Part shown: piece by piece, positions 1 through 64,000 of the stretch | Numbering within the stretch: the first letter of the stretch is position 1 | Layout: each line of letters opens with the position of its first letter | DNA from: a bacterium | GTDB taxonomy: Bacteria; SAR324; JACQKK01 | DNA length: 64,000 nucleotides | Assembly: GCA_965205845.1 (NCBI GenBank) | Contig: CBDBIG010000003.1 | Coordinates: forward strand, 670,305-734,304 | Reading direction: 5' to 3' | Program-made: the position numbers and the translations under genes | The notes under the pieces: model-generated | Seen by the model: the letters and a program-made list of their open reading frames with translations, nothing else | The model's database searches: none | Told to the model about the DNA's origin: nothing

Positions 1-250
1 TGTGAGGAGGGTCTGCATCCTTCAAGTTGTAGGCTTTAGAGAACCCGGTTTTGGCGGGACGCACCCATATTTAACAACTTATCCTGAGCTTGATTGTGAG
101 GAGGGTCTGCATCCTTTCAAGTTGTAGGCTTTAGAGAACCCGGTTTTGGCGGGACGCACCCATATTTAACAACTTATCCTGAGCTTGATTGTGAGGAGGG
201 TCTGCATTCCTCAAGTTGTAGGCTTTAGAGAACCCGGTTTTGGCGGGAGG
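1..250. repeat. Tandem direct repeat, ~94-bp unit x ~2.6 copies (tgtgaggagggtctgcatcc...atcctgagcttgat), at the 3' flank of the lpoA-like gene.
   Basis: Read directly: near-identical units begin at 1, 95 and 189; copy 3 diverges near 247. Confidence 0.85.
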
Positions 251-253
251 CAC

Positions 254-2752
254 TCATAGAGGCAGGCGAAACACGCTGCCATGCTCCATCTTGAAAAAGA
301 CTCCGGGTTTTTCGACGGTGCCTTTGTGGGTAAAGCGGATGGTGGGGGTGATGGGAGTGCGAAACGTTTTCTGCCTGAGCAAGCGCGCCACGCCGCTGCG
401 CGTATTACCTCCTTTGCTTTGCAAAATATCCCTTAAAATGTACATCGTTTCGTAGCCAAGGGCGGTGTAGGGCGAGGGTGAAAGGTAGGGTGTGCGCCAC
501 CCGTATATGTGTTGATGCTGTGCCATAAAAGCTGCCGTGCTGGCGTGTAGGCCACGTGAGTCGAAAGTGTCGTGAAACACGCCTCCAATGAGTTTATTGG
601 CACTATTAAGCAGCACGCTGGGTTGATTCCAATAGCGATTCCCAATGAACAAAGCATTTTCAGCGTCTATGGTGGTGGGATAAGAGATAATGTGTTGAAA
701 GTTTCTGCCACCATTTGGGCCAATGGCTATCAGCAAACCCTCAAAATCGACCAGAGGGTCAGGCTTTTCTTTGAGGTCTTCCATTAAATTTTTCTCTTTT
801 GTGCTCAATGGGCGTCCCAGTGCGGCAATGTGTGCAAAGGCGTTGCGCAACGCTTGGCCTAGTTTGCGCGGAATTCTGTTACCCGCAGGGGCAAAAGCCA
901 CCGATGCATTCACTTTTCCACCTTCTGCGCGGATTTGTTCCCAAAATTCCTCCACAAAACCTTGCCCATAATGGGTGGCAGGGTGCAGCAAGGCAAAGCG
1001 TTTCACGCTGCGATAGTGCACGGCATAACGCACCAAATCCTCCACCTCTTGCTTGATAGACTGGTTATGGCGAAACACCCACCATGCACCCACAGGAATT
1101 TGCATGCCCACCGAAAAAGATAGCAAGGGCACGTGTAGACTCTCTGCACGCTCTGCTGCCTTCTCCGATTCCAGCTTTGCAATGGGTCCAATAATGGCCA
1201 CGACTTGATGCTTATTTACCAAGGTTTCGACCCCCTGGGCTGCTTGGGTGGCACTGCCATCGGTATAATGAATCACCAGTTCTGGCATAACCTGAGTGGG
1301 TGTTTGGCTGAGGGCTTTATTTTGTGTGCCTTCACCTTGGCGTAAATCCTCTGCCCCCCTGGCATCAAGGCGTTTGTCATTGGGTGTTTGGCTGAGGGCT
1401 TTATTTTGTGTGCCTTCACCTTGGCGTAAATCCTCTGCCCCCCTGGCATCAAGGCGTTTGTCATTGGGTGTTTGGCTGAGGGCTTTATTTTGTGTGCCTT
1501 CACCTTGGCGTAAATCCTCTGCCCCCCTGGCATCAAGGCGTTTGTCATTGGGTGTTTGGCTGAGGGCTTTATTTTGTGTGCCTTCACCTTGGCGTAAATC
1601 CTCTGCCCCCCTGGCATCAAGGCGTTTGGCGACCGACTGTGTCTGCCCCCCTGCCCTGGGAGTGTTTTCCGCAATGCTGGGGTTTTGGGCGATAGATTGA
1701 ATCACCATGCGGATCCCATCTAAGGTTTGATGCGCCAAACTGCGCAACAAACGGCTTTTGCTATGCAAGGGCAACAGCACTCCAATGCGCCATGGACGCG
1801 TCCTTTGGCGCTCGCCTTGCTCTTCTTTCAAGCGATGAAGTATGTGTTCATCCTCTTCATCGTTCACCAAACCTTGGGCTTCAATGTGCGCTATTTTTTG
1901 GTCAGCCTCCTCGGTTTCACCCGCATTCAACAACGCCCAAGGGAGAAGTAACGGTTGCTTCTCGTGTAGCCAACTTCCCTGTGAGGGCAAGCTTGCCAAG
2001 GTGTGATCAAGTTTCTTGGGGCTGGGCAGGGTTTCTAAAAGCCGTACAATGTATGCACGCTGGGCGCGTTGCTCTTCTGGATTGCTTGAAAGCGCGGCAC
2101 GCTGTACCAAAAACCCCAAGGCCTTTAAAATTTTTTGCTGCCTTAAAGCATCTTGCGCTTGTATCTTGAGCCACGCAAGCCGTGTCCTCTCCCCAAGGGC
2201 CGCTTGTTGGTCGGCGCTAATCAATGCCGATTGATCAAGGGGTTTTCCGCGCAAAAAGCGGGATTGGGCTAACGCAAACAGCGCATGTCCTACAAAAGGG
2301 TGCTCTAAAAAATGGGTTACAAACTCGCGTGCAAGCAGCTCTTGCTCCCACAAAGGGAGCTTGTTTGCCTGCAACAACAGCCAAACAAGGCAGTGCCCTG
2401 CCAATTGGCGCTGAAGGGATTGTGGTTTTAAAAGGCTTAGGGCGGGGTGCTGGGTGGGCACACTTTTTTGGCGACGCAAAATGGCGCGTTCGCGGCAGGC
2501 AGCAAAGTTTACCCAACGACCCAGCTTTGCAGGGGGTGGTGTCCCCAGTAATTCGGTCAAGGCATCGCTTTTTAATGCATTGCTGGTCAACCCAGGGCGC
2601 CCAGGGGGAAAAGCATCTGTGGCATCACTTAACAAGCTCTGTGCCCTTGCCCGTGACCCCGACAGCCCAAAACCCAACATAAAACCCAGCGCAAGGGCGA
2701 ATACAAGGACGGGCATGGGGTTTGGCAAGGTCTTTTTCCATTCAAGCCGCAT
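254..2752 (-). CDS. lpoA: Penicillin-binding-protein activator LpoA-like lipoprotein: N-terminal helical/TPR-like region plus C-terminal periplasmic-binding-protein (LivK-like) fold. Contains 4 in-frame 28-aa repeats.
   Basis: 832-aa ORF with a signal/lipobox-like N-terminus and a C-terminal type-1 PBP fold (VVAIIGP...). Overall architecture matches the LpoA family. Confidence 0.6.
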   Translation of the reverse strand: MRLEWKKTLPNPMPVLVFALALGFMLGFGLSGSRARAQSLLSDATDAFPPGRPGLTSNALKSDALTELLGTPPPAKLGRWVNFAACRERAILRRQKSVPTQHPALSLLKPQSLQRQLAGHCLVWLLLQANKLPLWEQELLAREFVTHFLEHPFVGHALFALAQSRFLRGKPLDQSALISADQQAALGERTRLAWLKIQAQDALRQQKILKALGFLVQRAALSSNPEEQRAQRAYIVRLLETLPSPKKLDHTLASLPSQGSWLHEKQPLLLPWALLNAGETEEADQKIAHIEAQGLVNDEEDEHILHRLKEEQGERQRTRPWRIGVLLPLHSKSRLLRSLAHQTLDGIRMVIQSIAQNPSIAENTPRAGGQTQSVAKRLDARGAEDLRQGEGTQNKALSQTPNDKRLDARGAEDLRQGEGTQNKALSQTPNDKRLDARGAEDLRQGEGTQNKALSQTPNDKRLDARGAEDLRQGEGTQNKALSQTPTQVMPELVIHYTDGSATQAAQGVETLVNKHQVVAIIGPIAKLESEKAAERAESLHVPLLSFSVGMQIPVGAWWVFRHNQSIKQEVEDLVRYAVHYRSVKRFALLHPATHYGQGFVEEFWEQIRAEGGKVNASVAFAPAGNRIPRKLGQALRNAFAHIAALGRPLSTKEKNLMEDLKEKPDPLVDFEGLLIAIGPNGGRNFQHIISYPTTIDAENALFIGNRYWNQPSVLLNSANKLIGGVFHDTFDSRGLHASTAAFMAQHQHIYGWRTPYLSPSPYTALGYETMYILRDILQSKGGNTRSGVARLLRQKTFRTPITPTIRFTHKGTVEKPGVFFKMEHGSVFRLPL
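1297..1632. repeat. Perfect 84-bp tandem repeat x4 inside the lpoA-like CDS, in frame (28-aa unit KRLDARGAEDLRQGEGTQNKALSQTPND).
   Basis: Units start at 1297, 1381, 1465 and 1549 and are identical. Both strands give repeat-derived ORFs. Confidence 0.9.
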
Positions 2753-2802
2753 GGTGTGTGCTTTCTTGTTTGAGTGGCTTTTGGTTTTAAATATGACACG
2801 CC

Positions 2803-3768
2803 CTAAAAGATCACAATATCAGCGTGCTTTTTTAAGCGTTTAAGCAGGGCGTCAAGGCGCTGCTGATGTTGCTGTTGATATACCTGGGTGTAAAAACGCT
2901 GGTATTGGGGTTGGGTTAACTGCTTGCAGTTTGTCCTTTGACCATGGCGCACGGCAAATACCTTAATTAAGTGCCAGCCAAACTGGGTTTTCACAGCATC
3001 ACTCACCTGCCCAACCTCCATGTCAAAAGCCACTTTTTCAAAGGCATCGACCAACTCACCACGGGCAACAAACCCAAGCCTACCACGGTTTGCCGCGGCA
3101 CTTGGATCTTGCGAAAACGCGCTCGCCAGTGCCTCAAAATTCTCCCCTGAGAGCACGCGCTTGCGTAATTGAACCAGGCGTTCTTTAGCTTCTTTGGCGG
3201 AGATGTTGCGCAGCAAAATATGTCCTATATCCAATTCCTTTCCACCACCGCTTTGTTTTGTACAGGCATGGTCAACATCCGCTTGTGAGACCAAAATGCG
3301 ATAATCGACCTGCTGGGTAATGACTTGGCGTCTTAGAAGGTCACGATAAATAATGGTCTTAAGGTCGGTCTCACTCATTTCATTTTCTATTTGGGGGTTG
3401 CTGCGGTAGATGCGGTCGACTTGTTCATCCAATTTGGATTCCTCCACGCGCAGTTGCAGTTGTTCTGCATGGCTCTCCAGTAACAAATTTTCCACCACTT
3501 GTTGAAGCACTTGTTGGGATAAATTTGTAGGCAAAGGGTCTTTTTGTTGTTTATCTGCCTGGGCACGTTGGTGTTGTACTTTACGCAAGCGCAGCAGTTG
3601 GATAAATTCGCGTTGGGTGATTACCTTGCTGTTTACCACCACTTTTATCCCATCCACCTTCACCCGCCGTGCGCCTTGGGCGCTTGGCAAAAAAAGGCCT
3701 GCGCCCAGTGCCCCCAGCACAATCCACTGTACAAAACGCCATTTCAATGGCACCATAAAACGCCGCAT
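2803..3768 (-). CDS. SurA/PpiD-like periplasmic chaperone with a single parvulin-type peptidyl-prolyl isomerase domain.
   Basis: Signal/TM segment, SurA-N-like helical region and parvulin motif (GFVARGELVDAFEKVAF...GWHLIKV). The ORF extends to 3867; the likely start is Met at ~3768. Confidence 0.7.
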   Translation of the reverse strand: MRRFMVPLKWRFVQWIVLGALGAGLFLPSAQGARRVKVDGIKVVVNSKVITQREFIQLLRLRKVQHQRAQADKQQKDPLPTNLSQQVLQQVVENLLLESHAEQLQLRVEESKLDEQVDRIYRSNPQIENEMSETDLKTIIYRDLLRRQVITQQVDYRILVSQADVDHACTKQSGGGKELDIGHILLRNISAKEAKERLVQLRKRVLSGENFEALASAFSQDPSAAANRGRLGFVARGELVDAFEKVAFDMEVGQVSDAVKTQFGWHLIKVFAVRHGQRTNCKQLTQPQYQRFYTQVYQQQHQQRLDALLKRLKKHADIVIF

Positions 3769-3962
3769 CGGTGGGCGATTCAGCCACCCTTTTTGATAGG
3801 GTGGGCGATGGGGTGGGCAAGGGCAACAACCCTTTAATGTATGCGCTGCTCGCAAAACTATCTTCATGGTAAAATGGGTAGTGCTGCCTTCCTATTATGA
3901 AGGGTGATAAAAATAGGGTGTGGGGATGGCTCCAAGAATGCATCTTCCTTGCAATGGTTTTT

Positions 3963-4817
3963 TTAAGGCAAATACTCCGTGTGTAAACGCTGCACACGGA
4001 GCGCATCCACCCGCTTTAGCTGGTCACGCACCCGCTTAATAAGTGCTTTGTTCTGTCTGGCTGCAGGCACAAAATTGAGCACCCGGGTGCGCCGAAACAA
4101 GCGTTGTTCAATCAAAAAATCCATTTGAAACGGGTAGTGTACATTCAAGGAATCGGAATTGGCCATCACAAAGGGGCCAAATTGAATGGCCAAGCGCCAC
4201 GGCTCTTTGCCATTGCCTTGTATTTGGGTTTCTAGGCGAATGGGGTACAAGGATGCTTCGTCGAGCCACAGCGATTTTTCCTCGTTTTGCCATAATTTAA
4301 GCACATGGGTCGACTTAAGGTGGGGGACAAGGCGGACCACGGTGGGAAACACCCCCCATTCGTTGAGCTCGGTCTGCCATGCCCGTGCAGAACCTTGCAT
4401 AAAGCCCAAAAAGGGCGGGCGTACTTCTTGCACCGAAAAAACACGCTGGCTAAGCGAGGCTGCTTGAATGCTATTTTTTTGTTGAAGATAGACATGCAAC
4501 ACCCTCTTATCCTGAACAGACAAGGTTTCAATAACCAACTGCCTGCCTGCCCGCCAGTAGATACGTTGGATAAAGTTTTTAGCACTGGTGGGCGTTGACT
4601 GAAAAAGCGCAGGCGTTGCATAGTTGGGGGTAAACACCTCGCTGTGGGTTTCCATGTAAGCGCTTCTAAGACCGCCTTTGCGAAGCGCAATCCACTCAAA
4701 CAATTCGTCTAACGAAGGAAGATACGCCAAAGCCAAGGGCGGGACCATCCCAAACCACAACAAGCAAAAAGCCAGCAAGGCCCGTTTACAAAGGCTTGGA
4801 TTGAATCTCGGTTTCAC
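3963..4817 (-). CDS. Hypothetical exported protein (signal peptide), possibly LolA-like or DUF.
   Basis: 284-aa ORF with a hydrophobic N-terminus, co-directional with the upstream gene. No motif recognised. Confidence 0.4.
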   Translation of the reverse strand: MKPRFNPSLCKRALLAFCLLWFGMVPPLALAYLPSLDELFEWIALRKGGLRSAYMETHSEVFTPNYATPALFQSTPTSAKNFIQRIYWRAGRQLVIETLSVQDKRVLHVYLQQKNSIQAASLSQRVFSVQEVRPPFLGFMQGSARAWQTELNEWGVFPTVVRLVPHLKSTHVLKLWQNEEKSLWLDEASLYPIRLETQIQGNGKEPWRLAIQFGPFVMANSDSLNVHYPFQMDFLIEQRLFRRTRVLNFVPAARQNKALIKRVRDQLKRVDALRVQRLHTEYLP

Positions 4818-5285
4818 CTTGTTGCTTCCTTATAGGCTAATACTTGCTAGCAATGGGCTGCCGCAAGACGAGCCCACAAACACGCAAAGTCTTCAAAACG
4901 AAGGCTTGCAGGGTCTTTCGCAGTCACATCGTTAATTTCTCGGTCAAAATGATCCGCAGCGTTTTCCAATAAGGTGCGAGCAGGCTGCCCTCATTTTAGG
5001 CTTCCACGTACCGGTTTTTTGGGTTTTGGGGTGTGCCCTTTTTTTTAAAAAAGCCTTTAAGTAAGCAGGCCACAGTCCCATGGCATTAAGCGAGACGCTT
5101 GCAGCACACGCCCGTTCACCCTATCAGCGTTTTTGGAAAAAAGGTAGATAGCAAAAAGCCCTGCAATCGATTAACAATGGCTAAGAAGTGGGCTTCAACA
5201 TGGCAGCATGGCCCGCCCAGCCTTGAGCCCACTCCTAGGCATCTCGTATTTTAGCAGCCACCAAAGCGTCACCATTTTAAACCCT

Positions 5286-6248
5286 ATGAACAAGCAGCAT
5301 CAAAGAATTTTGCGTATTGGGAGCCGCACCAGTGATTTAGCACTCCGCCAAACCCACGCCATTATGGCAGAACTTAAGGTACATTGGCCGCATTTACCCA
5401 TGCAAGTTTGCCCTTTAGATACCTTGGGTGATGCCGTGCAAAACCAATCAATCGCCGCGTTAGGGAAAAGCCATGGCGAAGGGGTGTTTAACAAAGCCCT
5501 TGAACAAGCCTTGCTAAATGACCAGATAGACCTTGCCACGGCATCGCTCAAGGACGTTGAGGGGCAACTGGCAAATGGGGTCAAAGTGGTGTGCGTGGGT
5601 AAACGCGAAGACCCAAGGGATGCGCTGGTTAGCGTACAAGGATACACCCTTGCAAACCTGCCCGCAAAAGCACGCTTGGGTTGCAGTAGCCCAAGGCGCA
5701 TTGGTCAACTTAAGGCATTGCGTCAGGACATTGAAGCCATGCCCTTGCGTGGGAATGTGCCTACCCGCATCGGGCAAGGTTTGCAGCACTACGATGGCAT
5801 TGTGCTGGCGGCTGCAGGGCTGATTAGATTAGGGTTGCAAGGGCGAGTTAGCCAGTTTTTCTCGCCAGATGCCATATTGCCAGCCCCCGGGCAAGGGGCC
5901 TTGGCAGTGGAGTTTATGAGTAAGCGCAGCGATGTTGCCACTTGGATTACCCCCCTTGAGCACCTACCCACCCAATGCTGTACCTATGCAGAACGCGCTT
6001 TGTTGCGCACGCTAAGTGGTGGCTGTTTTGCGCCTGTTGGTGCCTTGGCCAATGTGGAAAAAGATGGCAGCATGCGCTTAGAAGGGCGTGTGGTCTCCTT
6101 GGATGGTCGCAAAAAAATAGAAGGTGTGGCCCAAGGCCGTTTGCTTGATTGGAAAAGGACAGCCCGACGTTTGGGTGAGCAGCTGCTTGCGCAAGGTGCG
6201 AGACGCTTAATTGAAGACCTGCGCCAGCACCTTGCGCGCCAGGCATAA
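5286..6248 (+). CDS. hemC: Hydroxymethylbilane synthase (porphobilinogen deaminase).
   Basis: Conserved blocks: REDPRDALVS, SSPRR...LRGNVPTRI, GIVLAAAGLIRLGL, PAPGQGALAVE, LSGGCFAPVGALA. The ORF opens at 5208; the likely start is ATG at 5286. Confidence 0.92.
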   Translation: MNKQHQRILRIGSRTSDLALRQTHAIMAELKVHWPHLPMQVCPLDTLGDAVQNQSIAALGKSHGEGVFNKALEQALLNDQIDLATASLKDVEGQLANGVKVVCVGKREDPRDALVSVQGYTLANLPAKARLGCSSPRRIGQLKALRQDIEAMPLRGNVPTRIGQGLQHYDGIVLAAAGLIRLGLQGRVSQFFSPDAILPAPGQGALAVEFMSKRSDVATWITPLEHLPTQCCTYAERALLRTLSGGCFAPVGALANVEKDGSMRLEGRVVSLDGRKKIEGVAQGRLLDWKRTARRLGEQLLAQGARRLIEDLRQHLARQA

Positions 6249-6491
6249 AACCGGTGTCGACCTTAAAGGCCTTTGTTTCCTGGGGTTTTGCCATCAAACC
6301 GCTCGGGCAGGTTTCTGTTGTATGGCAGGTGGTAATAAAGGGGGCGGCTTGCTGAGGGAACGGCATGCTAAAGGGGTTAGAGGCTGGGGGCTTTGGGTGT
6401 GCAAGGTGTTGTGTTACTCGCCAAAACCTTGGGAACTACAAAGAAAAATGACCTAAGTAGAAATACCGGGCTCTACAAGAGTTATCTTAAC

Positions 6492-7014
6492 AGGATAGGT
6501 CTTATTTTCAACTCTCCTGCAAATGCTTTTTTGATGCGATTTTTTGCTATTTGAACATATTCGGTTTTTATTTCGACTCCTATAAACCTTCTATTATGTA
6601 TTAAGGAAGCTATTCCGCTTGAACCTGCTCCCATAATAAGGGTCTAACACAGCATTATTCTCATACCTACCAGATAATCTTTTTTGGCAATGCAATCCAT
6701 GCCCAAAATGCCATATGATTCTATTCCTTAATTTTAATCCTAAATCCTTAAAAACACCATACATTAGGATGTCCAAAGGTGTAATCTCCCCATTTTCAAC
6801 GTAATTTCCTACCTGCCAACAAATGCTACCTTTATAACTTAGCACCCTAACACATTCGGTTATTACATCTTTTTGCCATTTTACGTATTGATCAATATTT
6901 TTTTTCTTTTCGTATTCTTTGCCGACGTTGTAGGGAGGAGAAGTGACCACTAAATCTATAGATTTATCAGGTATATCAACAATTCTTTTTAAAATATCGG
7001 AGTTAAACAGTAGA
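6492..7014 (-). pseudogene. Frameshifted beta-class DNA methyltransferase (motif IV SPPY, probably an N4-cytosine/N6-adenine MTase) in an AT-rich islet. It has no canonical start codon and a +1 frameshift before motif I.
   Basis: Frame A gives ...LLFNSDILKRIVDIPDKSIDLVVTSPPYNVGKEYEKK...VLDPYYGS then stop. Shifting one base after 'tatggg' (near 6648-6650) gives GAGSSGIASLIHNRRFIGVEIKTEYVQIAKNRI (motif I plus following helix). An in-frame TAG lies upstream of the N-terminal region with no ATG/GTG/TTG before it. Confidence 0.75.
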
Positions 7015-7150
7015 TAATCCTCGATATTGAGTTGTTCAATTAATGCGGCTGCCTTATCTATGGTACTAACTCCTTGTAAGACAGATGCTTGTTGCGCTCG
7101 ATTCCTCTACAAATTTTTAGTAGGTTTTAGGGAGGGGTGGGGGGGAGGCA

Positions 7151-7345
7151 CCTTTCTCCTTATCTGGCAAAGGCAGACGCCCAACCGCTCAAGCCTACCT
7201 TTCTCCTTATCTGGCAAAGGCAGATGCCCAACTGCTCAAACCTACCTTTCTCCTTATCTGGCAGAGGCAGACGCCCAACCGCTCAAGCCTACCTTTCTCC
7301 TTTCTGGTGAAAGCAGACGCCCAACCGCTCAAACCTACCTTTTCT
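7151..7345. repeat. 48-bp tandem repeat x4 (cctttctccttatctggcaaaggcagacgcccaaccgctcaagcctac), 3' of ppsA.
   Basis: Read directly. Copies are slightly diverged (gatgcc/gacgcc, aaacc/aagcc). Confidence 0.85.
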
Positions 7346-9713
7346 CCGCTTGCAGCAGTTCTTCGCGTGCTTTGCTCAAAAGGTCCGGACGCACAACAAT
7401 GCCTGCGCTGTCTTTGGTTTTAGGCCAGTTGCAAAAAAAGCTTAAATTGGCTGGCGAGATGTGAGATAGCAGCAAAGGCTTGCCAATTGCTTTGGCAGAT
7501 TCAAGCGCTTGTTCCAGCAACCACAGCACCGCGGGGTGTTTTTCGTCTAAAAGGGGCTTGGCGAGCACGTTAGAGGCATCGATCCCCATAGCCAATTGGG
7601 CCACATCGGCCACATGTACAATCAAACCGTCGCAGGCCGTGCCAAACGCGTTCACGGCGAGCATTTGCGCAGGGGTGCGACACAGTAAATGGATTTCTAC
7701 TTGAGAGGCATCGAAGCCATTTTGTTTGAGCAATGCCTTGAGGGCATCCATCTCTTTCAGGGTGTGCACGGCGGGCAGCACCAGCTGAATGTTGTCCATG
7801 CCAATCTCGCCATAAGCCTTGGCCAACGCTTGTACTTCTAAGGCAAAGGCTTCTTCGTAGTCAAAGTCCTCGTAGCGCGCAAGGGAGCGCGCACCCATAA
7901 AGGGGTTGGCTTCGTCGCGTGCATTTTCACGCCCACCAATCAATTGACTTAAAGTATTGGCAGGGGCATCGGGCAACAAGACCCGCACGGGCTTGGGATA
8001 TACGGCCGCCGCAATGTGGGCAATCGATTGAGAAAGCTTGTCGACAAAGGCTTTTTTCTTATCATCCCAACCCTTGGTGGCCTCTGCAAACGCTTTTGCA
8101 TCTTGGCTGGGTGCTTGGATGCAAGCCATGGGATGCACTTTAACCACATCGCGAATTATCTCATCCATGCGCAACAAACCCACACCATCGTTGGGATAAC
8201 GCGCATCTGCAAAAACCGCATCGGGATTGCTGGCCTGCATCCATACCTTCACCTGTGGGCGTTCAAGTTCTGCCAAGCGAATGACGGCTTTTTTATAGGG
8301 TAAAATGCCCTCATACACAACACCACGACTCCCCTGGGCGCACGAAACGGTGACCTCCTGACCATTTTGAATGGCCTTGGTGGCCCCTGTGGCACCCACA
8401 AGGCAAGGCAAACCCAATTCGCGCGAAATAATGGCCGCATGACTGGTACGCCCGCCCGTTTCGGTTACGATGGCAGAAGCAATTTTCATGATAGGGACCC
8501 AATCGGGGTCGGTGCTTTCTGTGACAAGCACCATCCCTTTTTGAAACTCTTTAATGCTCTCTGGCGTTAAAATCACCGAAGCCAAACCGCTGCCAATATT
8601 TTCTCCCACCGCCATCCCGTCGATGAGTACGCTCGACGTTTTTTCAAGGGTCATTTGTTCAATCACCCCTTGTTCACGGCGCGACACCACGGTTTCAGGG
8701 CGTGCTTGCACGATAAACAAATCTCCACTCTCTCCATCTTTGGCCCATTCCATGTCCATGGGTTTGAAGCCGCCCGCCTCTTGCGAGTAATGATCTTCAA
8801 TCAAGGTAGCCCAGTTGGCAAGTTGCACCACCTCGTCTTCACCCAGGCAAAAGCGATCGCTTTCTTCCCCAGGCACGGGGGTGTTCTCAATGCCCCCTCC
8901 ATCGGTTTTGTACACCATGCGTTGCTGTTTGGCGCCCAGCAAAGCGTGGATAATCGATTTTTTGCCTTGCTTTAAGGTGGGCTTGTGCACATACCATTCA
9001 TCGGGGTTAATCGCCCCTTGCACCACATTTTCTCCCAGCCCATAACCGCCAGTAATGTAAATGGCATCATGAAAACCGCTTTCGGTATCGATCGAAAACA
9101 TCACCCCAGCAGAAGATTTATCGCTGCGCACCATTTTTTGGACGGCGATCGAAAGCGCGACCGAGAAGTGGTCAAAGTGGCGTTCTTGGCGATAGGCAAT
9201 GGCTCTGTCGGTAAACAAAGAGGCAAAGCAAGCACGGCAGCTTTCCAGCAAATGCTCATAGCCGCTCACATTCAAGTAGGTATCTTGCTGACCCGCAAAC
9301 GATGCATCGGGCAGGTCTTCAGCCGTGGCCGAAGAACGCACCGCAACGTCAACCAAATCGACCTTGTAGCGTTCGCACAAAACGTTATAGGCATCCACAA
9401 TGGCCTTCACAATTTCATCAGGCATCATGGTGCTCGTTATCAGGTCGCGCACCTGCTTGCCACGGCTCGACAAATTGGTAAGGTCATTCACATCCAAATC
9501 CGAAAGAATTTGCCCAATGCGTGACCTCACCCCCATGCTTTCGACAAAGTGGTTGTATGCATAGGCAGAGACTGCAAAACCATCGGGCACGCGGACCCCT
9601 TTACCGGTTAAATTGGCAAACATTTCGCCCAGAGAAGCGTTTTTGCCCCCCACCATGGGAACATCTTGAATTCCTAGGTCAGAGAACCAATAGATAAATT
9701 TTTCTTCAGCCAC
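7335..9713 (-). CDS. ppsA: Phosphoenolpyruvate synthase (pyruvate, water dikinase).
   Basis: 792 aa with N-terminal MAEEKF..VGGKNASLGEM, a central phosphohistidine region (GGRTSHAAIISRELGLPCLVG) and a C-terminal PEP-utilising domain. Confidence 0.95.
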   Translation of the reverse strand: MAEEKFIYWFSDLGIQDVPMVGGKNASLGEMFANLTGKGVRVPDGFAVSAYAYNHFVESMGVRSRIGQILSDLDVNDLTNLSSRGKQVRDLITSTMMPDEIVKAIVDAYNVLCERYKVDLVDVAVRSSATAEDLPDASFAGQQDTYLNVSGYEHLLESCRACFASLFTDRAIAYRQERHFDHFSVALSIAVQKMVRSDKSSAGVMFSIDTESGFHDAIYITGGYGLGENVVQGAINPDEWYVHKPTLKQGKKSIIHALLGAKQQRMVYKTDGGGIENTPVPGEESDRFCLGEDEVVQLANWATLIEDHYSQEAGGFKPMDMEWAKDGESGDLFIVQARPETVVSRREQGVIEQMTLEKTSSVLIDGMAVGENIGSGLASVILTPESIKEFQKGMVLVTESTDPDWVPIMKIASAIVTETGGRTSHAAIISRELGLPCLVGATGATKAIQNGQEVTVSCAQGSRGVVYEGILPYKKAVIRLAELERPQVKVWMQASNPDAVFADARYPNDGVGLLRMDEIIRDVVKVHPMACIQAPSQDAKAFAEATKGWDDKKKAFVDKLSQSIAHIAAAVYPKPVRVLLPDAPANTLSQLIGGRENARDEANPFMGARSLARYEDFDYEEAFALEVQALAKAYGEIGMDNIQLVLPAVHTLKEMDALKALLKQNGFDASQVEIHLLCRTPAQMLAVNAFGTACDGLIVHVADVAQLAMGIDASNVLAKPLLDEKHPAVLWLLEQALESAKAIGKPLLLSHISPANLSFFCNWPKTKDSAGIVVRPDLLSKAREELLQAEKR

Positions 9714-9829
9714 GCGTTTCTCTCCAGCCTTTCAAAAAAATAGAAAACAACTTACGCATCACAAATGATGCCTCAATAACAGACACTGGAAATGGTGTGT
9801 TTACGCTTGCATGCAAAATACAACACCGG

Positions 9830-10216
9830 TTACGAAATTTTACCCTCTTCTGCCATTTTGGCAATGGCAGCTTCCATGTCATCCACATCCTCGAGGTAGG
9901 GAATGTCATAGGTGTCGCAGATCTTTTTATGCACAGCCCACAACTGAGAGTGGACCGATTCGGGTTTGGTTGAAATCAAAACATCCTCAGCTTTTGTCTG
10001 TTGATACTGGTTTAAGCCACCGATGATTTTGCTAAAATGTTCTTTAAAGGGTGAATCGGCAATGCCTTCAAGGTTGGTCGCCGTTTTAATTGCCATATTA
10101 AAATAATTGGTGGCAGAATCTTGATCTTTGTTCTGCAAATCGGTAATGCCTTGCTTAATGCATTTGTTAAGGCGATTGAACATTCTCAAATTCCGCACAT
10201 TTTTTAAATCAGCCAT
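9830..10216 (-). CDS. Hypothetical protein in a low-GC island.
   Basis: 128-aa ORF in an AT-rich ~950-bp island between ppsA and guaA. No recognisable motif. Confidence 0.4.
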   Translation of the reverse strand: MADLKNVRNLRMFNRLNKCIKQGITDLQNKDQDSATNYFNMAIKTATNLEGIADSPFKEHFSKIIGGLNQYQQTKAEDVLISTKPESVHSQLWAVHKKICDTYDIPYLEDVDDMEAAIAKMAEEGKIS

Positions 10217-10676
10217 AAGCCCGCAATTACTTCCTTAATTTCTATTTTTGTGGATGGATTGTTAGGTTTCGATAAAACTATCGTGCCATTGGGGTAAAGT
10301 ATAACGATACTACCCATTGCACTCAACAGGCATTTTGCCATCTTTCACGGATGCCGATAAAGTACTCGAACGCACACGAAACAATAGTAGGCAAGCAACA
10401 TAGACTGCGTAAAGCCAAACGAGGCCACCCTAGCACAAGTGCATTCCCACGCACCATGCGCGATTATAGCAGGTTAACCCAATGAGGCACGTTTTATTTT
10501 TTTTGCATACGGTGTAATAAAAACCTTATGGGGTGTAACCCTTAGTGTGAGACACATGAACAAGTGTTCTTAATCGCTCAAAAAGCGGGTGTGCATGATG
10601 CCCATGACGCGATGGGGGTCGTTTGGCGGGTGTTTCGCAAAAAAAATGGCCCCTCCATGGTTTATGACACGAAGGA

Positions 10677-12569
10677 TTGATGAACATGCCTGCTTCCCCA
10701 ATACCTTTAGACCAGACCCGTGAGGCCATTGCTCAAAGCCCTTTTGGCGATGAAGACTGGATTGCTGTCCTCAATTTTGGAGGCCAGTACGCGCATCTCA
10801 TCGCCAAAAAATTGCGCCACTTAGGTTGGAATAGTTTGGCGCTTTCGCCCAATGCCCAACCTCATTTGCTAACAGGTGCCAAGGGTCTCGTTTTGTCGGG
10901 TGGTCCTGCCTCAGTCAACGCGCCAAACCTCCCCTTGTTTAACGCGGTCCTCTTGCAAAAAGTGCCTGCTGTGTTGGGGTTGTGTTACGGGCACCAACTG
11001 TTAGCACGAATCCATCAAGGTCATATCGAGCATCTGGCCATGGGGGAATACGGCGCCACCCCCCTTACCCTTACGCCACAAGGGAGCGTTCACCCAATTT
11101 TTAAAAACCTGCCAAGCACTTTAAGTACATGGATGAGCCATGATGACACGGTAACCCAAGCACCCGCACAATTCAACGTGCTGGCCCGGACCGCTTTTTG
11201 CCCAGTGGCAGCAATGGCGCATAAAACCCAGCAGGTGTACGGCATGCAGTTTCATCCTGAGGTGCAAGACAGCGAAGGGGGCACCCAAATTTTGAAAAAT
11301 TTTGCCATCCTTTGCGAGGCAAAACCCAGCCAGCGTTTACAAAACCCGCTTGACTCATTGCTCGCCGATTGCAAAGCCCAAACGGGGGGCAAAAATGTGC
11401 TCATGTTTTTAAGCGGTGGGGTCGACAGTACCGTGGCTTTTGCGTTGTTAACCCGTGCTTTGGGAAGCCAGCGCGTGCAAGGTCTGCTTTTGGACACGGG
11501 CTTTATGCGCCACCAAGAAGCACAGCAAGCCCATCGCATGCTCCATAATTTAGGTTGGAATGTGTGCCTCAAGGATGCGTCTGCCCTGTTTTATCAAGCG
11601 GTAGAGGGCTTGGTTGACCCTCAAGCCAAACGTCAAGCCGTGGGGGAGGCTTTTTTAAAAGTCCGTGAGCAAGCCATGGTAGACATGGCCTTAAACCCCG
11701 CTGAATGGCTCCTAGGTCAAGGCACGTTGTATTCTGATGTGATTGAATCGGGGGGTGAAGAAAATGCCCATGTGATTAAGCATCATCACAATCGCGTTCC
11801 CAAATTGCAAGAATGGCTTAAGGCAGGTCTAGTGGTCGAGCCCTTGCGTACACTTTACAAAGATGAAGTGCGCAAGCTAGGGCATTTGCTTGGCCTCCCA
11901 ACCGAGATGATTACGCGCCACCCTTTTCCTGGGCCAGGGCTAAGCATGAACGTATTGTGTGCCAATGCAGCCACGCCGCCCGCCGAATGGCCGGCAGCCC
12001 AGCGGGCGGTAAGCCAGTGGCTCAACAAAAAAAATCTAGTCGGTGGTGCTTTACCCGTACGTTCGGTGGGGGTGCAAGGCGATATGCGGAGCTACGCCCC
12101 CCCCGCTTTTTTATGGAGTCAAAGCCAAGACTGGGCCTATTTAGAAAGCCTTTCCGGTGAGATTACCAACCGCTTGCGCGAAGTAAATCGCGTGGTGTTA
12201 CAGCTACGCCCGCGCCAGGCCCCGTTGCAATTGCAAGCATTCAAGGCTTACTGTACGCCAAAGCGGGTGGCGTTGTTGCGTCAAGCAGACCATTTGGCCA
12301 CAAAAGCGCTTCAGCGCTGCGGCTGGTTCGAACGCATTTTTCAATTGCTGGTTATTTTGCTTCCTGTTGCGCCTAAATCCCATGCCACCCAAGGCGAATG
12401 CTTGGTGTTGCGCCCCATCATGTCAGAAGATGTGATGACGGGACGTTTTGCACCCATTCCGTGGCCAACACTCCATGCCTTAAGTGAACAACTCATGCAA
12501 CTGCCCAATGTGCAAGGGGTTTTTTACGACATCACCCATAAACCCCCCGCCACTTTTGGCTGGGAGTAA
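10677..12569 (+). CDS. guaA: GMP synthase (glutamine-hydrolysing), extended form.
   Basis: GATase-1 (GLCYGHQLL, FHPEV), PP-loop (FLSGGVDSTVAF), and C-terminal VIKHHHN...EPLRTLYKDEVRKLG...HPFPGPGL, LPVRSVGVQGD, FYDITHKPPATFGWE. At 630 aa it is ~100 aa longer than typical GuaA. Confidence 0.9.
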   Translation: MMNMPASPIPLDQTREAIAQSPFGDEDWIAVLNFGGQYAHLIAKKLRHLGWNSLALSPNAQPHLLTGAKGLVLSGGPASVNAPNLPLFNAVLLQKVPAVLGLCYGHQLLARIHQGHIEHLAMGEYGATPLTLTPQGSVHPIFKNLPSTLSTWMSHDDTVTQAPAQFNVLARTAFCPVAAMAHKTQQVYGMQFHPEVQDSEGGTQILKNFAILCEAKPSQRLQNPLDSLLADCKAQTGGKNVLMFLSGGVDSTVAFALLTRALGSQRVQGLLLDTGFMRHQEAQQAHRMLHNLGWNVCLKDASALFYQAVEGLVDPQAKRQAVGEAFLKVREQAMVDMALNPAEWLLGQGTLYSDVIESGGEENAHVIKHHHNRVPKLQEWLKAGLVVEPLRTLYKDEVRKLGHLLGLPTEMITRHPFPGPGLSMNVLCANAATPPAEWPAAQRAVSQWLNKKNLVGGALPVRSVGVQGDMRSYAPPAFLWSQSQDWAYLESLSGEITNRLREVNRVVLQLRPRQAPLQLQAFKAYCTPKRVALLRQADHLATKALQRCGWFERIFQLLVILLPVAPKSHATQGECLVLRPIMSEDVMTGRFAPIPWPTLHALSEQLMQLPNVQGVFYDITHKPPATFGWE

Positions 12570-12866
12570 CCGTCCTTATATTTTTGGTGGAAGATTGCGG
12601 AATATCGCGAAAGGCACTGTGCCCGCCAATGTGCAAGGGGTTTTTGGTGGGTGATAGTGGGCGTGCCAAGACCCATGCTTTGCGACTGGAAATAACGATG
12701 GGTTTTTATGGTTAATTGCGGTTTCCACGCGGGTTTGTGGTCACTTTATCAGCCTGCAAAAAGAGGGTCCTAATCCCCTTTGGTTACGCTCGCCATGAAC
12801 AAAAGCGCGGGCATGGATACCCTTTGCGGTAGCCGTGCCTTTGATGAGGGCAGCGAGACACGCCAC

Positions 12867-13496
12867 TTAGCCAATGAGTGCCCTCATGGGATCAACTAAC
12901 AACACCAAACCAGCCCCCGTAACGGCAATTCCAGCAACGCGTGGGAACAAGGCAATGGGGGATGCAAGGCGCAAGATGCGCGTGGTAACGGTTGCCGTTC
13001 CAAAAACAAGCAGCATTTGAACGCTGCCCAAGCCAAGCAAATAGCTTGCAATCGGCCCCGTTTGGGCGCCAATTACGGCCTCGCCATAAGCCATGCCGTG
13101 AAACACGCCTGCCAGGGCACCCAAACCGATGCAAACCAAAAGGGGGTAACCACGCCCCAAAGCGAGGACAATGCCAACGCCAACCAGTGACAAAGCCACC
13201 CAGACCTCACCCCATGGAAGGCCTACGCCAAGCACGCTAAAACCCGTGCCAAGGATGGTGCCACCAATAAAAAAAACGGGGAGCAAGATGCGCGAGGCGT
13301 AAACCGCCGCCAGCAAACCAACCGCCAACACAAAGGCAAAATGGTCTATCTCAATCACAGGATGGGCAAAACCCGAAAAAAGACCTTCAAGCAAGGTGCT
13401 GGGGGGGTTGCCTGCCAAGGGGTGGTGCCCAAAAGCAAGAGGGCTAAACAGAAGGTCCAGCCCTAAAAAAAGCCCCACCAACAACCGTAAAGCCAT
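12867..13496 (-). CDS. HupE/UreJ-family membrane protein (putative Ni/Co transporter).
   Basis: Signal peptide followed by FGHHPLAG, FAHPVIEIDH and FHGMAYGE motifs; polytopic membrane protein. The ORF opens at 13577; the likely start is MALRLL. Confidence 0.6.
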   Translation of the reverse strand: MALRLLVGLFLGLDLLFSPLAFGHHPLAGNPPSTLLEGLFSGFAHPVIEIDHFAFVLAVGLLAAVYASRILLPVFFIGGTILGTGFSVLGVGLPWGEVWVALSLVGVGIVLALGRGYPLLVCIGLGALAGVFHGMAYGEAVIGAQTGPIASYLLGLGSVQMLLVFGTATVTTRILRLASPIALFPRVAGIAVTGAGLVLLVDPMRALIG

Positions 13497-14060
13497 GCCC
13501 TTTTTGGAATGTCTTGGATGCACCTGGTGTGGTGTGGGGCCTTTACCCTTTAAAATTGGGTTTAACATGGGGAGCATAAGCCAGCCTTTTTTGATTGGGT
13601 TTGTGGGTTTAAAACATGGATACAGCTTATGGGCTGCTCAATTGAGGATGGGTAACAAAACCGGGCGGGCGGGTCTCTATAAGATCTTTGCTAAAGCATC
13701 AGGTGCAATCTCACGCGCCACAGCGTGTGTAACCAGCGTGTGTAACCATGTGCGTGGTCCGCCAGCCCGCCCCTTGGCGAAACGGACTTAAGTGGCCATC
13801 TAGATAGTGTGATCCATAGCCATGCTTTGTCAATTTTTGGTGAAGCATGGTGTTTAACATAGGGGGGCTTGCCTGTAAGGCAGGGTGAATGTTAGGGTGC
13901 GTGGTGGTTAACCGGGGGCACGTTGGCTGCAAGGTGCTGCAAAGGCAATCCATGGCCATGGGTGGGTGAGATTTTAAGGATGTGTTGGAAAAACAATCTG
14001 ATGGCTTTGATTGGGTTTGTGGGTTTTAGTGTTGACAGATGGGTTTGAGGAGCGCGTTTT

Positions 14061-14951
14061 ATGATGTTGAAAGTGATTTTTTTTGGTTTAGGTAAAATGG
14101 GGTTTCCAATGGCAGAAAACCTGCTTAAAGCAGGCCATGTGGTATACGGGCATGACATTGTAGCGCAAGCGTGCAAGGCTTTTGCAGCGTGCGGAGGAAA
14201 AGTGATTGACGATCTCGACGCTGTATTGGGCGAGGCTGAGGTGGTGGTGAGCATGCTACCCGCAGGTGAGCATGTTAAGGCACTTTACACCGGTGGCCTC
14301 TTTAAAAAGGTGAAGCAGGGGTGTTCCATCATCGACTGCTCCACCATTGAGGTGAGCGTTGCCCGTGAGGTTGCTGCCTTGGCTGCCAAGCAAGGGCTAT
14401 CGTTGCTCGATGCCCCCGTTTCGGGCGGTGTGGGTGGCGCTACGGCGGGGAGCCTAACCTTTATGGTGGGGGGGGATGAAGCGGCGTTTAAAGCGCTTGA
14501 ACCCCTGTTTAAAGCGATGGGGAAGAACATTATTTTGGCAGGCCCAAGCGGGGCGGGGCAAGCTGCCAAAATGTGCAATAACCTCATGTTGGGGATCCAA
14601 ATGCTTGCGGTGTGCGAAGGGTTTAATTTGGCCGATGCCGTGGGTTTGGATCGCGCGAAACTTTTTGCCGTTGCTTCGACCGCTTCAGGGCAGTGTTGGT
14701 CCCTCACCAATTACTGTCCCATACCTGGCCCTGTGCCCACGGCCCCGTCTAATCGCGACTATGCCGCGGGGTTTACGGCAGCCTTGATGCTCAAAGATAT
14801 GAAACTGGGGGATGTGGCTGCGGATGAAACCCAAACGGCGATCCCCCTTGCCCGGATGGCACTGGCACAATACGCAAAATTCTGCGAAAGTGGCGGCGCT
14901 GAAAAGGATTTTTCTGGAGTAATTACCATGCTGCGCAACGCACATTCGTAA
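14061..14951 (+). CDS. mmsB: 3-hydroxyisobutyrate dehydrogenase.
   Basis: N-terminal GxGxxG Rossmann (FFGLGKMGFPMAENL) and 6PGDH/HIBADH family blocks. Sits upstream of a HIBCH-like gene. Confidence 0.8.
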   Translation: MMLKVIFFGLGKMGFPMAENLLKAGHVVYGHDIVAQACKAFAACGGKVIDDLDAVLGEAEVVVSMLPAGEHVKALYTGGLFKKVKQGCSIIDCSTIEVSVAREVAALAAKQGLSLLDAPVSGGVGGATAGSLTFMVGGDEAAFKALEPLFKAMGKNIILAGPSGAGQAAKMCNNLMLGIQMLAVCEGFNLADAVGLDRAKLFAVASTASGQCWSLTNYCPIPGPVPTAPSNRDYAAGFTAALMLKDMKLGDVAADETQTAIPLARMALAQYAKFCESGGAEKDFSGVITMLRNAHS

Positions 14952-14968
14952 AACGGCTCGAACAAAGC

Positions 14969-16060
14969 ATGAAAACCACGCAAGCCGACCTATTAATTAC
15001 GCAACGCGGTTGTCTGGGGGTTATTGTGCTCAATAAGCCCGCCACCTTGAATGCCTTGAATATGAACATGGTGCAGGGCATTACCAAACAATTGCAGGCA
15101 TGGCTGCATGATAATAGCGTTGCGCGGGTGGTGCTTACTGGCGCGGGGGAGCGGGCCTTTTGTGCGGGCGGGGACATTCGTCATTTGTATGAAACGGGCG
15201 TGGGTAACCCCGCCGCAGGTCCCAGCCTTGAAGCGCAGCGTTTTTTTTCCCGTGAATACCAATTAAACTACCGCATTCATCGCTATCCTAAGCCGATTAT
15301 TGCCCTGATTAACGGCATTACCATGGGGGGCGGTGCGGGCCTTGCCATGCATGCGCACCTGCGTATTGCGGGGTCTTTGTCCAGGTTTGCCATGCCCGAA
15401 AACGCGTTGGGGTTTTTCCCGGATGTGGGAGCCACACGCTTTCTCAATCAATGTGGGGGGGGGATTGGCCTCTGGCTAGGATTGACGGGTAGTGCCGTAA
15501 AAGGGAGTGCGATGGTAAGTGCAGGCCTCGCGCAAATGGCTGTGCCCAATGAAGCCTTTGAAGATGTGGTGCAGGTGCTGCAGCGGCCTTTGCCTGAGCC
15601 TTTGGATGTGCTTGGATTGCAGCACTTGTTAACACCCTATGCCTTGCCTGAGACGACCCTCGAACACCAGGCGCAAGTGGATGCCGTCTTTGCCAGCCCA
15701 AGGGATTTGGCGGCCGTGTTTGCAGCGTTGAAACGCTTCGACAACGGCCCGTCTGCGTCATGGGCTGGGCAGATTCTAAAAGCGTTGGCCAAGGCTTCTC
15801 CGACCTCACTTGCCTTGTGCTTTCAACAACTAAACCAAGGCAAGGAGTTGGATGCAAAAGCAGCCCTTGTGCGTGAGTTTCGCATGGCGATGCATGCGCT
15901 ACGGCGGCCCGATTTTTATCAGGGGGTGAAGCGTGCCATCCTCGAGCGGAGCTACAAGCCCCAATGGCAGCCCGCCACCTTGGATGCGGTTACACCCGCT
16001 GTCGTCGCTGCGTTTTTTGAACCCCCTGCATGTGGTGATTTAACATTGCCTTCATCTTAA
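14969..16060 (+). CDS. 3-hydroxyisobutyryl-CoA hydrolase (crotonase superfamily).
   Basis: LNKPATLNALN...VLTGAGERAFCAGGDI crotonase fold with a long C-terminal domain typical of HIBCH. Confidence 0.75.
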   Translation: MKTTQADLLITQRGCLGVIVLNKPATLNALNMNMVQGITKQLQAWLHDNSVARVVLTGAGERAFCAGGDIRHLYETGVGNPAAGPSLEAQRFFSREYQLNYRIHRYPKPIIALINGITMGGGAGLAMHAHLRIAGSLSRFAMPENALGFFPDVGATRFLNQCGGGIGLWLGLTGSAVKGSAMVSAGLAQMAVPNEAFEDVVQVLQRPLPEPLDVLGLQHLLTPYALPETTLEHQAQVDAVFASPRDLAAVFAALKRFDNGPSASWAGQILKALAKASPTSLALCFQQLNQGKELDAKAALVREFRMAMHALRRPDFYQGVKRAILERSYKPQWQPATLDAVTPAVVAAFFEPPACGDLTLPSS

Positions 16061-16071
16061 ATCTCAACCCT

Positions 16072-16563
16072 TTGAGGACTGTTTTTAACATGGCGCAAAA
16101 AACGCAGAAAGTATGCTACGAGGCCCGTTATTTTCAGGATTTTTCTGTGGGGGATCTGTTTCAAACGGGTACCCATCGGGTGACCAAAGAGGAAATTATA
16201 GCCTTTGCACGCCAGTACGACCCCCAGCCTTACCATTTAGACGAAAGTGCAGCGGAAAAAAGCATGTTCAAAGGCCTGATTGCCAGCGGGTTTATGACCC
16301 TTGGGATTGGTTTTGCCCTTTCTTACCGAACCGGTGTGCTCGACCACATGATGGGGGGGCGGGGCCTTGATGAATTGCGCTGGTTGGTGCCTGTGCGCCC
16401 GGGGGATGTTTTAATGGCAAAAGCACGTGTCGTTTCCACGCGCCCTTCTTCGCGTGATGTGTCTCGGGGGACGGTGGTGTTTGATTACAGCATCATCAAT
16501 CAGCGCAATGAGGCCGTGTTGACGATGAAAGCACACCAAATGATTGCAACGCGTCCCCAATGA
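16072..16563 (+). CDS. MaoC-like (R)-specific enoyl-CoA hydratase / hot-dog dehydratase.
   Basis: 163 aa; MaoC dehydratase motif region (FKGLIASGFMTLGIGFAL). Confidence 0.7.
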   Translation: MRTVFNMAQKTQKVCYEARYFQDFSVGDLFQTGTHRVTKEEIIAFARQYDPQPYHLDESAAEKSMFKGLIASGFMTLGIGFALSYRTGVLDHMMGGRGLDELRWLVPVRPGDVLMAKARVVSTRPSSRDVSRGTVVFDYSIINQRNEAVLTMKAHQMIATRPQ

Positions 16564-16800
16564 TGCTGCCTTTCTGCAAGGGGTTGTTCAAGGCGATTGT
16601 CTTTGAGAATTTCGTTCACATCCAAAAAGGGGGGGTCGTGTGCTGCTGCCTTTCTGCAAGGGGTTGTTCAAGGCGATTGTCTTTGAGAATTTCGTTCGCA
16701 TCCAAAAAGGAGGGGTCGTGTGCTGCTGCCTTTCTGCAAGGGGTTGTTCAAGGCGATTGTCTTTGAGAATTTCGTTCGCATCCAAAAAGGAGGGACCTTT
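16561..16800. repeat. 80-bp tandem repeat x3, between the MaoC-like gene and the methyltransferase.
   Basis: The unit gctgcctttctgcaaggggttgttcaaggcgattgtctttgagaatttcgttc(a/g)catccaaaaag... recurs at 16563, 16643 and 16723. Confidence 0.85.
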
Positions 16801-16905
16801 GCCTGAATGCTTTGACGGACACCCTACAGGATTATGGGGTTTTTTGGAAACAATCAAGAAAGTAGGGCAAAAAGGAGGCGCAAACCTCCTTTATAATATT
16901 GAAGC

Positions 16906-17724
16906 GTGATACGAGAGACAAGATGCGCACCGCTGACAAATCGAATTATTTCGGCAGATTGCATTGACGCCACAGCCAAAATGCCAGCAGATCTGGTGGA
17001 TTTAACCGTTTTTTCCCCGCCCTACGATACCATTCGGGACTATCAAAAGGGTTGGCAGATCGATTTTCCCGTACTGGGAAAAAATGTGTATCGCGTTACC
17101 AAAACAGGGGGCCTTTGCGCGGTTGTTATCAACGATGGCACGCGGCGCTTTGCCAAGTCGCTTACCAGTTTTAGGTTGGTGGTCGATTGGTGTGATAAAG
17201 CGGGTTGGCGTCTGTTTGAAACGTGTATTTATCACCGTGATGGCAACCCAGGGGCGTGGTGGAAAAACCGCTTTAGGGTCGATCATGAGTATATCTTCTT
17301 GTTTTTAAAAGGCGAACGTCCCAAAACCTTTCACAAAGAACCCCTCATGATTCCTAGCAAGCATGCAGGCAGGCGCTACTCGGGGACAGATCGGCTGACC
17401 AACGGTCAATTCAAAAAAATTGTTCCAAAAACGGTCAACCCATTTAAATGCAGAGGGACGGTTTGGCGCTATGCCACGAGCAATACAGAAGGTAACAAAC
17501 TAAAACGTCAACATCCCGCCACCTACCCCGATCAACTGGCAGAAGATTTAATTTTGTGTTTTTCAAATGCGGGTGAAGTGGTCCTTGACCCCATGTGTGG
17601 GAGTGGGACCACGTGTGTGATGGCCTTAAAAAATGAGCGTCAATTTATTGGCCTTGAAATCAATGAAGCATACTGTAAGGTGGCCCAAATGCGCCTTCAA
17701 CAAGAATGTGCACAGCCGATCTAA
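16906..17724 (+). CDS. Solitary beta-class DNA methyltransferase (SPPY motif IV then DPMCGSGTT motif I; N4C/N6A type).
   Basis: VDLTVFSPPY...HPATYPDQLAEDLI...VVLDPMCGSGTTCVMALKNERQFIGLEINEAYCKVA. No adjacent nuclease gene; embedded among acyl-CoA catabolic genes. Confidence 0.85.
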   Translation: MIRETRCAPLTNRIISADCIDATAKMPADLVDLTVFSPPYDTIRDYQKGWQIDFPVLGKNVYRVTKTGGLCAVVINDGTRRFAKSLTSFRLVVDWCDKAGWRLFETCIYHRDGNPGAWWKNRFRVDHEYIFLFLKGERPKTFHKEPLMIPSKHAGRRYSGTDRLTNGQFKKIVPKTVNPFKCRGTVWRYATSNTEGNKLKRQHPATYPDQLAEDLILCFSNAGEVVLDPMCGSGTTCVMALKNERQFIGLEINEAYCKVAQMRLQQECAQPI

Positions 17725-18004
17725 AGCCGCGGCATCTTACTAAACTTGCTTTCAAAAAGGCGGGTGCATGGGGTGTGGGTGCGCAAAATGGATTGCGCGC
17801 ATCTCCCCCCCTCCCCATCTCACCTTCGCACCTTTTGATGCGCTGCGCTGCGAAGCCAAAAGCGTCGTTTGATACGCGGCGGGGCGGATCATGTTGATGA
17901 AGGCCTGATCTGAAAAGATCACAAAAGCCTTGCATTTATCGCTTCATTTGGGTAGTAAGGCGTAGGTCTCCTATTCCGGATGCACGGTTTTCTAATATCA
18001 ACAA

Positions 18005-19171
18005 TTGCTAAGGAATCCCATGATGAACACAACCCAAAACGTTGAAAATATGCTCAGTGAGGAAGAGCGCCTGTTTGTGCATACGGCCAGAAATTTTGCC
18101 GATGGGCATCTGCGCCCCCATGCAGACGCGTGGGATACGAGCGGAGAATATGACAAAAGCACCCTCGGCGCACTGGGTGATCTGGGTTTTTTGGGGGTGT
18201 TGGTGGGCGAAGAATGGGGTGGAATTGGTGCTGAGCAGGTACCCTATGCGCTTTCGCTCATGGAAATAGCAGCAGGCGATGCCTCGACTTCGGCGATAGT
18301 GGGCGTGCATAACACCGTGTGTAGCGTGTTTGAACGTTATGGAAATGCTGAGCAAAAACACCGCTTGCTAAAACCCCTTGCCAGTGGTGAGCATATTGGT
18401 GCGTTTGCCCTCACCGAACCCCAGGCGGGTTCAGATGCCTCTAATTTGCTCACCAAAGCGGAGAAAAATGGGAGCGGATGGCGCTTAAACGGCTCTAAGC
18501 AGTTTATTACCAATGCGGGTTTTGCTGAAACGGTGGTGGTCTTTGCCGTAACCGACCCTCAAGCGGGAAAAAAGGGAATTTCGGCTTTTGCAGTCCGAAC
18601 GGGGCAGGCGGGCTTTAAGGCCATGCCGGCGGAGAAAAAGCTGGGCATTCGTGCATCTGATACCCGTGCCTTGGTGTTTGAAGATGTTAAAATTGCAGAA
18701 CATAATTTAATTGGGCAATTGGGCGAGGGCTATAAAATTGCCCTGTCTACCTTAGAAGCAGGGCGCATAACCATTGCCGCCCAAGCGACGGGCATTGCCA
18801 GTGAGGCTTTGAATCGTGCATTGGCGTACGCACGTGTGCGCAAAGCCTTTGGCAAACCCATTTACGAACTCCAGGCTGTGCAGTTTCGCCTGGCAGACTG
18901 TATGGCCAAACTTGAAATGATTCGCCAAGTGACCCTACATGCTGCGCGCTTAAAAGATGCAGGCCAGCCATGTATCAGGGAGGCTTGTATCGCCAAATTG
19001 CAGGCGAGTGAACTGGCTGAAACGATTGTATCGGACTGCCTGCAAACCTACGGGGGGTATGGTTTTTTGAAAGAATACGGACTTGAACGCATGTATCGCG
19101 ATGTGCGGATATGTAAAATTTATGAGGGCACCTCGGACATTCAAAAATTGATCATTGCACGCAACATGTAA
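18005..19171 (+). CDS. Acyl-CoA dehydrogenase. From context, probably isobutyryl-/short-branched-chain acyl-CoA dehydrogenase.
   Basis: ACAD N/M/C domains (GAFALTEPQAGSDAS, YEGTSDIQKLIIAR). Confidence 0.85.
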   Translation: MLRNPMMNTTQNVENMLSEEERLFVHTARNFADGHLRPHADAWDTSGEYDKSTLGALGDLGFLGVLVGEEWGGIGAEQVPYALSLMEIAAGDASTSAIVGVHNTVCSVFERYGNAEQKHRLLKPLASGEHIGAFALTEPQAGSDASNLLTKAEKNGSGWRLNGSKQFITNAGFAETVVVFAVTDPQAGKKGISAFAVRTGQAGFKAMPAEKKLGIRASDTRALVFEDVKIAEHNLIGQLGEGYKIALSTLEAGRITIAAQATGIASEALNRALAYARVRKAFGKPIYELQAVQFRLADCMAKLEMIRQVTLHAARLKDAGQPCIREACIAKLQASELAETIVSDCLQTYGGYGFLKEYGLERMYRDVRICKIYEGTSDIQKLIIARNM

Positions 19172-19237
19172 GAAAAAAGGGTATTTGAGATTTTAAAAAA
19201 GTTGCCATAAGCCTTATCAACCCGCTTTAAGGGAGAA

Positions 19238-19660
19238 ATGCCTTTGAGTATCGAAAAATTCGCAGCCCAGTTAACCCGAGCCGTACCTTTTGCTGAGCAG
19301 TTTGGCATCCAAATCACCTCTGCCCGAGCGGGGGTGGTGACGGTAGAAATGGCCATCAGCGCACAGCATTTAAGGCCAGGGGGGAGCGTGAGCGGGCCGG
19401 TGATGATGACTATGGTCGATCTGCTTGCCTATGCGTGCATTTTAAACCAACACCCCGAGGCCGTAGAGGCCGTAACGGTGAGCCAAAATAATCAGTTTTT
19501 ATCGCGCCCAACCGTAGCGCCGCTTAAAGGAAAAGGCACGCTTGTAAAAGTTGGAAAAAAGCTTGCTTTTATCGAAATTGTGTTATACCAGTTGTCCATT
19601 GCGAATCCGGTGTGTATGGCTTCGAGTATCTACGCGATGCCCCCAGGTTTGCATGCGTGA
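19238..19660 (+). CDS. PaaI/YbgC-type hot-dog acyl-CoA thioesterase.
   Basis: 140 aa; PaaI-like pattern (GVVTVEM...GGSVSGPVMMTMVDL). Confidence 0.6.
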   Translation: MPLSIEKFAAQLTRAVPFAEQFGIQITSARAGVVTVEMAISAQHLRPGGSVSGPVMMTMVDLLAYACILNQHPEAVEAVTVSQNNQFLSRPTVAPLKGKGTLVKVGKKLAFIEIVLYQLSIANPVCMASSIYAMPPGLHA

Positions 19661-19741
19661 CTGCTTGCGGTGAATGGTACGTTATTAAAAGGGTTCATTT
19701 GAGTGCAATCTCGCGCAATCCTCTCGTTGAAGAAAGTAAAA

Positions 19742-20518
19742 ATGGCTCAAGCGATCGTTCTCGAATCAATTGCCCAAGGGGTGGCAACGCTTACCCTCAA
19801 TCGTCCGCAGGTACTAAACGCCCTTTCCACCCAACTTATTGCCGATTTATGCCAGGCCGTCGAACGGGCAGATGCCAATCCCGAGGTGCGGGTGTTGATT
19901 ATTGGTGGGCAAGGCAAGGCTTTTGCGGCGGGGGCTGACATTAGTGAAATGGCCGACAAATCTTTTGCCCAGGTTTTTCAAGAAGATTTGTTTTCGCATT
20001 TAAACCGAAGCTTTGCTGCTTGTCGCAAACCCGTGATTGCGGCGGTGAACGGCTATGCACTGGGAGGGGGGTGCGAACTGGCGATGCTCTGTGATTTGGT
20101 AATTGCAGCCGAGCACGCCAAGTTTGGCCAGCCCGAAATTAAGCTGGGGACCATTCCTGGGGTGGGAGGTAGCCAAAGGCTTGTTCATGCAGTGGGCAAG
20201 GCCAAGGCCATGGACATGATGCTCAGCGGGCGCATGATGGATGCCCGAGAGGCAGAGAGATGTGGCCTTGTGGCGAGGGTGGTTGCTGCAGAAAGGTTGC
20301 AGATAGAAGCGCAAACCCTAGCGCAAGAAATTGCCGGATATTCGTTGCCGTCTGTGAAAATGGCAAAAGAAGCCGTCAATCAAGCCTTTGAGACTTCCTT
20401 GTCTCAAGGGCTTTTGTTCGAAAAACGCTTGTTTCATTCCACGTTTGCGTTGGAAGACAGGCGCGAAGGGATGCGCGCTTTTGTGGAAAAGCGTCCGCCC
20501 GTGTTTAAAGATTGCTAA
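19742..20518 (+). CDS. Enoyl-CoA hydratase (crotonase).
   Basis: [10 protein letters not shown]...[17 protein letters not shown]...[13 protein letters not shown]. The ORF opens at 19703; the likely start is MAQAIV at 19742. Confidence 0.85.
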
Positions 20519-20553
20519 CGTCTGAAAGCCACAACACCCAAAGGAGCAGCAAA

Positions 20554-22500
20554 ATGGCTTACTCTTATCCAAGCCCCGAAACCTTCGACACCCTGCCCAA
20601 AATGCTGCGAATGCGTGCTAAGTCTACCCCGAAAGGCGTTGCGCTCCGCAAGAAAGACTTTGGGATTTGGGAGCCCACGACATGGATGGAATACCATACC
20701 CAAGTCGCGTATCTCGCGTTGTTTTTATCTTCTCGTGGGTTTGGTAAGGGGGATGTGTTTGCGATGATTGGCGAGAACAACCCGTGGTGGGTAAGTAGCG
20801 AGCTGGCAGCACAATCGGTGGGGTGCATGACCCTGGGCTTTTATCGCGATGGCTTGGACAAAGAGGTGGGCTATTTATTGGGGTATTCCGGGGCAAAAGG
20901 CGTATTTGCTGAAGACCAAGAGCAGGTGGACAAATTGCTGAATGTGGCCGAGCAAATTAACAAGTTAGAACTGATTATTTATGAGGACCCACGCGGTTTA
21001 AGAAACTATGATGACCCAAGGCTTGTAAGCCTAGAGGATGCATTGGCTGAGGGCAAGGTACTTTATGCAAAAGATGAGGGGCGCTATGATCAACTGGTTG
21101 ATGCCGTTGACGGGAGTGAGGTGGCCATTTTGTCTCCCACCTCGGGGACCACTTCCAATCCTAAATTGGCAATGCTCCCCGCCAAGGGTTTTATTCGCCA
21201 TCTTATGGCCTACCTTGAGGTCGAACCCAAAGATGCCAAAGATGAATATGTTTCCATTTTACCCCTGGCGTGGATTATGGGGCAGGTGTACGACGTGGGG
21301 TTCAATTTGGTTTCTGGGATGAAGGTCAATTTTCCTGAAAGCCCAGCCACCGTCATGCAAGACCTGTGTGAAATCGGTCCAACCTTTATGTTGGGTTCAC
21401 CGCGCTTGCTCGAGGAAATGGTTGCCAATATGCGTGCGCGCATCATGGACGCCTCGCGCTTGAATCAATGGGTTTTTAATACCTTTGTAAAGCGCGGTAT
21501 GAAAAAGGTTGCGCTTTCTAAGAGGGATAAATTGGCAGATGTTTGTTTGTTTTCAGCGTTGCGTGATCGCTACGGGTTATCGCGCGTGCGTTCCATGGCG
21601 ACGGGAGGTGCTGCCATGGGCCCCGATACTTTTAAACTGTTTTTGGCTATGGGGCTGCCGCTGCGCCAACTTTACGGTCAAACCGAGCTGATGGGGGGGT
21701 ATACCTCTCAAGTTGGTGATCGAGAAGAACTGGATTTTGTGAGCGTGGGCCCGCCATTTCGCGGGGTAGAGGTGAGGGTGGATGATCCTGATTCGAACGG
21801 GGTGGGGGAGATTGTTTCCAAGCATCAAAATATGTTTGTGGGCTACTACAAAAACGAGGCGGCCTACAAAGCAGATGTGCGCGATGGTTGGATGTACACC
21901 GGGGATGTGGGCTATTTCGATGACAAAAAACGCCTGGTTGTTTTGGATCGCCTCCAGGATATGGTTACCATGGAAGACGGTTCAAGGTTTTCTCCACAAT
22001 ACATTGAAAATAGATTGAAATTTTCACCCCATGTGGGCGAAGCCGTGGTGTTTGGTGAAAAAGAAAGCTACCTGAGTGCCCTGGTTTGTATTCGATTTTC
22101 TGTTGTGGCGAAGTGGGCTGAGAAAAACCAAATCCCTTTTACCTCCTACACCGGCCTTGCTGCCAGTGAGAAAGTGGGTCAGCTGCTCGAAAAAGAGGTG
22201 GAAAAGGTGAATGCCTATTTGCCCACGGCCCATCGCATTGCCAAGTTTATCTTGTTGTTTAAGGAATTGGATGTGGACGATGGCGAAATAACCCATACCC
22301 GCAAGATAAGAAGGGCGGTGGTGAACGAACGTTACAAGGAAATTATTCGAACCTTGTATAGCGATGATTCCGTTGCCAAAATCGATACTGAGGTAACCTA
22401 TGAAGATGGGCGCAAAGGGCGCATTCAAGCTGACTTGAAGGTTCGCTTTCTCGAAGGTGTCAGGACCGAGTCGGGGAAAAAACTCTCCAAAGCGAGTTAA
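20554..22500 (+). CDS. AMP-dependent acyl-CoA synthetase (long/medium-chain fatty-acid--CoA ligase type).
   Basis: AMP-binding motif LSPTSGTTSNPKLAML and GYYKNE...GDVGYFD. The ORF opens at 20512; the likely start is MAYSYP at 20554. Confidence 0.85.
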   Translation: MAYSYPSPETFDTLPKMLRMRAKSTPKGVALRKKDFGIWEPTTWMEYHTQVAYLALFLSSRGFGKGDVFAMIGENNPWWVSSELAAQSVGCMTLGFYRDGLDKEVGYLLGYSGAKGVFAEDQEQVDKLLNVAEQINKLELIIYEDPRGLRNYDDPRLVSLEDALAEGKVLYAKDEGRYDQLVDAVDGSEVAILSPTSGTTSNPKLAMLPAKGFIRHLMAYLEVEPKDAKDEYVSILPLAWIMGQVYDVGFNLVSGMKVNFPESPATVMQDLCEIGPTFMLGSPRLLEEMVANMRARIMDASRLNQWVFNTFVKRGMKKVALSKRDKLADVCLFSALRDRYGLSRVRSMATGGAAMGPDTFKLFLAMGLPLRQLYGQTELMGGYTSQVGDREELDFVSVGPPFRGVEVRVDDPDSNGVGEIVSKHQNMFVGYYKNEAAYKADVRDGWMYTGDVGYFDDKKRLVVLDRLQDMVTMEDGSRFSPQYIENRLKFSPHVGEAVVFGEKESYLSALVCIRFSVVAKWAEKNQIPFTSYTGLAASEKVGQLLEKEVEKVNAYLPTAHRIAKFILLFKELDVDDGEITHTRKIRRAVVNERYKEIIRTLYSDDSVAKIDTEVTYEDGRKGRIQADLKVRFLEGVRTESGKKLSKAS

Positions 22501-22567
22501 CATGCCTTATGCGCGTTTTATGGCGTGATTGTGGGGCGGGTTTTTTAAAAACGGTTTTTAAAAGCGG

Positions 22568-23395
22568 ATGCGGTGTCGTTCAAGTCTTGTTGACCATGAA
22601 AAAGGATTAAAAAAAAGCGTGAGTTCTAAAGAATCTGTAATTGTGCTGGAGAATATTAACCTGCGTTTTGGCGGGGTGAATGCCCTGACTGATGTTTCAT
22701 TTGAGGTACGTAAAGGCGAGGTTTTGGGCATTATTGGTCCTAATGGTGCCGGTAAATCCTCCATGCTTAACATCATCAACGGGTTTTACAAACCCACCAG
22801 TGGTGTCATTACGTATGCAGGAAAAAAACGCAAGGCCATGTCACCCACGTTTGCGGCCAAAAGTGGGATTGCGCGCACGTTTCAGAATATTGCGCTGTTT
22901 CATGGCATGAGTACGCTAGACAACCTCATGACGGGGCGCATTTTGAAAATGAAACAAAGCCTGTTTATGCAAGCCCTCTACATAGGGGCTGCCAAGCGTG
23001 AAGAAATGGAACACCGCAAGGCCGTCGAAAAGGTGATTGACTTTATGGAAATTGAGGCTATTCGCCGCACCCCTGTGGGAAGTTTGCCTTATGGTTTGCA
23101 AAAGCGTGTTGAATTAGGGCGTGCTTTGGCCATGGAACCGCAAATATTATTACTGGATGAGCCTATGGCAGGGATGAGTGTCGAAGAAAAGCAAGACATG
23201 AGTCGCTTTGTTTTGAATGTGAATGACGAGTTTGGCATCACCGTGGTGTTGATTGAGCATGACATGGGCGTTGTGATGGATATTTGCGACCGGGTGGTGG
23301 TCTTGGATTATGGCCGGAAAATTGGTGACGGGAAGCCAGAAGAGGTGAGGCGCAATCAAGAGGTAATCAATGCCTATTTGGGTGTAAGTGCGTAA
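22568..23395 (+). CDS. livG: ABC transporter ATP-binding protein, LivG-like.
   Basis: Walker A GPNGAGKSS, signature LSYGLQKRVEL, Walker B LLLDEP. The real start may be an internal GTG near 22619. Confidence 0.85.
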   Translation: MRCRSSLVDHEKGLKKSVSSKESVIVLENINLRFGGVNALTDVSFEVRKGEVLGIIGPNGAGKSSMLNIINGFYKPTSGVITYAGKKRKAMSPTFAAKSGIARTFQNIALFHGMSTLDNLMTGRILKMKQSLFMQALYIGAAKREEMEHRKAVEKVIDFMEIEAIRRTPVGSLPYGLQKRVELGRALAMEPQILLLDEPMAGMSVEEKQDMSRFVLNVNDEFGITVVLIEHDMGVVMDICDRVVVLDYGRKIGDGKPEEVRRNQEVINAYLGVSA

Positions 23396-23452
23396 CGTGC
23401 GTTTGCAAAGAAGTGGGTCCTATTTTATTCGTTGAGGGAATGGTAAAAACCG

Positions 23453-24451
23453 ATGAGCGTTGTGTTGTTGAACTTTTTGGAAACCGTTTTAAATGGCCTT
23501 GCAGTGGGTATTTTGTACTCATTGGTGGGGCTTGGGTTCGTGCTGATATTTAAGGCTTCTGGGGTGTTTAATTTTGCCCAAGGGGTTTTATCGCTGTTTG
23601 CAGGGCTCACGCTGGTGGGAATGCTTGCAGGGCAGGTACCTTTTGAGCATTTAATACATGAGATTTTTGGCGCAAGGGTGGGGAAATGGGGGGGTGCCCC
23701 CCCATTTATTGCCATTATTTTCACCATGGTGGTGATGGTAGGTTTGGCATGGCTGATTGAAAAATTGGTTTTGCGACATTTAATTAACCAAGCCCCCATC
23801 ATTTTATTTATGGCCACCATTGGGCTGGCTTTTGTGTTAGAGGGCGTTGGGGATTTGATGTGGGGTTCTAATGTGAAACCATTGGATATTGGCTTGCCTA
23901 CAGGAGGATTGTTGGCATTGGAAAACCTCACGCGCGGCTGGGCAGTGGCAGGCAGCGACTATGCTGGGATGTATATGGATGCCCTGGATATTAGTGCTGC
24001 ACTGGTGGCGTTTGCCTTGGTGCTCGTTTTGATGGTTTTTTCGCAATACACCCGTGTAGGACGTGCTTTGAGAGCAGTGGCCGATGACCATCAAGCGGCG
24101 CTTTCTGTGGGGATTTCGCTGCGTTATATTTGGGTGGTGGTGTGGTCTATTTCGGGTTTTGTAGCGCTCGTTGCAGGCATTATGTGGGGATCAAAATCGG
24201 GGGTGCAATTCTCCTTGTCGTTAATCGCCTTAAAAGCATTGCCAGTGCTGATACTGGGTGGTTTTACCTCTATTCCAGGGGCTATTATCGGGGGGTTAAT
24301 CATTGGGGTTGGTGAAAAAGTGGCTGAAATTTACGCAGGCCCGTTCATTGGCGGGGCGATCGAAACCTGGTTTGCATATATGTTAGCGTTGCTTTTTTTA
24401 CTTGTGCGCCCACAAGGGCTGTTTGGCGAGAAAATTATTGAAAGGGTGTGA
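23453..24451 (+). CDS. livH: Branched-chain/hydrophobic acid ABC permease, LivH-like.
   Basis: Polytopic membrane protein of the LivH/BPD_transp_2 family; overlaps the next permease gene. Confidence 0.8.
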   Translation: MSVVLLNFLETVLNGLAVGILYSLVGLGFVLIFKASGVFNFAQGVLSLFAGLTLVGMLAGQVPFEHLIHEIFGARVGKWGGAPPFIAIIFTMVVMVGLAWLIEKLVLRHLINQAPIILFMATIGLAFVLEGVGDLMWGSNVKPLDIGLPTGGLLALENLTRGWAVAGSDYAGMYMDALDISAALVAFALVLVLMVFSQYTRVGRALRAVADDHQAALSVGISLRYIWVVVWSISGFVALVAGIMWGSKSGVQFSLSLIALKALPVLILGGFTSIPGAIIGGLIIGVGEKVAEIYAGPFIGGAIETWFAYMLALLFLLVRPQGLFGEKIIERV

Positions 24452-25535
24452 TGTTGTCATGCTGTATCGTGATACTGGTGAATTTAAGCAGAGTTATATG
24501 AGCGATCAAGCTATCTTTCCCTTGCGGTTGGATCGCATGCTTATCGTGTTCGTTCTGCTGTTTGCCTATTTGGTGGTTCCTTTTGTGATTAACGATTACT
24601 GGGAGAAAAATATTTTTATTCCCTTTATGGTGTTCTCAATGGCAGCCATCGGCTTAAACGTTTTAACGGGTTATTGTGGGCAAGTGTCGCTGGGCACAGG
24701 CGGCTTTATGGCTGTGGGAGCGTATTCGGCTTATAAGTTGGTCACTCTTTTTCCCAACATGAACATTGTGCCCGCCATTTTATTGGCGGGTGCGATCACG
24801 GCCATGGTGGGTATGGTATTTGGTTTGCCTTCGTTACGGATCAAGGGGTTTTACTTGGCCGTGGCTACGCTTGCCTCGCAGTTTTTTATCATATGGCTCG
24901 TTAACAAAGTGCCGTGGTTTTATAATCATTCTGCTACGGGTCAAATCACCATGCCAGAGCGGTTATTGTTCGGGGTTCCTGTTACAGGGCCTGATGCGCC
25001 GCCTTGGGCAACTTACCTGTTTTGCTTGGTGTTTTTAACCGTTTTTGCATTTGCCGCCAAAAATATGGTGCGTTCGCGCGTGGGCCGCAGTTGGATGGCC
25101 GTGCGCGATATGGACATTGCAGCACAGATTATCGGTGTACCATTACTAAAGACCAAAATTTCTGCTTTTGCTGTGAATTCTTTTTATATAGGAATTGCAG
25201 GGGCACTGTATTTTACCGTTTGGTTTGGTGCTGTTGAGCCCACCGAAGCTTTTGGCATTGAGCAGAGCTTTTTTGTGCTGTTTATCATCATCATTGGCGG
25301 GTTGGGTTCCATGTTGGGGTCCTTTTTGGGTGCTGCTTTCATGGTGCTTTTGCCAATTTTTCTCAAAAATTTCATGATTGATGCCCTAAGTTTTACCCCT
25401 GTGACGGCGCGTCACGTTGAGGTGACCATTTTAGGTGCACTCATCATCTTTTTTCTGATTGTCGAACCCAATGGCTTGGCGCGGCTGTGGGCAATTGTCA
25501 AACAAAAATTGAGGAAGTGGCCTTTTCCTTATTAG
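24402..25535 (+). CDS. livM: ABC permease, LivM-like.
   Basis: Polytopic membrane protein of the LivM family. The start may be an internal Met (~24492). Confidence 0.8.
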   Translation: MCAHKGCLARKLLKGCDVVMLYRDTGEFKQSYMSDQAIFPLRLDRMLIVFVLLFAYLVVPFVINDYWEKNIFIPFMVFSMAAIGLNVLTGYCGQVSLGTGGFMAVGAYSAYKLVTLFPNMNIVPAILLAGAITAMVGMVFGLPSLRIKGFYLAVATLASQFFIIWLVNKVPWFYNHSATGQITMPERLLFGVPVTGPDAPPWATYLFCLVFLTVFAFAAKNMVRSRVGRSWMAVRDMDIAAQIIGVPLLKTKISAFAVNSFYIGIAGALYFTVWFGAVEPTEAFGIEQSFFVLFIIIIGGLGSMLGSFLGAAFMVLLPIFLKNFMIDALSFTPVTARHVEVTILGALIIFFLIVEPNGLARLWAIVKQKLRKWPFPY

Positions 25536-25570
25536 GTTTGATGAGGGTCTATAAAAAATAAAACGCAGCA

Positions 25571-25700
25571 AAGTGCTGCAATACCAAGTACATTGGTGCT
25601 GACCCGTGTCGTTGTCGACAAACTGATTGCAGAAGATTGTGCTGCTTATGCAGCAAGAAAACGAAACCAGGGCAAGCCGTTAGTCCTCAGAGTACAAATT
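25571..25700 (+). pseudogene. Degenerate relic of the 3' end of a third substrate-binding-protein gene copy.
   Basis: aagtacattggtgctgacccgtgtcgttgtcgacaaactgattgcagaagattgtgctgcttatgcagcaag... is clearly homologous to the last ~120 bp of the SBP genes (27080-27190 and 28590-28700), but is not in an intact ORF. Confidence 0.6.
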
Positions 25701-25845
25701 TGAGCATGTACATGGGGAGGGCATAAACAAATATTTTTAAAATATGTGTTGCTTGGTGTCTGACTATGTGTTTTTGTAGTGGTGGTCGTTGGTCTTGTGC
25801 TTTTAGAACAGCCTGCCATAACCATTTGAAATAACCGAAAAATTT

Positions 25846-25868
25846 GATATCTCTTCGCCGGAGATATC
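25846..25868. promoter_or_regulatory. Perfect palindrome GATATCTC-N7-GAGATATC, ~20 bp upstream of SBP gene 1: candidate operator or RNA hairpin.
   Basis: Read directly. Repeated (7/8 left arm) at 27349-27371 upstream of SBP gene 2, within a conserved ~190-bp leader. Confidence 0.5.
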
Positions 25869-25889
25869 ACACAAATAAAAGGGGAAAAA

Positions 25890-27197
25890 ATGCTTTTAAA
25901 AACTCTGCGACGTAGCCTTGTGCTTGCCCTCGTCATCTTGCCCATCACGGGCAGCTTGGCCTTGGCGCAGCTCACGTTTCCGTCTTTTTCGTATCGTACA
26001 GGTCCCTATGCACCCAATGGAATTCCAGTTGCGGATGGTTACAGCGACTACTTTACCTTGATAAACGCCCGTGACGGTGGAATTAATGGTCAAAAAGCGG
26101 ATGTTGTTGAGTGTGAAACGGGGTACAATACCCAGCGTGGGGTCGAGTGCTACGAAAAAGTGAAAGGGAAGAATCCCTTGATAATTCACCCTTTGTCAAC
26201 GGGTATAACATACCAACTCATTCCAAAAGCGACGGCGGATAATATTCCCATCCACTCTATGGGCTATGGGCGCACTTCTGCCGCCAACGGCAAGGTGTTC
26301 AAATATGTATTCAGCTACCCAGGCACCTACTGGGATGCAGCCTCGATCATCGTCAAGCACATTGGCAAAGAAGAAGGCGGAATGAGGAAACTCAAGGGTA
26401 AGAAAATTACGCTGATTTATCATAACTCTGCCTATGGCAAAGAACCCATACGCACCTTGCAAGTGTTGAGCAAAAAACATGGTTTCAAGCTGGATTTATT
26501 GCCCGTTGATCACCCTGGTCAAGAGCAAAGGTCTACATGGCTTAAAATACGCCGTTCGCGCCCTCGCTATTTGGTAATGTGGGGTTGGGGTGTCATGAAC
26601 CAGGTTGCCATCAAGGAAGCCGCTTCGATTCGCTTCCCCATGAAGCGTTTTATTGGCGTTTGGTGGTCTGGGTCTGAAAATGATGTGATCCCAGCGGGTA
26701 AGGGTGCCCATGGCTATAAAGCGATCACCTTCCACGATGTGGGTAAGAACTACCCCGTCTACGACGACCTCAAAAAGCATGTTTATGACAAGGGCAAAGC
26801 AGCAGGCGGTGGTGATAACACGGGTACTGTGCTCTATAATCGTGGGATGCTGGCAGCCGTGTGGGCGGTTGAAGCGGCGCGCAATGCCATGAAAATTCAC
26901 AAAACCAAAAAAATCACCCCAGCGATGATGCGTGATGGGATGGAAACATTGCACGTAGGTGAGAAGCGCCTAAAGGAATTGGGGATGGCTGGATTTACCG
27001 TAACCGTGAAAAACAGTTGCGCTAGTCATGGTGGGCCTGGCCTTGGGGCGATCCAGCAATGGAATGCAAACACCAAGCAATGGAAGCTCATTACCGGGTA
27101 TGTTGGTGCTGACCGTAGCGTTGTCGACAAGCTAATCGCAGAAGATTCTGCGGCGTATGCAAAAGAAAACAAAATCAAGGTACGCAGTTGTTCTTAA
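25890..27197 (+). CDS. ABC transporter periplasmic substrate-binding protein (LivK-like family, ~435-aa class often paired with aryl-/acyl-CoA ligases), copy 1.
   Basis: Signal peptide and type-1 PBP fold; part of the LivGHM...F operon. Confidence 0.85.
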   Translation: MLLKTLRRSLVLALVILPITGSLALAQLTFPSFSYRTGPYAPNGIPVADGYSDYFTLINARDGGINGQKADVVECETGYNTQRGVECYEKVKGKNPLIIHPLSTGITYQLIPKATADNIPIHSMGYGRTSAANGKVFKYVFSYPGTYWDAASIIVKHIGKEEGGMRKLKGKKITLIYHNSAYGKEPIRTLQVLSKKHGFKLDLLPVDHPGQEQRSTWLKIRRSRPRYLVMWGWGVMNQVAIKEAASIRFPMKRFIGVWWSGSENDVIPAGKGAHGYKAITFHDVGKNYPVYDDLKKHVYDKGKAAGGGDNTGTVLYNRGMLAAVWAVEAARNAMKIHKTKKITPAMMRDGMETLHVGEKRLKELGMAGFTVTVKNSCASHGGPGLGAIQQWNANTKQWKLITGYVGADRSVVDKLIAEDSAAYAKENKIKVRSCS

Positions 27198-27348
27198 GCG
27201 ATAGGAACAAAGGTATGCCTACAAGGGTCAATGCGAAAAGTTTCGGAATGTTGCTTGACGCTTGGCCTTTGTGTTTTTGTGGTGGGGTTTGCAGGTTTGT
27301 GCTTTTCGAACAGCCCTGCCATAACCATTTCAAATAATTGAGAAATGT

Positions 27349-27371
27349 GGTATCTCTTCGCCGGAGATATC
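27349..27371. promoter_or_regulatory. Second copy of the palindromic element (GGTATCTC-N7-GAGATATC) upstream of SBP gene 2.
   Basis: Read directly; same position relative to the start codon as at 25846. Confidence 0.45.
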
Positions 27372-27393
27372 ACACAGATAAAAGAAGACAGAA

Positions 27394-28701
27394 ATGCCCT
27401 TAAAGACTCTTCAGCGTGGCCTTGTGCTTGCCCTCGTCATCTTGCCCATCACGGGCAGCTTGGCCTTGGCGCAGCTCGTGTTTCCGTCTTTCGCGTATCG
27501 TACAGGCCCTTATGCGCCTAATGGAATTCCAGCTGCGGATGGTTTTCTCGACTACTTCGCCCTGATAAATGCCCGTGACGGTGGGATTAATGGCCAAAAA
27601 GCCGAAGTCATCAGCTGTGAAACGGGCTACAATTCCCAGCGTGGAGTCGAGTGCTACGAAAAAGTCAAAGCAAAGAATCCCTTGGTAATTCACCCTTTGT
27701 CAACGGGTCTTACTTACCAACTCATTCCAAAAGCGACGGCGGATAAGATTCCCATCCATTCTATGGGTTATGGGCGTACTTCTGCCGCCAACGGCAAGGT
27801 ATTCAAATATGTATTCAGCTTCCCGGGTACCTACTGGGATGCAGCCTCGATCATCGTCAAGTATATTGGCAGAGAAGAAGGCGGGATGAAGAAACTCAAG
27901 GGCAAGAAAATTTCGCTAATTTATCATAACTCTGCCTATGGCAAAGAGCCCATACGCACCTTACAAGTGCTGAGCAAAAAGCATGGCTTCAAGCTGGATT
28001 TATTGCCCGTTGATCACCCTGGTCAAGAGCAGAGGTCTACATGGCTTAAGATACGCCGTTCGAACCCTCGCTATTTGGTAATATGGGGATGGGGTGTTAT
28101 GAATCAGGTAGCCCTCAGGGAAGCCGCTTCGATTCGCTTCCCCATGAAGCGTTTTATTGGCGTTTGGTGGTCTGGATCTGAAAATGATGTGATCCCAGCG
28201 GGTAAAGGCGCCCATGGCTATAAAGCGATTACCTTCCACGGTGTGGGTAAGAACTACCCTGTCTACGACGATCTCGAAAAGTATGTTTATGACAAGGGCA
28301 AAGCAGCAGGCGATGGTGACAACATGGGTACTGTGCTCTATAATCGTGGAATGCTGTCGGCTATGTGGTCTGTTGAGGGGGCACGCAGCGCCATGAAAAT
28401 TCACAAAACTAAAAAAATCACCCCAGCGATGATGCGTGATGGGATGGAAGCATTGCATGTAGGTGAGAAGCGCCTAAAGGAATTGGGGATGGCTGGATTT
28501 ACCGTAACCGTGAAAAACAGTTGCGCTAGACATGGTGGGCCTGGTCTTGGGGCGATCCAGCAATGGAATGCAAACACCAAGCAATGGAAGCTCATTACCG
28601 AGTACATCGGTGCTGACCGTGTTGTTGTCGACAAACTGGTCGCAGAAGATTCTGCGGCTTATGCAAAAGAAAACAAAATCGAGGTACGCAGTTGTTCTTA
28701 A
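27394..28701 (+). CDS. ABC transporter substrate-binding protein, tandem paralog (copy 2, ~88% identical to copy 1).
   Basis: Near-colinear translation with copy 1 (MPLKTLQRGLVLALVILPITGSLALAQL...). Confidence 0.85.
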   Translation: MPLKTLQRGLVLALVILPITGSLALAQLVFPSFAYRTGPYAPNGIPAADGFLDYFALINARDGGINGQKAEVISCETGYNSQRGVECYEKVKAKNPLVIHPLSTGLTYQLIPKATADKIPIHSMGYGRTSAANGKVFKYVFSFPGTYWDAASIIVKYIGREEGGMKKLKGKKISLIYHNSAYGKEPIRTLQVLSKKHGFKLDLLPVDHPGQEQRSTWLKIRRSNPRYLVIWGWGVMNQVALREAASIRFPMKRFIGVWWSGSENDVIPAGKGAHGYKAITFHGVGKNYPVYDDLEKYVYDKGKAAGDGDNMGTVLYNRGMLSAMWSVEGARSAMKIHKTKKITPAMMRDGMEALHVGEKRLKELGMAGFTVTVKNSCARHGGPGLGAIQQWNANTKQWKLITEYIGADRVVVDKLVAEDSAAYAKENKIEVRSCS

Positions 28702-28964
28702 GCGATAGGGATAAAGGTACGCCTACAAGGGCCAATGCGAGAAGTTTCGGAATGTTGCTTGACGCTTGGCCTTTGTGTTTTTGTGGTGGGGTTTGCAGGG
28801 CTGTGTTTTCCGGAAAATTTGTTACAGTTTCGCTTTTGTTGCGCTGATACATGGCATTGAAACCATCCCCTCCTCTTTATAATTTTAAAAACCACCGTTT
28901 AACCTATATCACTACTGATTAACATCAACCAGGAGCAACAATTTTGGTTTCTCAAGCTTCAAAT

Positions 28965-29783
28965 ATGGCAACAGGGAAAAATAACCAACAGACGCTTGCA
29001 GTAAACAATATCGAGGTGGTGTACAACCATGTCATCCTTGTACTAAAGGGGGTAAGTTTATCTGTTGAAAAAGGAAGCATTACCGCATTGTTGGGAGGCA
29101 ATGGTGCGGGTAAAACCACCACCTTAAAAGCCATTTCAAATTTGCTGGGTACAGAGCGAGGCGAAGTTACCAAGGGAAGCATTTTATATGCTGGGGAGGA
29201 TGTACACCATCGGAGTCCCGAAGATTTGGTGAAACGTGGTCTGATTCAAATTATGGAAGGTAGGCATTGTTTTGAGCACCTTAGTGTGGAAGAAAACCTG
29301 TTAACGGGATGCTACACCCGCACCCAAAATCGCGGTGAAATTAAAAGCGATTTGGAACGCATTTATACATACTTCCCCTTGCTTAAAAGTCGGCGTAAAT
29401 CCCAGGCAGGTTATACCTCTGGTGGTGAACAGCAAATGACTGCCATTGCCCGTGCCTTAATGAGCAGACCCACGGTTGTTTTGCTCGATGAACCCTCCAT
29501 GGGCTTGGCGCCACAGCTGGTGGAACAAATTTTTGAGATTGTGGCAGAAATTAACCAACGCGAAGGCGTGACAGTGTTGGTTGCAGAACAAAACACCAAT
29601 GTGGCATTGCGCTATGCCAGTTATGGGTACATCCTCGAAAGTGGTCGCGTGGTGATGGATGGCAATGCCACGGATCTCAGCAATAATGAAGATGTTAAAG
29701 AATTTTATCTCGGTATTTCGGGTGAAGGCAGACGTTCTTACCGTGATGTGAAACAATACCGCCGCCGCAAGCGCTGGTTGTGA
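28965..29783 (+). CDS. livF: ABC transporter ATP-binding protein, LivF-like.
   Basis: Walker A GGNGAGKTT, signature TSGGEQQMTAIARAL, Walker B VLLDEP. The ORF opens at TTG 28944; the likely start is ATG 28965 (MATGKN). Confidence 0.85.
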   Translation: MATGKNNQQTLAVNNIEVVYNHVILVLKGVSLSVEKGSITALLGGNGAGKTTTLKAISNLLGTERGEVTKGSILYAGEDVHHRSPEDLVKRGLIQIMEGRHCFEHLSVEENLLTGCYTRTQNRGEIKSDLERIYTYFPLLKSRRKSQAGYTSGGEQQMTAIARALMSRPTVVLLDEPSMGLAPQLVEQIFEIVAEINQREGVTVLVAEQNTNVALRYASYGYILESGRVVMDGNATDLSNNEDVKEFYLGISGEGRRSYRDVKQYRRRKRWL

Positions 29784-29829
29784 GAGTTGACAAATTTTAA
29801 AACCTTATTTGTGAAAGGAGTCCCTATCT

Positions 29830-31071
29830 ATGGCTTTTTTTGATTCAAAAGAAACGCGCTCGATGGACCAAAGAACATCGGAGCAATTACAGCAGCTTAA
29901 AGAAATTATTACCCACGCAAAGAAAAACTCTCTCCAGCAAGCAAAACGTTTGCGTGGCTTCCATCCCAGCACATTGAAGGGCGTGGAGGATTTGCAGTCC
30001 TTCCCGGTGTTGTACAAGGCCGATCTTGCCAAAGTCCAAGCAGAAAATCCCCCTTTTGGCGATTTAAACGCCGCAGCTGCTGAAGAATTGGGGCGTATTT
30101 ATCGTTCTCCTAACGGAGTGGTGGACGTAGAGGGTCCAAATGCGGGTGACTGGTGGCGTACTGCCCGTGCTTTGTACGCGGCGGGATTGCGCAAAGGCGA
30201 TTTGGTGCACAACAGTTTTTCTTACCACATTACCCCTGCAGGGATGATGTTGGACAGTGGAGCACGGGCATTAGGGTGCACGGTATTTCCGGCGGGTCCG
30301 AGCCATACGAGCGTACAGGCCGAAATGTTGAGTTATTTGCGTGCAAGTGCCTTTGTTGGTGTGCCTGAAACTTTGAATATAGTGCTTACAAAAGCGGATG
30401 AGTTGGGGTATGATGTGAGCTCTCTTACCAGAGCCCTTGTGTCAGGTGGCCCTTTGTTTCCGTCTGTGCGCCGGATGTTGGACGCCCGTGTCATTCAGGT
30501 GCGCGAGGCCTATGCTACGGCTGATGTGGGGCTGATATCTTATGAGAGCGGCGTCGAGGATGGCATGATGGTCGATGAGGATGTGCTGGTTGAAATTGTG
30601 CGTCCGGGCACGGGTGATCTTGTGCCGGTAGGAGAGGTGGGTGAGGTTGTGGTAACCACGCTTACCTCGTGGCAAAAGCCGATGATCCGTTTTGCTACTG
30701 GGGACCTTTCTGCCGTGCTACCGGGGCAAAGTGCTTGTGGTCGCACCAATATCCGCCTTAAAGGCTGGCTTGGACGCGCCGACCAAACCACCAAAGTGCG
30801 CGGTATGTTTGTCTATCCAGCGCATGTAGATGTCGTGCTGAAGAGATTGAAATTGACTGGCCGTGCTCGCCTCGAAATCGATCGCAAAGGAGAACGTGAT
30901 ACGATGGTGCTCAAGGTGGAACATACCCAGCCTGATTCGAGTTTGGCACAAGCACTGGCTGATTCGCTGCAAGCGGTGACGGGCTTGCGTACCGTCGCCC
31001 AAGTTGTGACACAAGGCAGTTTAGCCAACGATGGCAAAATTATTGACGACTTACGCGATTATGAGAATTAA
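29830..31071 (+). CDS. Phenylacetate-CoA ligase (PaaK)/F390-synthetase-family adenylate-forming enzyme, copy 1.
   Basis: 413 aa; PaaK-family architecture (N-terminal ANL domain, YATADVG, C-terminal ACT-like lid region). Confidence 0.75.
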   Translation: MAFFDSKETRSMDQRTSEQLQQLKEIITHAKKNSLQQAKRLRGFHPSTLKGVEDLQSFPVLYKADLAKVQAENPPFGDLNAAAAEELGRIYRSPNGVVDVEGPNAGDWWRTARALYAAGLRKGDLVHNSFSYHITPAGMMLDSGARALGCTVFPAGPSHTSVQAEMLSYLRASAFVGVPETLNIVLTKADELGYDVSSLTRALVSGGPLFPSVRRMLDARVIQVREAYATADVGLISYESGVEDGMMVDEDVLVEIVRPGTGDLVPVGEVGEVVVTTLTSWQKPMIRFATGDLSAVLPGQSACGRTNIRLKGWLGRADQTTKVRGMFVYPAHVDVVLKRLKLTGRARLEIDRKGERDTMVLKVEHTQPDSSLAQALADSLQAVTGLRTVAQVVTQGSLANDGKIIDDLRDYEN

Positions 31072-31078
31072 GCCAGCA

Positions 31079-31277
31079 TGGAATTGAGCGGTCTTCGAGT
31101 CCTGATTACAGGTGCTGGTTCGGGGCTGGGCGAAGCCAGTGCTGGACACCTTGCTTTTTCAAGGCGCAAAACCTTGTTTGCTCGACATGGATGCCGTGCG
31201 TGTTCAAAAGGTGGCCAGTCGGTTAAACGCCCCCCACGCTGTGGCAGATGTCTGTGATGAGGGTGCCGTTCAACAAG
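31079..31277 (+). pseudogene. Truncated duplicate of the 5' end of the SDR gene (about the first 62 codons), fused at the duplication junction to the 3' end of livF sequence.
   Basis: atggaattgagcggtcttcgagtcctgattacaggtgct...ggtgccgttcaacaag is ~95% identical to 32592-32790, then switches to taccgcaagcgctggttgtgagag (= 29760-29783). Confidence 0.8.
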
Positions 31278-31343
31278 TACCGCAAGCGCTGGTTGTGAGA
31301 GTTGACAAATTTTAAAACCTTATTTGTGAAAGGAGTCCCTACT

Positions 31344-32585
31344 GTGGCCTTTTTTGATTCAAAAGAAACGCGCTCGATGGACCAAAGAACATCGGAGCAA
31401 TTACAGCAGCTTAAAGAAATTATTACCCACGCAAAGAAAAACTCTCTCCAGCAAGCAAAACGTTTGCGTGGCTTCCATCCCAGCACATTGAAGGGCGTGG
31501 AGGATTTGCAGTCCTTCCCAGTGTTGTACAAGGCCGATCTTGCCAAAGTCCAAGCAGAAAATCCCCCTTTTGGCGATTTAAACGCCGCAGCTGCTGGAGA
31601 ATTGGGGCGTATTTATCGTTCTCCTAACGGAGTGGTGGACGTAGAGGGTCCAAATGCGGGTGACTGGTGGCATTATGCCCGTGCTTTGTACGCAGCGGGA
31701 TTGCGCAAAGGTGATTTGGTGCACAACAGTTTTTCTTACCACCTGACTCCCGGAGGGATGATGTTGGACAGTGGAGCACGGGCATTAGGGTGCACGGTAT
31801 TTCCGGCGGGTCCGGGCAATACGAGCGTACAGGCCGAAATGTTGAGTTATTTGCGTGCAAGTGCCTTTGTTGGTGTGCCTGAAACTTTGAACGTCGTGCT
31901 CAAAAAAGCGGATGAGTTGGGGTATGATGTGAGCTCTCTTACCAGAGCCCTTGTGTCAGGTGGCCCTTTGTTTCCGTCTGTGCGCCGGATGTTGGACGCC
32001 CGTGTCATTCAGGTGCGCCAGGCCTATGCTACGGCTGATGTGGGGGTGATCTCTTATGAGAGCGGCGTCGAGGATGGCATGGTGGTCGATGAGGATGTAC
32101 TGGTTGAAATTGTGCGTCCGGGCACGGGTGATCCTATGCCGGTAGGAGAGGTGGGTGAGGTTGTGGTAACCACGCTTACCTCGTGGCAAAAGCCGATGAT
32201 CCGTTTTGCTACTGGGGACCTTTCTGCCGTGCTACCGGGGCAAAGTGCTTGTGGTCGCACCAATATCCGCCTTAAAGGCTGGCTTGGACGCGCCGACCAA
32301 ACCACCAAAGTGCGCGGTATGTTTGTCTATCCAGCGCATGTAGATGTCGTGCTGAAGAGATTGAAATTGACTGGCCGTGCTCGCCTCGAAATCGATCGCA
32401 AAGGAGAACGTGATACGATGGTGCTCAAGGTGGAACATACCCAGCCTGATTCGAGTTTGGCACAAGCACTGGCTGATTCGCTGCAAGCGGTGACGGGCTT
32501 GCGTACCGTCGCCCAAGTTGTGACACAAGGCAGTTTAGCCAACGATGGCAAAATTATTGACGACTTACGCGATTATGAGAATTAA
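31344..32585 (+). CDS. PaaK-like CoA ligase, copy 2 (recent duplicate; probable GTG start).
   Basis: ~97% identical to copy 1. The ATG of copy 1 is replaced by 'actgtggcc'. The ORF is open upstream to 31302 through the junction. Confidence 0.7.
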   Translation: MAFFDSKETRSMDQRTSEQLQQLKEIITHAKKNSLQQAKRLRGFHPSTLKGVEDLQSFPVLYKADLAKVQAENPPFGDLNAAAAGELGRIYRSPNGVVDVEGPNAGDWWHYARALYAAGLRKGDLVHNSFSYHLTPGGMMLDSGARALGCTVFPAGPGNTSVQAEMLSYLRASAFVGVPETLNVVLKKADELGYDVSSLTRALVSGGPLFPSVRRMLDARVIQVRQAYATADVGVISYESGVEDGMVVDEDVLVEIVRPGTGDPMPVGEVGEVVVTTLTSWQKPMIRFATGDLSAVLPGQSACGRTNIRLKGWLGRADQTTKVRGMFVYPAHVDVVLKRLKLTGRARLEIDRKGERDTMVLKVEHTQPDSSLAQALADSLQAVTGLRTVAQVVTQGSLANDGKIIDDLRDYEN

Positions 32586-32591
32586 GCCAGC

Positions 32592-33341
32592 ATGGAATTG
32601 AGCTGCCTCCGAGTCCTGATTACAGGTGCTGGTTCGGGGCTGGGCGAAGCCAGTGCTGGACACCTTGCTTCCCAAGGCGCAAAACCTTGTTTGCTCGACA
32701 TGGATGCCGTGCGTGTTCAAAAGGTGGCCAGTCGGTTAAACGCCCCCCACGCTGTGGCAGATGTCTGTGATGAGGGTGCCGTTCAACAAGCACTACAGAC
32801 ATTTGGTCGTGTTGATGCACTGGTTAATTGTGCGGGCATTGCCCCCGCGCGTAAGGTGTTGGGCTCGCGTGGAACCCACCCGCTGGAGGATTTTCAGAAA
32901 GCGATTGCCATCAACTTGGTGGGGAGCTTTAATGTGGCAAGGCTTGCCGCACAGATGATGGCGCAAAACACCCCCAATGCGCATGGAGAAAGGGGAGTTA
33001 TCATTCACACCGCCTCGATTGCTGCTTTTGATGGGCAAATTGGCCAAGCAGCCTATGCGGCCTCGAAAGGGGGTATTGTGAGTATGACTTTGCCCATGGC
33101 AAGGGAATTGGCCAAGCAAGGCATACGGGTATTAAGCATTGCCCCAGGTCTCTTTAAAACGGCCATGATCGAAGTTTTTTCCAAAGAAATCCAGCAAACC
33201 CTTGTACAAACAGCATTGTTTCCAGCACGCTTGGGTGCCCCGGGGGAGTACGCCATGTTGGTGCAAAGCATTCTTACCAACCCCATGCTTAATGGCACCA
33301 CCATTCGTCTTGATGGCGCGGTGCGCCTGCCTCCCCAATAG
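32592..33341 (+). CDS. Short-chain dehydrogenase/reductase, 3-hydroxyacyl-CoA dehydrogenase type-2-like.
   Basis: TGAGSGLG Rossmann motif, catalytic YAASK, 249 aa. Confidence 0.8.
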   Translation: MELSCLRVLITGAGSGLGEASAGHLASQGAKPCLLDMDAVRVQKVASRLNAPHAVADVCDEGAVQQALQTFGRVDALVNCAGIAPARKVLGSRGTHPLEDFQKAIAINLVGSFNVARLAAQMMAQNTPNAHGERGVIIHTASIAAFDGQIGQAAYAASKGGIVSMTLPMARELAKQGIRVLSIAPGLFKTAMIEVFSKEIQQTLVQTALFPARLGAPGEYAMLVQSILTNPMLNGTTIRLDGAVRLPPQ

Positions 33342-33355
33342 CCTATCATACCTTT

Positions 33356-34534
33356 ATGCGCGTTGTATATTATGTGGTTGCAGGATCCTGCGCTTGCTTT
33401 GTGGGGGTAGGGCTTTCGCGCTTTGCATATGCACCGTTAATCCCAGAAATTATTCGCCAGCAATGGTTTAACGAAAGCCAAGCAGCCTATTTAGGTGCTA
33501 GCAATTTGGGGGGGTATTTGATTGGAGCGTTTTTCTCTTTTCAACTGGCTTCAAAAATGGGTGGGCGAAATGCGTTGCGCGTGATGATGCTCATGGCGAG
33601 TGCGACATTTTTGGCTTCGGCATTTCCACTCTCCTTTGGTTGGTATTTTTTCTGGCGCCTTGTTTCTGGCATTGCAGGAGGTGTTTTGTTGGTGGTATCT
33701 GCAACGAATGTGGTGGCAGTGGTGCCTGCTGCAAGGCGTGGGGTGGCAAGTGGGGTGGTGTTGACTGGGGTAGGTATGGGGGTATTGGTTTCGGCTATAT
33801 TGGTGCCAGCGTTGGTTTCTTACGGGTTAAAAATAACGTGGCTTCTGTTTGGCGGTATTTCGGGCTTGCTAACGCTCCTTACCTGGTGGGGTTGGCCCCC
33901 AGAGCATGTTCTGGATGCACAAAAAAGCGGGGGAAACGCCCTAAACGCCAAACAAACCCTGCCGCCTTGTTTAACAGCATTGTATAAATTGTGTCTCGTC
34001 TATGCTCTGGCGGCAGCCGGTTTGGTGCCTCATATGGTGTTTTTGGTGGATTTTATTGATCGCGATTTAGGGCGTGGTTTGGTGGAGGGCGCGTTCTATT
34101 GGGGGTTGTTTGGTTTGGGGGCACTGATTGGCCCTGTTGGTGTGGGGCGTATTGCAGACTGGATTGGCTTTCAACGTGCGCTCCTCGTTGGTGTCGCGAC
34201 AATCTGTGTGAGCGTGGGTTTGATTGTACTCTCCTCTCATTTTTTTATTTTAGGGGCTTCATCATTCAGTGTGGGTGCCTTGGTGCCTGGGATTGTAACC
34301 TTGGCTGTGGGCAGAACACAAGAACTGGCGGGTTCCCACATGCCAACACAGCGCAAATGGTGGGGGCGGGTGACCACCGCTTTTGCCATTCTCCAAGCGG
34401 TTGCTGCATATGGCTATTCTTTTTGGCTATCTCAGGGGGGGAGCTATACTTCTATATTTATCAGTGGGCTCATCATTTTACTGTGCGCGCTGGCGGTAGA
34501 ATTTATTCCTGTGAAGAAAAATGCAACGACTTAA
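33356..34534 (+). CDS. MFS-type transporter (YbfB/YjiJ-like).
   Basis: ~12 predicted hydrophobic helices, 392 aa. Confidence 0.65.
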   Translation: MRVVYYVVAGSCACFVGVGLSRFAYAPLIPEIIRQQWFNESQAAYLGASNLGGYLIGAFFSFQLASKMGGRNALRVMMLMASATFLASAFPLSFGWYFFWRLVSGIAGGVLLVVSATNVVAVVPAARRGVASGVVLTGVGMGVLVSAILVPALVSYGLKITWLLFGGISGLLTLLTWWGWPPEHVLDAQKSGGNALNAKQTLPPCLTALYKLCLVYALAAAGLVPHMVFLVDFIDRDLGRGLVEGAFYWGLFGLGALIGPVGVGRIADWIGFQRALLVGVATICVSVGLIVLSSHFFILGASSFSVGALVPGIVTLAVGRTQELAGSHMPTQRKWWGRVTTAFAILQAVAAYGYSFWLSQGGSYTSIFISGLIILLCALAVEFIPVKKNATT

Positions 34535-34925
34535 AATTTCCTATGCATATCTCTGTGTCAGAGCGGTCGATAGCGGTGCGACAAAAATCAAGAAATGATG
34601 GCGTCCCTTAAAGGAAGGTGCACCATTTTGAAAGTATTTGAGTGTGCCCTAACGTACACAGATTTTGTGCTATCGGAGATGGTTGGGCAACCATGACGCC
34701 AGTGCACTGTGACTGTGCCACCACCCCTTGTGTATACATTGGTGGTCGATTCTACAAAGCGCATCCCGCACTTTTTGACACCTTTGACGAGGGGGTTGCT
34801 GTGTGGCATGGCAGCAGGTGGGTGCACGCCCTTTGGGGCTGTTGCTTTCTCGGAAGGCAAAAAATCCAAGGGGCAATCAAGGCAGATGTAAATACTGGGG
34901 CCAGGCTACTCCACCCATGGTGCAA

Positions 34926-35456
34926 CTAAAAAATACTGTTCCGCTCGGGTACACGGCCCAGCCATCTCTCCACCTTGCTTACTCCCAAAATCCAAAAAGG
35001 AGCGATGAGAATATTGTAAACTGCGCTCAAAGGGACCTCAACCAATGCCATTTGAAGCCAATTGTCGGGGCTGGCAATGGCCCAATACAACACGCCCATG
35101 CTCAGCCAACCATAAAGGATGCTTGAGATGAAAACCAAAGCACTTGGCATGATCATGCCGTCATAATCTGCCCGCGCACACAATGCACCCATCAACAAAC
35201 ACACGCCCAACAGGCTCATGCCATACACACCCAGCAAGCTGTGCGACAATACATCCAACACCAAACCCGCCAAGCATGCATAGACAAAGATAAACCGAGG
35301 ATTCCAGCGCGTAATGATGACAATAAGGGCAAGCAGCAAAAAATTCGGCTTAGCCATAGCCATAAAAACCCACGTGCCCGCCACAATTTGGATGATCAAC
35401 GCTATCACCATTTCACCAGCCAGCATTATGAACATCCGTCTATTCTCACCTTCCAA
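34926..35456 (-). CDS. mreD: Rod shape-determining protein MreD.
   Basis: 176-aa polytopic membrane protein immediately downstream of mreC. Confidence 0.7.
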   Translation of the reverse strand: MEGENRRMFIMLAGEMVIALIIQIVAGTWVFMAMAKPNFLLLALIVIITRWNPRFIFVYACLAGLVLDVLSHSLLGVYGMSLLGVCLLMGALCARADYDGMIMPSALVFISSILYGWLSMGVLYWAIASPDNWLQMALVEVPLSAVYNILIAPFWILGVSKVERWLGRVPERNSIF

Positions 35457-35477
35457 GGCGGCCCATGCCCTAAGTGC

Positions 35478-36443
35478 TTAGCGTTTTTGTAAGCCATCAT
35501 ACCTCTCTTGAGGCTGGCTAAAATAGGGCAGACTATTGGGCTCTGCACCACGCAACACCACAAACACTCCCTCTATTTGCTTAAAATTGACCGCAGGTGC
35601 AATCAAGGCGGTTTGAAACAATTCATGCTTGAGCCGCTTTACGGACATTACATACCCCACCAACAACCCTTTGGGAAACACCCCTGCAAGGCCGCTTGAT
35701 ACGACCCGATCGCCTTGCTGCATGGGAACCAAAATGGGAACACGCTTGAGGTTTAATGTGTTGCCATGGCCCTCGACAATGCCACGATAAGAAACCACGA
35801 GCTTGCGTTGTAAAGGGTTTAATTTTGGCGTGGCACCCGAGGCTTGGTTTTGATGGCGACTGCGTCCTTTTTTTCTTGCGGGCGTGTTGGCTCTCAGCAG
35901 TACGGGAAAGCGATGGCGACGGTCTAAAATAAGCTGCACAATCGCCTGGTTGCCCGACACGGTTTGAATGCGTCCCACCACCCCTTCGCGCAATACCACG
36001 GGAAAATTTCGACGAACGCCCTGGTTTAGCCCCTTATCAATCAGCAACGTTTGGTGGCCGTCTAAAGATTGCCCAATGATTTGGGCAAAAATTTTGGGGT
36101 TCAACGGGCTTTGCAAAAATACCAACTGCTCTTTAAGCAACTGGTATTGGATGCTGCTTTCCAAATGGTGGTGTACCTCCTCTTCGAGCACGCCAATGCG
36201 GGCACGCAGGCGCTTATTTTCTTCTTCCACCCCAACCAGCAAAATATAACGCCCCAACCAGTTTTCAACTCCACTGCCCACCGCATGGGTCGTATTGGTA
36301 ATGGGGCGTAGCACCCCCAATACCAGGCGGTCGATCCAGGCAAATTGCCCTAGATTTTGGGCTCGCAAATGGAGCAACACCGCCATTAAAATAAGCAGCG
36401 CCGCGGCGATGGCAAGGCGATAGCGAATAAAGAGGTTTTTCAT
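35478..36443 (-). CDS. mreC: Rod shape-determining protein MreC.
   Basis: N-terminal TM, coiled-coil (ENKRLRARIGVLEEE) and C-terminal beta domain. Operon position between mreB-like and mreD. Confidence 0.8.
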   Translation of the reverse strand: MKNLFIRYRLAIAAALLILMAVLLHLRAQNLGQFAWIDRLVLGVLRPITNTTHAVGSGVENWLGRYILLVGVEEENKRLRARIGVLEEEVHHHLESSIQYQLLKEQLVFLQSPLNPKIFAQIIGQSLDGHQTLLIDKGLNQGVRRNFPVVLREGVVGRIQTVSGNQAIVQLILDRRHRFPVLLRANTPARKKGRSRHQNQASGATPKLNPLQRKLVVSYRGIVEGHGNTLNLKRVPILVPMQQGDRVVSSGLAGVFPKGLLVGYVMSVKRLKHELFQTALIAPAVNFKQIEGVFVVLRGAEPNSLPYFSQPQERYDGLQKR

Positions 36444-36482
36444 CGTTCCACACCCTAAAAATGGGACTACCGCCTGCCTTGG

Positions 36483-37493
36483 CTAGGGGTTTTTGCGGAT
36501 CGCAAGTGCGATTCCACCTTGCAACATTCGCCATTCTGGCTGCTTTTGAACCTGAAAAGGCAACCGAAAGTGCTCGTTTAAAAACAAAGACAAGCCTGCC
36601 AGCCTACCCCCCCCACCCACCACACAGATACCCAATTCTTCCACATCTTGCAACAATGCCACAGGCAGTTTTCCTAAGGTATGGCGAATTGCAAGCACTA
36701 GGGGTTCACAGGCATCAATGAGCACATCACGCACCTCATTGTCTTCAAGGTAAACCGTCTTTTCAATGCCATCGTTTACCCTCACACCCCCTACCTCGAG
36801 GCTACGTGGTGTTTTAAGTGGGTGCACCGACCCAATACGCCACTTAATTTTTTCGGCTTCAATAGGGCTAATGCTCAACAAATGCACCTCGGCCAGCTCA
36901 CGCATCAAGGCTTGATCGAGTTGCTGACTGCCCCACGCAATGGGATGCCATAAGGCAACCTCATTTAGCATATATGCAAAAATGCGCGTGGTATTTGCGC
37001 CTATATCGAGGCACAATTGGCACACGCTAGCATCGCAATCTTTGCCCAACCCATGATAGATGGCGCGCCCCGCATCGATCCAGCGCAAGTTCCCAAAACC
37101 CAGTTTGTTGAATAAGGGCCGTTGCTGGTTACTGACGTGAGTACTTTCATCCTGGTAACGCAAGGCATACAAGGTGGACCAGCTGCGTAATGGCAAGTAG
37201 GTTTTGCGAACCCTCCGAACGCTTTCTTTTAAGGTGGCCTGCATAATGGCGCGTTGGGTTTTGTCGCCTTGCAAGTGCCCTTGCAGGGGCAAAAAATGTT
37301 TCATACTTTTTGCCTGCAACAGCGTGTTCATGGCTTTCTCACCCGTTATTACGCGCATCCCACCTCGAGAGACAGCTCCCCAGCAAGCCGTGCTGGCATA
37401 AGCGGCACTGGGAGTGGCAGCACGGATGTTACATTGTCCCATTTTGACACACACAGCCCAATGCTTAAAACGGTTTTTAACCAGTGACCACAT
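36483..37493 (-). CDS. mreB: MreB-like actin homolog, highly divergent, apparently lacking the canonical phosphate-1 (DLGTANT) motif.
   Basis: The C-terminal half aligns with MreB (LDIGANTTRIFAY ~ VDIGGGTTEVAV; IKWRIGSVHPL ~ IKHEIGSAYP; VVGGGGRLAGL ~ VLTGGGALLRNL). At the N-terminus, MWSLVKNRFKHWAVCVKMGQ has no DxGTANT and an in-frame TAG lies 12 nt upstream. Canonical mreBCD position. Confidence 0.6.
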   Translation of the reverse strand: MWSLVKNRFKHWAVCVKMGQCNIRAATPSAAYASTACWGAVSRGGMRVITGEKAMNTLLQAKSMKHFLPLQGHLQGDKTQRAIMQATLKESVRRVRKTYLPLRSWSTLYALRYQDESTHVSNQQRPLFNKLGFGNLRWIDAGRAIYHGLGKDCDASVCQLCLDIGANTTRIFAYMLNEVALWHPIAWGSQQLDQALMRELAEVHLLSISPIEAEKIKWRIGSVHPLKTPRSLEVGGVRVNDGIEKTVYLEDNEVRDVLIDACEPLVLAIRHTLGKLPVALLQDVEELGICVVGGGGRLAGLSLFLNEHFRLPFQVQKQPEWRMLQGGIALAIRKNP

Positions 37494-37661
37494 GTTTATG
37501 CCTTGCTACGATCGACCAACGGGCTCCATAAAGCAGGAGGTTTTTTTTAAAAAAAAAGCCACCCCAACTTCCGTAATATATAGCAGATTCAAGCAAAAAG
37601 GCATAGAAGAGGCACGGCGCACTTAAAGAGCCAACATTCCCCCGTCAGCATTTTTAAAGGC

Positions 37662-37692
37662 TTGACACAAGCGTATAAACAATGGTTCTAAT
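37662..37692 (+). promoter_or_regulatory. Putative sigma70 promoter for tRNA-Phe (-35 TTGACA, -10 TCTAAT, GC-rich discriminator).
   Basis: TTGACA at 37662-37667, TTCTAAT at ~37686-37692, ~30 nt before the tRNA 5' end. Confidence 0.4.
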
Positions 37693-37723
37693 GGAGGGGG
37701 TTGCGCGATGATATCGGCATGAC

Positions 37724-37796
<73 letters not shown>

Positions 37797-37991
37797 CCTT
37801 TTTTTGGTGCGCTTCGCACCCGTTAGGCTTACATGGTCATTTGCTTGCAGCGCGCACTGGTAACACCTTGGTTGGGTTTTCAAAAGGCTTGTTAAGCATC
37901 GCCCAATGGCGGTCCAAACCCATTGACCTGCTAAAGTAGACCCTCGTTGTCAAGCAAGGGTTTTTTTGCACCTTGGCGGCGATAGGTATTT

Positions 37992-38909
37992 ATGGCTGCT
38001 TTATTTATTAGAGGCTTTAAAAAAAAAACCGTGGTAACCATTGGGATTATTGGTGGCAGTGGGCTTTATGAAATAGAAAGCCTTGAAAATATTGAAGAAA
38101 TACAGATTGAAACACCTTTTGGGAGCACCTCATCCCCCTTGGTAAAAGGCACCTTGCACGGCAAGCCTGTGATTTTTTTGGGACGCCATGGCAAAGGCCA
38201 TCGCCTGTTACCCGCTGAGGTGCCCTACAAAGCCAACATATGGGCTTTCAAAAAATTGGGGGTCAGCCATGTACTCTCGGTTTCTGCAGTGGGTAGTTTG
38301 CGCCAAGAGATTGCCCCTGGGCATTTTGTGTTTCCCGATCAATTTATTGACAAAACCCTGCACCGTCCCTCGACTTTTTTTGGAAAAGGGGTGGTCGCCC
38401 ACGTGCAGTTTGGCCGCCCCGTATGCAAAGATTTGCTCAGTGCGCTAAGCAGCGCGGCCAGAACTTTGGGGATTCAAGCCCATAATGGCGGGGTGTATGT
38501 GTGCATGGAAGGCCCTGCTTTTTCAAGCCGTGCCGAATCGCTGATGCACCAAGGCTGGGGCGGTAGCGTGATTGGGATGACCAATGTGCAAGAAGCGCGC
38601 TTGGCAAGAGAAGCCCAAATGTGCTTTGCCACCATTGCGTTGGTTACCGACTACGACTCCTGGCACGAGGCAGAAAGCGAGGAGGTGAGCGTGGAGGCCA
38701 TTATGGCCCTTATGGCGCAAAATATTCAGTCATCCAAAATACTGCTCGCACGAGTCATTCAAGACCTTCCCGCAGACCAGCATTGCAGATACGCCAATGC
38801 CTTGCAGCATGCCATTATTACCCCACCTGCCGATATTCCAACCCAGATCAAGAAAGATCTAGCACCTATTTTAGCCGAATACCTGCAATCTAACCCATCC
38901 TCAAATTAA
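37992..38909 (+). CDS. mtnP: S-methyl-5'-thioadenosine phosphorylase (PNP/MTAP family).
   Basis: IGIIGGSGLY...ETPFG...GRHG...H..P..V.Y.ANIWA...GV..V..VSAVGSL; MTAP-type PNP fold, 305 aa. Confidence 0.8.
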   Translation: MAALFIRGFKKKTVVTIGIIGGSGLYEIESLENIEEIQIETPFGSTSSPLVKGTLHGKPVIFLGRHGKGHRLLPAEVPYKANIWAFKKLGVSHVLSVSAVGSLRQEIAPGHFVFPDQFIDKTLHRPSTFFGKGVVAHVQFGRPVCKDLLSALSSAARTLGIQAHNGGVYVCMEGPAFSSRAESLMHQGWGGSVIGMTNVQEARLAREAQMCFATIALVTDYDSWHEAESEEVSVEAIMALMAQNIQSSKILLARVIQDLPADQHCRYANALQHAIITPPADIPTQIKKDLAPILAEYLQSNPSSN

Positions 38910-38983
38910 GCACTTTATTTGGCCTTCGTTTTCAATCAGGTCTGCGTGACCCGTGCTTTTTTTAAAAATCCCTGATAGACCCT

Positions 38984-39943
38984 ATGTCCAAAACGCCCAA
39001 AATACCCGCCACGCCGCCCCCTGAAGAAACCACGGATGAAACTCAATCTGCCAGTGGTTCTGCTGCGGAAGACATGAGCGATTCTGTGTATGTGCCACCG
39101 CCATACGGCCCTCAAGAAGCCCTTGTCGTGATTGGCAAAAAACTGCGCCAGGTACGCGAAGCACGGAGCATGAGCCTTGAAGACTTGGCAGCAATGACCC
39201 GCATTAGCCGTCGTTCTTTACAACGCATTGAAGAAGGGTTGCTCGACAAACTGCCCAACCTCACCTTTGTGCGCGGCTTTATCCGCAATTGCTTAGAGGT
39301 GTATGGCATGGAAGAATCCAGCCTAGCCGAGGAATTGCGTATCTTGGGTGGCGCGAGAAATGGCTACCAGCCACAGAAATTGCATAAAAATGACTATGCG
39401 TGGACCACCACCCTTTTAAAAAAAGAAACATCCCAAATACCACTGCTTAAAATAGTTTCTTATGTGGGGATTGCGGTGGGCCTGTTGTGGGCCGTTTACT
39501 TGTTGTATCCCTTTCATACCCAACTTAAAGAACCCACACCCACAACGGTTGAAGCGGAAAAGGTTGAGCAAAATGCTGGTTTTTCCGCGGGAGGAAGCCT
39601 TGGTTCGACAGTGCCAACCCAACCCACATCTGCCAACCAAGGCTCTAACTCTCAAACACAGACCCCACCTTTGGTGGTGGAAAGTTTGTTGTTGGAGGTC
39701 CACAGTACGGAACGCACGTGGTTACGTCTGTCCATCGATAAGGCACCGCCCGTGGATGTCTTGATTCAAAAAAATCATCGGGCTGTGTGGCGCGCCGAGA
39801 GCGGGTTTCGCCTAATTATTGGCAATACTGCCAACGTGCGTCTGGCTTTAAATGGGGAGAGTATCCCTTTAAAAACCCAGGATGGTCAGCTAAATGCCAA
39901 CCTTATCTTAGACCGTACCATGTTAAGGCAGCTCGAAAACTAA
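38984..39943 (+). CDS. rodZ: Cytoskeleton protein RodZ (HTH-XRE, TM, C-terminal DUF4115).
   Basis: HTH (LRQVREARSMSLEDLAAMTRISRRSLQRIEEG), PNLTFVRGFIRN motif, single TM (IVSYVGIAVGLLWAVYLL) and C-terminal beta domain. Confidence 0.8.
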   Translation: MSKTPKIPATPPPEETTDETQSASGSAAEDMSDSVYVPPPYGPQEALVVIGKKLRQVREARSMSLEDLAAMTRISRRSLQRIEEGLLDKLPNLTFVRGFIRNCLEVYGMEESSLAEELRILGGARNGYQPQKLHKNDYAWTTTLLKKETSQIPLLKIVSYVGIAVGLLWAVYLLYPFHTQLKEPTPTTVEAEKVEQNAGFSAGGSLGSTVPTQPTSANQGSNSQTQTPPLVVESLLLEVHSTERTWLRLSIDKAPPVDVLIQKNHRAVWRAESGFRLIIGNTANVRLALNGESIPLKTQDGQLNANLILDRTMLRQLEN

Positions 39944-39944
39944 C

Positions 39945-40480
39945 TGCCCTTGTGCTCAAAACTGCGGGTCATCAGAGCGTACCATGTTAAGGCACCGCCA
40001 ACTTGTGCTCAAAGCCGCGGGTCATCAGAGCGTACCATGTTAAGGCACCGCCAACTTGTGCTCAAAACTGCGGGTCATCAGAGCGTACCATGTTAAGGCA
40101 CCGCCAACTTGTGCTCAAAACTGCGGGTCATCAGAGCGTACCATGTTAAGGCACCGCCAACTTGTGCTCAAAACTGCGGGTCATCAGAGCGTACCATGTT
40201 AAGGCACCGCCAACTTGTGCTCAAAACTGCGGGTCATCAGAGTGTACCATGTTAAGGCACCGCCAACTTGTGCTCAAAACTGCGGGTCATCAGAGCGTAC
40301 CATGTTAAGGCACCGCCAACTTGTGCTCAAAGCCGCGGGTCATCAGAGTGTACCATGTTAAGGCACCGCCAACTTGTGCTCAAAACTGCGGGTCATCAGA
40401 GTGTACCATGTTAAGGCACCGCCAACTTGTGCTCAAAACTGCGGGTCATCAGAGCGTACCATGTTAAGGCACCGCAAAAA
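39945..40480. repeat. 53-bp tandem repeat x ~10, immediately after the rodZ stop codon; the unit is derived from the rodZ 3' end.
   Basis: 'accatgttaagg' recurs at 39980, 40033, 40086 ... 40457 (period 53). The first unit overlaps the last rodZ codons (cgtaccatgttaaggcagctcgaaaactaa). Variants are aaaactgc/aaagccgc and agagcgt/agagtgt. Confidence 0.9.
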
Positions 40481-40915
40481 CGCATCCTTGTGGTATTTAA
40501 GCACGCGAAACGGGGTCACCAATTTGCCGTTGATGTCGCTTATAAGCACTTCACATTTTGCTGGTTTTTGTCGGGCAAAAAACATCTGGGCTGCCCCCAT
40601 AAAGGACTCAGCAATAACATGTGTGTCGCACGCCATCTAATGATGGCGCCCAACCTTTTTGCAAAGCCTATGCGCTTAACATGGCTTTATCTCCGCCTTG
40701 CCTGCCCAACGCCCGCTCATGGGGAGGCTTTTTTGGTTGGTAAAGGGGATGGATGAAGAGGCAGCATCAAGTTTTGCGTGTATGCTTCGGGGTCGCCCTG
40801 CAGGCACATGGAGATCCCTGCGCCGCCAAATGAGGACACCGATGATGCTCCTTTGAAGAGGTGAGTGCTTTTGGGCGCACAAAAGCAGCTGTAAGAGGGC
40901 TTAGAGCGGGTGCGA

Positions 40916-41743
40916 TTAGCGTGAAGCGCAAGCCTTTTTAGGGGGTTTTTGCACGGTGGATTTTTCTTTGCTAAATTTTACATTGGCCACCCAGCTGGTA
41001 AAACTGCCGAGGGTGTTATCTGCATCGGCTGCAATGGCAAGCATGACACGGGATGGTAGGGGTTGGTGGTAGGCCTTTTTGTAGTCGCGGGCAAGGTTTT
41101 GTTGATGCATGCGCCATTTGCCTACATGGTGTTTGCCGCGGTCTAAAGCAATCAAGCGCACGCGCTCTGCATAAGGGCTAACCATCACTTTATGCAAGGG
41201 GATCTGCCGACTCCAAACGTAGGTTAGCACGGCGTGAGGGATCGCTTCGCCAGGAAAATGGCGCCCTTCCGACTTTAAGCGCTGAAAAGCAAGCCTGTCG
41301 AGCCACGTGGCGTTTTTTTGGCTTTGCGGAAAAAGGATCATCATGCGAATGGGTGTGTCGTCCCCCTCTTTTGTGCGCAAATCGCTTTTCGGTAACATGT
41401 TACTCACCTTCCATTCCCAGCGCAACCAAGGGGTACGCTGTGGATTGAATGCGTGAAGCCACACAAGGCCGCTTCCGCCGCTTTTTGAGGTGATCTGCAA
41501 GCTGTTTTTGCCATCCACACACACCTCGGCAAACTGGTTTGGGTGCTTTGTTGGGGTAAAAACAACATGTTGCCAACGGTTTGTAAGGGCAGGTTGGGGG
41601 AAATGGACACGAAATTTTTCCAAGACCCTTGGTGCATCACGCAAGGGTCGGGCAGCCCACACCACAAAATGTGGCGCGCAACCAAGCAAAGTTGCAATTA
41701 CCACCCACCCAACCCGTAAAAAGGTTTTTTGAATCGTCAGCAT
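40916..41743 (-). CDS. DUF3047-like secreted protein of unknown function.
   Basis: 275 aa with N-terminal signal/TM. The family assignment is by eye (signal peptide plus conserved W/DD..P.R blocks), low certainty. Confidence 0.5.
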   Translation of the reverse strand: MLTIQKTFLRVGWVVIATLLGCAPHFVVWAARPLRDAPRVLEKFRVHFPQPALTNRWQHVVFTPTKHPNQFAEVCVDGKNSLQITSKSGGSGLVWLHAFNPQRTPWLRWEWKVSNMLPKSDLRTKEGDDTPIRMMILFPQSQKNATWLDRLAFQRLKSEGRHFPGEAIPHAVLTYVWSRQIPLHKVMVSPYAERVRLIALDRGKHHVGKWRMHQQNLARDYKKAYHQPLPSRVMLAIAADADNTLGSFTSWVANVKFSKEKSTVQKPPKKACASR

Positions 41744-41763
41744 GGGTCTACAATTTTTTTGGG

Positions 41764-42663
41764 TTAGGTAAGGCCGCGTTTGGCGATGGTATCTGCCAGT
41801 TCAAGGAGTATTTTTGCGCGTTCCCACACGGGAACATCGACCATTTTTCCGTTGACCGTAATCGCGCCCACCCCTTTGGCAAGGGCTTCTTCGTAGGCCT
41901 GTACAATCTGTTGGGCCTGTTCAACCTCTTGGGTAGTGGGCCCAAAGCAGGCGTTGCACACTTTAACCTGGTTGGGGTGAATGCAAGAAGCACCTTGAAA
42001 TCCAAAATTTCTTGAACGCTGCATGATCCGTGTCAAGGCTTTTGTATCGTTAAAACGGGCAATCGAACCAATAAAACCCATGGGACGCACATCTGCTGCG
42101 CGTGCTGCAATCACGGCCAGTTGTTTGGGCATTTGCAGTATTTCTGCCTGGGGTTCGATGCGTAAATCGGTGGCAAAGTCCTCCGAACCCAAACCTATGG
42201 CAGCCACCCTTGGGTGGGCCGCCGCAATCGCGTTGATGCGGGTAAAGCCCTTGGCTGTTTCAACTTGCAAAAAAAAGCGGATTTTACCTGTGGGTATACC
42301 GCGTTCTCGTTCTAATTCGTCTACCACCTTGGCGACCTCTTGCACGTGTTCGGGGCTGTCGACCATGGGCAAGGTAAGGGCTGTAATGTGTGGGTTTATG
42401 GTGGCTTCAAGGTCGGCAACGGCCAAACGCCAAGGGCGGTTAATGCGCACAAAGACATCGTGCCCTGCCGCGGCGTAATCCTTGGCGATATCGCCCGCCA
42501 CTGCCCGTGCAGCACTTTTTTGGTTTGGGGCAATGCTGTCTTCAAGATCAAGCATTAACGCATCGGCACCAACCATGGGGGCTTTTTGCACAAAGCGGTC
42601 AACCAAAACGGGTACAAACAAAATGGAGCGCCAAAAGGGTTGGCTAGAAACGTTGTTTGGCAT
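41764..42663 (-). CDS. HpcH/HpaI aldolase / citrate lyase beta-subunit (CitE)-like acyl-CoA lyase.
   Basis: SILFVP...GADALMLDLEDSIAP..K..A pattern typical of CitE/malyl-CoA lyase. The ORF opens at 42705; the likely start is MPNNVS. Confidence 0.7.
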   Translation of the reverse strand: MPNNVSSQPFWRSILFVPVLVDRFVQKAPMVGADALMLDLEDSIAPNQKSAARAVAGDIAKDYAAAGHDVFVRINRPWRLAVADLEATINPHITALTLPMVDSPEHVQEVAKVVDELERERGIPTGKIRFFLQVETAKGFTRINAIAAAHPRVAAIGLGSEDFATDLRIEPQAEILQMPKQLAVIAARAADVRPMGFIGSIARFNDTKALTRIMQRSRNFGFQGASCIHPNQVKVCNACFGPTTQEVEQAQQIVQAYEEALAKGVGAITVNGKMVDVPVWERAKILLELADTIAKRGLT

Positions 42664-42824
42664 GGCTTTTTTGAATCGGGCTTTTTGATGCCAGCACCTT
42701 TGCAAAAGGTTTAAAGCGGAAAGGGTTTATCCTTTCAAAAATGGCGATATTGGGGAATGATCTGGCTTTTGTCTATGACAATACGCGCTCTTTTTTTTGA
42801 GCCCTCTTTGCCCAAGGTGCTTCC

Positions 42825-44012
42825 TCAAGGTAAGCCAAGCACGCGCTTGGCGACAATGTTACGCTGTACCTCGCTGGTACCCCCGCGCAGGGTGGCTGCA
42901 CGAATGTTACAAGCATGGCGTGCGGTTTCTCCACGTCTACTCGTTTGCCAATCGACGTCCCACACACACCCCTCCATGCCTTCAATTTCTTGTTGCAATT
43001 CAATAATGCGTTGGTTTAGTTCTGCACCAAACTGTTTAAAAATCATCGTTTCAGGGCCTGGAGCCTCGCCTTTATTGACTTTGCTTAACGCGCGTAACCT
43101 TGTGTAGTAAAGGCAGGACGCGTCCATTTCTAACTGGGTGATACGATGCAAAATGCGCTTGTCGTCCCACATTACGCCATGACCATAGGGTGTTTTACGT
43201 GCACTGCTTTTGAGTTCTGCCAAGGCATTGGTCATAACCAGTGGGTTGGCAGTGGGGTGGGTAAAGCGTTCATGCCCAAGCAAGGCTTTGGCCACCTCCC
43301 AGCCTTTGTGTAACTCACCCACCAAATTTTTGCGGGGAACCTTTACATTTTCGTAAAAGGTCTCATTAAAGTGATGAAAACCATCAAGGGTTCGAATGGG
43401 GCGCACCTCAATCCCTGGGCTATTGCGCTCCACCAGCAAAAAACTAATCCCTTCTTGCTTTCTTTTGGCTTGGGAATCGCTGCGGGCAAGCAAAAAAATC
43501 CAGTGGGCTTCGTGGGCTTTAGACGTCCATATTTTTTGCCCATTGAGCAAAAAATGGTCCTCATATATTTCTGCACGTAACTGCAAGCTCGCCAAATCCG
43601 AACCCGCATCAGGTTCTGAATAGCCTTGAGACCACAGCTCTTCGTGGTACATAATGGGCTTCAAGAAGCGTTTTTTTTGTGCCTCGGTGCCGTAGCGAAT
43701 CAAAACAGGCCCCAGCATGATCATGCCCGTTGTCCGAAAATCCGGCACACCTCCACGGTCGCACTCATCATAAAAAACCACCAACTGCTGAAAACTAAAC
43801 CCAGCACCACCGTATTTTTTAGGCCATGCGGGGGCGAGCCAGTGCTTTTTCTCAAGTGCACGCATGAGCAAGCGTGTGTCCTCATGGGAAATTCCAGGCC
43901 CTTGTACAATACCTTGGCGTCGCTTTTTTAGGTGTGCGGGGACATCGTTGGCGATCCAAACTTGTACTTCTTCACGAAATGCAGCCATTTCGGGGGTATC
44001 TTGTAGATTCAT
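42825..44012 (-). CDS. Acyl-CoA dehydrogenase.
   Basis: 395 aa, ACAD N/M/C domains (SEPDAGSDLASLQ, TSEVQRNIVAKRVLGLP). Confidence 0.85.
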   Translation of the reverse strand: MNLQDTPEMAAFREEVQVWIANDVPAHLKKRRQGIVQGPGISHEDTRLLMRALEKKHWLAPAWPKKYGGAGFSFQQLVVFYDECDRGGVPDFRTTGMIMLGPVLIRYGTEAQKKRFLKPIMYHEELWSQGYSEPDAGSDLASLQLRAEIYEDHFLLNGQKIWTSKAHEAHWIFLLARSDSQAKRKQEGISFLLVERNSPGIEVRPIRTLDGFHHFNETFYENVKVPRKNLVGELHKGWEVAKALLGHERFTHPTANPLVMTNALAELKSSARKTPYGHGVMWDDKRILHRITQLEMDASCLYYTRLRALSKVNKGEAPGPETMIFKQFGAELNQRIIELQQEIEGMEGCVWDVDWQTSRRGETARHACNIRAATLRGGTSEVQRNIVAKRVLGLP

Positions 44013-44391
44013 AGATCAACGGTCGGCTATTTTTAGCGATTTATGGTGAATACGGCGTATTTTAGCCCACGGTTGGAAAACAAAAGGCAAATAATATCCG
44101 CAGAGTCATGGCTAGAAATGTTCAAAAAGCCCTTTTAGTAAAAAATTGCGCCTCTTACATCTTGTATTTTGGAAACCCTGCTTTGGAGCGCAGGACCTCG
44201 CGGCCTTGGGGTTTGCGCATAAAGGGTTTATTCCATTCGAACTTATGAGTATACTACACCGCAAGGAAGTCGCGCAATAAAGCGTACGCGAGGTATTGTA
44301 TAAAGCCTCGTTTAAAAGCACGCGAGTAAAGTGGCAAAGGAGGCGCACAGCCCATGAACGCTGAGCAGTTCTCTTGGCTGTGCCCTTTGTT

Positions 44392-44889
44392 TTAAAGGTG
44401 CGCCTTGTTTTGCGGTGCTTGTTTAAAACTTTGCTCCCAGCGCCCCAGTACTTTTTTTAAGCGTTCCGGAGCAAAGCCGAGCTGTGTCAGGGCGCAACCC
44501 CCAGGAAAGGATTCGGTGTAATGGGCAATTTGCCCCTGAGATAGCACAAAGCGGCTCATTCCCTCCACCACCACCCTTTTGCCCTGGCAACCTGCCAACA
44601 AAGAGGTGTAGCTAAAGGTCCAGCGCGCATAGCCAAACTTGCCATTTGTTGCGGGTTCGCGCATGCTCCAGCGAAAGTCCTTTGCATCTTGATGAAACCT
44701 CTCGAGCATGTTTGCAATGGCAGCGGGGCTGGTGAAATCACCGTAAAAAGTGTCGTGATACACTCCGTCTGGGGTAAACAATGCCCCCAAAGCGGTGCCA
44801 TCGGCTTGCTCAACGGCAGCTGTAAAGCGCTTGAGCAGGGCTTCAAATGCAGCGTGTTCCATGGGTTTTTCCAACTCCTTATCAGTCAC
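44392..44889 (-). CDS. SnoaL/NTF2-like small protein (ketosteroid-isomerase-like fold).
   Basis: 165 aa; pattern FTPDGVYHD...W.F typical of the SnoaL-like/DUF4440 fold; low certainty. Confidence 0.45.
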   Translation of the reverse strand: MTDKELEKPMEHAAFEALLKRFTAAVEQADGTALGALFTPDGVYHDTFYGDFTSPAAIANMLERFHQDAKDFRWSMREPATNGKFGYARWTFSYTSLLAGCQGKRVVVEGMSRFVLSQGQIAHYTESFPGGCALTQLGFAPERLKKVLGRWEQSFKQAPQNKAHL

Positions 44890-45154
44890 CTTGTGTGGTA
44901 CTTTATATTGTGTGGTACTTCCACCTGTATTTTTTTACAGTGGGTTGCCCTGATGGCATGCTAGGGCGATCTCTCACCCCAAACCCCAGCCTATCTCGAA
45001 GGGCGGGACGGTATCTTTGCCTCCATGTCTTTGCCTCCACGAAAAACAAGCCCCCCACCAAGGGCAGTCATAAAAGCAACGCAGCGGCCAAGGCAAGAAG
45101 CAATTTGATACGGCAGACGGCAGTCAAACACCCCCACGTTGACACTGTTTTTAC

Positions 45155-46186
45155 CTAGGCCAGGGGTTTGGGCTCTAAAAGCAGTTCCCCAATTTGGACG
45201 GCATTCAAGGCCGCTCCTTTCAGCAGTTGATCGGACACCACCCATAAATCCAAGGTATTGGGTTGGCTGATATCTTGGCGAATGCGCCCCACAAATACAG
45301 GGTCTTTACCTGAGGCAAACAGCGGGGTTGCCCATTGATTATTGGCGCGGTCTTCGTACACTTCCACACCTTGTGCTTCTTTCAGCACCGCATAGGCCTG
45401 CTCGGGGATTACCTGGGCGTTAAATTCGATGTTTAGTGCCTCTGCGTGTGCACGCAGCACGGGTACGCGCACGCAGGTGGCGTGGACCTTAAAGGCGTTG
45501 TCGCCTATCATTTTGCGTGTTTCGCGAACCATTTTGAGCTCTTCCTCACAAAAGCCGTTGTCGTCCAAGGGGCTATTGTGAGGAAACAGGTTAAAGCCGT
45601 AGTCGTAAGGGAACTCTTTGGGGGCGAACTTTGTGCCCTCCAAACGTGCCTTGGTGGCCTGTTGCAATTCCTCCATTGCAGCAGCACCTGCACCGCTGGC
45701 CGCTTGATAGGTGGTAGCCACCACGCGCTTTACCCCAAAGGCACGGTGCAAAGGGGCTAATGGGGTCAGCATCGCAATGGTTGAGCAATTAGGAACCGCC
45801 AAAATACCTTGATGCTGTTTCACGCATTCGGGATTGACCTCGGGAATTACCAATGGCGTCGTAGCATCCATGCGAAAAGCACTCGAATTGTCAATCACCA
45901 CCGCCCCCGCCTTGACGGCATGGGGAGCAAAGGCTAGGCTGCGTGCGCCTCCCGCGCTAAAAAAAGCAATTTCCACACCCTTAAACGCGTCCTCTTGCAA
46001 GGTTTCAACCCCATGAGGTCTGCCTTGAAAAACGAGTTCCTTTCCCTGGCTTCGCGCAGAAGCCAGTAAGGTCATCTTTCGCACGGGAAAGTCGCGCCTC
46101 TCCAAAACCCGTAACAGTTCCTGCCCAACTGCCCCCGTCGCCCCAACAACGGCAACGTGATTTCCACGTGTACTTACCATGCGCAC
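45155..46186 (-). CDS. asd: Aspartate-semialdehyde dehydrogenase.
   Basis: VAVVGATGAVGQELL N-terminus, active-site region NCSTIAM, 343 aa. Confidence 0.9.
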   Translation of the reverse strand: MRMVSTRGNHVAVVGATGAVGQELLRVLERRDFPVRKMTLLASARSQGKELVFQGRPHGVETLQEDAFKGVEIAFFSAGGARSLAFAPHAVKAGAVVIDNSSAFRMDATTPLVIPEVNPECVKQHQGILAVPNCSTIAMLTPLAPLHRAFGVKRVVATTYQAASGAGAAAMEELQQATKARLEGTKFAPKEFPYDYGFNLFPHNSPLDDNGFCEEELKMVRETRKMIGDNAFKVHATCVRVPVLRAHAEALNIEFNAQVIPEQAYAVLKEAQGVEVYEDRANNQWATPLFASGKDPVFVGRIRQDISQPNTLDLWVVSDQLLKGAALNAVQIGELLLEPKPLA

Positions 46187-46210
46187 TTCTTCAGCCGTTC
46201 CCGATAAAAC

Positions 46211-46864
46211 TTAGTGTTCAAAAACATCAACCCGCCAGGCGTCGTCGTCGCAATGGTAACCATTCATCAGCAACTCGACCAAAGTAGGCAGGTGTTCTTG
46301 GCATTTTCGGTTGATCTCCTCGACACTTATCCCGCTGGGCAGTTGCCCGCGCGCCTTAACCATCTCGCTCAATTTGTCGTAAATAGTCAACAAATCCAGG
46401 ACATCGTTGGCTGCATATTGCAACTGCTCGGGGCTTAGATCTTTGCTCGTCCAATCCGAGCTTCCCGCCCCTTTGGGCAGTTCACGCCCCATGATTTCGA
46501 GGGTAAGCGCGGCAAGGCTGTGCTTGCCGGTATAGGTACGGATCAGCTTGCTCATCACCTTGGTGCAACGCACATTGTTCACTTCAATCTCGAAGCAGGT
46601 GCGTAAAAACGCAACATCGGCCAGCGCGTAATGAAACACTTTACGAATTTTTCCATTTTCGAACAGTGTTTTTAAATTGGGTGGGCAAGACCTTTTGTGG
46701 GCAGTGTGAACCATGTTCACCAAACCTTCTCTATCGCACACCTGAACCAAACACACAGCATCCCGATACAAATGTAGGCCCTGCAATTCTGTATCTACAG
46801 CAACACACCCTCCCCTTTCGTATTGCTCCAAGTCTTCGGGGGAAATATCACATTGAATCTTCAC
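46211..46864 (-). CDS. 3'-5' exonuclease domain protein (RNase D/DEDDy family).
   Basis: VAVDTE...(Exo I) and H/YALADV (Exo III-like) blocks; 217 aa. Confidence 0.65.
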   Translation of the reverse strand: MKIQCDISPEDLEQYERGGCVAVDTELQGLHLYRDAVCLVQVCDREGLVNMVHTAHKRSCPPNLKTLFENGKIRKVFHYALADVAFLRTCFEIEVNNVRCTKVMSKLIRTYTGKHSLAALTLEIMGRELPKGAGSSDWTSKDLSPEQLQYAANDVLDLLTIYDKLSEMVKARGQLPSGISVEEINRKCQEHLPTLVELLMNGYHCDDDAWRVDVFEH

Positions 46865-47277
46865 TTAAAATTATCTATCGCTCCGCATAAATTTGACGTA
46901 GATTCACGAATGAGGACCATTATGCTAGCGTTGACCAAGTGATGTATTGTTGTGCCCGTAACAACAGCATATGGAATCGCTCCCCATATTCAACGCACAA
47001 CAAAAAATAAAATACCAACGTGGGCATTGCAATCTGTAAACCAAAAAACGGTGACCGTGCCCCATTCTAACTGATCGGGGCATCTTACGTCTAACTTAAA
47101 CCCGTTACCACCCAACATTATTTATTTTTAATTCATTTATGGTTTGGTTTAGGCGCGCGCTGCGGTGGTTTTCGTAAAACCGCTTGAGCCACCACGGCAT
47201 CGTCGCGACTGGCTTGGATCTCCCTTTTGGTGTATTCTTTTACTATGGAACGCGTAAAGTACGCCAGCGAGCCGTGT

Positions 47278-47781
47278 TTATGTGCCCTCTTGTATGTCAT
47301 TAAATTCCGCATAAATCACCTTGGTAATTTCGACCTCAATGGTGCCCTTAGGAATTTGTATGTTGACAACATCGCCTTCTTCTTTGCCAATGAGTGCCTT
47401 GCCAATGGGTGTTTGAAAGGAAATGCGCCCGAGTTTAAGGTTGGCTTCTTCGGGGCCCACAATTTGATAGGTAATCTCTTCTTCTGTATCCGTGTTAATC
47501 ATGGTTACAGTGGCTCCAAAAGCAACATGACTGCTGGCGGTTTTGTCAATTTCAACCACTTGCAAATGGGGAAGTTTCGCGTTAATTTCTTGGATGCGGC
47601 CCTCAATAAAGCCCTGTCGCTCTTTGGCGGCGTGGTATTCTGCATTTTCGCGCAGGTCGCCATGCTCGCGTGCTTCAGAAATTTGGCGCTGAATAGCGGG
47701 GCGTTCGATCGACAAAAGGGTGGTGAGTTCCTTTTTAAGGCGCTCTGCGCCTTGTTTTGTAATGGGAATACGGTCAACCAT
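47278..47781 (-). CDS. greA: Transcription elongation factor GreA.
   Basis: MVDRIPITKQGAERLKKEL...EAREHGDLRENAEYHAAKERQGFIEGRI...; ~60% identical by eye to E. coli GreA. The ORF opens further upstream (47985) but the GreA start is at 47781. Confidence 0.9.
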   Translation of the reverse strand: MVDRIPITKQGAERLKKELTTLLSIERPAIQRQISEAREHGDLRENAEYHAAKERQGFIEGRIQEINAKLPHLQVVEIDKTASSHVAFGATVTMINTDTEEEITYQIVGPEEANLKLGRISFQTPIGKALIGKEEGDVVNIQIPKGTIEVEITKVIYAEFNDIQEGT

Positions 47782-48509
47782 GGGCAGCTTACAAATCCAT
47801 AAAAACGAACGGTTTTTAAAATGACAGGTGCGGCATCGCCTCTCAAGCAAGCCACGCTCTAGCATGGCGGTAAAACGACGGGACCACCCGCTCGTGTAAA
47901 CAGAAAATCTTCCACCAAAGCATGCCGATTGGACGACTAAAAAAAGCCATCTGATTAATGATACTCTAGAGTATGTACCACACACTCACCAAGCAATCAA
48001 AAAGTACTACTTAAGGGAGGCGTGTCATGGAACCACCAGGGATTGTTCTGCCCGGAGCACTGCAAGGGGCTTATGCGCATCTTATCACCCACCCCAGTTA
48101 TTATTTTTTTTATGGTCTCTATGCCGATTATGTACGTAACAATGCCTGGTTTTCGCTCCGTGAGCGTGCCCAACGCATTGGGCGGATGCTCCATACAGTT
48201 CGCCCCTTAATGGCCTTAGAACCCGCTTTTCGCAAGAGCTTGCCCATGCGCTTGTTCAGCCGTAGAGAGCGTCTTAAGCTGGGGCATCCGCGCGATGTAA
48301 GCGTGGCGTGGCGTGGCTTGCAGCAATTGGTTGCCACCTTAGGCACACCTGAGTTCGCGCAGCCGATACGTGAACGAACAAACAACCCGCACCCAGCAAG
48401 GCAAGGGTTAATCGCCCCCAGGGTTCATGTCTTGCATTGCGCCTTGCCGTTACACACACACCAGCCCTTACGCAAGGCACACGCTTTGAGCCCTTTTTGC
48501 TACAGGCTG

Positions 48510-51500
48510 TTAGCTTAGGTTTTGCGATTTGTGTGTTTTGCTATGGCCAAGCACCCGTTGGCAGGCGAGCACAAAAGTGCCATTTTGCAATGCGTGGTGG
48601 CTTTGTGCATCCATGTAAAAATGGTCGCTAATTTCGCGGCCCACATTGGCCAAGGTAGCCTGGGGAACCTCCACTTGAAATGCATCAAACAACTGACTTA
48701 ATTGATAAAAAACAAAAGGCGCATCATGGAGCTGGATATGTATATAAGGCAGCCTTGTGGGTTTACGTTGATATCCTTCGGGGGTTTCTTGGACAGCGTA
48801 GCTTTTATCGTCTGCGGTATAAAAATGAATCCGAGGTTTTGCCCCAGTTGGCGCTGCACGATGAGAAGGAAACGCGTCGACACCTGGTGTACTCGAACCC
48901 TGATCGACGTCAGGGCTGGGAGACAATGTGGGTGGGGTAAGCAGCGGGGGCGGCACATTGCGAATGCTCCATTCCATGTCACGGTTCCACGATTGGGGCA
49001 AAGAATCGATCGCTGCGGTTTGAAAGGCATAACAATACCCTGTCGCACCCCCTTTAAACCGAACAGGATTAAACTTGCCATTTACAATGTTAATCGCATG
49101 CACGCTGCGGCGGCTGAGTGCATAGGCCACCCGCGTATGCGATTGTTTTAAATTGCGCGTAAAAATTAAAATTTCCGTAAGACCCGTGGCGCTATTGGGC
49201 ATCGAATCAACCAGGACATCATGGCTACGAAACCCCTCAAAACGCATGCTTTGCTTGGCCAATATGGCAGGTGGACAGCGCATAAGGTGGCGATTTGGAA
49301 ATGCATGAAAAAACCAATCTAACAATGCCCCTTCTTTTTGGCTTAACAACAACAAGGTGGGCTGGGGGAGCAAGGCTTGCATGCGCTCTGCAAAGCGTTT
49401 TTCCAAGTACTGGACTTTTTGGTCGTTTGAATCGCCCATGGTTACCTGCAATTGCAAAGCTTCTAGGTTGGCCACATGCCCTTGCAATTGCTGCCATACA
49501 TCGGGGGCGTGTTGGCGCAAAGGGGCATAAAGGGCAGGTCCCATCCCCTGTTCGATGCATTTTTGCACCATCAGCTGAAAGCGGGTTTCGTATTGTTGTT
49601 CATTTTTTTGCACATCCAAACGCTGGTTAATCAGCTCCAAGGCCTCGTTCTCATTGGGAAAACCACGCATCTCTTCGAGCATCATGCAGGTGCGGGCAAA
49701 ACGGTCGCGCAAGGCTTGCTGCTGCGGATAGTGTAAAGGGCCACACGCCCCCAAAGCGGCCAAGTTCATCATAAACAAAAGCAGCAGCGTTTCTAAGCGT
49801 TGTTCAACCAAGGCAAAGCAATGGGCAAGGGCTTCGTCGGTATAGCCCTTGTTGCCAAGCAATACCAAACTGCGGTGATGCAACACCAACAACGTGGCTT
49901 TTTCGCGCATTCCTTGCTGGGTAAACCCCATTTGTGCCATGCCGTGTTGCAAGCATTCGACCCCTGCTTGATGCTGCTTGGCCAGGTCTTCCATCGCTGC
50001 AATGCCACGCGTTCCTTCCAAGTTAGGATGGCTTTCAGGGGCCCCAAAATAGCAGCACACATGCAACAAGGCAGCGCATTTTAAGGCCAAAATATCCTCA
50101 TCACGCAACATCTCATGCCACTGGGGGTATTCTTCTGCCAGGGAATTGAGTTCAATTTGGATTTGGGCTAGGGCTAAAAAAGCGGTCTGATGCAAGGCTG
50201 TATGGCTTTGGTAAGGACCTTGTGGGTATTTGCGCGCAGAATCGATGACGGGCAAAAAGCAACCCAGCAAGCTGCTGGTATGCCAATCAAAAGGATTGGA
50301 GATGGCGCAGGTTTGCTCCAAAATATTCATGGCATGGGGTGCCAGCAAAATCTGCTGCCACCACGTATTTTCCTCGGCTGTAAGCGCAGGCAAAAGGGTT
50401 TTAGCGAGAGGCAGATGGGGAAGAATTTGGCACAAAGCATCTTGCAATGCTGGCGAGAAACACAAACCCGCTTGCGCTGCATGGGCTAGGGTTTCAAGCA
50501 AGGCCATGCGCGTTATGGTAGGTGGCACCAGCACCTTGGGTGTGGCTTTTATCCCTTGGAGTAAAGAGGCTTGCATGGCAGGGGTGGCAACGCCGTGTGT
50601 GGTGGTGGCCTCAATGGCCAAAATATGGCGTTGGGCGGGGTAAATATGGAGGGTTACATGGCTTAGCTGGGTGAGGGTGGTGGGTTCTAACGCGCGTTGA
50701 ATCAGGGTTTTGGCGGTATTGTGTGCCTGTTGCAATAGTTGATGCAACAAGCACCACCCTGCTCCAGGGTTGGTGGTGTGCGGGTGCTGTGTAAAGGGAG
50801 GCGGCATGGCCACGCGATTGCGCTTTGCTGCTGCCAAATCAAACAACTGCTGGGAACGTTTGCTACTTTCGTGCTGGGTAAAGTCCGTATGATGGGCACT
50901 ATTGGCGGCACGCATCACCCAGGCCAATTCAAGGGTACGCCCTAAATGTGCGCATTCCCATACCGAGAGCAACCCTTTTTTGTGGGCTGTTTGCAGCAAG
51001 CTGGCGGGGTGAAAATTGCCCTGGGAGGATCCCCAGGTGGCACCTGCCAACCACAGGGCGTTTTGAATGGCCCGCAAGCCCCCTTGCCCATTTTTTAAGC
51101 GCAAACCCCCTCCGCCACTGGGCTGCAGAGCAAGAGCGCTGAATTCTTGCATTTTTTTTTCAATGTACGCATTGCTGGGGAAAATATCCCAGACTTGTTG
51201 GCGTAATGCGCTCAAAATACCCACATCCCCCCCAAGGTTACGCCCTTCTAAAATGGAGGTTAAAGTGTGCAAGGTTTTAGGTTTGGTAAAGCGCGAAAGA
51301 TCCTCGCCCAGTTCAAAGTACTGGTGGGCAGGGTTAAGGCCTACCGCGCGCAAAATTTCTTGCATCCGCACCACCACCTCACGCAGCAGCAGCGTTTTTG
51401 CAGAGGAATACGCGCGATCGCTCCCCGTGGCACCATGCTCCGCCATGCCATCTTCTTCGAGAACGATACAAGAACCGAGATCAAGGTCGGAATCAAAGCA

Positions 51501-52292
51501 CAGTTCGCCGCGTCCATAGCCTCCACGGGCAAACATGCATAGCTGTGCATGAGCCCAGTGTGGTGTGGGTTCCCAATCATTGAGAGCTGCCACGGTATTT
51601 TCAAGGGCGTGTCGTCGTGCTGCCTCTTGTTTGGCTGCGTTGTTTTTGCGGGCACTTTGCGGTGTTTTTAGGGGCATCGCTTGGCGATTGATGTTGCTGC
51701 GTAAGCGGGCTATGGATACCTCGCGTGAACGGTTGAGGCTCGAGTGACTGCGTATTTTTTTTTGGCGCACGGTCGCCAACCCTTGCTGAGCTTGGGCAAG
51801 CATCACAAAACGCATGGCCTCAAGTTCATTTAGGGCCTGGGTATGTACAAATTGAAGCAGCCCGTCCAATGCCAAGGCCATATCATGAATGGGCGCCATG
51901 GCAATGGGGTGGCTTCGCAGAAAATTTTGGCGTAACGAGGCTTGAATTTTCTTCCAAGCAGCACCGCCTTCACGGGTTAGCAAAGTGGTTCGCGCCTCGA
52001 GCCATTGACACCAGTCGCTTTCGCTGTGGCAGGCCTTTGGCAAGGCTGCTAACTGCTCATCCAAGGTTTGCAGCAATTTTTGGGTGAACGAGACAACGGG
52101 AGTGCTGGCTGTCGCTTGATAACGTAAACCTTGCAGCAGTTCTGTGAGTGCTTGTTGGGGTTCCATAGAGAGCCATGGGAGTTGGGATGGAGGGGCATTT
52201 TTAAGAAGCAACACTCTAGCATAAAGTGTACTGTGTTTAAGCATGCTTGGCATTTGCGCCCGTTGTACCCGTGCCCAAACAGGTGCTGACAT
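48510..52292 (-). CDS. glnD: GlnD-like [protein-PII] uridylyltransferase family protein (nucleotidyltransferase, HD and C-terminal ACT-like domains), unusually long at 1260 aa.
   Basis: NTase motif FARGGYGRGELCFDSDLDLG, HD-like region (LKCAALLHVCCY), C-terminal ACT-like (HIQLHDAPFVFYQLSQLF). A ~250-aa N-terminal extension has no recognised motif. Confidence 0.6.
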   Translation of the reverse strand: MSAPVWARVQRAQMPSMLKHSTLYARVLLLKNAPPSQLPWLSMEPQQALTELLQGLRYQATASTPVVSFTQKLLQTLDEQLAALPKACHSESDWCQWLEARTTLLTREGGAAWKKIQASLRQNFLRSHPIAMAPIHDMALALDGLLQFVHTQALNELEAMRFVMLAQAQQGLATVRQKKIRSHSSLNRSREVSIARLRSNINRQAMPLKTPQSARKNNAAKQEAARRHALENTVAALNDWEPTPHWAHAQLCMFARGGYGRGELCFDSDLDLGSCIVLEEDGMAEHGATGSDRAYSSAKTLLLREVVVRMQEILRAVGLNPAHQYFELGEDLSRFTKPKTLHTLTSILEGRNLGGDVGILSALRQQVWDIFPSNAYIEKKMQEFSALALQPSGGGGLRLKNGQGGLRAIQNALWLAGATWGSSQGNFHPASLLQTAHKKGLLSVWECAHLGRTLELAWVMRAANSAHHTDFTQHESSKRSQQLFDLAAAKRNRVAMPPPFTQHPHTTNPGAGWCLLHQLLQQAHNTAKTLIQRALEPTTLTQLSHVTLHIYPAQRHILAIEATTTHGVATPAMQASLLQGIKATPKVLVPPTITRMALLETLAHAAQAGLCFSPALQDALCQILPHLPLAKTLLPALTAEENTWWQQILLAPHAMNILEQTCAISNPFDWHTSSLLGCFLPVIDSARKYPQGPYQSHTALHQTAFLALAQIQIELNSLAEEYPQWHEMLRDEDILALKCAALLHVCCYFGAPESHPNLEGTRGIAAMEDLAKQHQAGVECLQHGMAQMGFTQQGMREKATLLVLHHRSLVLLGNKGYTDEALAHCFALVEQRLETLLLLFMMNLAALGACGPLHYPQQQALRDRFARTCMMLEEMRGFPNENEALELINQRLDVQKNEQQYETRFQLMVQKCIEQGMGPALYAPLRQHAPDVWQQLQGHVANLEALQLQVTMGDSNDQKVQYLEKRFAERMQALLPQPTLLLLSQKEGALLDWFFHAFPNRHLMRCPPAILAKQSMRFEGFRSHDVLVDSMPNSATGLTEILIFTRNLKQSHTRVAYALSRRSVHAINIVNGKFNPVRFKGGATGYCYAFQTAAIDSLPQSWNRDMEWSIRNVPPPLLTPPTLSPSPDVDQGSSTPGVDAFPSHRAAPTGAKPRIHFYTADDKSYAVQETPEGYQRKPTRLPYIHIQLHDAPFVFYQLSQLFDAFQVEVPQATLANVGREISDHFYMDAQSHHALQNGTFVLACQRVLGHSKTHKSQNLS

Positions 52293-52756
52293 GCTCTAAG
52301 CATCAACCATAGGGTAATCTACGCTTCTTTATGCTAAAATCATGCTACGGCGGCGTTTTAGCAAGGCCGGAATATCCCAAAAAATGCAGTTTTTGTTGGC
52401 TACGTAAAACCACATTTGTGTTACCCTAGATCCTATTAAGGTGTGCTGTGTACGCGGGATTTGATATCGACCCACTTTCTGCCCGTACTAATGTGGACGC
52501 ACCTTGTTTTGCAACCCTCCCAATTGCAACCCTCCCAATTGCATGGCGTGCCAAGGGAATTGGGGATACGACCCTGGCCAAGGCAGCAGGTTGTTGAGGG
52601 TGCTAGGGATTGTGCTTGGGTTGGCGGGGGATGCCTAAATTTTGAACCATTTTTGTGGACTGCCATCCTTTCCGCACCATGGCACGACATAAAAAACAAC
52701 GGGGTTTTGCTATTTTTACACCATTGTCGCTTGTCACTACCCCCCATGCCCTTAGC

Positions 52757-52917
52757 CCTTAGATTGACCTTTTTAGAATAAATGCCTTTACAAAGTACTT
52801 GGCTATGCATAAATACCAAAGCCTTTGTGAGCCTTTTAAAAAAAGCATGAGCAAGCCCTTTGACCCCCGTTAAAAAAACCATCACTCCCCCTCAAATTGT
52901 TAAAAACTCAGAGAAAA
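52757..52917. repeat. Left copy of a ~160-bp direct repeat (rnr leader / 5' coding sequence) bracketing the MTase cassette.
   Basis: ctaccccccatgcccttagcccttagattgacctttttagaataaatgcctttacaaagtacttggctatgcataaataccaaagcctttgtgagcc... is ~93% identical to 54719-54900. Confidence 0.9.
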
Positions 52918-53840
52918 AATGGATTAACAAAATCCATACTGGTGATGCGCAAAAAATATTAAGGGACATGCCATCAGATTTTATTGATCTAAGTTTTTGG
53001 TCCCCGCCATATTTTGTAGGTAAGGAGTATGAGAAGTACCTATCTTTTGATGATTGGAAGAGACTGCTTGAAGGGGTTGTTTGTGGGCATGCCCGTGTTA
53101 TGAGGGACGGTGCTTTTATGGTGATAAACATCAACGATATTTTATGCTTTCCTGATCCGAGCATGCCTAGGTATATGTCTAACAATATTGGTAATAAGAG
53201 GGTACCCGTCACCAGGCAAGATGCATTAGATGCCAAACGTAAAAACCCTGATGCAAACCGTTATGAACTAGCAAAAATTCTTGGGTGTAGCGAACAAACT
53301 GTACAGCGCAGACTTGAGCATAACAATATACGTGGTGGGAAGCAGGCTACCGCCACAAAAGTTTTGTCAGTAGCTGGAATGCTACAAGCGTGGAGTGAAG
53401 CAGCGGGGCTCTATCTGTATGACCGCCGCATTTGGCATAAAGACCCATGCTGGGCAAATAGCCGATGGCATAGCAATTCATATAGATCGATTGATGAGTT
53501 TGAATATCTTTTCATATTCTGGAAACCAGGCATTGTTGACATTGACCGGTCTCGCCTTAAAAAAAACGAATGGGCTGAATGGGGGTCACGGGGGGTTTGG
53601 AATATAAAATCAATTCGCCACAATAACCGCCATGAGAGTGAATTTCCTGAAATGCTGGCGGAACGAGTTATACGCCTTTTGTCTAATCCTGAAGGTGTTG
53701 TGCTAGACCCGTTTGTTGGTTCCGGCACCACAACTGCCGTTGCCCGCCGCCTCAAACGCAGATATGTTGGCATAGACAGGCTTGATAAATATGCCGTAAT
53801 TGCCAGGGATAGAACGAATGCAATCGATAAAACGGATTGA
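52860..53840 (+). CDS. Beta-class DNA methyltransferase (SPPY...DPFVGSGTT) with an inserted HTH-like segment, in a lower-GC cassette.
   Basis: IDLSFWSPPYFVGKEYEK (motif IV region resembling the 6.5-kb pseudogene) ... EFPEMLAERVIRLL...VVLDPFVGSGTTTAVARRLKRRYVGID. The ORF opens at TTG inside the duplicated rnr leader; the first codons (TPVKKTITPPQIVKNSE) mirror the RNase R N-terminus. Confidence 0.85.
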   Translation: MTPVKKTITPPQIVKNSEKKWINKIHTGDAQKILRDMPSDFIDLSFWSPPYFVGKEYEKYLSFDDWKRLLEGVVCGHARVMRDGAFMVININDILCFPDPSMPRYMSNNIGNKRVPVTRQDALDAKRKNPDANRYELAKILGCSEQTVQRRLEHNNIRGGKQATATKVLSVAGMLQAWSEAAGLYLYDRRIWHKDPCWANSRWHSNSYRSIDEFEYLFIFWKPGIVDIDRSRLKKNEWAEWGSRGVWNIKSIRHNNRHESEFPEMLAERVIRLLSNPEGVVLDPFVGSGTTTAVARRLKRRYVGIDRLDKYAVIARDRTNAIDKTD

Positions 53841-54459
53841 GGATGCCGAGAGATCTTGCATCAGATTAGTGTCTCGCGCCCTACGAGATTATAGGGATAA
53901 GGCGGTTGAAATCTTCAGAGAAGAATCCGATAAACCTGGTAATATAGCAGAAGATGTAACAAGGGAAGCTATGGATGCTCTTGGTACGTCACGGGTTCCG
54001 ATACGGCTGTATGGTAAAGTTGATGATAAACGTGCCGCGATAGTCTTTTTGTCGGATAGAGAAGTTGAAGTCGCCATGATGGTTGACCCCAAAGCTGAGA
54101 AGGATGGAAATACCGCGACCATTCAAATGTCTCAGACATCAATGCAAATTAGGCAATATAGGCAGGGGGAGGAAATTTGTGTTAATGGTACGCTACCGCC
54201 GTTTATTGAAAGAGAAGGCAAAAAACTTCAAACCATAACCATAATTGTAAAATATATTTACACCGAAATAACGACGCAGAAGTTTATCTTGGAAAAGATT
54301 AAAGTCGCCTGCATACCTAACGGTCTACTTCAGGAAAGTTACAACCCCAATGCACAAGATGGTTTTTGGAGGGTAGGCCGTAATGCACCTTCATTGGGGG
54401 AGGATTTTCGGGTGCGCCTCTCATTTAGTGATCTTCAAAAAAAGCAGAATGGCGAGTAG
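53818..54459 (+). CDS. Unknown protein translationally coupled to the MTase; candidate cognate restriction endonuclease or other partner (unclassified).
   Basis: ATG at 53818 overlaps the MTase stop (53840) by 23 bp; 214 aa, lower GC, no recognised family. A possible PD-(D/E)xK-like stretch (VDDK...SDREVEVAMMVDPK) is speculative. Confidence 0.45.
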   Translation: MQSIKRIEDAERSCIRLVSRALRDYRDKAVEIFREESDKPGNIAEDVTREAMDALGTSRVPIRLYGKVDDKRAAIVFLSDREVEVAMMVDPKAEKDGNTATIQMSQTSMQIRQYRQGEEICVNGTLPPFIEREGKKLQTITIIVKYIYTEITTQKFILEKIKVACIPNGLLQESYNPNAQDGFWRVGRNAPSLGEDFRVRLSFSDLQKKQNGE

Positions 54460-54718
54460 TTGAGGTTTAAACAACTTCCAAATGGCAAATTTGAGGGGGA
54501 TATCAGACCATAAGCAAGAACAACTCACCTCAAAACCAATGATAGAGGCAAAACCTCACAGGTATTAACCGTTAAAAGCAAAACGTCGGGCAGGCGTGCG
54601 CATGCAAGCCTGCGCCCGAAAATTTGGCAACATGAATCTTGGATTAGGTCGCGGTGAGAAAAATTAGCGGCGCTTAATAACACAGAAAAAAATGTGACTT
54701 TGGTATATAATTCCCTCT

Positions 54719-54900
54719 TAACTACCCCCCATGCCCTTAGCCCTTAGATTGACCTTTTTAGAATAAATGCCTTTACAAAGTACTTGGCTATGCATAAATA
54801 CCAAAGCCTTTGTGAGCCTTTTAAAAACAGCATGAGCAGCCCTTTGACCCCCGTTAAAAAAACCGTCCCCCCCCTCGAAATTGTCAAAAATTCAGAGAAT
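54719..54900. repeat. Right copy of the ~160-bp direct repeat (authentic rnr leader and start).
   Basis: See the left copy. The right copy has intact atgagcagccctttgacccccgttaaaaaaacc (MSSPLTPVKK); the left copy has a 1-bp insertion (agcaagccc) that breaks that frame. Confidence 0.9.
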
Positions 54901-56973
54901 AACACATCTGCCCAAGAACAAACATGGGAGGGCCCTTTGTTTGTGCACCCTGGCGGCTTTGGTTTTTTGGAATGCGAGGAACGCCAGGAATCCTTGTTTA
55001 TTCCCGCACGTTTTATGAAGGGAGCCCTCGATGGCGACTGGGTGTTGGCGGGGCTCCTTCCGCCCGAAGCTAGGCGCGAGCGTGAGGCTGGGCAAGTGCT
55101 TGAAGTGCTGCGCCGCCGTTGCACCCGATTGGCTGCCCGCTTAGAGTGGGATCAAGGCGAATTATGGGCCCTGCCTTTTAATGCCAAACTCCCCGATGTA
55201 TGGGTAGAACCCGCCAGCATGCCCAAGGCCAAAGATGGCGATGTGGTCGAGGTGGAAATTCACTATTATCCGCAAGATTCGAAAGAGTCCCCCGAAGGGC
55301 GAGTAGCCAAAGCATTACCAAACAAGGACAACCCTTATGCATGGGCGCAGCGGGTTACCCTCGATCTTAATCCACCACTAGAATTTCCTAAAACGTGCTT
55401 GAAAGAGGCCTCCCAAGCCAGCGAGGGCATCACCTATAAAGGGCGTGAAGATTTATGCCATTTGCCTTTTGTTACCATTGATGGCGAGGATGCACGCGAT
55501 TTTGACGATGCCATTGCTTGGATAGCCAACAAAGAAGGCAGCCACGCAGGCGGCGTGTTGTATGTGGCCATTGCTGATGTGGCAGAATTGGTGGCACCCC
55601 GAAGTGCTATGGATGAGGAGGCCTGTACACGCGGATTTAGTTATTATTATCCGACCCACATGGTGCCCATGTTACCCGAGCGTCTGTGCACCGATTTATG
55701 CAGCCTACGCCCCCAGGTAGCACGCCACACCCTTACTTGCGAAATGCATTTGGATGCCCTGGGCAACACCCTGCAAAGCCGCGTGTTTGAAAGCGTGATT
55801 GAAAGCCGTGCAAGGCTAACCTATGCCCAAGTGATGCAATTATTTGAGACACAGCGCGCCAGCGGCCCCATTACCCAAGAAATCGCCAAGATGCTGTTCC
55901 GCTTGCGCCCTATGGCAAAAATCATGGAGCACATGCGTCAAAACCGTGGTGGGCTTCGCTTTACTTTTCCTGAAAGGCGCTTTGAAATCAACGACCAAGG
56001 GATGCCCGTCAACATTCACTTGGCATGGCCCAGCGAGAGCACCAAACTCATTGAACAGTGCATGCTTCAGGCGAACGAGGCGGTGGCAGAATACGCAGCC
56101 CAGCAAAAACTCCCGTTTTTACGTCGTGTACACGAAGCCCCTGCGGCCGATGCCTTGGCCACCTTGCAAGAAAATTTGGGCGCTTTTGGGATTCCTATCT
56201 CCCCCAAAGGGCTCGCCACCCCCGGGGTTTTGGGGCAGGTGCTTAAAGCCATTGCAAAGCACGATGCCCAAGAACGCCTCGAAATCATGGTGCTGCGCGC
56301 GTTGAAGCAAGCGCGCTATGCCGCGACATCTTTAGGGCATTTTGCCTTGGGCGCCCAGCATTACGCACATTTTACCTCGCCCATTCGACGCTACCCCGAC
56401 CTGTTGCTTCACCGCGTGCTTAAAGCCCATTTGCGCAAAGCCCCCAAAATCCCCCAGCTCCCTTCCCATGCGGGTTCGTTACTTTCCCAAGCGGAACGCG
56501 TGGCCGATGAAGCGAGTGGGCGCGTGAACAAGCTGTTTCAGGTGTTGTATATGGAAGGCTACCTTGGTAAAAGTTTTATGGCGACTGTGGCCAATATTTC
56601 CGACCAAGGGGCATGGCTGCGCTTACAAGACCCACCCGTTGAAGGCTTGCTCCCCTTGGTGCTTTTTCCCAAACAAACGCGCTACCAACAAGATGGCAAG
56701 TGTATTCTTGTGCCCAAGCAGCCAGCCATCGAAATTGGAACCTTGCTCGAATGCCAGCTGGTGCATGCCGAGCGCCAAAGCTATAGCCTTGAATTTTTGT
56801 ACGTTAAGCAGGTACCGTCCGCCGATCCCCCCAAAAAGCGAGCACTAAAACCGCCCAGCCCCGTGCTAAAAAAAAGAGCAAAAAGAGCCATCCCCAAAAG
56901 AATGCAGGCCTATAAGGGGAAGGGCACCCCCCATCCATCCCTAGCCTTATTTCGTTCTGGGGATACGCCATAA
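54832..56973 (+). CDS. rnr: Ribonuclease R (RNB-family 3'-5' exoribonuclease).
   Basis: N-terminal OB region (HPGGFGFLE), RNB catalytic domain (HFALGAQHYAHFTSPIRRYPDLLLHR), C-terminal S1 and basic tail. The ORF opens at 54784; the likely start is MSSPL at 54832. Confidence 0.9.
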   Translation: MSSPLTPVKKTVPPLEIVKNSENNTSAQEQTWEGPLFVHPGGFGFLECEERQESLFIPARFMKGALDGDWVLAGLLPPEARREREAGQVLEVLRRRCTRLAARLEWDQGELWALPFNAKLPDVWVEPASMPKAKDGDVVEVEIHYYPQDSKESPEGRVAKALPNKDNPYAWAQRVTLDLNPPLEFPKTCLKEASQASEGITYKGREDLCHLPFVTIDGEDARDFDDAIAWIANKEGSHAGGVLYVAIADVAELVAPRSAMDEEACTRGFSYYYPTHMVPMLPERLCTDLCSLRPQVARHTLTCEMHLDALGNTLQSRVFESVIESRARLTYAQVMQLFETQRASGPITQEIAKMLFRLRPMAKIMEHMRQNRGGLRFTFPERRFEINDQGMPVNIHLAWPSESTKLIEQCMLQANEAVAEYAAQQKLPFLRRVHEAPAADALATLQENLGAFGIPISPKGLATPGVLGQVLKAIAKHDAQERLEIMVLRALKQARYAATSLGHFALGAQHYAHFTSPIRRYPDLLLHRVLKAHLRKAPKIPQLPSHAGSLLSQAERVADEASGRVNKLFQVLYMEGYLGKSFMATVANISDQGAWLRLQDPPVEGLLPLVLFPKQTRYQQDGKCILVPKQPAIEIGTLLECQLVHAERQSYSLEFLYVKQVPSADPPKKRALKPPSPVLKKRAKRAIPKRMQAYKGKGTPHPSLALFRSGDTP

Positions 56974-57082
56974 GCGGTTCTTTTCAGCCTTGCCCGCAAA
57001 GGCTGGCCCAGCCACCACAACCATGGCAGTAGATCCTATTTAGAACGCAAACAAGAAGGCAATCTGCCACCAACCACTAGGG

Positions 57083-59007
57083 TTGTGCCCATTCACATGC
57101 TTTGCCACCACTAAGGACAATGGCGCAAAAAAGCGGGTGTGCCCATTCACATGGTTTTACACTGGTCAAAATTTAATGGTTGTGCCCATTCACATGCTTT
57201 GCCACGGGTCAAAATTTAATGGTTTTTTGTGGTTTTTCAACGGTTTACGGGCAGTGTGTTTACGCTAAAAAGGTGGTGGCACGTGTCCCGCCCAAAAAAC
57301 GGTGGTATGCGGGTTTGCGCGTTTTTCGTTCACATGGCGTAAGACTTTTTCGAGGGCCCTGTAGAGGGAATTCTAAAGGGTTGGAAAATGTTCGAAAGGG
57401 ATTTACAATGCCGCGTCCCGTGGCGATCACCGCAAAGTCTTCTGCGGGGCTCATGTCGGCAGGGCAGGTGGTTTTTACGCTTAAGGGCTTTTTTTGCTGC
57501 CAGCCCGCCAACGCGCATCGGGCCTTCGCCAATGGCTAACCATTGGATAGAAATATTGGCTTTTTGTGCAATAAGCACACATTTTTCGATGCCGGGTTTA
57601 ATAGCGCCGCTCACATACTGCCCTATTAAGTTCCCATCAATACCTACTTTTGGGACAGCGCACGCTTGGCTACAGGCGTTTGCAACAGGCCGCTACTCTG
57701 CATCGCTGGCACATACCCAGCCTCCCCACCTTAAAGCGCCGTGTTTTGGCCGAGCTCCCCCACCTGAGTGCGCACCCTTGCCCGCCGCGGCGCAACACCT
57801 CTTAATGCCACATTTCCCTCGCAAAAGCGTTTGCTTAAAAGACCTTTTCGCCTTGGCCCTCGTTTGTGGCGATGGCCACCGCTTTGATGTTTTTACCCAA
57901 TGGCCAAAGGTCAAAAAGCCCTGCAGTCCATGCTCAAAGGCCATTGCAAGATATTTACGAGGGGCAAATTCCTCAGTTGGCGCCTCGGGCGGAGCGAGAA
58001 CAGCGACCTGGTGCGCGTTGCCTTTTCAAGCATTTTGCGCGACTTTGGCGTGCCTTTAGGCATGCTGCGCGATAACAGCCCGCGCTCGGGCGGAGCAAAG
58101 CCACACGCCCCCCAGCGCTTTCGCTTTAAAATCAAAGCAAGAAGACCCCCTATGGTTTGCTCACGGCTTTGGGCTGCACCATCCACTGGGCACAGCCTTA
58201 TCACGGCCAGGCAAAATCGATTGAGCGCGCCTTTTTAGACCTGTGCGAAAGCATCGCCAAACATCCCGCCTGCCCAGGCGCATACACGGGCAACAGCCCC
58301 ACGCAACAATTCCCTCATCAAGCCCGGGAATTACACGCAAAAAGCGATTCCCATTGCCACCTTTCGCGCTCTGGTCGAGCAGCAAATAGGTTACCACAAT
58401 GCCCATCCAAGGGCGCACCGGGGGGCTTATGTAACGGGCGTTCTTTTGATGCGGTGTTTGCACAAAGTTACGCAGCCAGCCCCATCACCCAGGCCACCGC
58501 CCAGCCAGCAGCGTAGTTTTTTACGCGCCAGCCGAGCAAATCAAGGCCCACAAATACGATGCCAGGGTGCGCATCTTGAGTGCAAACCTTGGTCAAGACG
58601 TGCTCAACCGCTACGATGCAAAAAACACCCCCTTCTACCTCGACTTAGCCCTACCACGGGCACGAAAAGCGACTACGGCAAGGTTTTTTTGTTGAGCGAA
58701 GACTTTGAAAGTCTCGCAACGGTTAAAGGGCAAGGCAAGTTTCTACTGAGCATCACTAACAAAGGGGGCAAGCGATTGATGGTAAAATCGATAGGTAAAA
58801 AAGGTGCCATCTGAAATTAAACGGCGAAACCGACGGTGGCAAACCATGGGAAAGAAGATGCAAAACCATGTGAACGTTTACACTAAGCATTCATTGCCAT
58901 AAAGGGATTGAATTTTATACGCAACAAAACATGCCAATATAAATAGGCTCCAGAATGACCAGTGGCAAAGCATGTGAAAGGTGACAAGGGGTAAACCATG
59001 GGAATGG
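57083..59007. mobile_element. Decayed DDE transposon remnant (~1.9 kb) with inverted termini and three subterminal 15-bp repeats at each end. The interior carries frameshifted rve-type integrase fragments.
   Basis: Left end: gtgcccattcacatg at 57085, ~57136 and ~57183. Right end inverted: gtggcaaagcatgtgaa (58963-58979) is the exact reverse complement of ttcacatgctttgccac (57093-57109), with further catgtgaa / catgggaa copies at ~58857 and ~58996. Interior frames carry DNSPRSGG (cf. DNGxEF) and AQPYHGQAKSIERAF (cf. PY.PQ.KG.IER) in different frames. Confidence 0.6.
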
Positions 59008-59119
59008 TTATAGCGATTGTGGTCGTGGAGACGCTTTTGCGTGAACTCTCAATCTGAGGAGCAGACAAAAGGCAGCATGAATACCGTACAAAGGATGCTA
59101 TCTGGCGTCGTTCCCTTTT

Positions 59120-60928
59120 TTATGCTGGTTTTTCATTTAATCTAGGGCGCGTTCTGGGCCGAATAGGCGATTTTCTCCCGCCAAGGCGGAGCATAGCCAA
59201 ACACAAAAACCAAAGGCCGAGCAGTGCCCAGTGCATGTACAAAGCGATGCGCGTGTACACCGAGGCCCCATGCAAAGGGATGGTTAAGGTGCTTGCCCAA
59301 TATGCGGGGGCAAAATGGGGGGTGAGCGGCAGGTTGCGCTCGCCCAGTGCGTTAAACCCTTGGCTTTGCCCATTTTGGGAGAGCAACGCCATGGGCATGC
59401 GGTGCTCCACAGCGCGCACCCGTGCATACCAGGCAAACTGCCTGCTAACGGGGCTTTTGCCAAACCAAGCCAGGTTGGCTTGTACCAGCCCTAGGTTGGC
59501 ACCGTTTTGGGCCATTCCCAGGGTTATCCGCTGGTCTAAAAGGTCAAAGCAAATCAAAGGTGCTGCCCTTATGGTATTCGAAAGCGCAAAGACGCTGTGC
59601 CGCGTGCCTTGAGTAAACAAACCAATATTGGGTATTTGACGCTTCAACCAGTGCTCCCAGGCGGGCAACCAGCGGCCTAAGGGAATGGTTTCGCCAAAGG
59701 GAATAAGTGCTATTTTGTGGTAGAGGCCTTTTATTTGTCCTTGGGTTCCAAGGTGTACCGAAACCCCGTAAATATCTTTTGCCTTTGCTCGCCACGTCGG
59801 AAAAATGATCTGGGTATTGTGTTGGAGCGCAAATCGTCGCACGCGCAGCAGTGAAACAGGATCGTGCAGGGGGGCTAAATACACCGACTCAGGCCACAGC
59901 AGCACGCGTGGAATAGGGTGCTTGGCAGCAGGCAACTGGCTTAAAACCCCCTGGGATTGCGCCAACAAACGGCCCAGGCTTTGCCGACGGGTGGAATAAA
60001 CCAAGGCTGGGTTTGAGGCCAGATGCCCAAGGGAAAAATTGGGTTGAACGGCAGCCAAATGCAATGTCGAGGTCGCTTGGCGGGGTTTTTTGTGAGGGCC
60101 CTTTAGCTGTTGGGTGCGTCGCACCCCATACCCCAAGGTAAGGGCAAAGGTGCCCACCGCCACCACCACCAGCCAAGGAAGCCCTTTGTAAGGGTGGGTA
60201 TTGGGCCACAACCAGCAACAGAGCAGCTCAAACAAAAGCAGGTGCCACAGCAAAAGCAACCACGTTAAACCCGAGCTGCCAATGAGGTCCGCACTTTGCA
60301 GCAGCAAGGGAAAAGCACTGAGGGTTTGTCCAAAGGTATAGCCCAACAAACGGGGTAAAAACCATTGTCCAAGCAAGCAGGTGAGTGGCAGAGCAAAGGC
60401 ACGGAGCATGCGCTGTTTGCGAAAAATCCAAAAGCCTCCCCCAAGCAAAATCCCCCATTCAACACCCTGCAGCAAGCCATAACCAAGATTGATCCCCCAG
60501 GCGGCACTGCGGGGTAAACGCCCGTATACGTGGGCGGTATTTACCACCCATTCACCACCGAGCATGGCTGCAATGCACCCTGCAACACTGGCCAACGCCA
60601 AGGCCGTGCCAAGGCCGTTCAAACGGTTGGCAAACAACCCGCGTGCACGGCTGCGCTTCCCTTGCGTGCGGTGGTTTGCAGATTGTTGATACCATGTCCA
60701 TTCAATGGACACAAACAAGGGTACACTAAAACAGAGCACGGCCAATGCATAAGGCTGGGGGGCAATTGCCAAGTGCCCTAACCAACCCGCCAAAGCGGCA
60801 AGTAGCCACGCGAGCCCCCGTTTAACACCCCGCTGCCGCACCATGGTATGGGCAAGCGATTGGGTTATTTTGAAGGTTTTTGTGTGTGCTCTCCTTGGGT
60901 CCATACTCAAAAACGCGCTTTGCATCAA
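59120..60928 (-). CDS. lnt: Apolipoprotein N-acyltransferase.
   Basis: N-terminal multi-TM region plus C-terminal CN-hydrolase domain (AAVQPN...WPE), 602 aa. Confidence 0.8.
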   Translation of the reverse strand: MMQSAFLSMDPRRAHTKTFKITQSLAHTMVRQRGVKRGLAWLLAALAGWLGHLAIAPQPYALAVLCFSVPLFVSIEWTWYQQSANHRTQGKRSRARGLFANRLNGLGTALALASVAGCIAAMLGGEWVVNTAHVYGRLPRSAAWGINLGYGLLQGVEWGILLGGGFWIFRKQRMLRAFALPLTCLLGQWFLPRLLGYTFGQTLSAFPLLLQSADLIGSSGLTWLLLLWHLLLFELLCCWLWPNTHPYKGLPWLVVVAVGTFALTLGYGVRRTQQLKGPHKKPRQATSTLHLAAVQPNFSLGHLASNPALVYSTRRQSLGRLLAQSQGVLSQLPAAKHPIPRVLLWPESVYLAPLHDPVSLLRVRRFALQHNTQIIFPTWRAKAKDIYGVSVHLGTQGQIKGLYHKIALIPFGETIPLGRWLPAWEHWLKRQIPNIGLFTQGTRHSVFALSNTIRAAPLICFDLLDQRITLGMAQNGANLGLVQANLAWFGKSPVSRQFAWYARVRAVEHRMPMALLSQNGQSQGFNALGERNLPLTPHFAPAYWASTLTIPLHGASVYTRIALYMHWALLGLWFLCLAMLRLGGRKSPIRPRTRPRLNEKPA

Positions 60929-60942
60929 ATAGCGATGGTTGG

Positions 60943-61965
60943 CTAGAAGAGAGAGGAGGCCACCTGTACAACTTGCTTGCCAAGGTTTTTGCCTTGCATC
61001 ATTTCAATAAAGGCTGTGGGGGCGTTTTCAAGCCCCTCACTCACCGTTTCGCGATACTTTAACCTGCCCTCTTTCACCCAGGTCGAGAGCTTGGTATGGC
61101 CTTCTTTGTAGCGGTTAAAAAAATCAAATACCACAAATCCTTCAATGCGGGCGCGCTTGGCAATTAAGGGCCAGTAAAGGCGCGGCCCCATGTCAGCTTT
61201 CTCAAGGTTGTATTGAGAAATTTGCCCACACACAACCACACGGGCGCGCTCGTTAAGCATGGGAATGAGCGCATCGGTGATGGGACCACCCACATTGTCA
61301 AAGTAGCAGTCAACGCCGTTGGGGGCTTGCACGGCCAAGTCTTGCGCAATGTTGGCACTGGATTTGTAATCGACGGCACCATCAAAACCGAGGTCTTGGG
61401 TAATCCAAGCGGTTTTTGCCGCACCCCCTGCAATGCCAATGGCGCGGCAGCCGCGAATTTTGGCAATTTGTCCCACCAATGATCCGACGGCACCGGCCGC
61501 ACCCGAGACCACCACGGTATCGCCCGGATTGGCCTTGCCGATTTCAAGGAGACCAAAATAGGCCGTAAGCCCTGGCATGCCCAACACCCCCAGCGCCGTC
61601 GAGATAGGACCGAGTTTGGGGTCGACCTTGTGTAAATCATCCCCTTTCGACAGCCCATGAGACTGCCAGCCAATGCGTCCTTCGACCACCTCGCCCACCT
61701 GGTAGTCAGGGTGTTTCGTTTCGAGCACCTCCCCCACAATGCCACCCACCATCGTCTCGCCAATTTGCACAGGAGGAGCGTAACTTTTCACATCGCGCAA
61801 ACGCCCGCGCATGTATGGGTCGACGGAAAGGTATAAGGTGCGCACCAAGACTTCGCCCTGGTTGGGGTGGGGAATGTCGCCTGTTTCAAGGCGAAAGGTG
61901 TCTTGGTCGGGCCAACCGTCGGGACGCTTGGCCAAAACCCAAAAGCGATGTTGTTCTTTGTTCAT
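60943..61965 (-). CDS. NADP-dependent medium-chain dehydrogenase/reductase (CurA / prostaglandin-reductase-like).
   Basis: LYLSVDPYMRGR N-terminus, GAAGAVGSLVGQIAK Rossmann region, 340 aa. Confidence 0.8.
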   Translation of the reverse strand: MNKEQHRFWVLAKRPDGWPDQDTFRLETGDIPHPNQGEVLVRTLYLSVDPYMRGRLRDVKSYAPPVQIGETMVGGIVGEVLETKHPDYQVGEVVEGRIGWQSHGLSKGDDLHKVDPKLGPISTALGVLGMPGLTAYFGLLEIGKANPGDTVVVSGAAGAVGSLVGQIAKIRGCRAIGIAGGAAKTAWITQDLGFDGAVDYKSSANIAQDLAVQAPNGVDCYFDNVGGPITDALIPMLNERARVVVCGQISQYNLEKADMGPRLYWPLIAKRARIEGFVVFDFFNRYKEGHTKLSTWVKEGRLKYRETVSEGLENAPTAFIEMMQGKNLGKQVVQVASSLF

Positions 61966-62088
61966 GGTTTTTTAAAAAGAAGTCCTCTTTCGATGGGGTG
62001 ATGGATGAAGGTTTTTGCTAAGGGCATGGTTGCCATGGCCGTGTGCTTTTCATCTGTAAAGGGTGTCAACGTGATAAAGGGGGGGGGG

Positions 62089-63849
62089 TTAGTTGTGTGC
62101 ATGCTGTGGAATATAAGGGGAGACGAGTTCTGGGATAATAACACGCAAAGCGAGCACCTCCTCTGCGCCTTCAAAAATACTGAGCACACGTGAATCGACA
62201 AACAAGCGTGAGGCAGCGCATTCTTGGGCATAGCCTAACCCGCCGTGTAATTGTTGGGTGTTGCGACAGATAATTTCCGCATTGCGGCAGCAAAGCAGTT
62301 TAACCATGGAAGCTTCCATGCGTCCCCCTCCCTCGTTTAGCAACCGCGCAGCACTATAGGCAGCTTGGCGGTTGGCATGGAGTGCTGCGCGCATGCCAAG
62401 CAAGGCATGGCGGGTGAGGCCAAGCGCGTTTAGGGCCGTGCCAAATACCTTACGCTGAACGCTATGCGCATTTGCCATATTGACCGCTGCTTGCATAATG
62501 CCAAGGGCGCGCCCTGCGGTTTGGAGGCGCCCGTGTACAAAGCCTTCCATTTGCAAGGCAAAGCCTTGGCCTTGGCCGTTGGCACCGCCAATCAAGTTGT
62601 TTTCAGGAACGAAAAAATGGTCAAACTCGAGCTCGTAAGAATGCATTCCACGGTAGCCAATGGTGGCGATGGCCCGCCCACGCATGCTCCCACCTTGAGG
62701 GTTTTGGTAGCAAAAATTCTCGGTGTAAAAGGCGGGTTTTTCGGCCACAAACAGCGAAAGTCCACGATGCTTTAACGCAGCACCTTCTTGTGTGCGTGCG
62801 AGCACACCCACCAATTCAGCACGCCCTGCAAAGGTGGTCCACAGCTTGGTACCGGTTATCTCCCAGCCTTGGTCGACGGCTTTTGCCATCAGGCGAATGC
62901 TCCCCACATCTGAACCCGCATCGGGTTCTGTTACAGCGATGGCTGCCATGGTTTTTCCCGAAGCCAATCCGGGTAAAAAGCGCGCCATTTGGCTTTGATC
63001 GCCGCCTTTTATAATGGCTTTGGCCAAAATTTCGGGGCGGGTAATGAGCGACCCAAAAATAAGGGATGCACGCGAAAGTTCTTCTGTTACCAGCAGCATA
63101 CCCAGGCTATCGGGCTTTTTTTGAATGCCACCATACGCAGCGGGAATCGACAGCCCAAAGCAGCCTAACGCGGCAGCTTCTTTGATTAAGGCATCGGGAA
63201 TTAAGGCGTCTTCGCAGTGGGTTTTTTCGGCTATGGGGGCAATTTTTTGTTCTGCAAATTGGCGAAACGTGCCCCGCACGAGTTCTTGTTCAAGGTCTAG
63301 TCCACCATTGCTCAAATCATCTTCAAGGGCTGCTTGGCTAAGATCCCACGCGCTCCCCAAAAATTGGGGCGAGTGGAGGTAGCACAACATTTTGCTCACG
63401 TGGTTATCGGAATAATAAGCCTCGCAAGCAGCAGAAGCCCCATGGAGCTGCGCTTGCACCACTTGTAGGTCGGCCATAAGGCGCGCAAGCACAGTTCTTG
63501 CGTAAAAGGCTCCCAAGGCAATCGCGGCCTCACTCGCTTTGGGTTGCATCAGCGTAATCCGGGTGGCTTGTAGTTCCGCGTACAACCATGCCAGCGTGTA
63601 AGCGGGTGCTTGAAACGGGTTCAGTTTGCTCTGGGAGAAATTCCCATGATGGTCGTTTGCACGCAAGGCAACAATATGAAGCAATCCCTCGACGGCAGAA
63701 TCACCCACCCTTAGACATTCGAGGATCCCCTCGCGTATTTCGGCAAGTGTTGGGGCGGGGTGGGGAACATCGAGCAGGTTCCAAACGCTGGTATTCAGTG
63801 TGTGCTGTGCCATGGTGTGCATCACACTACAGTTTGCTGTAAAGGTCAA
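62089..63849 (-). CDS. Acyl-CoA dehydrogenase with an N-terminal extension (586 aa).
   Basis: ACAD core (AIAVTEPDAGSDVGS, FEGAEEVLALRVI) preceded by a ~150-aa extra domain. Confidence 0.8.
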   Translation of the reverse strand: MTFTANCSVMHTMAQHTLNTSVWNLLDVPHPAPTLAEIREGILECLRVGDSAVEGLLHIVALRANDHHGNFSQSKLNPFQAPAYTLAWLYAELQATRITLMQPKASEAAIALGAFYARTVLARLMADLQVVQAQLHGASAACEAYYSDNHVSKMLCYLHSPQFLGSAWDLSQAALEDDLSNGGLDLEQELVRGTFRQFAEQKIAPIAEKTHCEDALIPDALIKEAAALGCFGLSIPAAYGGIQKKPDSLGMLLVTEELSRASLIFGSLITRPEILAKAIIKGGDQSQMARFLPGLASGKTMAAIAVTEPDAGSDVGSIRLMAKAVDQGWEITGTKLWTTFAGRAELVGVLARTQEGAALKHRGLSLFVAEKPAFYTENFCYQNPQGGSMRGRAIATIGYRGMHSYELEFDHFFVPENNLIGGANGQGQGFALQMEGFVHGRLQTAGRALGIMQAAVNMANAHSVQRKVFGTALNALGLTRHALLGMRAALHANRQAAYSAARLLNEGGGRMEASMVKLLCCRNAEIICRNTQQLHGGLGYAQECAASRLFVDSRVLSIFEGAEEVLALRVIIPELVSPYIPQHAHN

Positions 63850-64000
63850 CTCTCATCGTGCCATGGCAATCCCATTTTTGGGGGAATTGTCCCTTGGCTG
63901 TTTATAATCCTCGACGGGCTTGGGCTAAATGGGAATTTTTCCCCCCGAGGCGCACCGCTCTCACCTGATTGTTGTGGCTTGGTTTAGCCCCCAGCTCAGA

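What the first reader, a model, noticed from the sequence alone, without database searches (positions are those of the whole stretch)
29771..32783. Very recent 1506-bp tandem duplication creating a second paaK-like gene and a chimeric livF-3'/SDR-5' junction
The unit (3' end of livF, leader, paaK-like gene, first ~190 bp of the SDR gene) is repeated head-to-tail with ~97% identity. The junction (31079-31292) fuses a truncated SDR 5' end to the livF stop region. Copy 2's ATG is mutated to GTG but the frame stays open upstream through the junction. This is a gene amplification caught early, possibly selected for higher CoA-ligase dosage.
Basis: seen in the sequence. Interest (0 to 1): 0.55.

Follow-up and report, generated by a model that had tools for sequence, protein, structure and literature searches.

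The report
Tandem duplicate of a CoA-ligase-like gene
A 1.5-kb piece of a bacterial acid-uptake operon is copied head to tail, giving two intact, slightly different copies of a PaaK-like ligase gene next to an older duplication of the transporter's binding-protein gene; it is a real but ordinary case of gene duplication and divergence.

Summary
The duplication is real. Window 29765-31279 and 31280-32790 are head-to-tail copies, 97.7% identical (33-34 substitutions by the alignment used, two 1-nt indels; period 1515, not 1506). The unit holds the last 19 nt of the livF-like gene, a 46-nt leader with its ribosome-binding site, a 413-codon PaaK-like gene and the first 199 nt of the SDR gene.

The frame upstream of copy 2 is closed by the copied livF TGA, 15 codons before the GTG start.

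This does not look like an amplification caught early:
- dS is about 0.03-0.04.
- The copies differ at 14 residues, all within residues 85-265. Some flank a predicted acyl-pocket position.
- Indels occur only outside the coding sequence.
- The orphan SDR fragment is already frameshifted.
- The substitutions are strongly clustered.

An older tandem duplication (90.6%) of the binding-protein gene, plus a relic of a third copy, lies just upstream.

In homologous cassettes from other Proteobacteria, the ligase-like gene is single in 66 of 66 loci and the binding-protein gene in 61 of 61.

Best reading: a maintained, lineage-specific duplication and divergence of the operon's two substrate-recognising parts. 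The protein is PaaK-like, not PaaK. Interest is low to moderate.

The parts
28944..29783 (+). livF-like ABC ATPase gene. Its last 19 nt (29765-29783, including the TGA at 29781-29783) form the start of the duplicated unit.
   Evidence: ORF; Pfam ABC_tran and NCBIfam LivF/UrtE-like hits; start of homology.
29765..31279 (+). Duplicated unit, copy 1 (1515 nt, including the 2-nt TA at the junction).
   Evidence: Self-blastn at 97.69%; base-by-base list of differences.
29784..29829 (+). Leader 1, with the Shine-Dalgarno sequence AAGGAG at 29815-29820, 9 nt before the ATG.
   Evidence: Read from the sequence.
29830..31071 (+). PaaK-like gene, copy 1 (413 aa, ATG start).
   Evidence: ORF; Pfam AMP-binding and AMP-binding_C_2; PaaK models below cut-off; PDB 2y27 PaaK1 at E 9e-42.
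31078..31277 (+). Orphan 5' fragment of the SDR gene. It is a pseudogene piece with a +1 T frameshift at 31155 and stops after 59 codons.
   Evidence: Alignment to 32592-32790; translation.
31278..31298 (+). Novel junction: TA filler followed by the copied last 19 nt of livF, with its TGA at 31296-31298. That TGA closes the copy-2 reading frame.
31280..32790 (+). Duplicated unit, copy 2.
31299..31343 (+). Leader 2, with AAGGAG at 31330-31335, 8 nt before the GTG.
   Evidence: Read from the sequence.
31344..32585 (+). PaaK-like gene, copy 2 (413 aa, GTG start). The mechanically listed ORF begins at TTG 31302.
   Evidence: It is identical to database protein P0001.
32592..33341 (+). Intact SDR gene, a homologue of type II 3-hydroxyacyl-CoA dehydrogenase. 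Its first 199 nt are the end of unit copy 2.
25764..28810 (+). Older tandem duplication (period about 1503 nt, 90.6%) carrying two binding-protein genes: SBP1 at 25890-27197 and SBP2 at 27394-28701.
25575..25763 (+). Degraded relic of the 3' end of a third SBP gene plus its downstream spacer. It lies directly after livM.
   Evidence: blastn at 84-86% to the SBP 3' ends; three-way alignment.
20512..25535 (+). The single-copy rest of the cassette: FadD-like ligase (20512-22500), livG-like (22568-23395), livH-like (23453-24451) and livM-like (24402-25535).
   Evidence: the gene order is conserved in other genomes.
18005..20518 (+). Acyl-CoA dehydrogenase (18005-19171) and enoyl-CoA hydratase (19703-20518), upstream on the same strand.

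Best explanation
This is a genuine, lineage-specific tandem segmental duplication inside an operon for uptake and catabolism of a carboxylic acid.

How it formed (inferred): an illegitimate join with little or no microhomology linked a point 199 nt into the SDR gene to a point 19 nt before the end of the livF-like gene. That repeated 1515 nt, comprising the leader, the ribosome-binding site and the whole PaaK-like gene. Both copies sit in the same transcription unit, and each has its own Shine-Dalgarno sequence.

What happened next: the leftover SDR 5' piece is decaying, while both ligase-like ORFs have stayed intact. The two copies have diverged at 14 residues in the central part of the N-terminal domain. 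The duplication has therefore persisted long enough to be past the unstable amplification stage, which implies it is maintained by selection (inferred).

Proposed function (inferred): together with the older duplication of the periplasmic binding-protein gene just upstream, the operon has doubled exactly the two parts that recognise the free acid, namely the binding protein and the activating enzyme. It has kept one copy of the permease, the ATPases and the beta-oxidation enzymes. The most likely result is a broadened or split substrate range, i.e. paralog sub- or neofunctionalisation.

Shown here: the duplication, its anatomy, intact ORFs, non-random divergence, and single-copy state in all other cassettes examined.
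Inferred: co-transcription, maintenance by selection, the difference in specificity, and the enzymatic activity itself.
For: - Duplication and junction.
- Both ORFs are intact. The two indels both lie in the 273 non-coding or pseudogene nt and none in the 1242 coding nt (Fisher P = 0.03).
- The SDR fragment is frameshifted.
- dS is 0.03-0.04 and dN/dS 0.42-0.62, against 0.18-0.31 for the older SBP pair.
- All 14 amino-acid differences fall within residues 85-265 (P about 2e-4).
- Differences 134 (I/L) and 137 (A/G) flank T135. T135 aligns with Tyr164 of 2-hydroxyisobutyryl-CoA synthetase, an acyl-pocket residue according to PMC8388817, and with a Phe in the SYGYGLFTGG segment of PaaK1.
- Difference 226 lies just before the A5-like motif YATAD.
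- Outgroups show that both copies carry derived changes: 7 in copy 1, 4 in copy 2 and 3 ambiguous.
- In homologous cassettes the PaaK-like gene is single in 66 of 66 loci and the SBP gene in 61 of 61. Both duplications are therefore derived here.
- The SBP array shows repeated expansion and contraction: two copies plus a relic of a third.
- No terminator-like or promoter-like excess occurs inside the unit.
- Precedents: tandem SBP paralogs RPA3723-3725 with different ligand profiles serving one ABC transporter (PMC3223731); PaaK1/PaaK2 paralogs with different pockets and kinetics (PMC4498308, PMC3417372).
- Established knowledge: kilobase-scale tandem duplications are lost at high rates by homologous recombination unless selected (the work of Roth, Andersson and co-workers).
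Against: - No close relative carries this operon. The next protein is only 55% identical, and the one related contig breaks synteny before the operon. Neither fixation nor single-copy ancestry within the lineage could be checked.
- No reads are available, so the assembly cannot be verified.
- The pocket mapping rests on sequence alignment only.
- dN/dS below 1 does not show positive selection. The difference in nonsynonymous-to-synonymous ratio from the SBP pair is not significant (P = 0.25).
- Substitution density is the same in coding and non-coding parts, 2.2-2.25%. That also fits relaxed constraint.
- Copy 1 has Ser at a position that is Gly in 77 of 79 relatives and Leu where 70 of 79 have Pro. 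These could be damage rather than adaptation.
- The substitution clusters mix synonymous and nonsynonymous changes. That points to a mutational or recombinational process rather than site-by-site selection.
Confidence: 0.55

Rival explanations
1. Dosage amplification caught early. Under this view the second copy exists only to raise the level of the ligase-like protein, and the sequence differences are incidental.
For: Identity is high, at 97.7%. Both copies lie in one operon and both keep their ribosome-binding site. A 468-nt stretch, including the whole C-terminal domain, is identical.
Against: There are 34 substitutions and 2 indels, with dS of 0.03-0.04. That is far more than a fresh amplification would carry. 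The 14 residue changes are confined to residues 85-265. There are only two copies. Copy 2 has GTG instead of ATG, which is usually a weaker start. The neighbouring SBP pair shows that this locus retains duplicates for long periods (dS 0.19-0.28).
Confidence: 0.15
2. A redundant duplicate drifting toward loss. Under this view the duplication is neutral or only formerly useful, and one copy, more likely copy 1, is accumulating damaging changes under relaxed constraint.
For: dN/dS is raised, at 0.42-0.62. Substitution density in the coding sequence equals that in the non-coding parts. Copy 1 has G158S at a site that is Gly in 77 of 79 relatives, P264L (Pro in 70 of 79) and Q226E (Gln in 68 of 79).
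Against: Neither 413-codon ORF has a stop or a frameshift, whereas the 273 nt outside the coding sequence carry two indels (P = 0.03). Copy 2 also carries derived changes at conserved sites, R110H and V265M. The 7-to-4 asymmetry is not significant (P = 0.55). An unselected 1.5-kb tandem repeat should collapse by recombination long before reaching 2.3% divergence (established knowledge).
Confidence: 0.2
3. An older duplication kept similar by gene conversion. Under this view the duplication could be as old as the SBP one, most differences have been erased by conversion between copies, and the remaining clusters are islands that escaped conversion.
For: The pattern is mosaic. There is a 468-nt identical run (P about 1e-4), and 14 of 33 spacings between substitutions are 3 nt or less where 2.2 are expected (P < 1e-5). 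The SBP pair is much more even.
Against: The non-functional SDR fragment and the leader should diverge freely, yet they are only about 2-3% different. No long stretch exceeds about 4% divergence. Islands of 5 changes in 11 nt are too dense to be leftovers of roughly 10% divergence.
Confidence: 0.07
4. Assembly artefact. Under this view a single-copy region was written twice, or two strain variants were joined in tandem.
For: No reads are available. Only one assembly, an 877,621-bp contig, holds these proteins.
Against: Artefactual repeats are normally identical. Here there are 36 differences, a specific novel junction with a 2-nt filler, and a frameshift in the orphan fragment. A second, independent and much more diverged tandem duplication with a relic lies next to it. 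The genome also holds several other tandem arrays.
Confidence: 0.03

Closest known systems
PaaK1/PaaK2 of Burkholderia cenocepacia (PDB 2Y27/2Y4N and 2Y4O), two phenylacetate-CoA ligase paralogs in one genome
   Same: They have the same fold family as the proteins here: E 9e-42 to 4e-43 over residues 7-394. They are two paralogs of the acid-activating enzyme while the rest of the pathway is single copy. The paralogs differ in pocket size, Km and substrate range (PMC4498308, PMC3417372).
   Different: They are 69% identical and lie on different chromosomes, rather than 96.6% identical in tandem. They are true PaaK enzymes with the SSGTTGKPT P-loop and sit among paa genes. The proteins here fall below the PaaK cut-offs, lack the P-loop and have no paaABCDE nearby.
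RPA3723-RPA3725, tandem binding-protein paralogs of a Rhodopseudomonas palustris HAAT-type ABC transporter next to the pim operon
   Same: Adjacent paralogous Peripla_BP_6-type binding proteins share one transporter. They have different fatty-acid and dicarboxylate binding profiles, interpreted as broadening the uptake range, and lie next to an acyl-CoA ligase and beta-oxidation genes (PMC3223731).
   Different: Those paralogs are 60-71% identical, so much older. Here the SBP pair is 90% identical and the ligase-like gene is duplicated as well.
Conserved proteobacterial cassette: FadD-like, livG, livH, livM, SBP, livF, PaaK-like
   Same: Gene order and domains match the window in about 60 of the 80 loci fetched, at 42-75% protein identity.
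   Different: Every other cassette examined has one SBP (61 of 61) and one PaaK-like gene (66 of 66). I found no functional characterisation of the cassette in the literature searches.
Transient tandem amplifications and the innovation-amplification-divergence model (Roth, Andersson and co-workers; from my own knowledge)
   Same: A head-to-tail duplication formed at a junction with little or no homology, inside an operon. It includes a whole gene and leaves a chimeric junction.
   Different: Laboratory amplifications have identical copies, are often present in more than two copies, and are unstable. Here there are two copies with 2.3% divergence and intact frames, which corresponds to the divergence stage rather than the amplification stage.

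Membership tests
Tandem segmental duplication | Two adjacent direct copies in the same orientation with no unrelated spacer | tested here: met
   29765-31277 aligns with 31280-32790 at 97.69% over 1513 columns. Only 2 nt (TA) lie between the copies.
Tandem segmental duplication | A novel junction that joins the distal end of the unit to its proximal start | tested here: met
   SDR codon-66 region ...CAACAAG, then TA, then CCGCAAGCGCTGGTTGTGA from the livF 3' end.
Tandem segmental duplication | Single-copy state in related genomes | tested here: inconclusive
   The gene is single in 66 of 66 homologous cassettes, but these are only 42-51% identical. No close relative with this operon exists in the collections.
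Tandem segmental duplication | Support from reads: junction-spanning reads and doubled depth | not testable with these tools
   No read data are available.
PaaK, phenylacetate-CoA ligase (NCBIfam TIGR02155 / NF041878) | Score at or above the curated family cut-off | tested here: not met
   150-178 bits against cut-offs of 646.3 and 700.
PaaK, phenylacetate-CoA ligase (NCBIfam TIGR02155 / NF041878) | ANL motif A3, the phosphate-binding P-loop ((S/T)SG(S/T)TGxPK) | tested here: not met
   RSPNGVVDVEG aligns with PaaK1 ASSGTTGKPTVVG. The consensus over 79 relatives is SPGPIFEPEG.
PaaK, phenylacetate-CoA ligase (NCBIfam TIGR02155 / NF041878) | The other ANL core motifs: A5-like, A7 Asp, A8 hinge and A10 Lys | tested here: met
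   YATAD, FATGDL, GRADQTTKVRG and NDGKII are conserved in both copies and across the family. The A5 Glu is replaced by Asp.
PaaK, phenylacetate-CoA ligase (NCBIfam TIGR02155 / NF041878) | Genomic association with paaABCDE ring-epoxidase genes | tested here: not met
   None among the window ORFs scanned (not every ORF was scanned). The neighbours are an ABC transporter, an acyl-CoA dehydrogenase, an enoyl-CoA hydratase, a type II 3-hydroxyacyl-CoA dehydrogenase homologue, a 3-hydroxyisobutyrate dehydrogenase and a 3-hydroxyisobutyryl-CoA hydrolase.
PaaK-like branch of the ANL superfamily (homology only) | Significant full-length sequence similarity to solved PaaK-type structures | tested here: met
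   2y27 E 9e-42 (residues 7-394), 4r1l E 7e-40 and 6hdw E 7e-34. Pfam AMP-binding and AMP-binding_C_2 both above cut-off.
HAAT-type (LivFGHM plus binding protein) ABC uptake cassette with two ligase-like genes | Conserved gene order and domains | tested here: met
   Pfam ABC_tran x2, BPD_transp_2 x2 and Peripla_BP_6. The same order occurs in about 60 of 80 loci.
Paralog sub- or neofunctionalisation (divergence stage of IAD) | Both copies intact and under constraint | tested here: met
   Two 413-codon ORFs with no stop or frameshift. Indels occur only outside the coding sequence (P = 0.03). dN/dS is below 1.
Paralog sub- or neofunctionalisation (divergence stage of IAD) | Differences located in specificity-determining positions | tested here: inconclusive
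   Differences 134 and 137 flank the residue aligned to HCL Tyr164. Difference 226 lies next to A5. All 14 differences fall in residues 85-265. This rests on sequence mapping only, with no coordinates.
Paralog sub- or neofunctionalisation (divergence stage of IAD) | Measurably different activity or substrate range | not testable with these tools
   Needs enzyme and binding assays.

The most novel reading that the evidence does not exclude
The operon may record two successive rounds of duplication and divergence of exactly its two substrate-recognising parts: the binding protein first and the PaaK-like activating enzyme later. In every other genome examined the cassette is strictly single-copy. 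The ligase paralogs may be diverging through short multi-nucleotide patch replacements rather than independent point mutations. There are nine clusters of 2-5 changes within 12 nt or less, and they mix synonymous and nonsynonymous changes. This resembles short-patch templated or illegitimate recombination.

A further unexcluded twist is that the whole cassette-associated PaaK-like family lacks the ANL P-loop. It may therefore not be a conventional adenylating CoA ligase at all.
Probability: 0.12. Interest if true: 0.5.

Novelty: new member of a known kind. Interest (0 to 1): 0.25.

Why it matters
If both pairs of paralogs differ in specificity, this operon would be a compact natural example of how an uptake-and-activation pathway widens its substrate range. 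It copies only the parts that touch the substrate. The three ages visible in one locus give a time series: the relic third SBP, the 90.6% SBP pair and the 97.7% ligase pair. That makes a good test case for duplication-divergence models and for learning which residues set specificity in an uncharacterised, very widespread PaaK-like family. Otherwise it is an ordinary tandem duplication of local interest only.

Tried and rejected
- **Exact look-ups of both ligase copies in public assemblies** returned nothing, although the proteins are in the protein collection from one 877,621-bp contig. No independent assembly was available.
- **Search for close relatives.** The best non-self protein is 55% identical. 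The 80 genome loci are 42-51% identical. One related contig (L081, PpsA 86%) is syntenic only for window 269-12572 and does not reach the operon. Single-copy ancestry in close strains could not be tested.
- **Donor search for the nine substitution clusters.** Each allele plus or minus 4 nt was searched on both strands of the window with at most 1 mismatch. No convincing donor was found.
- **Quasi-palindrome (template-switch) origin of the clusters.** Some derived alleles form perfect short palindromes, for example CCCTGCAGGG in copy 1. But 7 of 18 cluster alleles overlap a stem of 5 bp or more, against a 24% background. By my own estimate that is not significant; the P = 0.014 printed was computed for 9 of 18, a miscount. 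Rejected as unsupported.
- **Promoter and terminator scan of 17000-35500.** Counts were at or below shuffle expectation, so nothing usable emerged.
- **Rfam scan of the window.** It found only tRNA-Phe, with no riboswitch or leader element.
- **TRF** did not report the 1.5-kb repeats because its longest period is 500.
- **Literature searches for the FadD-like/liv/PaaK-like cassette** found no functional study.
- **The apparent second SBP in L047** is one gene split into two HSPs.
- **Asymmetry of derived changes between copies** (7 against 4) is not significant.

Full report
**1. Observation**

A self-comparison of the window aligns 29765-31277 with 31280-32790 at 97.69% identity over 1513 columns, with 33 mismatches and 2 gaps. 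The repeat finder gives the same picture, with spacings of 1513-1515. TRF reports nothing because its longest period is 500.

A base-by-base alignment lists 34 substitutions and two 1-nt indels. The unit consists of:
- the last 19 nt of the livF-like ORF with its TGA (29765-29783)
- a 46-nt leader with AAGGAG at 29815-29820
- a 413-codon PaaK-like ORF (29830-31071)
- 6 nt of spacer
- the first 199-200 nt of the SDR gene (31078-31277)

The junction reads ...GTTCAACAAG|TA|CCGCAAGCGCTGGTTGTGA. Depending on how the TA(C) is assigned, the microhomology is 0-5 nt. The livF side may also have lost two CGC repeats. There is no long repeat or mobile element at the ends, so the join was illegitimate rather than homologous (inference).

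**2.

- Copy 2 does start with GTG (31344) where copy 1 has ATG, and it keeps the Shine-Dalgarno sequence (31330-31335).
- The frame is not open through the junction. The copied livF TGA at 31296-31298 is in the copy-2 frame, 15 codons upstream of the GTG. This is why the mechanical ORF begins at TTG 31302.
- The orphan SDR fragment carries a +1 T at 31155 and terminates after 59 codons. It is a decaying remnant, not part of a fusion.

**3. What the genes are**

The surrounding genes are, in order:

| Gene | Coordinates |
|---|---|
| acyl-CoA dehydrogenase | 18005-19171 |
| enoyl-CoA hydratase | 19703-20518 |
| FadD-like AMP-binding ligase | 20512-22500 |
| livG-like | 22568-23395 |
| livH-like | 23453-24451 |
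| livM-like | 24402-25535 |
| two Peripla_BP_6 binding proteins | 25890-27197 and 27394-28701 |
| livF-like | 28944-29783 |
| two PaaK-like genes | 29830-31071 and 31344-32585 |
| SDR | 32592-33341 |
| MFS protein | 33356-34534 |

The SDR is a close homologue of type II 3-hydroxyacyl-CoA dehydrogenases (4o5o, E 1e-77). Upstream lie a 3-hydroxyisobutyrate-dehydrogenase-type gene and a 3-hydroxyisobutyryl-CoA-hydrolase-type gene (14061-16060). No paaABCDE-type domain appeared among the window ORFs I scanned. The setting is therefore uptake, activation and beta-oxidation-like catabolism of a carboxylic acid, perhaps a short or branched one (inference).

**4. PaaK-like, not PaaK**

Both copies hit the PaaK models at 150-178 bits, against cut-offs of 646-700. 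They align over nearly their full length with PaaK1/PaaK2, a Bacteroides PaaK-type enzyme and 2-hydroxyisobutyryl-CoA synthetase (E 1e-34 to 1e-43).

The ANL P-loop is absent. RSPNGVVDVEG stands where PaaK1 has SSGTTGKPT, and 79 relatives share the consensus SPGPIFEPEG. The later motifs are conserved: YATAD, ATGDL, GRADQTTKVRG and NDGK. The FadD-like partner has a normal TSGTTSNPK. CoA-ligase activity of the duplicated gene is thus assumed, not shown.

**5. A second duplication that was not reported**

25764-27307 aligns with 27267-28810 at 90.6%, giving two 435-aa binding proteins that differ at 43 residues. Their dN/dS is 0.18-0.31 and dS 0.19-0.28. The differences are spread fairly evenly.

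Directly after livM, 25575-25763 is a degraded copy of an SBP 3' end plus its spacer. The array once had at least three units, or it has been remodelled more than once.

**6. Comparison with other genomes**

The genome-collection scan returned 80 loci at 42-51% protein identity. About 60 of them have the same order: FadD-like, livG, livH, livM, SBP, livF, PaaK-like.
- With at least 1.6 kb on either side, 66 of 66 have a single PaaK-like gene.
- 61 of 61 have a single SBP between livM and livF. The apparent double in L047 is one gene in two HSPs.

Both duplications are therefore peculiar to this lineage.

Close relatives are lacking. The nearest ligase homologue is 55% identical. Both copies occur only on one 877,621-bp contig. 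The one related contig found through PpsA (86%) is syntenic only up to guaA. PpsA relatives are named as SAR324, Lambdaproteobacteria or Deltaproteobacteria MAGs at 57-63%. The cassette proteins, by contrast, resemble those of Alpha-, Beta- and Gammaproteobacteria.

**7. Pattern of divergence**

For the ligase pair, dN is 0.017-0.020, dS 0.031-0.040 and dN/dS 0.42-0.62, with 14 residue differences. The differences are far from random:
- An identical run of 468 nt (30623-31089) has P about 1e-4.
- 14 of the 33 spacings are 3 nt or less, against 2.2 expected (P < 1e-5).
- All 14 residue changes lie between residues 85 and 265 (P about 2e-4).
- The clusters mix synonymous and nonsynonymous changes. 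For example, 30229-30239 has five changes in 11 nt: I to L, two silent changes, and A to G.

That mixing suggests patch-wise events rather than independent point mutations. No donor was found in the window, and a quasi-palindrome origin was not supported. The clustering remains unexplained.

Both indels lie outside the coding sequence (P = 0.03). Outgroup polarisation gives derived changes in both copies:
- Copy 1: positions 85, 134, 158, 159, 226, 247 and 264, including G158S at a site that is Gly in 77 of 79 relatives.
- Copy 2: positions 110, 184, 235 and 265.

Positions 134 and 137 flank T135. T135 aligns with Tyr164 of 2-hydroxyisobutyryl-CoA synthetase, named as an acyl-pocket residue in PMC8388817. 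Position 226 precedes the A5-like motif.

**8. Interpretation**

The amount of divergence, the decayed orphan fragment, the intact frames and the older neighbouring duplication all fit a maintained duplicate in its divergence phase better than a fresh dosage amplification. The two duplicated functions are the ones that bind the free acid, which suggests a widening or splitting of substrate range. There are precedents in the RPA3723-3725 binding proteins (PMC3223731) and in PaaK1/PaaK2 (PMC4498308, PMC3417372).

Relaxed constraint on a redundant copy cannot be excluded, because substitution density is equal in coding and non-coding parts. Gene conversion probably explains the identical 3' tract. 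It is unlikely to hide a much older origin, since the non-functional parts are only 2-3% diverged. An assembly artefact is unlikely given the 36 differences and the specific junction, but this cannot be tested without reads.

**9. Verdict**

The duplication is a real feature, correctly spotted. One anatomical claim is wrong, and the age and purpose reading is too simple. It is a new instance of a well-known process. Interest is low to moderate. The clustered substitutions and the family-wide loss of the P-loop are the only unusual points.

Noticed in passing
window 25764-28810 and 25575-25763: An older tandem duplication (90.6%, period about 1503 nt) gives two 435-aa Peripla_BP_6 binding-protein genes. 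A degraded relic of a third SBP 3' end lies directly after livM. The finding did not mention it.
   Followed up: yes
window 29830-31071 and 31344-32585; L001-L080 homologues: The whole cassette-associated PaaK-like family lacks the ANL P-loop. Its consensus is SPGPIFEPEG where PaaK1 has SSGTTGKPT. It keeps the A5-like, A7, A8 and A10 motifs. The FadD-like gene of the same cassette has a normal P-loop. Whether these proteins adenylate at all is open.
   Followed up: partly
window 30006-30622 and 31090-31159, against copy 2: Substitutions between the copies fall in nine tight clusters of 2-5 changes within 12 nt or less, mixing silent and replacement changes. They are separated by long identical stretches. 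No donor sequence was found in the window, and a hairpin-templated origin was not supported.
   Followed up: partly
window 1297-1628 (inside the minus-strand ORF 254-2752): Four perfect 84-nt (28-codon) tandem repeats lie inside a Peripla_BP_6-containing 832-aa ORF. The orthologue on the related contig L081 is 727 aa, i.e. 105 aa shorter, which is about the length of the repeat array.
   Followed up: partly
window 39949-40475; also 1-258, 7150-7347, 16564-16794 and 57138-57224: Several tandem arrays have periods that are not multiples of three: 53 nt x 9.9, 95 nt x 2.7, 47 nt x 4.2, 80 nt x 2.9 and 43 nt x 2. Identity is 90-98%. The genome seems prone to tandem repetition.
   Followed up: no
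window 52736-52915 and 54721-54899: A dispersed direct repeat of about 180 nt at 95.6% identity, with copies about 2 kb apart, flanking ORFs 52860-54459.
   Followed up: no
window 12573-34534, compared with L081 1-6130: Synteny with the only related contig (PpsA 86% identical) ends right after guaA. The catabolic region that contains the operon is not at this position in the relative. Its proteins are most similar to those of Alpha-, Beta- and Gammaproteobacteria, whereas PpsA groups with SAR324- and Lambdaproteobacteria-type MAGs. This may indicate horizontal acquisition.
   Followed up: partly
L022: One distant locus has ACAD, ECH, PaaK-like and SDR genes in front of the transporter genes. 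The PaaK-like/SDR adjacency and the accessory beta-oxidation genes therefore recur elsewhere in a different order.
   Followed up: no

What the first reader, a model, noticed from the sequence alone, without database searches (positions are those of the whole stretch)
36483..37493. Canonical mreBCD locus, but MreB is highly divergent and seems to lack the phosphate-1 ATP-binding loop
Neighbouring housekeeping proteins (GreA, HemC, GuaA) are ordinarily conserved. This MreB-position protein retains only loose similarity to MreB (LDIGANTTRIFAY, IKWRIGSVHPL, VVGGGGRLAGL). Its N-terminus (MWSLVKNRFKHWAVCVKMGQ) shows no D-L-G-T-A-N-T motif, and an in-frame stop 12 nt upstream excludes an extension. 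Either this is a degenerate or regulatory MreB paralog, or the organism has remodelled its elongasome. The alignment is by eye and needs verification.
Basis: partly seen in the sequence, partly recalled or inferred. Interest (0 to 1): 0.55.

Follow-up and report, generated by a model that had tools for sequence, protein, structure and literature searches.

The report
MreB with a degenerate ATP-binding half
This is the bacterium's own copy of the cell-shape actin MreB, in its usual operon, but it comes from a SAR324-related group whose MreB lost the ATP-splitting residues, and here the whole nucleotide-clamping half has also drifted almost beyond recognition while the partner genes stay well conserved.

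Summary
ORF 36483-37493 (-), 336 aa, precedes mreC and mreD. RodZ, an MTAP-like phosphorylase and tRNA-Phe lie upstream. Pfam MreB_Mbl matches only residues 148-328, at 95 bits; canonical MreB scores 483-492 bits.

It is not a frameshift, a fusion or a stray paralogue. Gene order is the same in SAR324 / Lambdaproteobacteria MAGs. The C-half groups with their divergent MreB subfamily (83/100 bootstraps). The N-half is collinear with MreB but keeps only 6.5 bits of signal, against 52-113 bits in relatives.

All 25 subfamily members lack the E...T-X-[D/E] hydrolysis motif. This copy also has Lys17 in place of the phosphate-1 Asp, and DIGANTT in place of DIGGGTT. In this clade MreB evolves faster than MreC (40% vs 59% identity), the reverse of an outgroup (80% vs 57%).

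An intact PBP2 appears to lie on the same contig, outside the window.

Most likely this is a translated, hydrolysis-dead MreB kept for its domain II, which is RodZ-facing in solved complexes. A decaying relic is the main rival. Whether a canonical mreB exists elsewhere in the genome could not be tested.

I rate it a new variant of a known kind, of moderate interest.

The parts
36483..37493 (-). mreB-like ORF, 336 aa (includes the stop codon at 36483-36485)
   Evidence: ORF listed. PF06723 scores 94.9 bits over residues 148-328 only. The AF2 model built from an MSA matches the full-length MreB fold with TM 0.82-0.85.
37053..37493 (-). N-half, residues 1-147. Corresponds to actin-fold domain I (subdomains IA/IB). 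Degenerate.
   Evidence: No Pfam or PDB sequence match. Scores 6.5 bits against the subfamily HMM, versus 52-113 bits for relatives; the best of 300 shuffles was 3.8. Identity to relatives is 15.8%. Hydrophobic residues are kept at 72% of family-hydrophobic columns. Coding potential is 0.18 bits/codon, the 6th percentile of real genes, against -0.47 off-frame.
37461..37493 (-). N-terminal segment MWSLVKNRFKH. It corresponds in position to the N-terminal amphipathic membrane-binding helix of Gram-negative MreB.
   Evidence: BLASTP aligns query 1-312 to residues 1-312 of a canonical MreB (L011), whose N-terminus is MWSYLKNVF. The helix function is from general knowledge and was not tested.
37425..37448 (-). 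Phosphate-1 loop position, V16-K17-M-G19-Q-C-N22-I23 (canonical I-D-L-G-T-A-N-T)
   Evidence: Alignments. Asp is replaced by Lys17, Thr by Gln20, Thr by Ile23. Gly19 and Asn22 are kept.
37071..37076 (-). D140-A141 at the canonical E-E of 'EEP'. A141 occupies the catalytic Glu position (C. crescentus E140).
   Evidence: The motif definition is from PMC9597168.
36984..37007 (-). Phosphate-2 loop D163-I-G165-A166-N167-T168-T169-R170 (canonical D-I-G-G-G-T-T-E)
   Evidence: Asp and Thr are kept. Gly-Gly is replaced by Ala-Asn. The acidic residue of T-X-[D/E] is replaced by Arg.
36483..37052 (-). C-half, residues 148-336. Corresponds to domain II (IIA/IIB) plus the C-terminal helix. Conserved.
   Evidence: Scores 187.5 bits against the subfamily HMM. 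Identity to relatives is 33.9%. 20 of 24 columns conserved in at least 85% of the canonical-like MreBs are kept. AF2 pLDDT is 94-98.
36699..36743 (-). Subfamily signature D251-NEVRDVLIDACEP-L265
   Evidence: Consensus LDDNEIRDVLVDACEPLV in the subfamily alignment. This was the pattern used to retrieve SAR324-like loci.
36600..36617 (-). Adenosine-binding motif G293-G-G-G-R-L298, retained
35478..36443 (-). mreC, 321 aa
   Evidence: PF04085 at 122 bits. 40-48% identical to the MreC of SAR324-like relatives over nearly the full length.
34926..35456 (-). mreD, 176 aa
   Evidence: PF04093 at 38 bits and TIGR03426 at 40.1 bits, above its cutoff of 34.85.
37724..37798 (+). tRNA-Phe (GAA), divergent from mreB. 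A syntenic marker.
   Evidence: The same tRNA sits between MTAP and mreB-like in L001, L003, L006 and L008.
37992..38909 (+). MTAP-like purine/MTA phosphorylase. A syntenic neighbour.
   Evidence: PF01048 at 155 bits. 55-59% identical to the neighbour of mreB-like in relatives.
38984..39943 (+). rodZ-like gene (HTH_25 plus RodZ_C domains)
   Evidence: Syntenic in L001, L003, L006 and L008.

Best explanation
This is the vertically inherited mreB of an uncultured, deep-branching relative of the SAR324 / 'Lambdaproteobacteria' MAG clade.

In that clade the operon-encoded MreB forms a fast-evolving subfamily. It has lost the E...T-X-[D/E] motif that activates the water for ATP hydrolysis, and its domain I (subdomains IA/IB) is under relaxed constraint.

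The copy in this window is the extreme case:
- Domain I keeps the length, the N-terminal helix, a few glycines/prolines and much of the hydrophobic pattern of MreB, but almost no sequence identity.
- The Mg-coordinating phosphate-1 Asp is a Lys.
- The phosphate-2 Gly-Gly is Ala-Asn.
- Domain II, which carries the adenosine motif and, in solved complexes, the RodZ-binding face, is conserved at about the rate expected for this lineage.

Most likely mechanism (inferred, not shown): the protein is still made and folds as an actin-like protein, but cannot hydrolyse ATP and probably binds Mg-nucleotide poorly or differently. It would then act as a static scaffold or adaptor, through domain II, for RodZ, MreC, MreD and PBP2, rather than as a nucleotide-cycling filament. 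Selection to express domain II would also explain why the upstream 147 codons stay open.

Shown: identity as mreB ortholog, subfamily membership, motif losses, asymmetric decay of the two halves, conservation of the partner genes.
Inferred: expression, folding of domain I, loss of ATPase activity, scaffold role.
For: Orthology and synteny:
- The order RodZ, MTAP, tRNA-Phe, then mreB-like, mreC, mreD occurs in L001, L003, L006 and L008. mreB-like-mreC-mreD-mrdA occurs in L002-L010.

Subfamily membership:
- The query carries the shared signature DNEVRDVLIDACEPL.
- An NJ tree of the C-half puts query plus subfamily together in 83 of 100 bootstraps.

Clade-wide change:
- 25/25 members have no Glu at the Cc-E140 position, 17/25 have Lys/Arg at the Cc-T167 position, and 25/25 have no acidic residue at the Cc-E169 position.
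- That motif is reported conserved in 95.8% of non-Spiroplasma MreBs, and its loss gives very slow Pi release in Spiroplasma MreB3 (PMC9597168).

Rate reversal:
- Among relatives MreB-like is 40% identical, MreC 59% and MTAP 65%.
- In the outgroup L011/L012, MreB is 80% and MreC 57% identical, and their MreB is 56-62% identical to E. coli MreB.

N-half is homologous but degenerate:
- BLASTP alignment 1-312 to canonical MreB starts at the same Met-Trp-Ser.
- 6.5 bits (E = 2.4e-4 for one target) exceeds all 300 shuffles, against 52-113 bits for relatives.

Not an artefact:
- The other frames are full of stops and contain no MreB-like segments.

Still looks coding and foldable:
- The ORF is intact and of canonical length.
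- Codon log-odds are positive.
- 72% of hydrophobic core columns are kept.
- The AF2 model with MSA has pLDDT 90.3, and Foldseek gives TM 0.82-0.85 to MreB structures over about 325 columns.

Partners maintained:
- MreC is 45% identical over its full length.
- RodZ domains are present.
- PBP2 (P0339) is on a contig of the same length (877,621 bp). It is 52% identical and has intact STFK, SCN and KTG motifs.
Against: - No close relative of this organism exists in the databases searched (best MreC hit 45-49%). Purifying selection on the N-half therefore cannot be measured.
- The N-half's coding score is low (6th percentile), and its similarity to the family is near the noise floor. Both also fit a region drifting without function.
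- The AF2 fold of domain I is driven by the family alignment. The single-sequence model failed completely (pLDDT 32), so folding of domain I is not independently supported.
- The hydrophobic-pattern test uses an alignment that was itself optimised on such matches.
- Nothing here shows expression, nucleotide binding or partner binding.
- The rest of the genome could not be scanned for a canonical mreB.
Confidence: 0.6

Rival explanations
1. A relic in decay. The lineage no longer needs MreB, much as ovococci keep MreC, MreD, RodZ and PBP2b but have no MreB. The gene is drifting towards loss, domain I has gone first, and the ORF is open only because decay is recent or by chance.
For: - The N-half has 15.8% identity and 6.5 bits, far below every relative.
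- It has lost residues at three nucleotide-binding elements.
- Its codon signature is weaker.
- The operon is broken after mreD, with mrdA-maf relocated.
- The C-half branch is about 1.3 times the subfamily mean.
- The precedent of MreCD/RodZ/PBP2b without MreB in Streptococcus is from general knowledge.
Against: - If the sequence were drifting to saturation, 147 stop-free codons would be expected with probability about (61/64)^147, or roughly 1e-3 (my arithmetic).
- There is no frameshift, and the length is canonical (147 vs 149 residues up to the split point in E. coli MreB).
- The C-half is conserved in proportion to MreC: the query-to-relative over within-relative identity ratio is 0.77 for the C-half and 0.76 for MreC.
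- The N-terminal helix and the start codon are preserved.
- The clade as a whole has kept this divergent gene over long divergence.
Confidence: 0.25
2. A specialised or regulatory MreB working beside a canonical MreB encoded elsewhere in the genome, as the ATPase-poor MreB3 works beside other MreBs in Spiroplasma. The canonical copy would then carry the Rod-system function.
For: - Relaxed constraint is what is expected after duplication.
- Spiroplasma MreB3 shows that motif-deficient MreBs coexist with active ones (PMC9597168).
- Only 64 kb of a contig of at least 877 kb could be examined.
Against: - This copy occupies the ancestral operon position in every relative. Any canonical copy would have to be the displaced one.
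- No second mreB was found in the window, nor in the flanks of the ten related loci, where E. coli MreB hit only the operon copy.
- The outgroup lineages with canonical MreB carry it in the operon.
Confidence: 0.12
3. A sequencing or assembly artefact. Compensating indels scrambled the first 147 codons of an otherwise ordinary subfamily MreB.
For: - The genome seems to be a long contig from a metagenome assembly, and related records look like long-read assemblies.
- The divergence is concentrated in one contiguous half.
Against: - The two alternative frames on this strand contain many stops.
- tblastn with about 70 MreB N-halves finds nothing above 24 bits in any frame.
- The in-register weak hits are all in the annotated frame.
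- Family-conserved G19, G51, P69, G76, G132, A144 and G148 are at the right spacing in the annotated frame.
Confidence: 0.03

Closest known systems
Canonical MreB (E. coli, C. crescentus, T. maritima; Pfam PF06723)
   Same: - Same operon position, upstream of mreC and mreD, with rodZ nearby.
- Same length.
- The predicted fold matches MreB structures with TM 0.82-0.85.
- Domain II, the phosphate-2 Asp and the adenosine GGG motif are retained.
- The N-terminal helix-like segment is retained.
   Different: - Only about 20-25% identical overall.
- The Pfam score is 95 bits against 483-492 bits, and covers only the C-half.
- The phosphate-1 Asp is Lys, the catalytic Glu is Ala, the phosphate-2 GG is AN, and the acidic residue after Thr is Arg.
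- It evolves faster than MreC.
Operon-encoded MreB of SAR324 cluster / Candidatus Lambdaproteobacteria MAGs (e.g. MBI3993400.1 = P0002; loci L001-L010), annotated only as 'rod shape-determining protein'
   Same: - Same synteny.
- Shared signature LDDNE[IV]RDVL[VI]DACEPL.
- No Glu at the catalytic position.
- Domain I is less conserved than domain II.
- Groups with the query in 83/100 bootstraps.
   Different: - Relatives score 148-200 bits to Pfam, mostly over the full length.
- Most keep the phosphate-1 Asp (18 of 22 aligned) and the GGG of phosphate-2.
- Their N-halves score 52-113 bits, against 6.5 here.
- Their operon continues into mrdA-maf, which is missing from this locus.
Spiroplasma MreB3 (PDB 7E1C/7E1G)
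   Same: - An MreB that naturally lacks the E...T-X-[D/E] motif, has very slow Pi release and still forms filaments (PMC9597168).
- It is among the top structural matches.
- Many SAR324-like members even share Lys at the Thr position.
   Different: - Unrelated lineage: a wall-less Mollicute in which MreB3 is one of five paralogues serving motility.
- MreB3 has D...K-X-S and an intact phosphate-1 loop. This protein has A...T-T-R and a Lys at phosphate-1.
- This protein sits in a peptidoglycan Rod-system operon.
Ovococcal elongation machinery without MreB (Streptococcus pneumoniae: MreC, MreD, RodZ, PBP2b, RodA). General knowledge, not tested here.
   Same: MreC, MreD, RodZ and a class-B PBP2 are kept and conserved while MreB function is dispensable or absent. 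This is the end state that the relic hypothesis predicts.
   Different: Here an intact full-length mreB ORF with a conserved domain II is still present.

Membership tests
MreB/Mbl (PF06723) | Significant profile match above the curated threshold | tested here: met
   94.9 bits against a cutoff of 27, E = 5.7e-27. The match covers only residues 148-328, profile positions 136-316 of 327. It falls far below the NCBIfam MreB cutoffs: 86.7 vs 293 and 76.5 vs 365.75.
MreB/Mbl (PF06723) | Four-subdomain actin/ASKHA fold over the full length | tested here: inconclusive
   AF2 with a 70-sequence MSA gives pLDDT 90.3 and TM 0.82-0.85 to MreB structures over about 325 columns. However, domain I of the model is alignment-driven, and the single-sequence model failed. 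Independent hints: collinearity, 72% of hydrophobic columns kept, and residual HMM signal.
MreB/Mbl (PF06723) | Phosphate-1 loop D-x-G-[TS]-x-N-[TS] | tested here: not met
   The sequence is K17-M-G19-Q20-C-N22-I23. Asp occupies this column in 42 of 47 canonical-like MreBs and 18 of 22 aligned subfamily MreBs.
MreB/Mbl (PF06723) | Hydrolysis motif E...T-X-[D/E] (C. crescentus E140, T167, E169; PMC9597168) | tested here: not met
   The query has A141...T168-T169-R170. Two of the three positions are lost.
MreB/Mbl (PF06723) | Phosphate-2 loop D-x-G-G-G-T-T | tested here: not met
   The query has D163-I-G165-A166-N167-T168-T169. Asp, the first Gly and the Thr-Thr are kept. The second and third Gly are replaced.
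MreB/Mbl (PF06723) | Adenosine motif G-G-G-[AS]-x-L | tested here: met
   G293-G-G-G-R-L298.
MreB/Mbl (PF06723) | Encoded in an mreBCD operon | tested here: met
   mreC starts 39 nt after the stop codon and mreD follows. Gene order is conserved in 10 related loci.
MreB/Mbl (PF06723) | ATP-dependent polymerisation into antiparallel double filaments on the membrane | not testable with these tools
   This needs purified protein.
SAR324-like divergent MreB subfamily (defined here) | Signature LDDNE[IV]RDVL[VI]DACEPL, a non-acidic residue at the catalytic Glu position, and the operon position next to tRNA-Phe/MTAP/RodZ | tested here: met
   The query has D251-NEVRDVLIDACEP-L265 and A141, with the same synteny. 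The C-half NJ tree gives monophyly in 83/100 bootstraps.
SAR324-like divergent MreB subfamily (defined here) | N-half recognisably similar to other members | tested here: not met
   6.5 bits against 52-113 bits for the 25 members in a leave-one-out test.
Pseudogene | Premature stop, frameshift or truncation relative to family members | tested here: not met
   The ORF is uninterrupted over 336 codons, with start and stop at the family-typical positions. No MreB-like segments occur in other frames.
Pseudogene | Loss of purifying selection (dN/dS about 1) | not testable with these tools
   No relative closer than about 36% (MreB) or 49% (MreC) identity exists among 5.8 billion clusters or 1.84 billion representatives.

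The most novel reading that the evidence does not exclude
A whole bacterial clade (SAR324 / Lambdaproteobacteria-like) runs a complete peptidoglycan Rod system (MreC, MreD, PBP2, RodZ) with an MreB that has given up ATP hydrolysis. In this genome the MreB has gone further and become an actin-fold pseudo-ATPase: its domain I no longer clamps Mg-nucleotide, and it works as a static domain-II scaffold. That would mean nucleotide cycling is not a universal requirement for MreB-guided wall growth.
Probability: 0.3. Interest if true: 0.7.

Novelty: new variant of a known kind. Interest (0 to 1): 0.45.

Why it matters
MreB is normally one of the most conserved cell-envelope proteins, and in model rods its ATPase-site mutants are defective. 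Here a natural lineage keeps mreB in the classical operon alongside conserved MreC, MreD, RodZ and PBP2, yet has lost the hydrolysis motif clade-wide. In one genome it has also lost the phosphate-1 Asp and almost all of the domain I sequence.

If the protein is functional, it gives a natural separation-of-function allele series: the subfamily, then this extreme member. That series could be used to ask what MreB's nucleotide cycle and domain I are actually needed for, and which surface (domain II / RodZ) is sufficient.

If it is a relic, it captures an intermediate stage on the route to the MreB-less state of the elongation machinery seen in ovococci.

There is also a practical annotation point: Pfam calls this protein MreB, but it fails every NCBIfam MreB cutoff.

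Tried and rejected
- Frameshift or hidden canonical N-terminus: rejected. Translations of the other frames are full of stops. tblastn with E. coli MreB and with about 70 N-halves gave nothing above 24 bits off-frame.
- Upstream extension: rejected. An in-frame TAG lies 12 nt before the ATG, and the start aligns with canonical MreB starts.
- Foreign or fused N-terminal domain: rejected, on collinearity and residual family signal.
- Single-sequence AF2: uninformative (pLDDT 32 even for the conserved half).
- Own-genome context: could not be retrieved.
  - The look-up of encoding contigs has no record for P0001 or P0339.
  - The genome is not among the GTDB representatives that were scanned.
  - A genome-wide search for a second mreB or for rodA was therefore impossible.
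- Second mreB in the window: none.
- PBP2 or Maf remnants in the window: none at E <= 1.
- Literature on SAR324 / Lambdaproteobacteria MreB: nothing relevant in the held library.
- N-half basic charge (pI 10.7, net +17): MreB N-halves in the comparison sets are basic in general (means 10.6 and 9.2), so this is only a matter of degree.
- Promoter and terminator scans were at background level.
Full report
**1. What is there**

The minus-strand ORF 36483..37493 encodes 336 aa.
An in-frame TAG sits 12 nt ahead of the ATG, so the ORF cannot be extended.
- Thirty-nine nucleotides downstream begins MreC (35478..36443; PF04085, 122 bits). MreD follows (34926..35456; PF04093 38 bits; TIGR03426 above its cutoff).
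- Upstream and divergent are tRNA-Phe (37724..37798), an MTAP-like phosphorylase (37992..38909) and a RodZ-like protein with HTH_25 and RodZ_C domains (38984..39943).
- HemC and GuaA elsewhere in the window are ordinary strong matches.

**2.

- Pfam MreB_Mbl matches only residues 148-328 (profile 136-316 of 327) at 94.9 bits. NCBIfam MreB models score 72-87 bits, far below their cutoffs of 293-515.
- PDB MreB chains match from about residue 136-160 onward.
- Canonical MreBs from two related lineages score 483-492 bits over the full length with the same model.
- In 1.84 billion representative proteins the only full-length match is the protein itself. The next best scores 138 bits, at 36% identity over residues 122-330.

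**3. It is not an artefact or a fusion**

- The two other frames of the strand across the N-terminal region are full of stops.
That remembered sequence is validated by 56-62% identity to the tool-derived MreBs of L011/L012. The search found no second mreB.
- tblastn of about 70 MreB N-halves against 36900-37800 gave nothing above 24 bits in any frame. The in-register weak hits are in the annotated frame.
- BLASTP against a canonical MreB (locus L011) aligns query 1-312 to subject 1-312 at 25% identity. The N-termini are MWSLVKNRF and MWSYLKNVF.
- The N-half alone (residues 1-147) scores 6.5 bits against an HMM of the related subfamily built without the query (E = 2.4e-4 for a single target). 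The 300 shuffles had mean -1.5, sd 1.3 and maximum 3.8.
- The N-half is therefore a homologous, collinear and extremely diverged MreB domain I. The equation of the two halves with domain I (IA/IB) and domain II (IIA/IIB) rests on the published MreB structures and is general knowledge.

**4. Whose gene it is**

- A pattern scan of one genome per GTDB species, using the subfamily signature, returned ten loci. They come from MAGs labelled SAR324 cluster, Candidatus Lambdaproteobacteria, Deltaproteobacteria or 'bacterium'. The window's own genome was not among them.
- In L001, L003, L006 and L008 the order is RodZ, MTAP, tRNA-Phe, then mreB-like, mreC, mreD, exactly as in the window.
- MreC of the window is 40-48% identical to theirs over nearly the full length. 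No closer relative exists among 5.8 billion clusters.
- An NJ tree of the C-half (191 columns) puts the query with the subfamily in 83 of 100 bootstraps. It is nested within the subfamily in 69 and sister to it in 17. Its branch is 0.83, against 0.62 +/- 0.08 for members.
- This is therefore the syntenic ortholog, not a stray paralogue.

**5. A clade-wide oddity**

- Among the relatives, MreB-like proteins are on average 40% identical, while their MreC are 59% and MTAP 65%.
- Two outgroup lineages (L011, L012) have MreC about 40% identical to the window's. They carry mreB-mreC-mreD-mrdA with canonical MreB. Those MreBs are 80% identical to each other, against 57% for their MreC, and 56-62% identical to E. 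coli MreB. The usual conservation order is thus reversed in the SAR324-like clade.
- Within the subfamily the N-half is much less conserved than the C-half (26.7% vs 44.2%). In three canonical MreBs both halves are equally conserved (66.9% vs 63.0%).
- The hydrolysis motif E...T-X-[D/E] (C. crescentus E140, T167, E169) is reported as conserved in 95.8% of non-Spiroplasma MreBs and needed for Pi release (PMC9597168). It is absent in all 25 subfamily members:
  - no Glu at the first position (A/S/I/L/V/M instead);
  - Lys/Arg at the Thr position in 17;
  - no acidic residue at the third position.
- They mostly keep the phosphate-1 Asp (18 of 22 aligned) and the phosphate-2 Asp (21 of 25).

**6. 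What is unique to this copy**

- Phosphate-1 reads V-K17-M-G19-Q-C-N22-I instead of I-D-L-G-T-A-N-T.
- The EEP segment reads D140-A141-G142.
- Phosphate-2 reads D163-I-G-A166-N167-T-T-R170 instead of D-I-G-G-G-T-T-E.
- The adenosine motif GGGGRL is intact.
- Of the columns conserved in at least 85% of canonical-like MreBs, the query keeps 7 of 15 in the N-half and 20 of 24 in the C-half.
- In a leave-one-out test, relatives' N-halves score 52-113 bits (N/C ratio 0.22-0.40). The query's scores 6.5 bits (ratio 0.03).
- A few other members (P0011, P0014, P0022) are intermediate. They have degenerate phosphate-1 loops, only partial Pfam coverage of the N-half, or both.
- The operon is also truncated here. 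All relatives continue mreD-mrdA(PBP2)-maf, whereas the window has an opposite-strand MFS transporter after mreD and no PBP2 or Maf anywhere.
- PBP2 is not lost, however. A singleton protein (P0339, 629 aa) is 52% identical to a relative's operon PBP2 and has STFK, SCN and KTG intact. That it is the same contig is an inference from the identical length.

**7. Is the N-half still doing something?**

For:
- It has 147 open codons with no indel relative to canonical length. Random drift to saturation would leave it open with probability about 1e-3 (my arithmetic).
- Codon log-odds are 0.18 bits/codon. Real-gene windows give 0.355 +/- 0.10 (the N-half is at the 6th percentile) and off-frame windows give -0.47 +/- 0.14.
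- Hydrophobic residues occupy 72% of 39 family-hydrophobic columns, against a 44% background. No circular shift reached that value. The alignment itself favours such matches.
- The AF2 model with a 70-sequence MSA has pLDDT 90.3 (N-half blocks 70-93) and matches MreB structures at TM 0.82-0.85. The MSA largely dictates that fold.

Against:
- The near-noise similarity, the weaker codon signature and the loss of the Mg-coordinating Asp.

An important point is that the C-half is conserved in proportion to the lineage's depth. Query-to-relative identity divided by within-relative identity is:
- 0.77 for the C-half;
- 0.76 for MreC;
- 0.87 for MTAP;
- 0.59 for the N-half.

Selection to express domain II would by itself keep the upstream codons open.

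**8. Interpretation**

- Best supported: a translated, hydrolysis-dead and probably nucleotide-impaired MreB, retained for what domain II does. Domain II is the RodZ-facing side in the solved MreB-RodZ complex (PDB 2WUS appears among the matches; the interface location is general knowledge). The protein would act with RodZ, MreC, MreD and PBP2 as a static scaffold. Confidence 0.6.
- Main rival: a relic on the way to the MreB-less state known from ovococci. Confidence 0.25.
- A division of labour with an undiscovered canonical MreB cannot be excluded, but it is disfavoured by synteny. Confidence 0.12.
- An assembly artefact is unlikely. Confidence 0.03.

**9. Novelty**

- The proteins are annotated in MAGs simply as rod shape-determining proteins.
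- I found no paper in the held library on SAR324 or Lambdaproteobacteria MreB.
- The nearest functional analogue is Spiroplasma MreB3, which is phylogenetically and contextually different.
- I rate this a new variant of a known kind: interesting to MreB specialists, but entirely in silico and from an uncultured lineage.

Noticed in passing
window 39949-40475: A near-perfect tandem array of a 53-bp unit, 9.9 copies, 97% matches. It lies in the gap between rodZ and a DUF3047 gene and generates spurious repeated ORFs (MCSKLRVIR...). Its function is unknown.
   Followed up: partly
window 34535-34925, and L002-L010 downstream of mreD: All SAR324-like relatives continue mreD-mrdA(PBP2)-maf. In the window the operon ends after mreD and an opposite-strand MFS transporter follows. 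A conserved PBP2 (P0339, 52% identical, catalytic motifs intact) is recorded on a contig of the same length (877,621 bp), so mrdA seems to have moved rather than been lost.
   Followed up: yes
window 35478-36443 (MreC): MreC is 321 aa, against 298-300 aa in nearly all relatives. The Pfam barrel match spans 168 residues for 138 profile positions. By eye the extra segment is a basic stretch (RANTPARKKGRSRHQNQASGATPKLNPLQRK) inside the barrel region.
   Followed up: partly
P0011, P0014, P0022 (subfamily members): Other members of the SAR324-like MreB subfamily also show phosphate-1 loops that depart from the consensus (IMPGAARL, ADVGTSRI, IVPGSAHF), partial Pfam coverage of the N-half, or both. 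The window's protein is therefore the end of a gradient rather than a lone outlier.
   Followed up: partly
window 52860-54459 and 16906-17724: An N6/N4 DNA methylase is followed by an SfiI-like type II restriction enzyme (overlapping ORFs). There is a second, orphan N6/N4 methylase elsewhere in the window.
   Followed up: no
window 48510-52292 (-): A 1260-aa ORF with no Pfam match at E <= 1e-5.
   Followed up: no
window 25890-27197 / 27394-28701, and 29830-31071 / 31302-32585: Two pairs of tandem, similar-length ORFs. One pair is 435 aa each. The other is 413 and 427 aa, and both of those carry AMP-binding plus AMP-binding_C_2 domains. The pairs lie next to an ABC ATPase and look like tandem paralogues in a fatty-acid or aromatic-acid catabolic neighbourhood.
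   Followed up: no
L008 and L009: Two contigs of the same MAG (JAOUEW010000006.1 and JAOUEW010000005.1) carry identical 16.8-kb stretches around the mre locus. This is probably an assembly or binning duplication.
   Followed up: no

What the first reader, a model, noticed from the sequence alone, without database searches (positions are those of the whole stretch)
52757..54900. Lower-GC methyltransferase plus unknown-partner cassette inserted into the rnr leader, bracketed by ~160-bp direct repeats and borrowing the RNase R N-terminus
A two-gene module (SPPY DNA MTase 52860-53840, and a 214-aa unknown ORF overlapping its stop by 23 bp) sits between glnD-like and rnr. It is flanked by two ~93%-identical copies of a ~160-bp segment, which is the promoter/5'UTR and the first ~18 codons of rnr. 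The MTase reading frame begins inside the left copy, so its first residues (TPVKKTITPPQIVKNSE) are a diverged copy of the RNase R N-terminus (SPLTPVKKTVPPLEIVKNSE). In the left copy a 1-bp insertion kills the original rnr ATG frame. Composition is visibly more AT-rich than the flanks. This is the signature of a horizontally acquired R-M-like or defence cassette that duplicated its target and captured a host promoter. The partner protein has no family I can recognise, so it could be a novel restriction nuclease or a different effector.
Basis: partly seen in the sequence, partly recalled or inferred. Interest (0 to 1): 0.78.

Follow-up and report, generated by a model that had tools for sequence, protein, structure and literature searches.

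The report
SfiI-type restriction-modification cassette beside rnr
An ordinary two-gene restriction-modification system of the well-known SfiI/BglI family has been inserted at the start of the host's RNase R gene, duplicating about 182 bp of that gene's leader and first codons, which is a previously described way for such systems to enter genomes.

Summary
A 182-nt direct repeat (52736-52918 and 54721-54902; 94.5% identical, one indel) brackets a 1.8-kb segment of lower GC (43.6% against 50.6% for the window). The segment carries a beta-class SPPY DNA methyltransferase and a 213-aa ORF that overlaps the methyltransferase's 3' end by 23 nt.

The "unknown partner" is not unknown. It is an SfiI/BglI-family type II restriction endonuclease (Pfam PF11487, E 1.4e-44; SfiI structure 2EZV, E 1e-17). 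All four catalytic residues are conserved, and hundreds of homologues are 213-235 aa long.

The same M-R pair occurs elsewhere on a plasmid contig, inside an IS1595-type transposon, and in unrelated chromosomal sites. Comparison with those pairs shows that homology to native methyltransferases begins at residue 19-20. The first 18 residues therefore derive from rnr.

This architecture matches "insertion with long target duplication", already described for restriction-modification systems (Nobusato 2000; Furuta 2010).

Two new details:
- A +1 insertion puts the rnr-derived ATG out of frame, leaving only a TTG start for the methyltransferase.
- An A7 run (A8 in the closest homologue) frameshifts the endonuclease and removes a family-wide conserved C-terminal Trp-Arg strand. 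The system may be attenuated or decaying.

No close relative of the host exists in the databases searched, so an empty site could not be examined. Verdict: a new member of a known kind, of low to moderate interest.

The parts
52736..52918 (+). Left copy of the 182-nt direct repeat: the rnr leader plus about 23 rnr codons, with an extra A at 52853 and a C-to-A change at 52843
52847..52873 (+). Short ORF left by the frameshifted rnr-derived ATG (8 codons, then TAA). It is 22 codons if translation starts at ATG 52805, the homologue of the publicly annotated rnr start. It overlaps the M TTG start at 52860.
   Evidence: sequence; frame analysis; public rnr start inferred from P0001 (727 aa)
52860..53840 (+). 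Beta-class N6/N4 DNA methyltransferase, 326 aa from TTG. Residues 1-18 derive from rnr. SPPY (motif IV) lies at 53001-53012 and DPFVGSGTT (motif I) at 53706-53732. The public annotation starts it at Met37 (290 aa).
   Evidence: Pfam PF01555 E 1.6e-37; PADLOC MTase_II E 6.6e-123 over residues 20-320; 74% identity to the L002 methyltransferase from residue 19; family alignment; P0241
53818..54459 (+). SfiI/BglI-family type II restriction endonuclease, 213 aa. Catalytic residues E45, D69, D90 and K92 are present. It overlaps M by 23 nt, and its last 4 residues (QNGE) are out of the ancestral frame.
   Evidence: Pfam PF11487 E 1.4e-44; 2EZV E 1e-17 and profile E 9.8e-34; 929 homologues; alignment; SfiI catalytic residues from PMC548270
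54437..54443 (+). A7 homopolymer (A8 in the closest homologue, L002). This is the site of the -1 frameshift in the endonuclease gene.
54444..54470 (+). Ancestral endonuclease C-terminus, now out of frame. It reads AEWRVVEV*, which matches the family consensus KAxWRVVxI and SfiI ACPWRLQEL.
   Evidence: in the model of the 75%-identical homologue this segment is a strand at pLDDT about 97
54471..54720 (+). 250-nt AT-rich tail of the insert (42% GC). It has no homology to the sequence downstream of R in other loci. It contains a GC-rich hairpin at about 54586-54618, which is followed by a T-rich run only on the minus strand.
54721..54902 (+). Right copy of the direct repeat: the functional rnr leader and first 23 codons
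54832..56973 (+). Intact RNase R/RNase II-family exoribonuclease gene (713 aa from this ATG; 727 aa from ATG 54790 in the public annotation). This is the target gene, preserved by the duplication.
   Evidence: Pfam RNB E 1.7e-94; TIGR00358 above cut-off; P0001 100% identity

Best explanation
This is a horizontally acquired type II restriction-modification gene pair of the SfiI/BglI family. It consists of a beta-class amino-methyltransferase (SPPY, probably m4C like M.SfiI), followed by and overlapping a PD-(D/E)XK endonuclease.

The expected mechanism for this family is as follows. The methyltransferase modifies an interrupted palindromic site in host DNA. The endonuclease cuts unmodified copies of that site in incoming DNA. 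The 23-nt gene overlap couples endonuclease translation to that of the methyltransferase.

The 1.8-kb unit (52919-54720) entered the chromosome at the 5' end of rnr by an insertion that duplicated 182 bp of target. That target comprised about 111 nt of leader plus the first 23 codons. As a result rnr stayed intact, and the methyltransferase lost about 13 native N-terminal codons, so it now reads out of the duplicated rnr leader.

Shown here: the family assignments, the conserved catalytic residues, the junction positions, the foreign composition, and the mobility of the same pair in other contexts.

Inferred, not shown: the order of events, the use of the rnr leader for expression, the m4C chemistry, and the recognition site.

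Two single-nucleotide indels suggest the system is attenuated or beginning to decay rather than fully active. One is the +1 insertion at 52853, which puts the rnr ATG out of frame. The other is the -1 change in the A-run at 54437-54443, which removes the conserved C-terminal Trp-Arg strand of the endonuclease.
For: Family assignment:
- Endonuclease: Pfam PF11487, 153 bits against a cut-off of 25. SfiI 2EZV gives E 1e-17 for the single sequence and 9.8e-34 for the family profile.
- The SfiI residues E55, D79, D100 and K102 (PMC548270) align with E45, D69, D90 and K92.
- The model of the 75%-identical homologue superposes on SfiI at TM 0.90 and on BglI at TM 0.76.
- Methyltransferase: PF01555, 130 bits; PADLOC MTase_II E 6.6e-123. 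SPPY precedes FxGxG, which is the beta-class order. M.SfiI is a beta-class m4C methyltransferase (PMC3874165).

Mobility of the pair:
- The M-then-R pair, with the same short overlap, recurs in L002 (chromosomal, different neighbours), L004, and the IS1595-associated loci L005 and L006. The R gene also occurs at the end of a TrfA/ParA plasmid contig, L003.

Junctions and composition:
- Native homology starts at M residue 19-20 and ends at the ancestral R stop codon.
- Repeat. Composition.
- The architecture meets the published criteria for R-M insertion with long target duplication. Those are R and M both in the insert, insert shorter than 20 kb, and duplication longer than 30 bp. Reported repeats range from 46 to 423 bp (PMC2853133).

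Frameshift in R:
- The alternative frame reads AEWRVVEV*. WR is present in every homologue aligned (17, 30) and in SfiI itself.
- The rest of the window has long intact ORFs covering about 87% of the sequence, which argues against a generally error-ridden assembly.
Against: - No related genome with an empty site could be found, so the insertion event and its direction are inferred from one sequence.
- The differences between the repeat copies are clustered: 2 in the first 145 nt and 8 in the last 37 nt (Fisher p = 5e-5). A single duplication followed by uniform drift does not predict this.
- No promoter-like site was found in the repeat.
- The methyltransferase has only a TTG start with no clear Shine-Dalgarno sequence, and the public annotation starts it at Met37. 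Activity of both genes is therefore unproven.
- GGCCN5GGCC sites are not depleted in the window (5 observed against 3.0 expected). That says nothing either way about specificity.
Confidence: 0.8

Rival explanations
1. The cassette is the same SfiI-family R-M, but it is a dead remnant. The methyltransferase has lost its proper start and the endonuclease its conserved C-terminus, so neither protects nor restricts. The locus is on its way to becoming pseudogenes.
For: - The +1 insertion at 52853 closes the rnr-derived ATG frame.
- TTG at 52860 is the only canonical start upstream of the conserved WINKIHTGD block, and the public annotation starts M at Met37.
- The A7 frameshift removes the Trp-Arg strand, which is present in every homologue aligned and in SfiI.
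- A decayed Mu-type transposon lies just 3' of rnr, so decaying foreign DNA exists in this neighbourhood.
Against: - Both ORFs are otherwise uninterrupted (326 and 213 codons), with all catalytic and AdoMet-binding motifs intact.
- N-terminal tails of family methyltransferases vary freely, so a TTG-initiated protein could be fully active.
- The effect of losing the last 8 residues of the endonuclease is untested.
Confidence: 0.35
2. The two single-nucleotide indels are consensus errors of the assembly. The real sequence encodes an in-frame rnr(1-22)-methyltransferase fusion starting at ATG and a full-length endonuclease ending in AEWRVVEV.
For: - The endonuclease indel lies in a 7/8-A homopolymer, the classic error site.
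- Correcting each indel by one base restores a longer, consensus-like product.
Against: - The 52853 insertion is an A-to-AA change, not a long homopolymer.
- The rest of the window shows long intact ORFs at about 87% coverage, with no sign of widespread frameshifts.
- The public protein set derived from the same contig carries the same frames (P0121 213 aa, P0241 290 aa).
Confidence: 0.2
3. The direct repeats were not made by a staggered-target insertion. Either (a) a circular intermediate carrying M-R plus a piece of an rnr 5' region from a related donor integrated by a single homologous crossover (Campbell type), or (b) M-R was already resident upstream of rnr and a later local duplication or gene conversion copied the rnr 5' segment over the methyltransferase's own 5' end.
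For: - Both routes give the observed end product.
- The clustered divergence at the 3' end of the repeat (8 differences in 37 nt against 2 in 145 nt) looks like a mosaic of sequences of different ages, or like a conversion tract.
- Possible microhomology at the left junction: rnr has CAGAGAAT, and the native methyltransferase of L002 has AAGAGAATGG at the equivalent position.
Against: - Under (a), a uniformly diverged donor segment would make the two copies differ along their whole length, yet the first 145 nt carry only two differences, one substitution and one indel.
- (b) needs two events where one suffices.
- Neither can be separated from the main model without an outgroup, and none is available.
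Confidence: 0.25

Closest known systems
SfiI restriction-modification system (R.SfiI, PDB 2EZV/2F03; M.SfiI, a beta-class m4C methyltransferase)
   Same: - The endonuclease aligns with SfiI residues 8-227 and keeps E55, D79, D100 and K102.
- The fold of a 75%-identical homologue superposes on SfiI at TM 0.90.
- The partner is a beta-class SPPY methyltransferase, like M.SfiI.
   Different: - Identity to SfiI is only about 30%.
- The protein belongs to a shorter subfamily (213-235 aa) that lacks SfiI's last 30 or so residues.
- The predicted specificity residue S210 of SfiI is Ala here, although R218 is kept. The recognition site may therefore differ from GGCCN5GGCC.
- Tetramer (type IIF) behaviour is unknown.
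- The C-terminal WR strand is frameshifted away in this copy.
BglI (PDB 1DMU), a type IIP dimer cutting GCCNNNN^NGGC
   Same: It belongs to the same structural superfamily branch. There is a weak Pfam Endonuc_BglI hit (E 3.5e-4) and a Foldseek TM of 0.76. Several homologues are named 'BglI family' by NCBI.
   Different: It is much more distant than SfiI (16% identity in the structural alignment), and BglI is about 300 aa.
R-M 'insertion with long target duplication' (Nobusato et al. 2000, Gene 259:99; Furuta et al. 2010, NAR 38:2428, PMC2853133)
   Same: - An R+M unit without its own mobility gene is flanked by long direct repeats of a sequence that is otherwise unique.
- The repeat length (182 bp) falls within the reported 46-423 bp range, and the insert GC differs from the host.
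- The duplication leaves the target gene intact.
   Different: - The published cases were validated against an empty-site genome, and here none exists.
- The left junction lies inside the methyltransferase ORF, so the duplicated host leader and N-terminal codons became the 5' end of the methyltransferase gene. I did not find this detail in the passages I read.
The same M-R pair carried on other vehicles: the IS1595-type transposon in L005, the IS1595 remnant in L006, and the TrfA/ParA plasmid contig L003
   Same: The endonuclease is 63-67% identical and the methyltransferases are related. Where M is present (L005, L006), the gene order and short overlap are the same.
   Different: Those copies sit next to a transposase or on a replicon. 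In L005 they are bounded by 36-nt inverted repeats, not by a long direct target duplication. The window copy has no transposase and no inverted repeats.

Membership tests
SfiI/BglI-family type II restriction endonuclease (Pfam PF11487) | Sequence match above the curated family threshold | tested here: met
   153.1 bits against a cut-off of 25, E 1.4e-44; PADLOC REase_II E 2.3e-17; 929 homologues, some named SfiI-family or BglI-family by NCBI or JGI
SfiI/BglI-family type II restriction endonuclease (Pfam PF11487) | PD-(D/E)XK catalytic residues (SfiI E55, D79, D100, K102) | tested here: met
   They align with E45, D69, D90 and K92 of the 213-aa protein (residue list from PMC548270). E, D69 and K are invariant and D90 nearly so in the family alignment.
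SfiI/BglI-family type II restriction endonuclease (Pfam PF11487) | SfiI-like fold | tested here: met
   Tested on the 75%-identical homologue P0122, not on the window protein itself. The AF2 model has pLDDT 89.1. Foldseek gives 2EZV E 1.5e-20 with TM 0.90, and 1DMU with TM 0.76.
SfiI/BglI-family type II restriction endonuclease (Pfam PF11487) | Complete polypeptide, including the conserved C-terminal Trp-Arg strand | tested here: not met
   The window ORF ends ...LQKKQNGE*. The WR motif is encoded out of frame at 54444-54470 because of an A7 run where the closest homologue has A8.
SfiI/BglI-family type II restriction endonuclease (Pfam PF11487) | Site-specific cleavage of an interrupted palindrome (SfiI: GGCCNNNN^NGGCC), acting on two sites as a tetramer | not testable with these tools
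   This needs enzyme assays. The site count in the window is uninformative (5 observed against 3.0 expected).
Beta-class N4-cytosine/N6-adenine DNA methyltransferase (Pfam PF01555; M.SfiI-like) | Family match, and circular-permuted motif order with motif IV (S/DPPY) N-terminal to motif I (FxGxG) | tested here: met
   PF01555 at 130 bits against a cut-off of 26.7. SPPY lies at residues 48-51 and FVGSGTT at residues 285-291. PDB hits include cytosine-N4 methyltransferases 8S9N and 1BOO.
Beta-class N4-cytosine/N6-adenine DNA methyltransferase (Pfam PF01555; M.SfiI-like) | m4C product (as opposed to m6A) | tested here: inconclusive
   An SPPY motif and an SfiI-family partner suggest m4C (M.SfiI is m4C, PMC3874165). 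NCBIfam hits are to adenine methyltransferases but fall far below their cut-offs. Methylome data are needed.
R-M insertion with long target duplication (Furuta et al. 2010 criteria) | Both R and M are inside the insert, the insert is shorter than 20 kb, and the direct duplication is longer than 30 bp | tested here: met
   M and R lie in a 1.8-kb insert with a 182-bp duplication. Criteria are quoted.
R-M insertion with long target duplication (Furuta et al. 2010 criteria) | No mobility gene in the unit, and the repeat is not a multicopy element | tested here: met
   There are only two ORFs between the repeats. The repeat occurs twice in the 64-kb window. Its copy number in the whole genome could not be checked.
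R-M insertion with long target duplication (Furuta et al. 2010 criteria) | A related genome shows the empty site with a single copy of the target | not testable with these tools
   The next-nearest RNase R is 43% identical. The genome-contig scan gave only a 28% hit. An exact-match scan of the metagenome contigs for the repeat gave nothing.
C-protein-controlled type II R-M | A separate small HTH controller gene next to R or M | tested here: not met
   There is no third ORF between the repeats. The only HTH-like signal is an internal, family-conserved block of the methyltransferase (residues about 119-161).

The most novel reading that the evidence does not exclude
The two 'defects' are regulatory devices rather than decay. 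In this reading the cassette has no controller protein and has instead wired itself into the host's rnr leader. The methyltransferase would be made at a low, fixed level by termination-reinitiation, from the rnr-derived short ORF (stop at 52871-52873) onto the overlapping TTG at 52860. The A7/A8 tract at 54437-54443 would act as a slippage-prone switch that turns the endonuclease's C-terminal strand on or off, giving phase-variable restriction. The duplicated leader would then co-regulate restriction-modification with RNase R.
Probability: 0.07. Interest if true: 0.5.

Novelty: new member of a known kind. Interest (0 to 1): 0.25.

Why it matters
The practical value is correct annotation. The "hypothetical" 213-aa ORF is an SfiI-family restriction endonuclease. 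Its partner methyltransferase is probably mis-started in the public annotation (290 aa from Met37, where a TTG start gives 326 aa).

The locus is also a clean example of an R-M unit entering a genome with a long target duplication, in a host with no close sequenced relative. Here the duplication supplies the 5' end of the methyltransferase gene. If the host is ever cultured or its methylome read, the locus predicts either one m4C motif at an interrupted palindrome or, if the system is dead, none.

It does not open a new class of defence system.

Tried and rejected
Searches that returned nothing useful:
- Empty-site search. The genome-contig scan with RNase R returned only a 28%-identical Nomurabacteria hit. 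An exact scan of metagenome contigs with a 43-nt piece of the repeat returned nothing.
The host stays unidentified.
- DNA search of the cassette against plasmids and phages gave only an 83-nt, 76% match to a Geoalkalibacter plasmid methyltransferase gene, and no phage match.
- Rfam on 52300-55000 gave nothing credible; the one hit was an archaeal snoRNA model at E 0.19.
- The promoter/terminator scan found no sigma-70-type site in either repeat copy.

Ideas considered and dropped:
- The endonuclease is N-terminally truncated. The Pfam coordinates 87-285 of 292 suggested this, but the alignment to SfiI starts at residue 8 of both proteins.
- The 250-nt tail belongs to a conserved mobile unit. 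There is no homology downstream of the R stop codon among six loci.
- The hairpin at about 54586-54618 is a terminator. Its z-scores are only -1.2 and -2.0, and a T-run follows it only on the minus strand.
- Long direct repeats flank the pair in L002, L005 or L006. None were found; L005 has inverted repeats instead.
- The cassette belongs to the Mu-like element 3' of rnr. That element has its own inverted ends at 57081-57220 and 58835-58987, and rnr lies between the two.
Full report
**Observation**

The region was read directly and scanned for ORFs and repeats. A direct repeat is present at 52736-52918 and 54721-54902. After removing one extra A at 52853, the two copies align over 181-182 positions with 10 mismatches, which is 94.5% identity. 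The 9 nt upstream of each copy are only loosely similar. The repeat occurs only twice in the 64-kb window and is not low-complexity.

Between the copies lie two co-oriented ORFs. The first runs 52860-53840 (326 aa from TTG). The second runs 53818-54459 (213 aa from ATG) and overlaps the first by 23 nt. After them comes a 250-nt tail (54471-54720).

The insert (52919-54720) is 43.6% GC. The window is 50.6%, rnr 54.2% and the upstream 1260-aa gene 51.9%. GC3 is 0.40 for both insert genes against 0.57 for rnr.

**What the genes are**

*The first ORF is a beta-class amino-methyltransferase.*
- Pfam PF01555 scores 130 bits against a cut-off of 26.7.
- A PADLOC type II methyltransferase model matches at E 6.6e-123 over residues 20-320.
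- SPPY (residues 48-51) lies N-terminal to FVGSGTT (residues 285-291).
- PDB relatives include N4-cytosine methyltransferases.

- Pfam PF11487 scores 153 bits against a cut-off of 25, E 1.4e-44.
- SfiI (PDB 2EZV) matches at E 1e-17 for the single sequence, aligned from residue 8 in both proteins. The family profile matches at E 9.8e-34.
- The active-site residues proposed for SfiI are E55, D79, D100 and K102 (PMC548270). They correspond to E45, D69, D90 and K92, which are invariant or nearly invariant among homologues.
- The protein database holds 929 homologues, mostly 213-235 aa. Some are named "SfiI family" or "BglI family type II restriction endonuclease" by their sources.
- An AlphaFold model of the 75%-identical homologue P0122 has pLDDT 89. 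It superposes on SfiI at TM 0.90 and on BglI at TM 0.76.
- M.SfiI is described as a beta-class m4C methyltransferase (PMC3874165), so the gene pair matches the SfiI system in both components.
- SfiI cuts GGCCNNNN^NGGCC and BglI cuts GCCNNNN^NGGC (PMC4081073). The site recognised here is unknown. One predicted specificity residue of SfiI (S210) is Ala in this subfamily, while R218 is kept.

**The pair is a mobile unit**

The closest pair, L002, has a methyltransferase 74% identical and an endonuclease 75% identical. It sits in a 2.07-Mb contig between unrelated genes, with the same gene order and a 20-nt overlap.

Other copies occur in different contexts:
- On a contig with TrfA and ParA plasmid genes (L003).
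- Directly after an IS1595-type transposase (L005). There the transposase-M-R unit is bounded by 36-nt inverted repeats.
- After an IS1595 remnant, between recX and alaS (L006).

None of these copies is flanked by a long direct repeat.

**Junctions**

BLASTP against the L002 methyltransferase, the PADLOC model and an 18-sequence alignment all place the start of native methyltransferase homology at window residue 19-20 (KKWINKIHTGD). Upstream of that point, family members have unrelated tails of 0-33 residues. The repeat ends at 52918, which is inside codons 19-20. The first 18 residues of the window methyltransferase are therefore rnr-derived and replace about 13 native codons.

On the right side, DNA homology among six loci stops at the ancestral endonuclease stop codon. 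The 250-nt tail is unique and matches nothing in the plasmid or phage collections. It contains a modest GC-rich hairpin that is followed by a T-rich run only on the minus strand. It may be a scrap of a previous host's sequence.

**How it got there**

An R+M unit with no mobility gene of its own, flanked by a long direct duplication of an otherwise unique target, is what Nobusato et al. (2000) and Furuta et al. (2010) call "insertion with long target duplication". They reported it for all R-M types, with repeats of 46-423 bp. Their criteria are R and M both inside the insert, an insert shorter than 20 kb, and a duplication longer than 30 bp (PMC2853133). All three criteria are met here.

The duplication explains why rnr remains intact (RNB, OB and CSD2 domains) even though the insertion point lies within its first 23 codons.

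The one criterion I could not test is the empty site in a relative:
- The host's RNase R has no homologue above 43% identity among 5.8 billion clusters.
- The species-representative genome scan gave only a 28% hit.
- An exact scan of the metagenome contigs for the repeat found nothing.

The surrounding genes are housekeeping (GreA, aspartate-semialdehyde dehydrogenase, acyl-CoA dehydrogenases).

1. *Endonuclease frameshift.* The endonuclease ends ...LQKKQNGE*. All 30 homologues aligned (17) end ...KAxWRVVxI, and SfiI itself has ACPWRLQEL at the same place. In the window this ending (AEWRVVEV*) is encoded at 54444-54470, one frame over. The cause is an A-run of 7 nt at 54437-54443 where L002 has 8. 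In the homologue model this segment is a terminal beta-strand at pLDDT about 97.

2. *Methyltransferase start.* The extra A at 52853 puts both rnr-derived ATGs (52847, and 52805 corresponding to the publicly annotated rnr start) out of frame. They now open short ORFs that stop at 52871-52873. The only canonical start upstream of the conserved N-terminal block is TTG 52860. The public annotation instead starts the protein at Met37 (290 aa). That start would omit a strand-helix element that aligns with a solved homologue (2ZIE).

3. *Clustered repeat differences.* There are 2 differences in the first 145 nt and 8 in the last 37 nt (Fisher p = 5e-5).

The window otherwise has long intact ORFs over about 87% of its length, so I lean towards the indels being real. 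Homopolymer consensus error still cannot be excluded.

**Interpretation and rivals**

I am confident (about 0.8) that this is an SfiI-family type II R-M cassette acquired horizontally and inserted at the 5' end of rnr with a 182-bp duplication. Its current activity is uncertain.

- *Dead or dying remnant (0.35).* Both indels fit this reading. If the methyltransferase were lost first, an active endonuclease would be lethal, so a weakened endonuclease is the expected companion of a weakened methyltransferase.
- *Assembly error at the two indels (0.2).*
- *A different origin of the repeat (0.25).* This could be Campbell-type integration of a circle carrying rnr homology, or a secondary duplication or conversion. 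The clustered divergence leaves room for either. Against a simple Campbell event, a uniformly diverged donor segment would make the two copies differ along their whole length.

"Promoter capture" is plausible but unsupported. No consensus promoter was found in the repeat and no transcript data exist.

**Novelty**

Both proteins belong to well-populated, structurally characterised families, and the mode of insertion is published. The only mildly unusual points are these:
- The duplicated host leader and N-terminal codons became the 5' end of the methyltransferase gene.
- There are two single-base frame changes.
- The divergence between the repeat copies is clustered.

This is a new member of a known kind, and I score interest at 0.25.

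Noticed in passing
window 57081-58987: A decayed Mu/DDE_2-type transposon of about 1.9 kb lies immediately 3' of rnr. Three direct end-repeats of about 43 nt sit at 57081-57220, with inverted copies at 58835-58987. The transposase is broken over at least two frames (57900-58238 and 58157-58516; Pfam DDE_2 E 8e-4 and 2.5e-6). rnr is thus flanked by foreign DNA on both sides.
   Followed up: partly
window 53214-53342 (M residues about 119-161): The methyltransferase contains an HTH-like block (ELAKILGCSEQTVQRRLEHNNIRGGK). It gives weak Pfam HTH_23 and HTH_AsnC hits and is almost invariant across the whole methyltransferase family. It lies between motifs IV-VIII and motif I, where the target-recognition region is expected. 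Whether it reads the target site or autoregulates the operon is unknown.
   Followed up: partly
L005 4029-6679: In a Gammaproteobacteria MAG contig, an IS1595-type transposase, the methyltransferase and the SfiI-family endonuclease form one 2.65-kb unit bounded by 36-nt imperfect inverted repeats. This is a transposon carrying the R-M pair as cargo. L006 has an IS1595 zinc-ribbon remnant in the same position.
   Followed up: partly
L003 256-903 and neighbours: A 64-67%-identical endonuclease sits at the end of a contig with TrfA, ParA, an RHH antitoxin and NikA-like genes, so this R-M family also travels on plasmids.
   Followed up: no
window 52736-52918 against 54721-54902: Differences between the repeat copies are clustered: 2 in the first 145 nt and 8 in the last 37 nt, p = 5e-5. 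This suggests a gene-conversion tract, differential selection or a mosaic origin. It is unresolved for lack of an outgroup.
   Followed up: partly
window 52509-52538: A perfect 15-nt tandem duplication, TTGCAACCCTCCCAA x2, lies in the intergenic region between the 1260-aa GlnD-like gene and the left repeat.
   Followed up: no
window 39843-40584; 1213-1712; 16561-16800; 7150-7348; 1-258: There are several tandem arrays: a 53-nt unit repeated about 14 times, an 84-nt unit about 6 times, an 80-nt unit 3 times, a 47-nt unit 4 times, and a 95-nt unit about 3 times at the window start. Some may lie in coding sequence. They were not examined.
   Followed up: no
window 25600-32800: Five or so ORFs of about 1.5 kb lie in tandem (25890-27197, 27394-28701, 29830-31071, 31302-32585). 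Stretches between neighbouring copies are 86-99% identical, which suggests a recently amplified paralogous gene family.
   Followed up: no
window 48510-52292 (minus strand): The 1260-aa 'glnD-like' protein has only weak, partial similarity to PII uridylyltransferases (Pfam GlnD_UR_UTase E 0.002; NCBIfam E about 1e-10, far below the cut-offs). Its true function is open.
   Followed up: no
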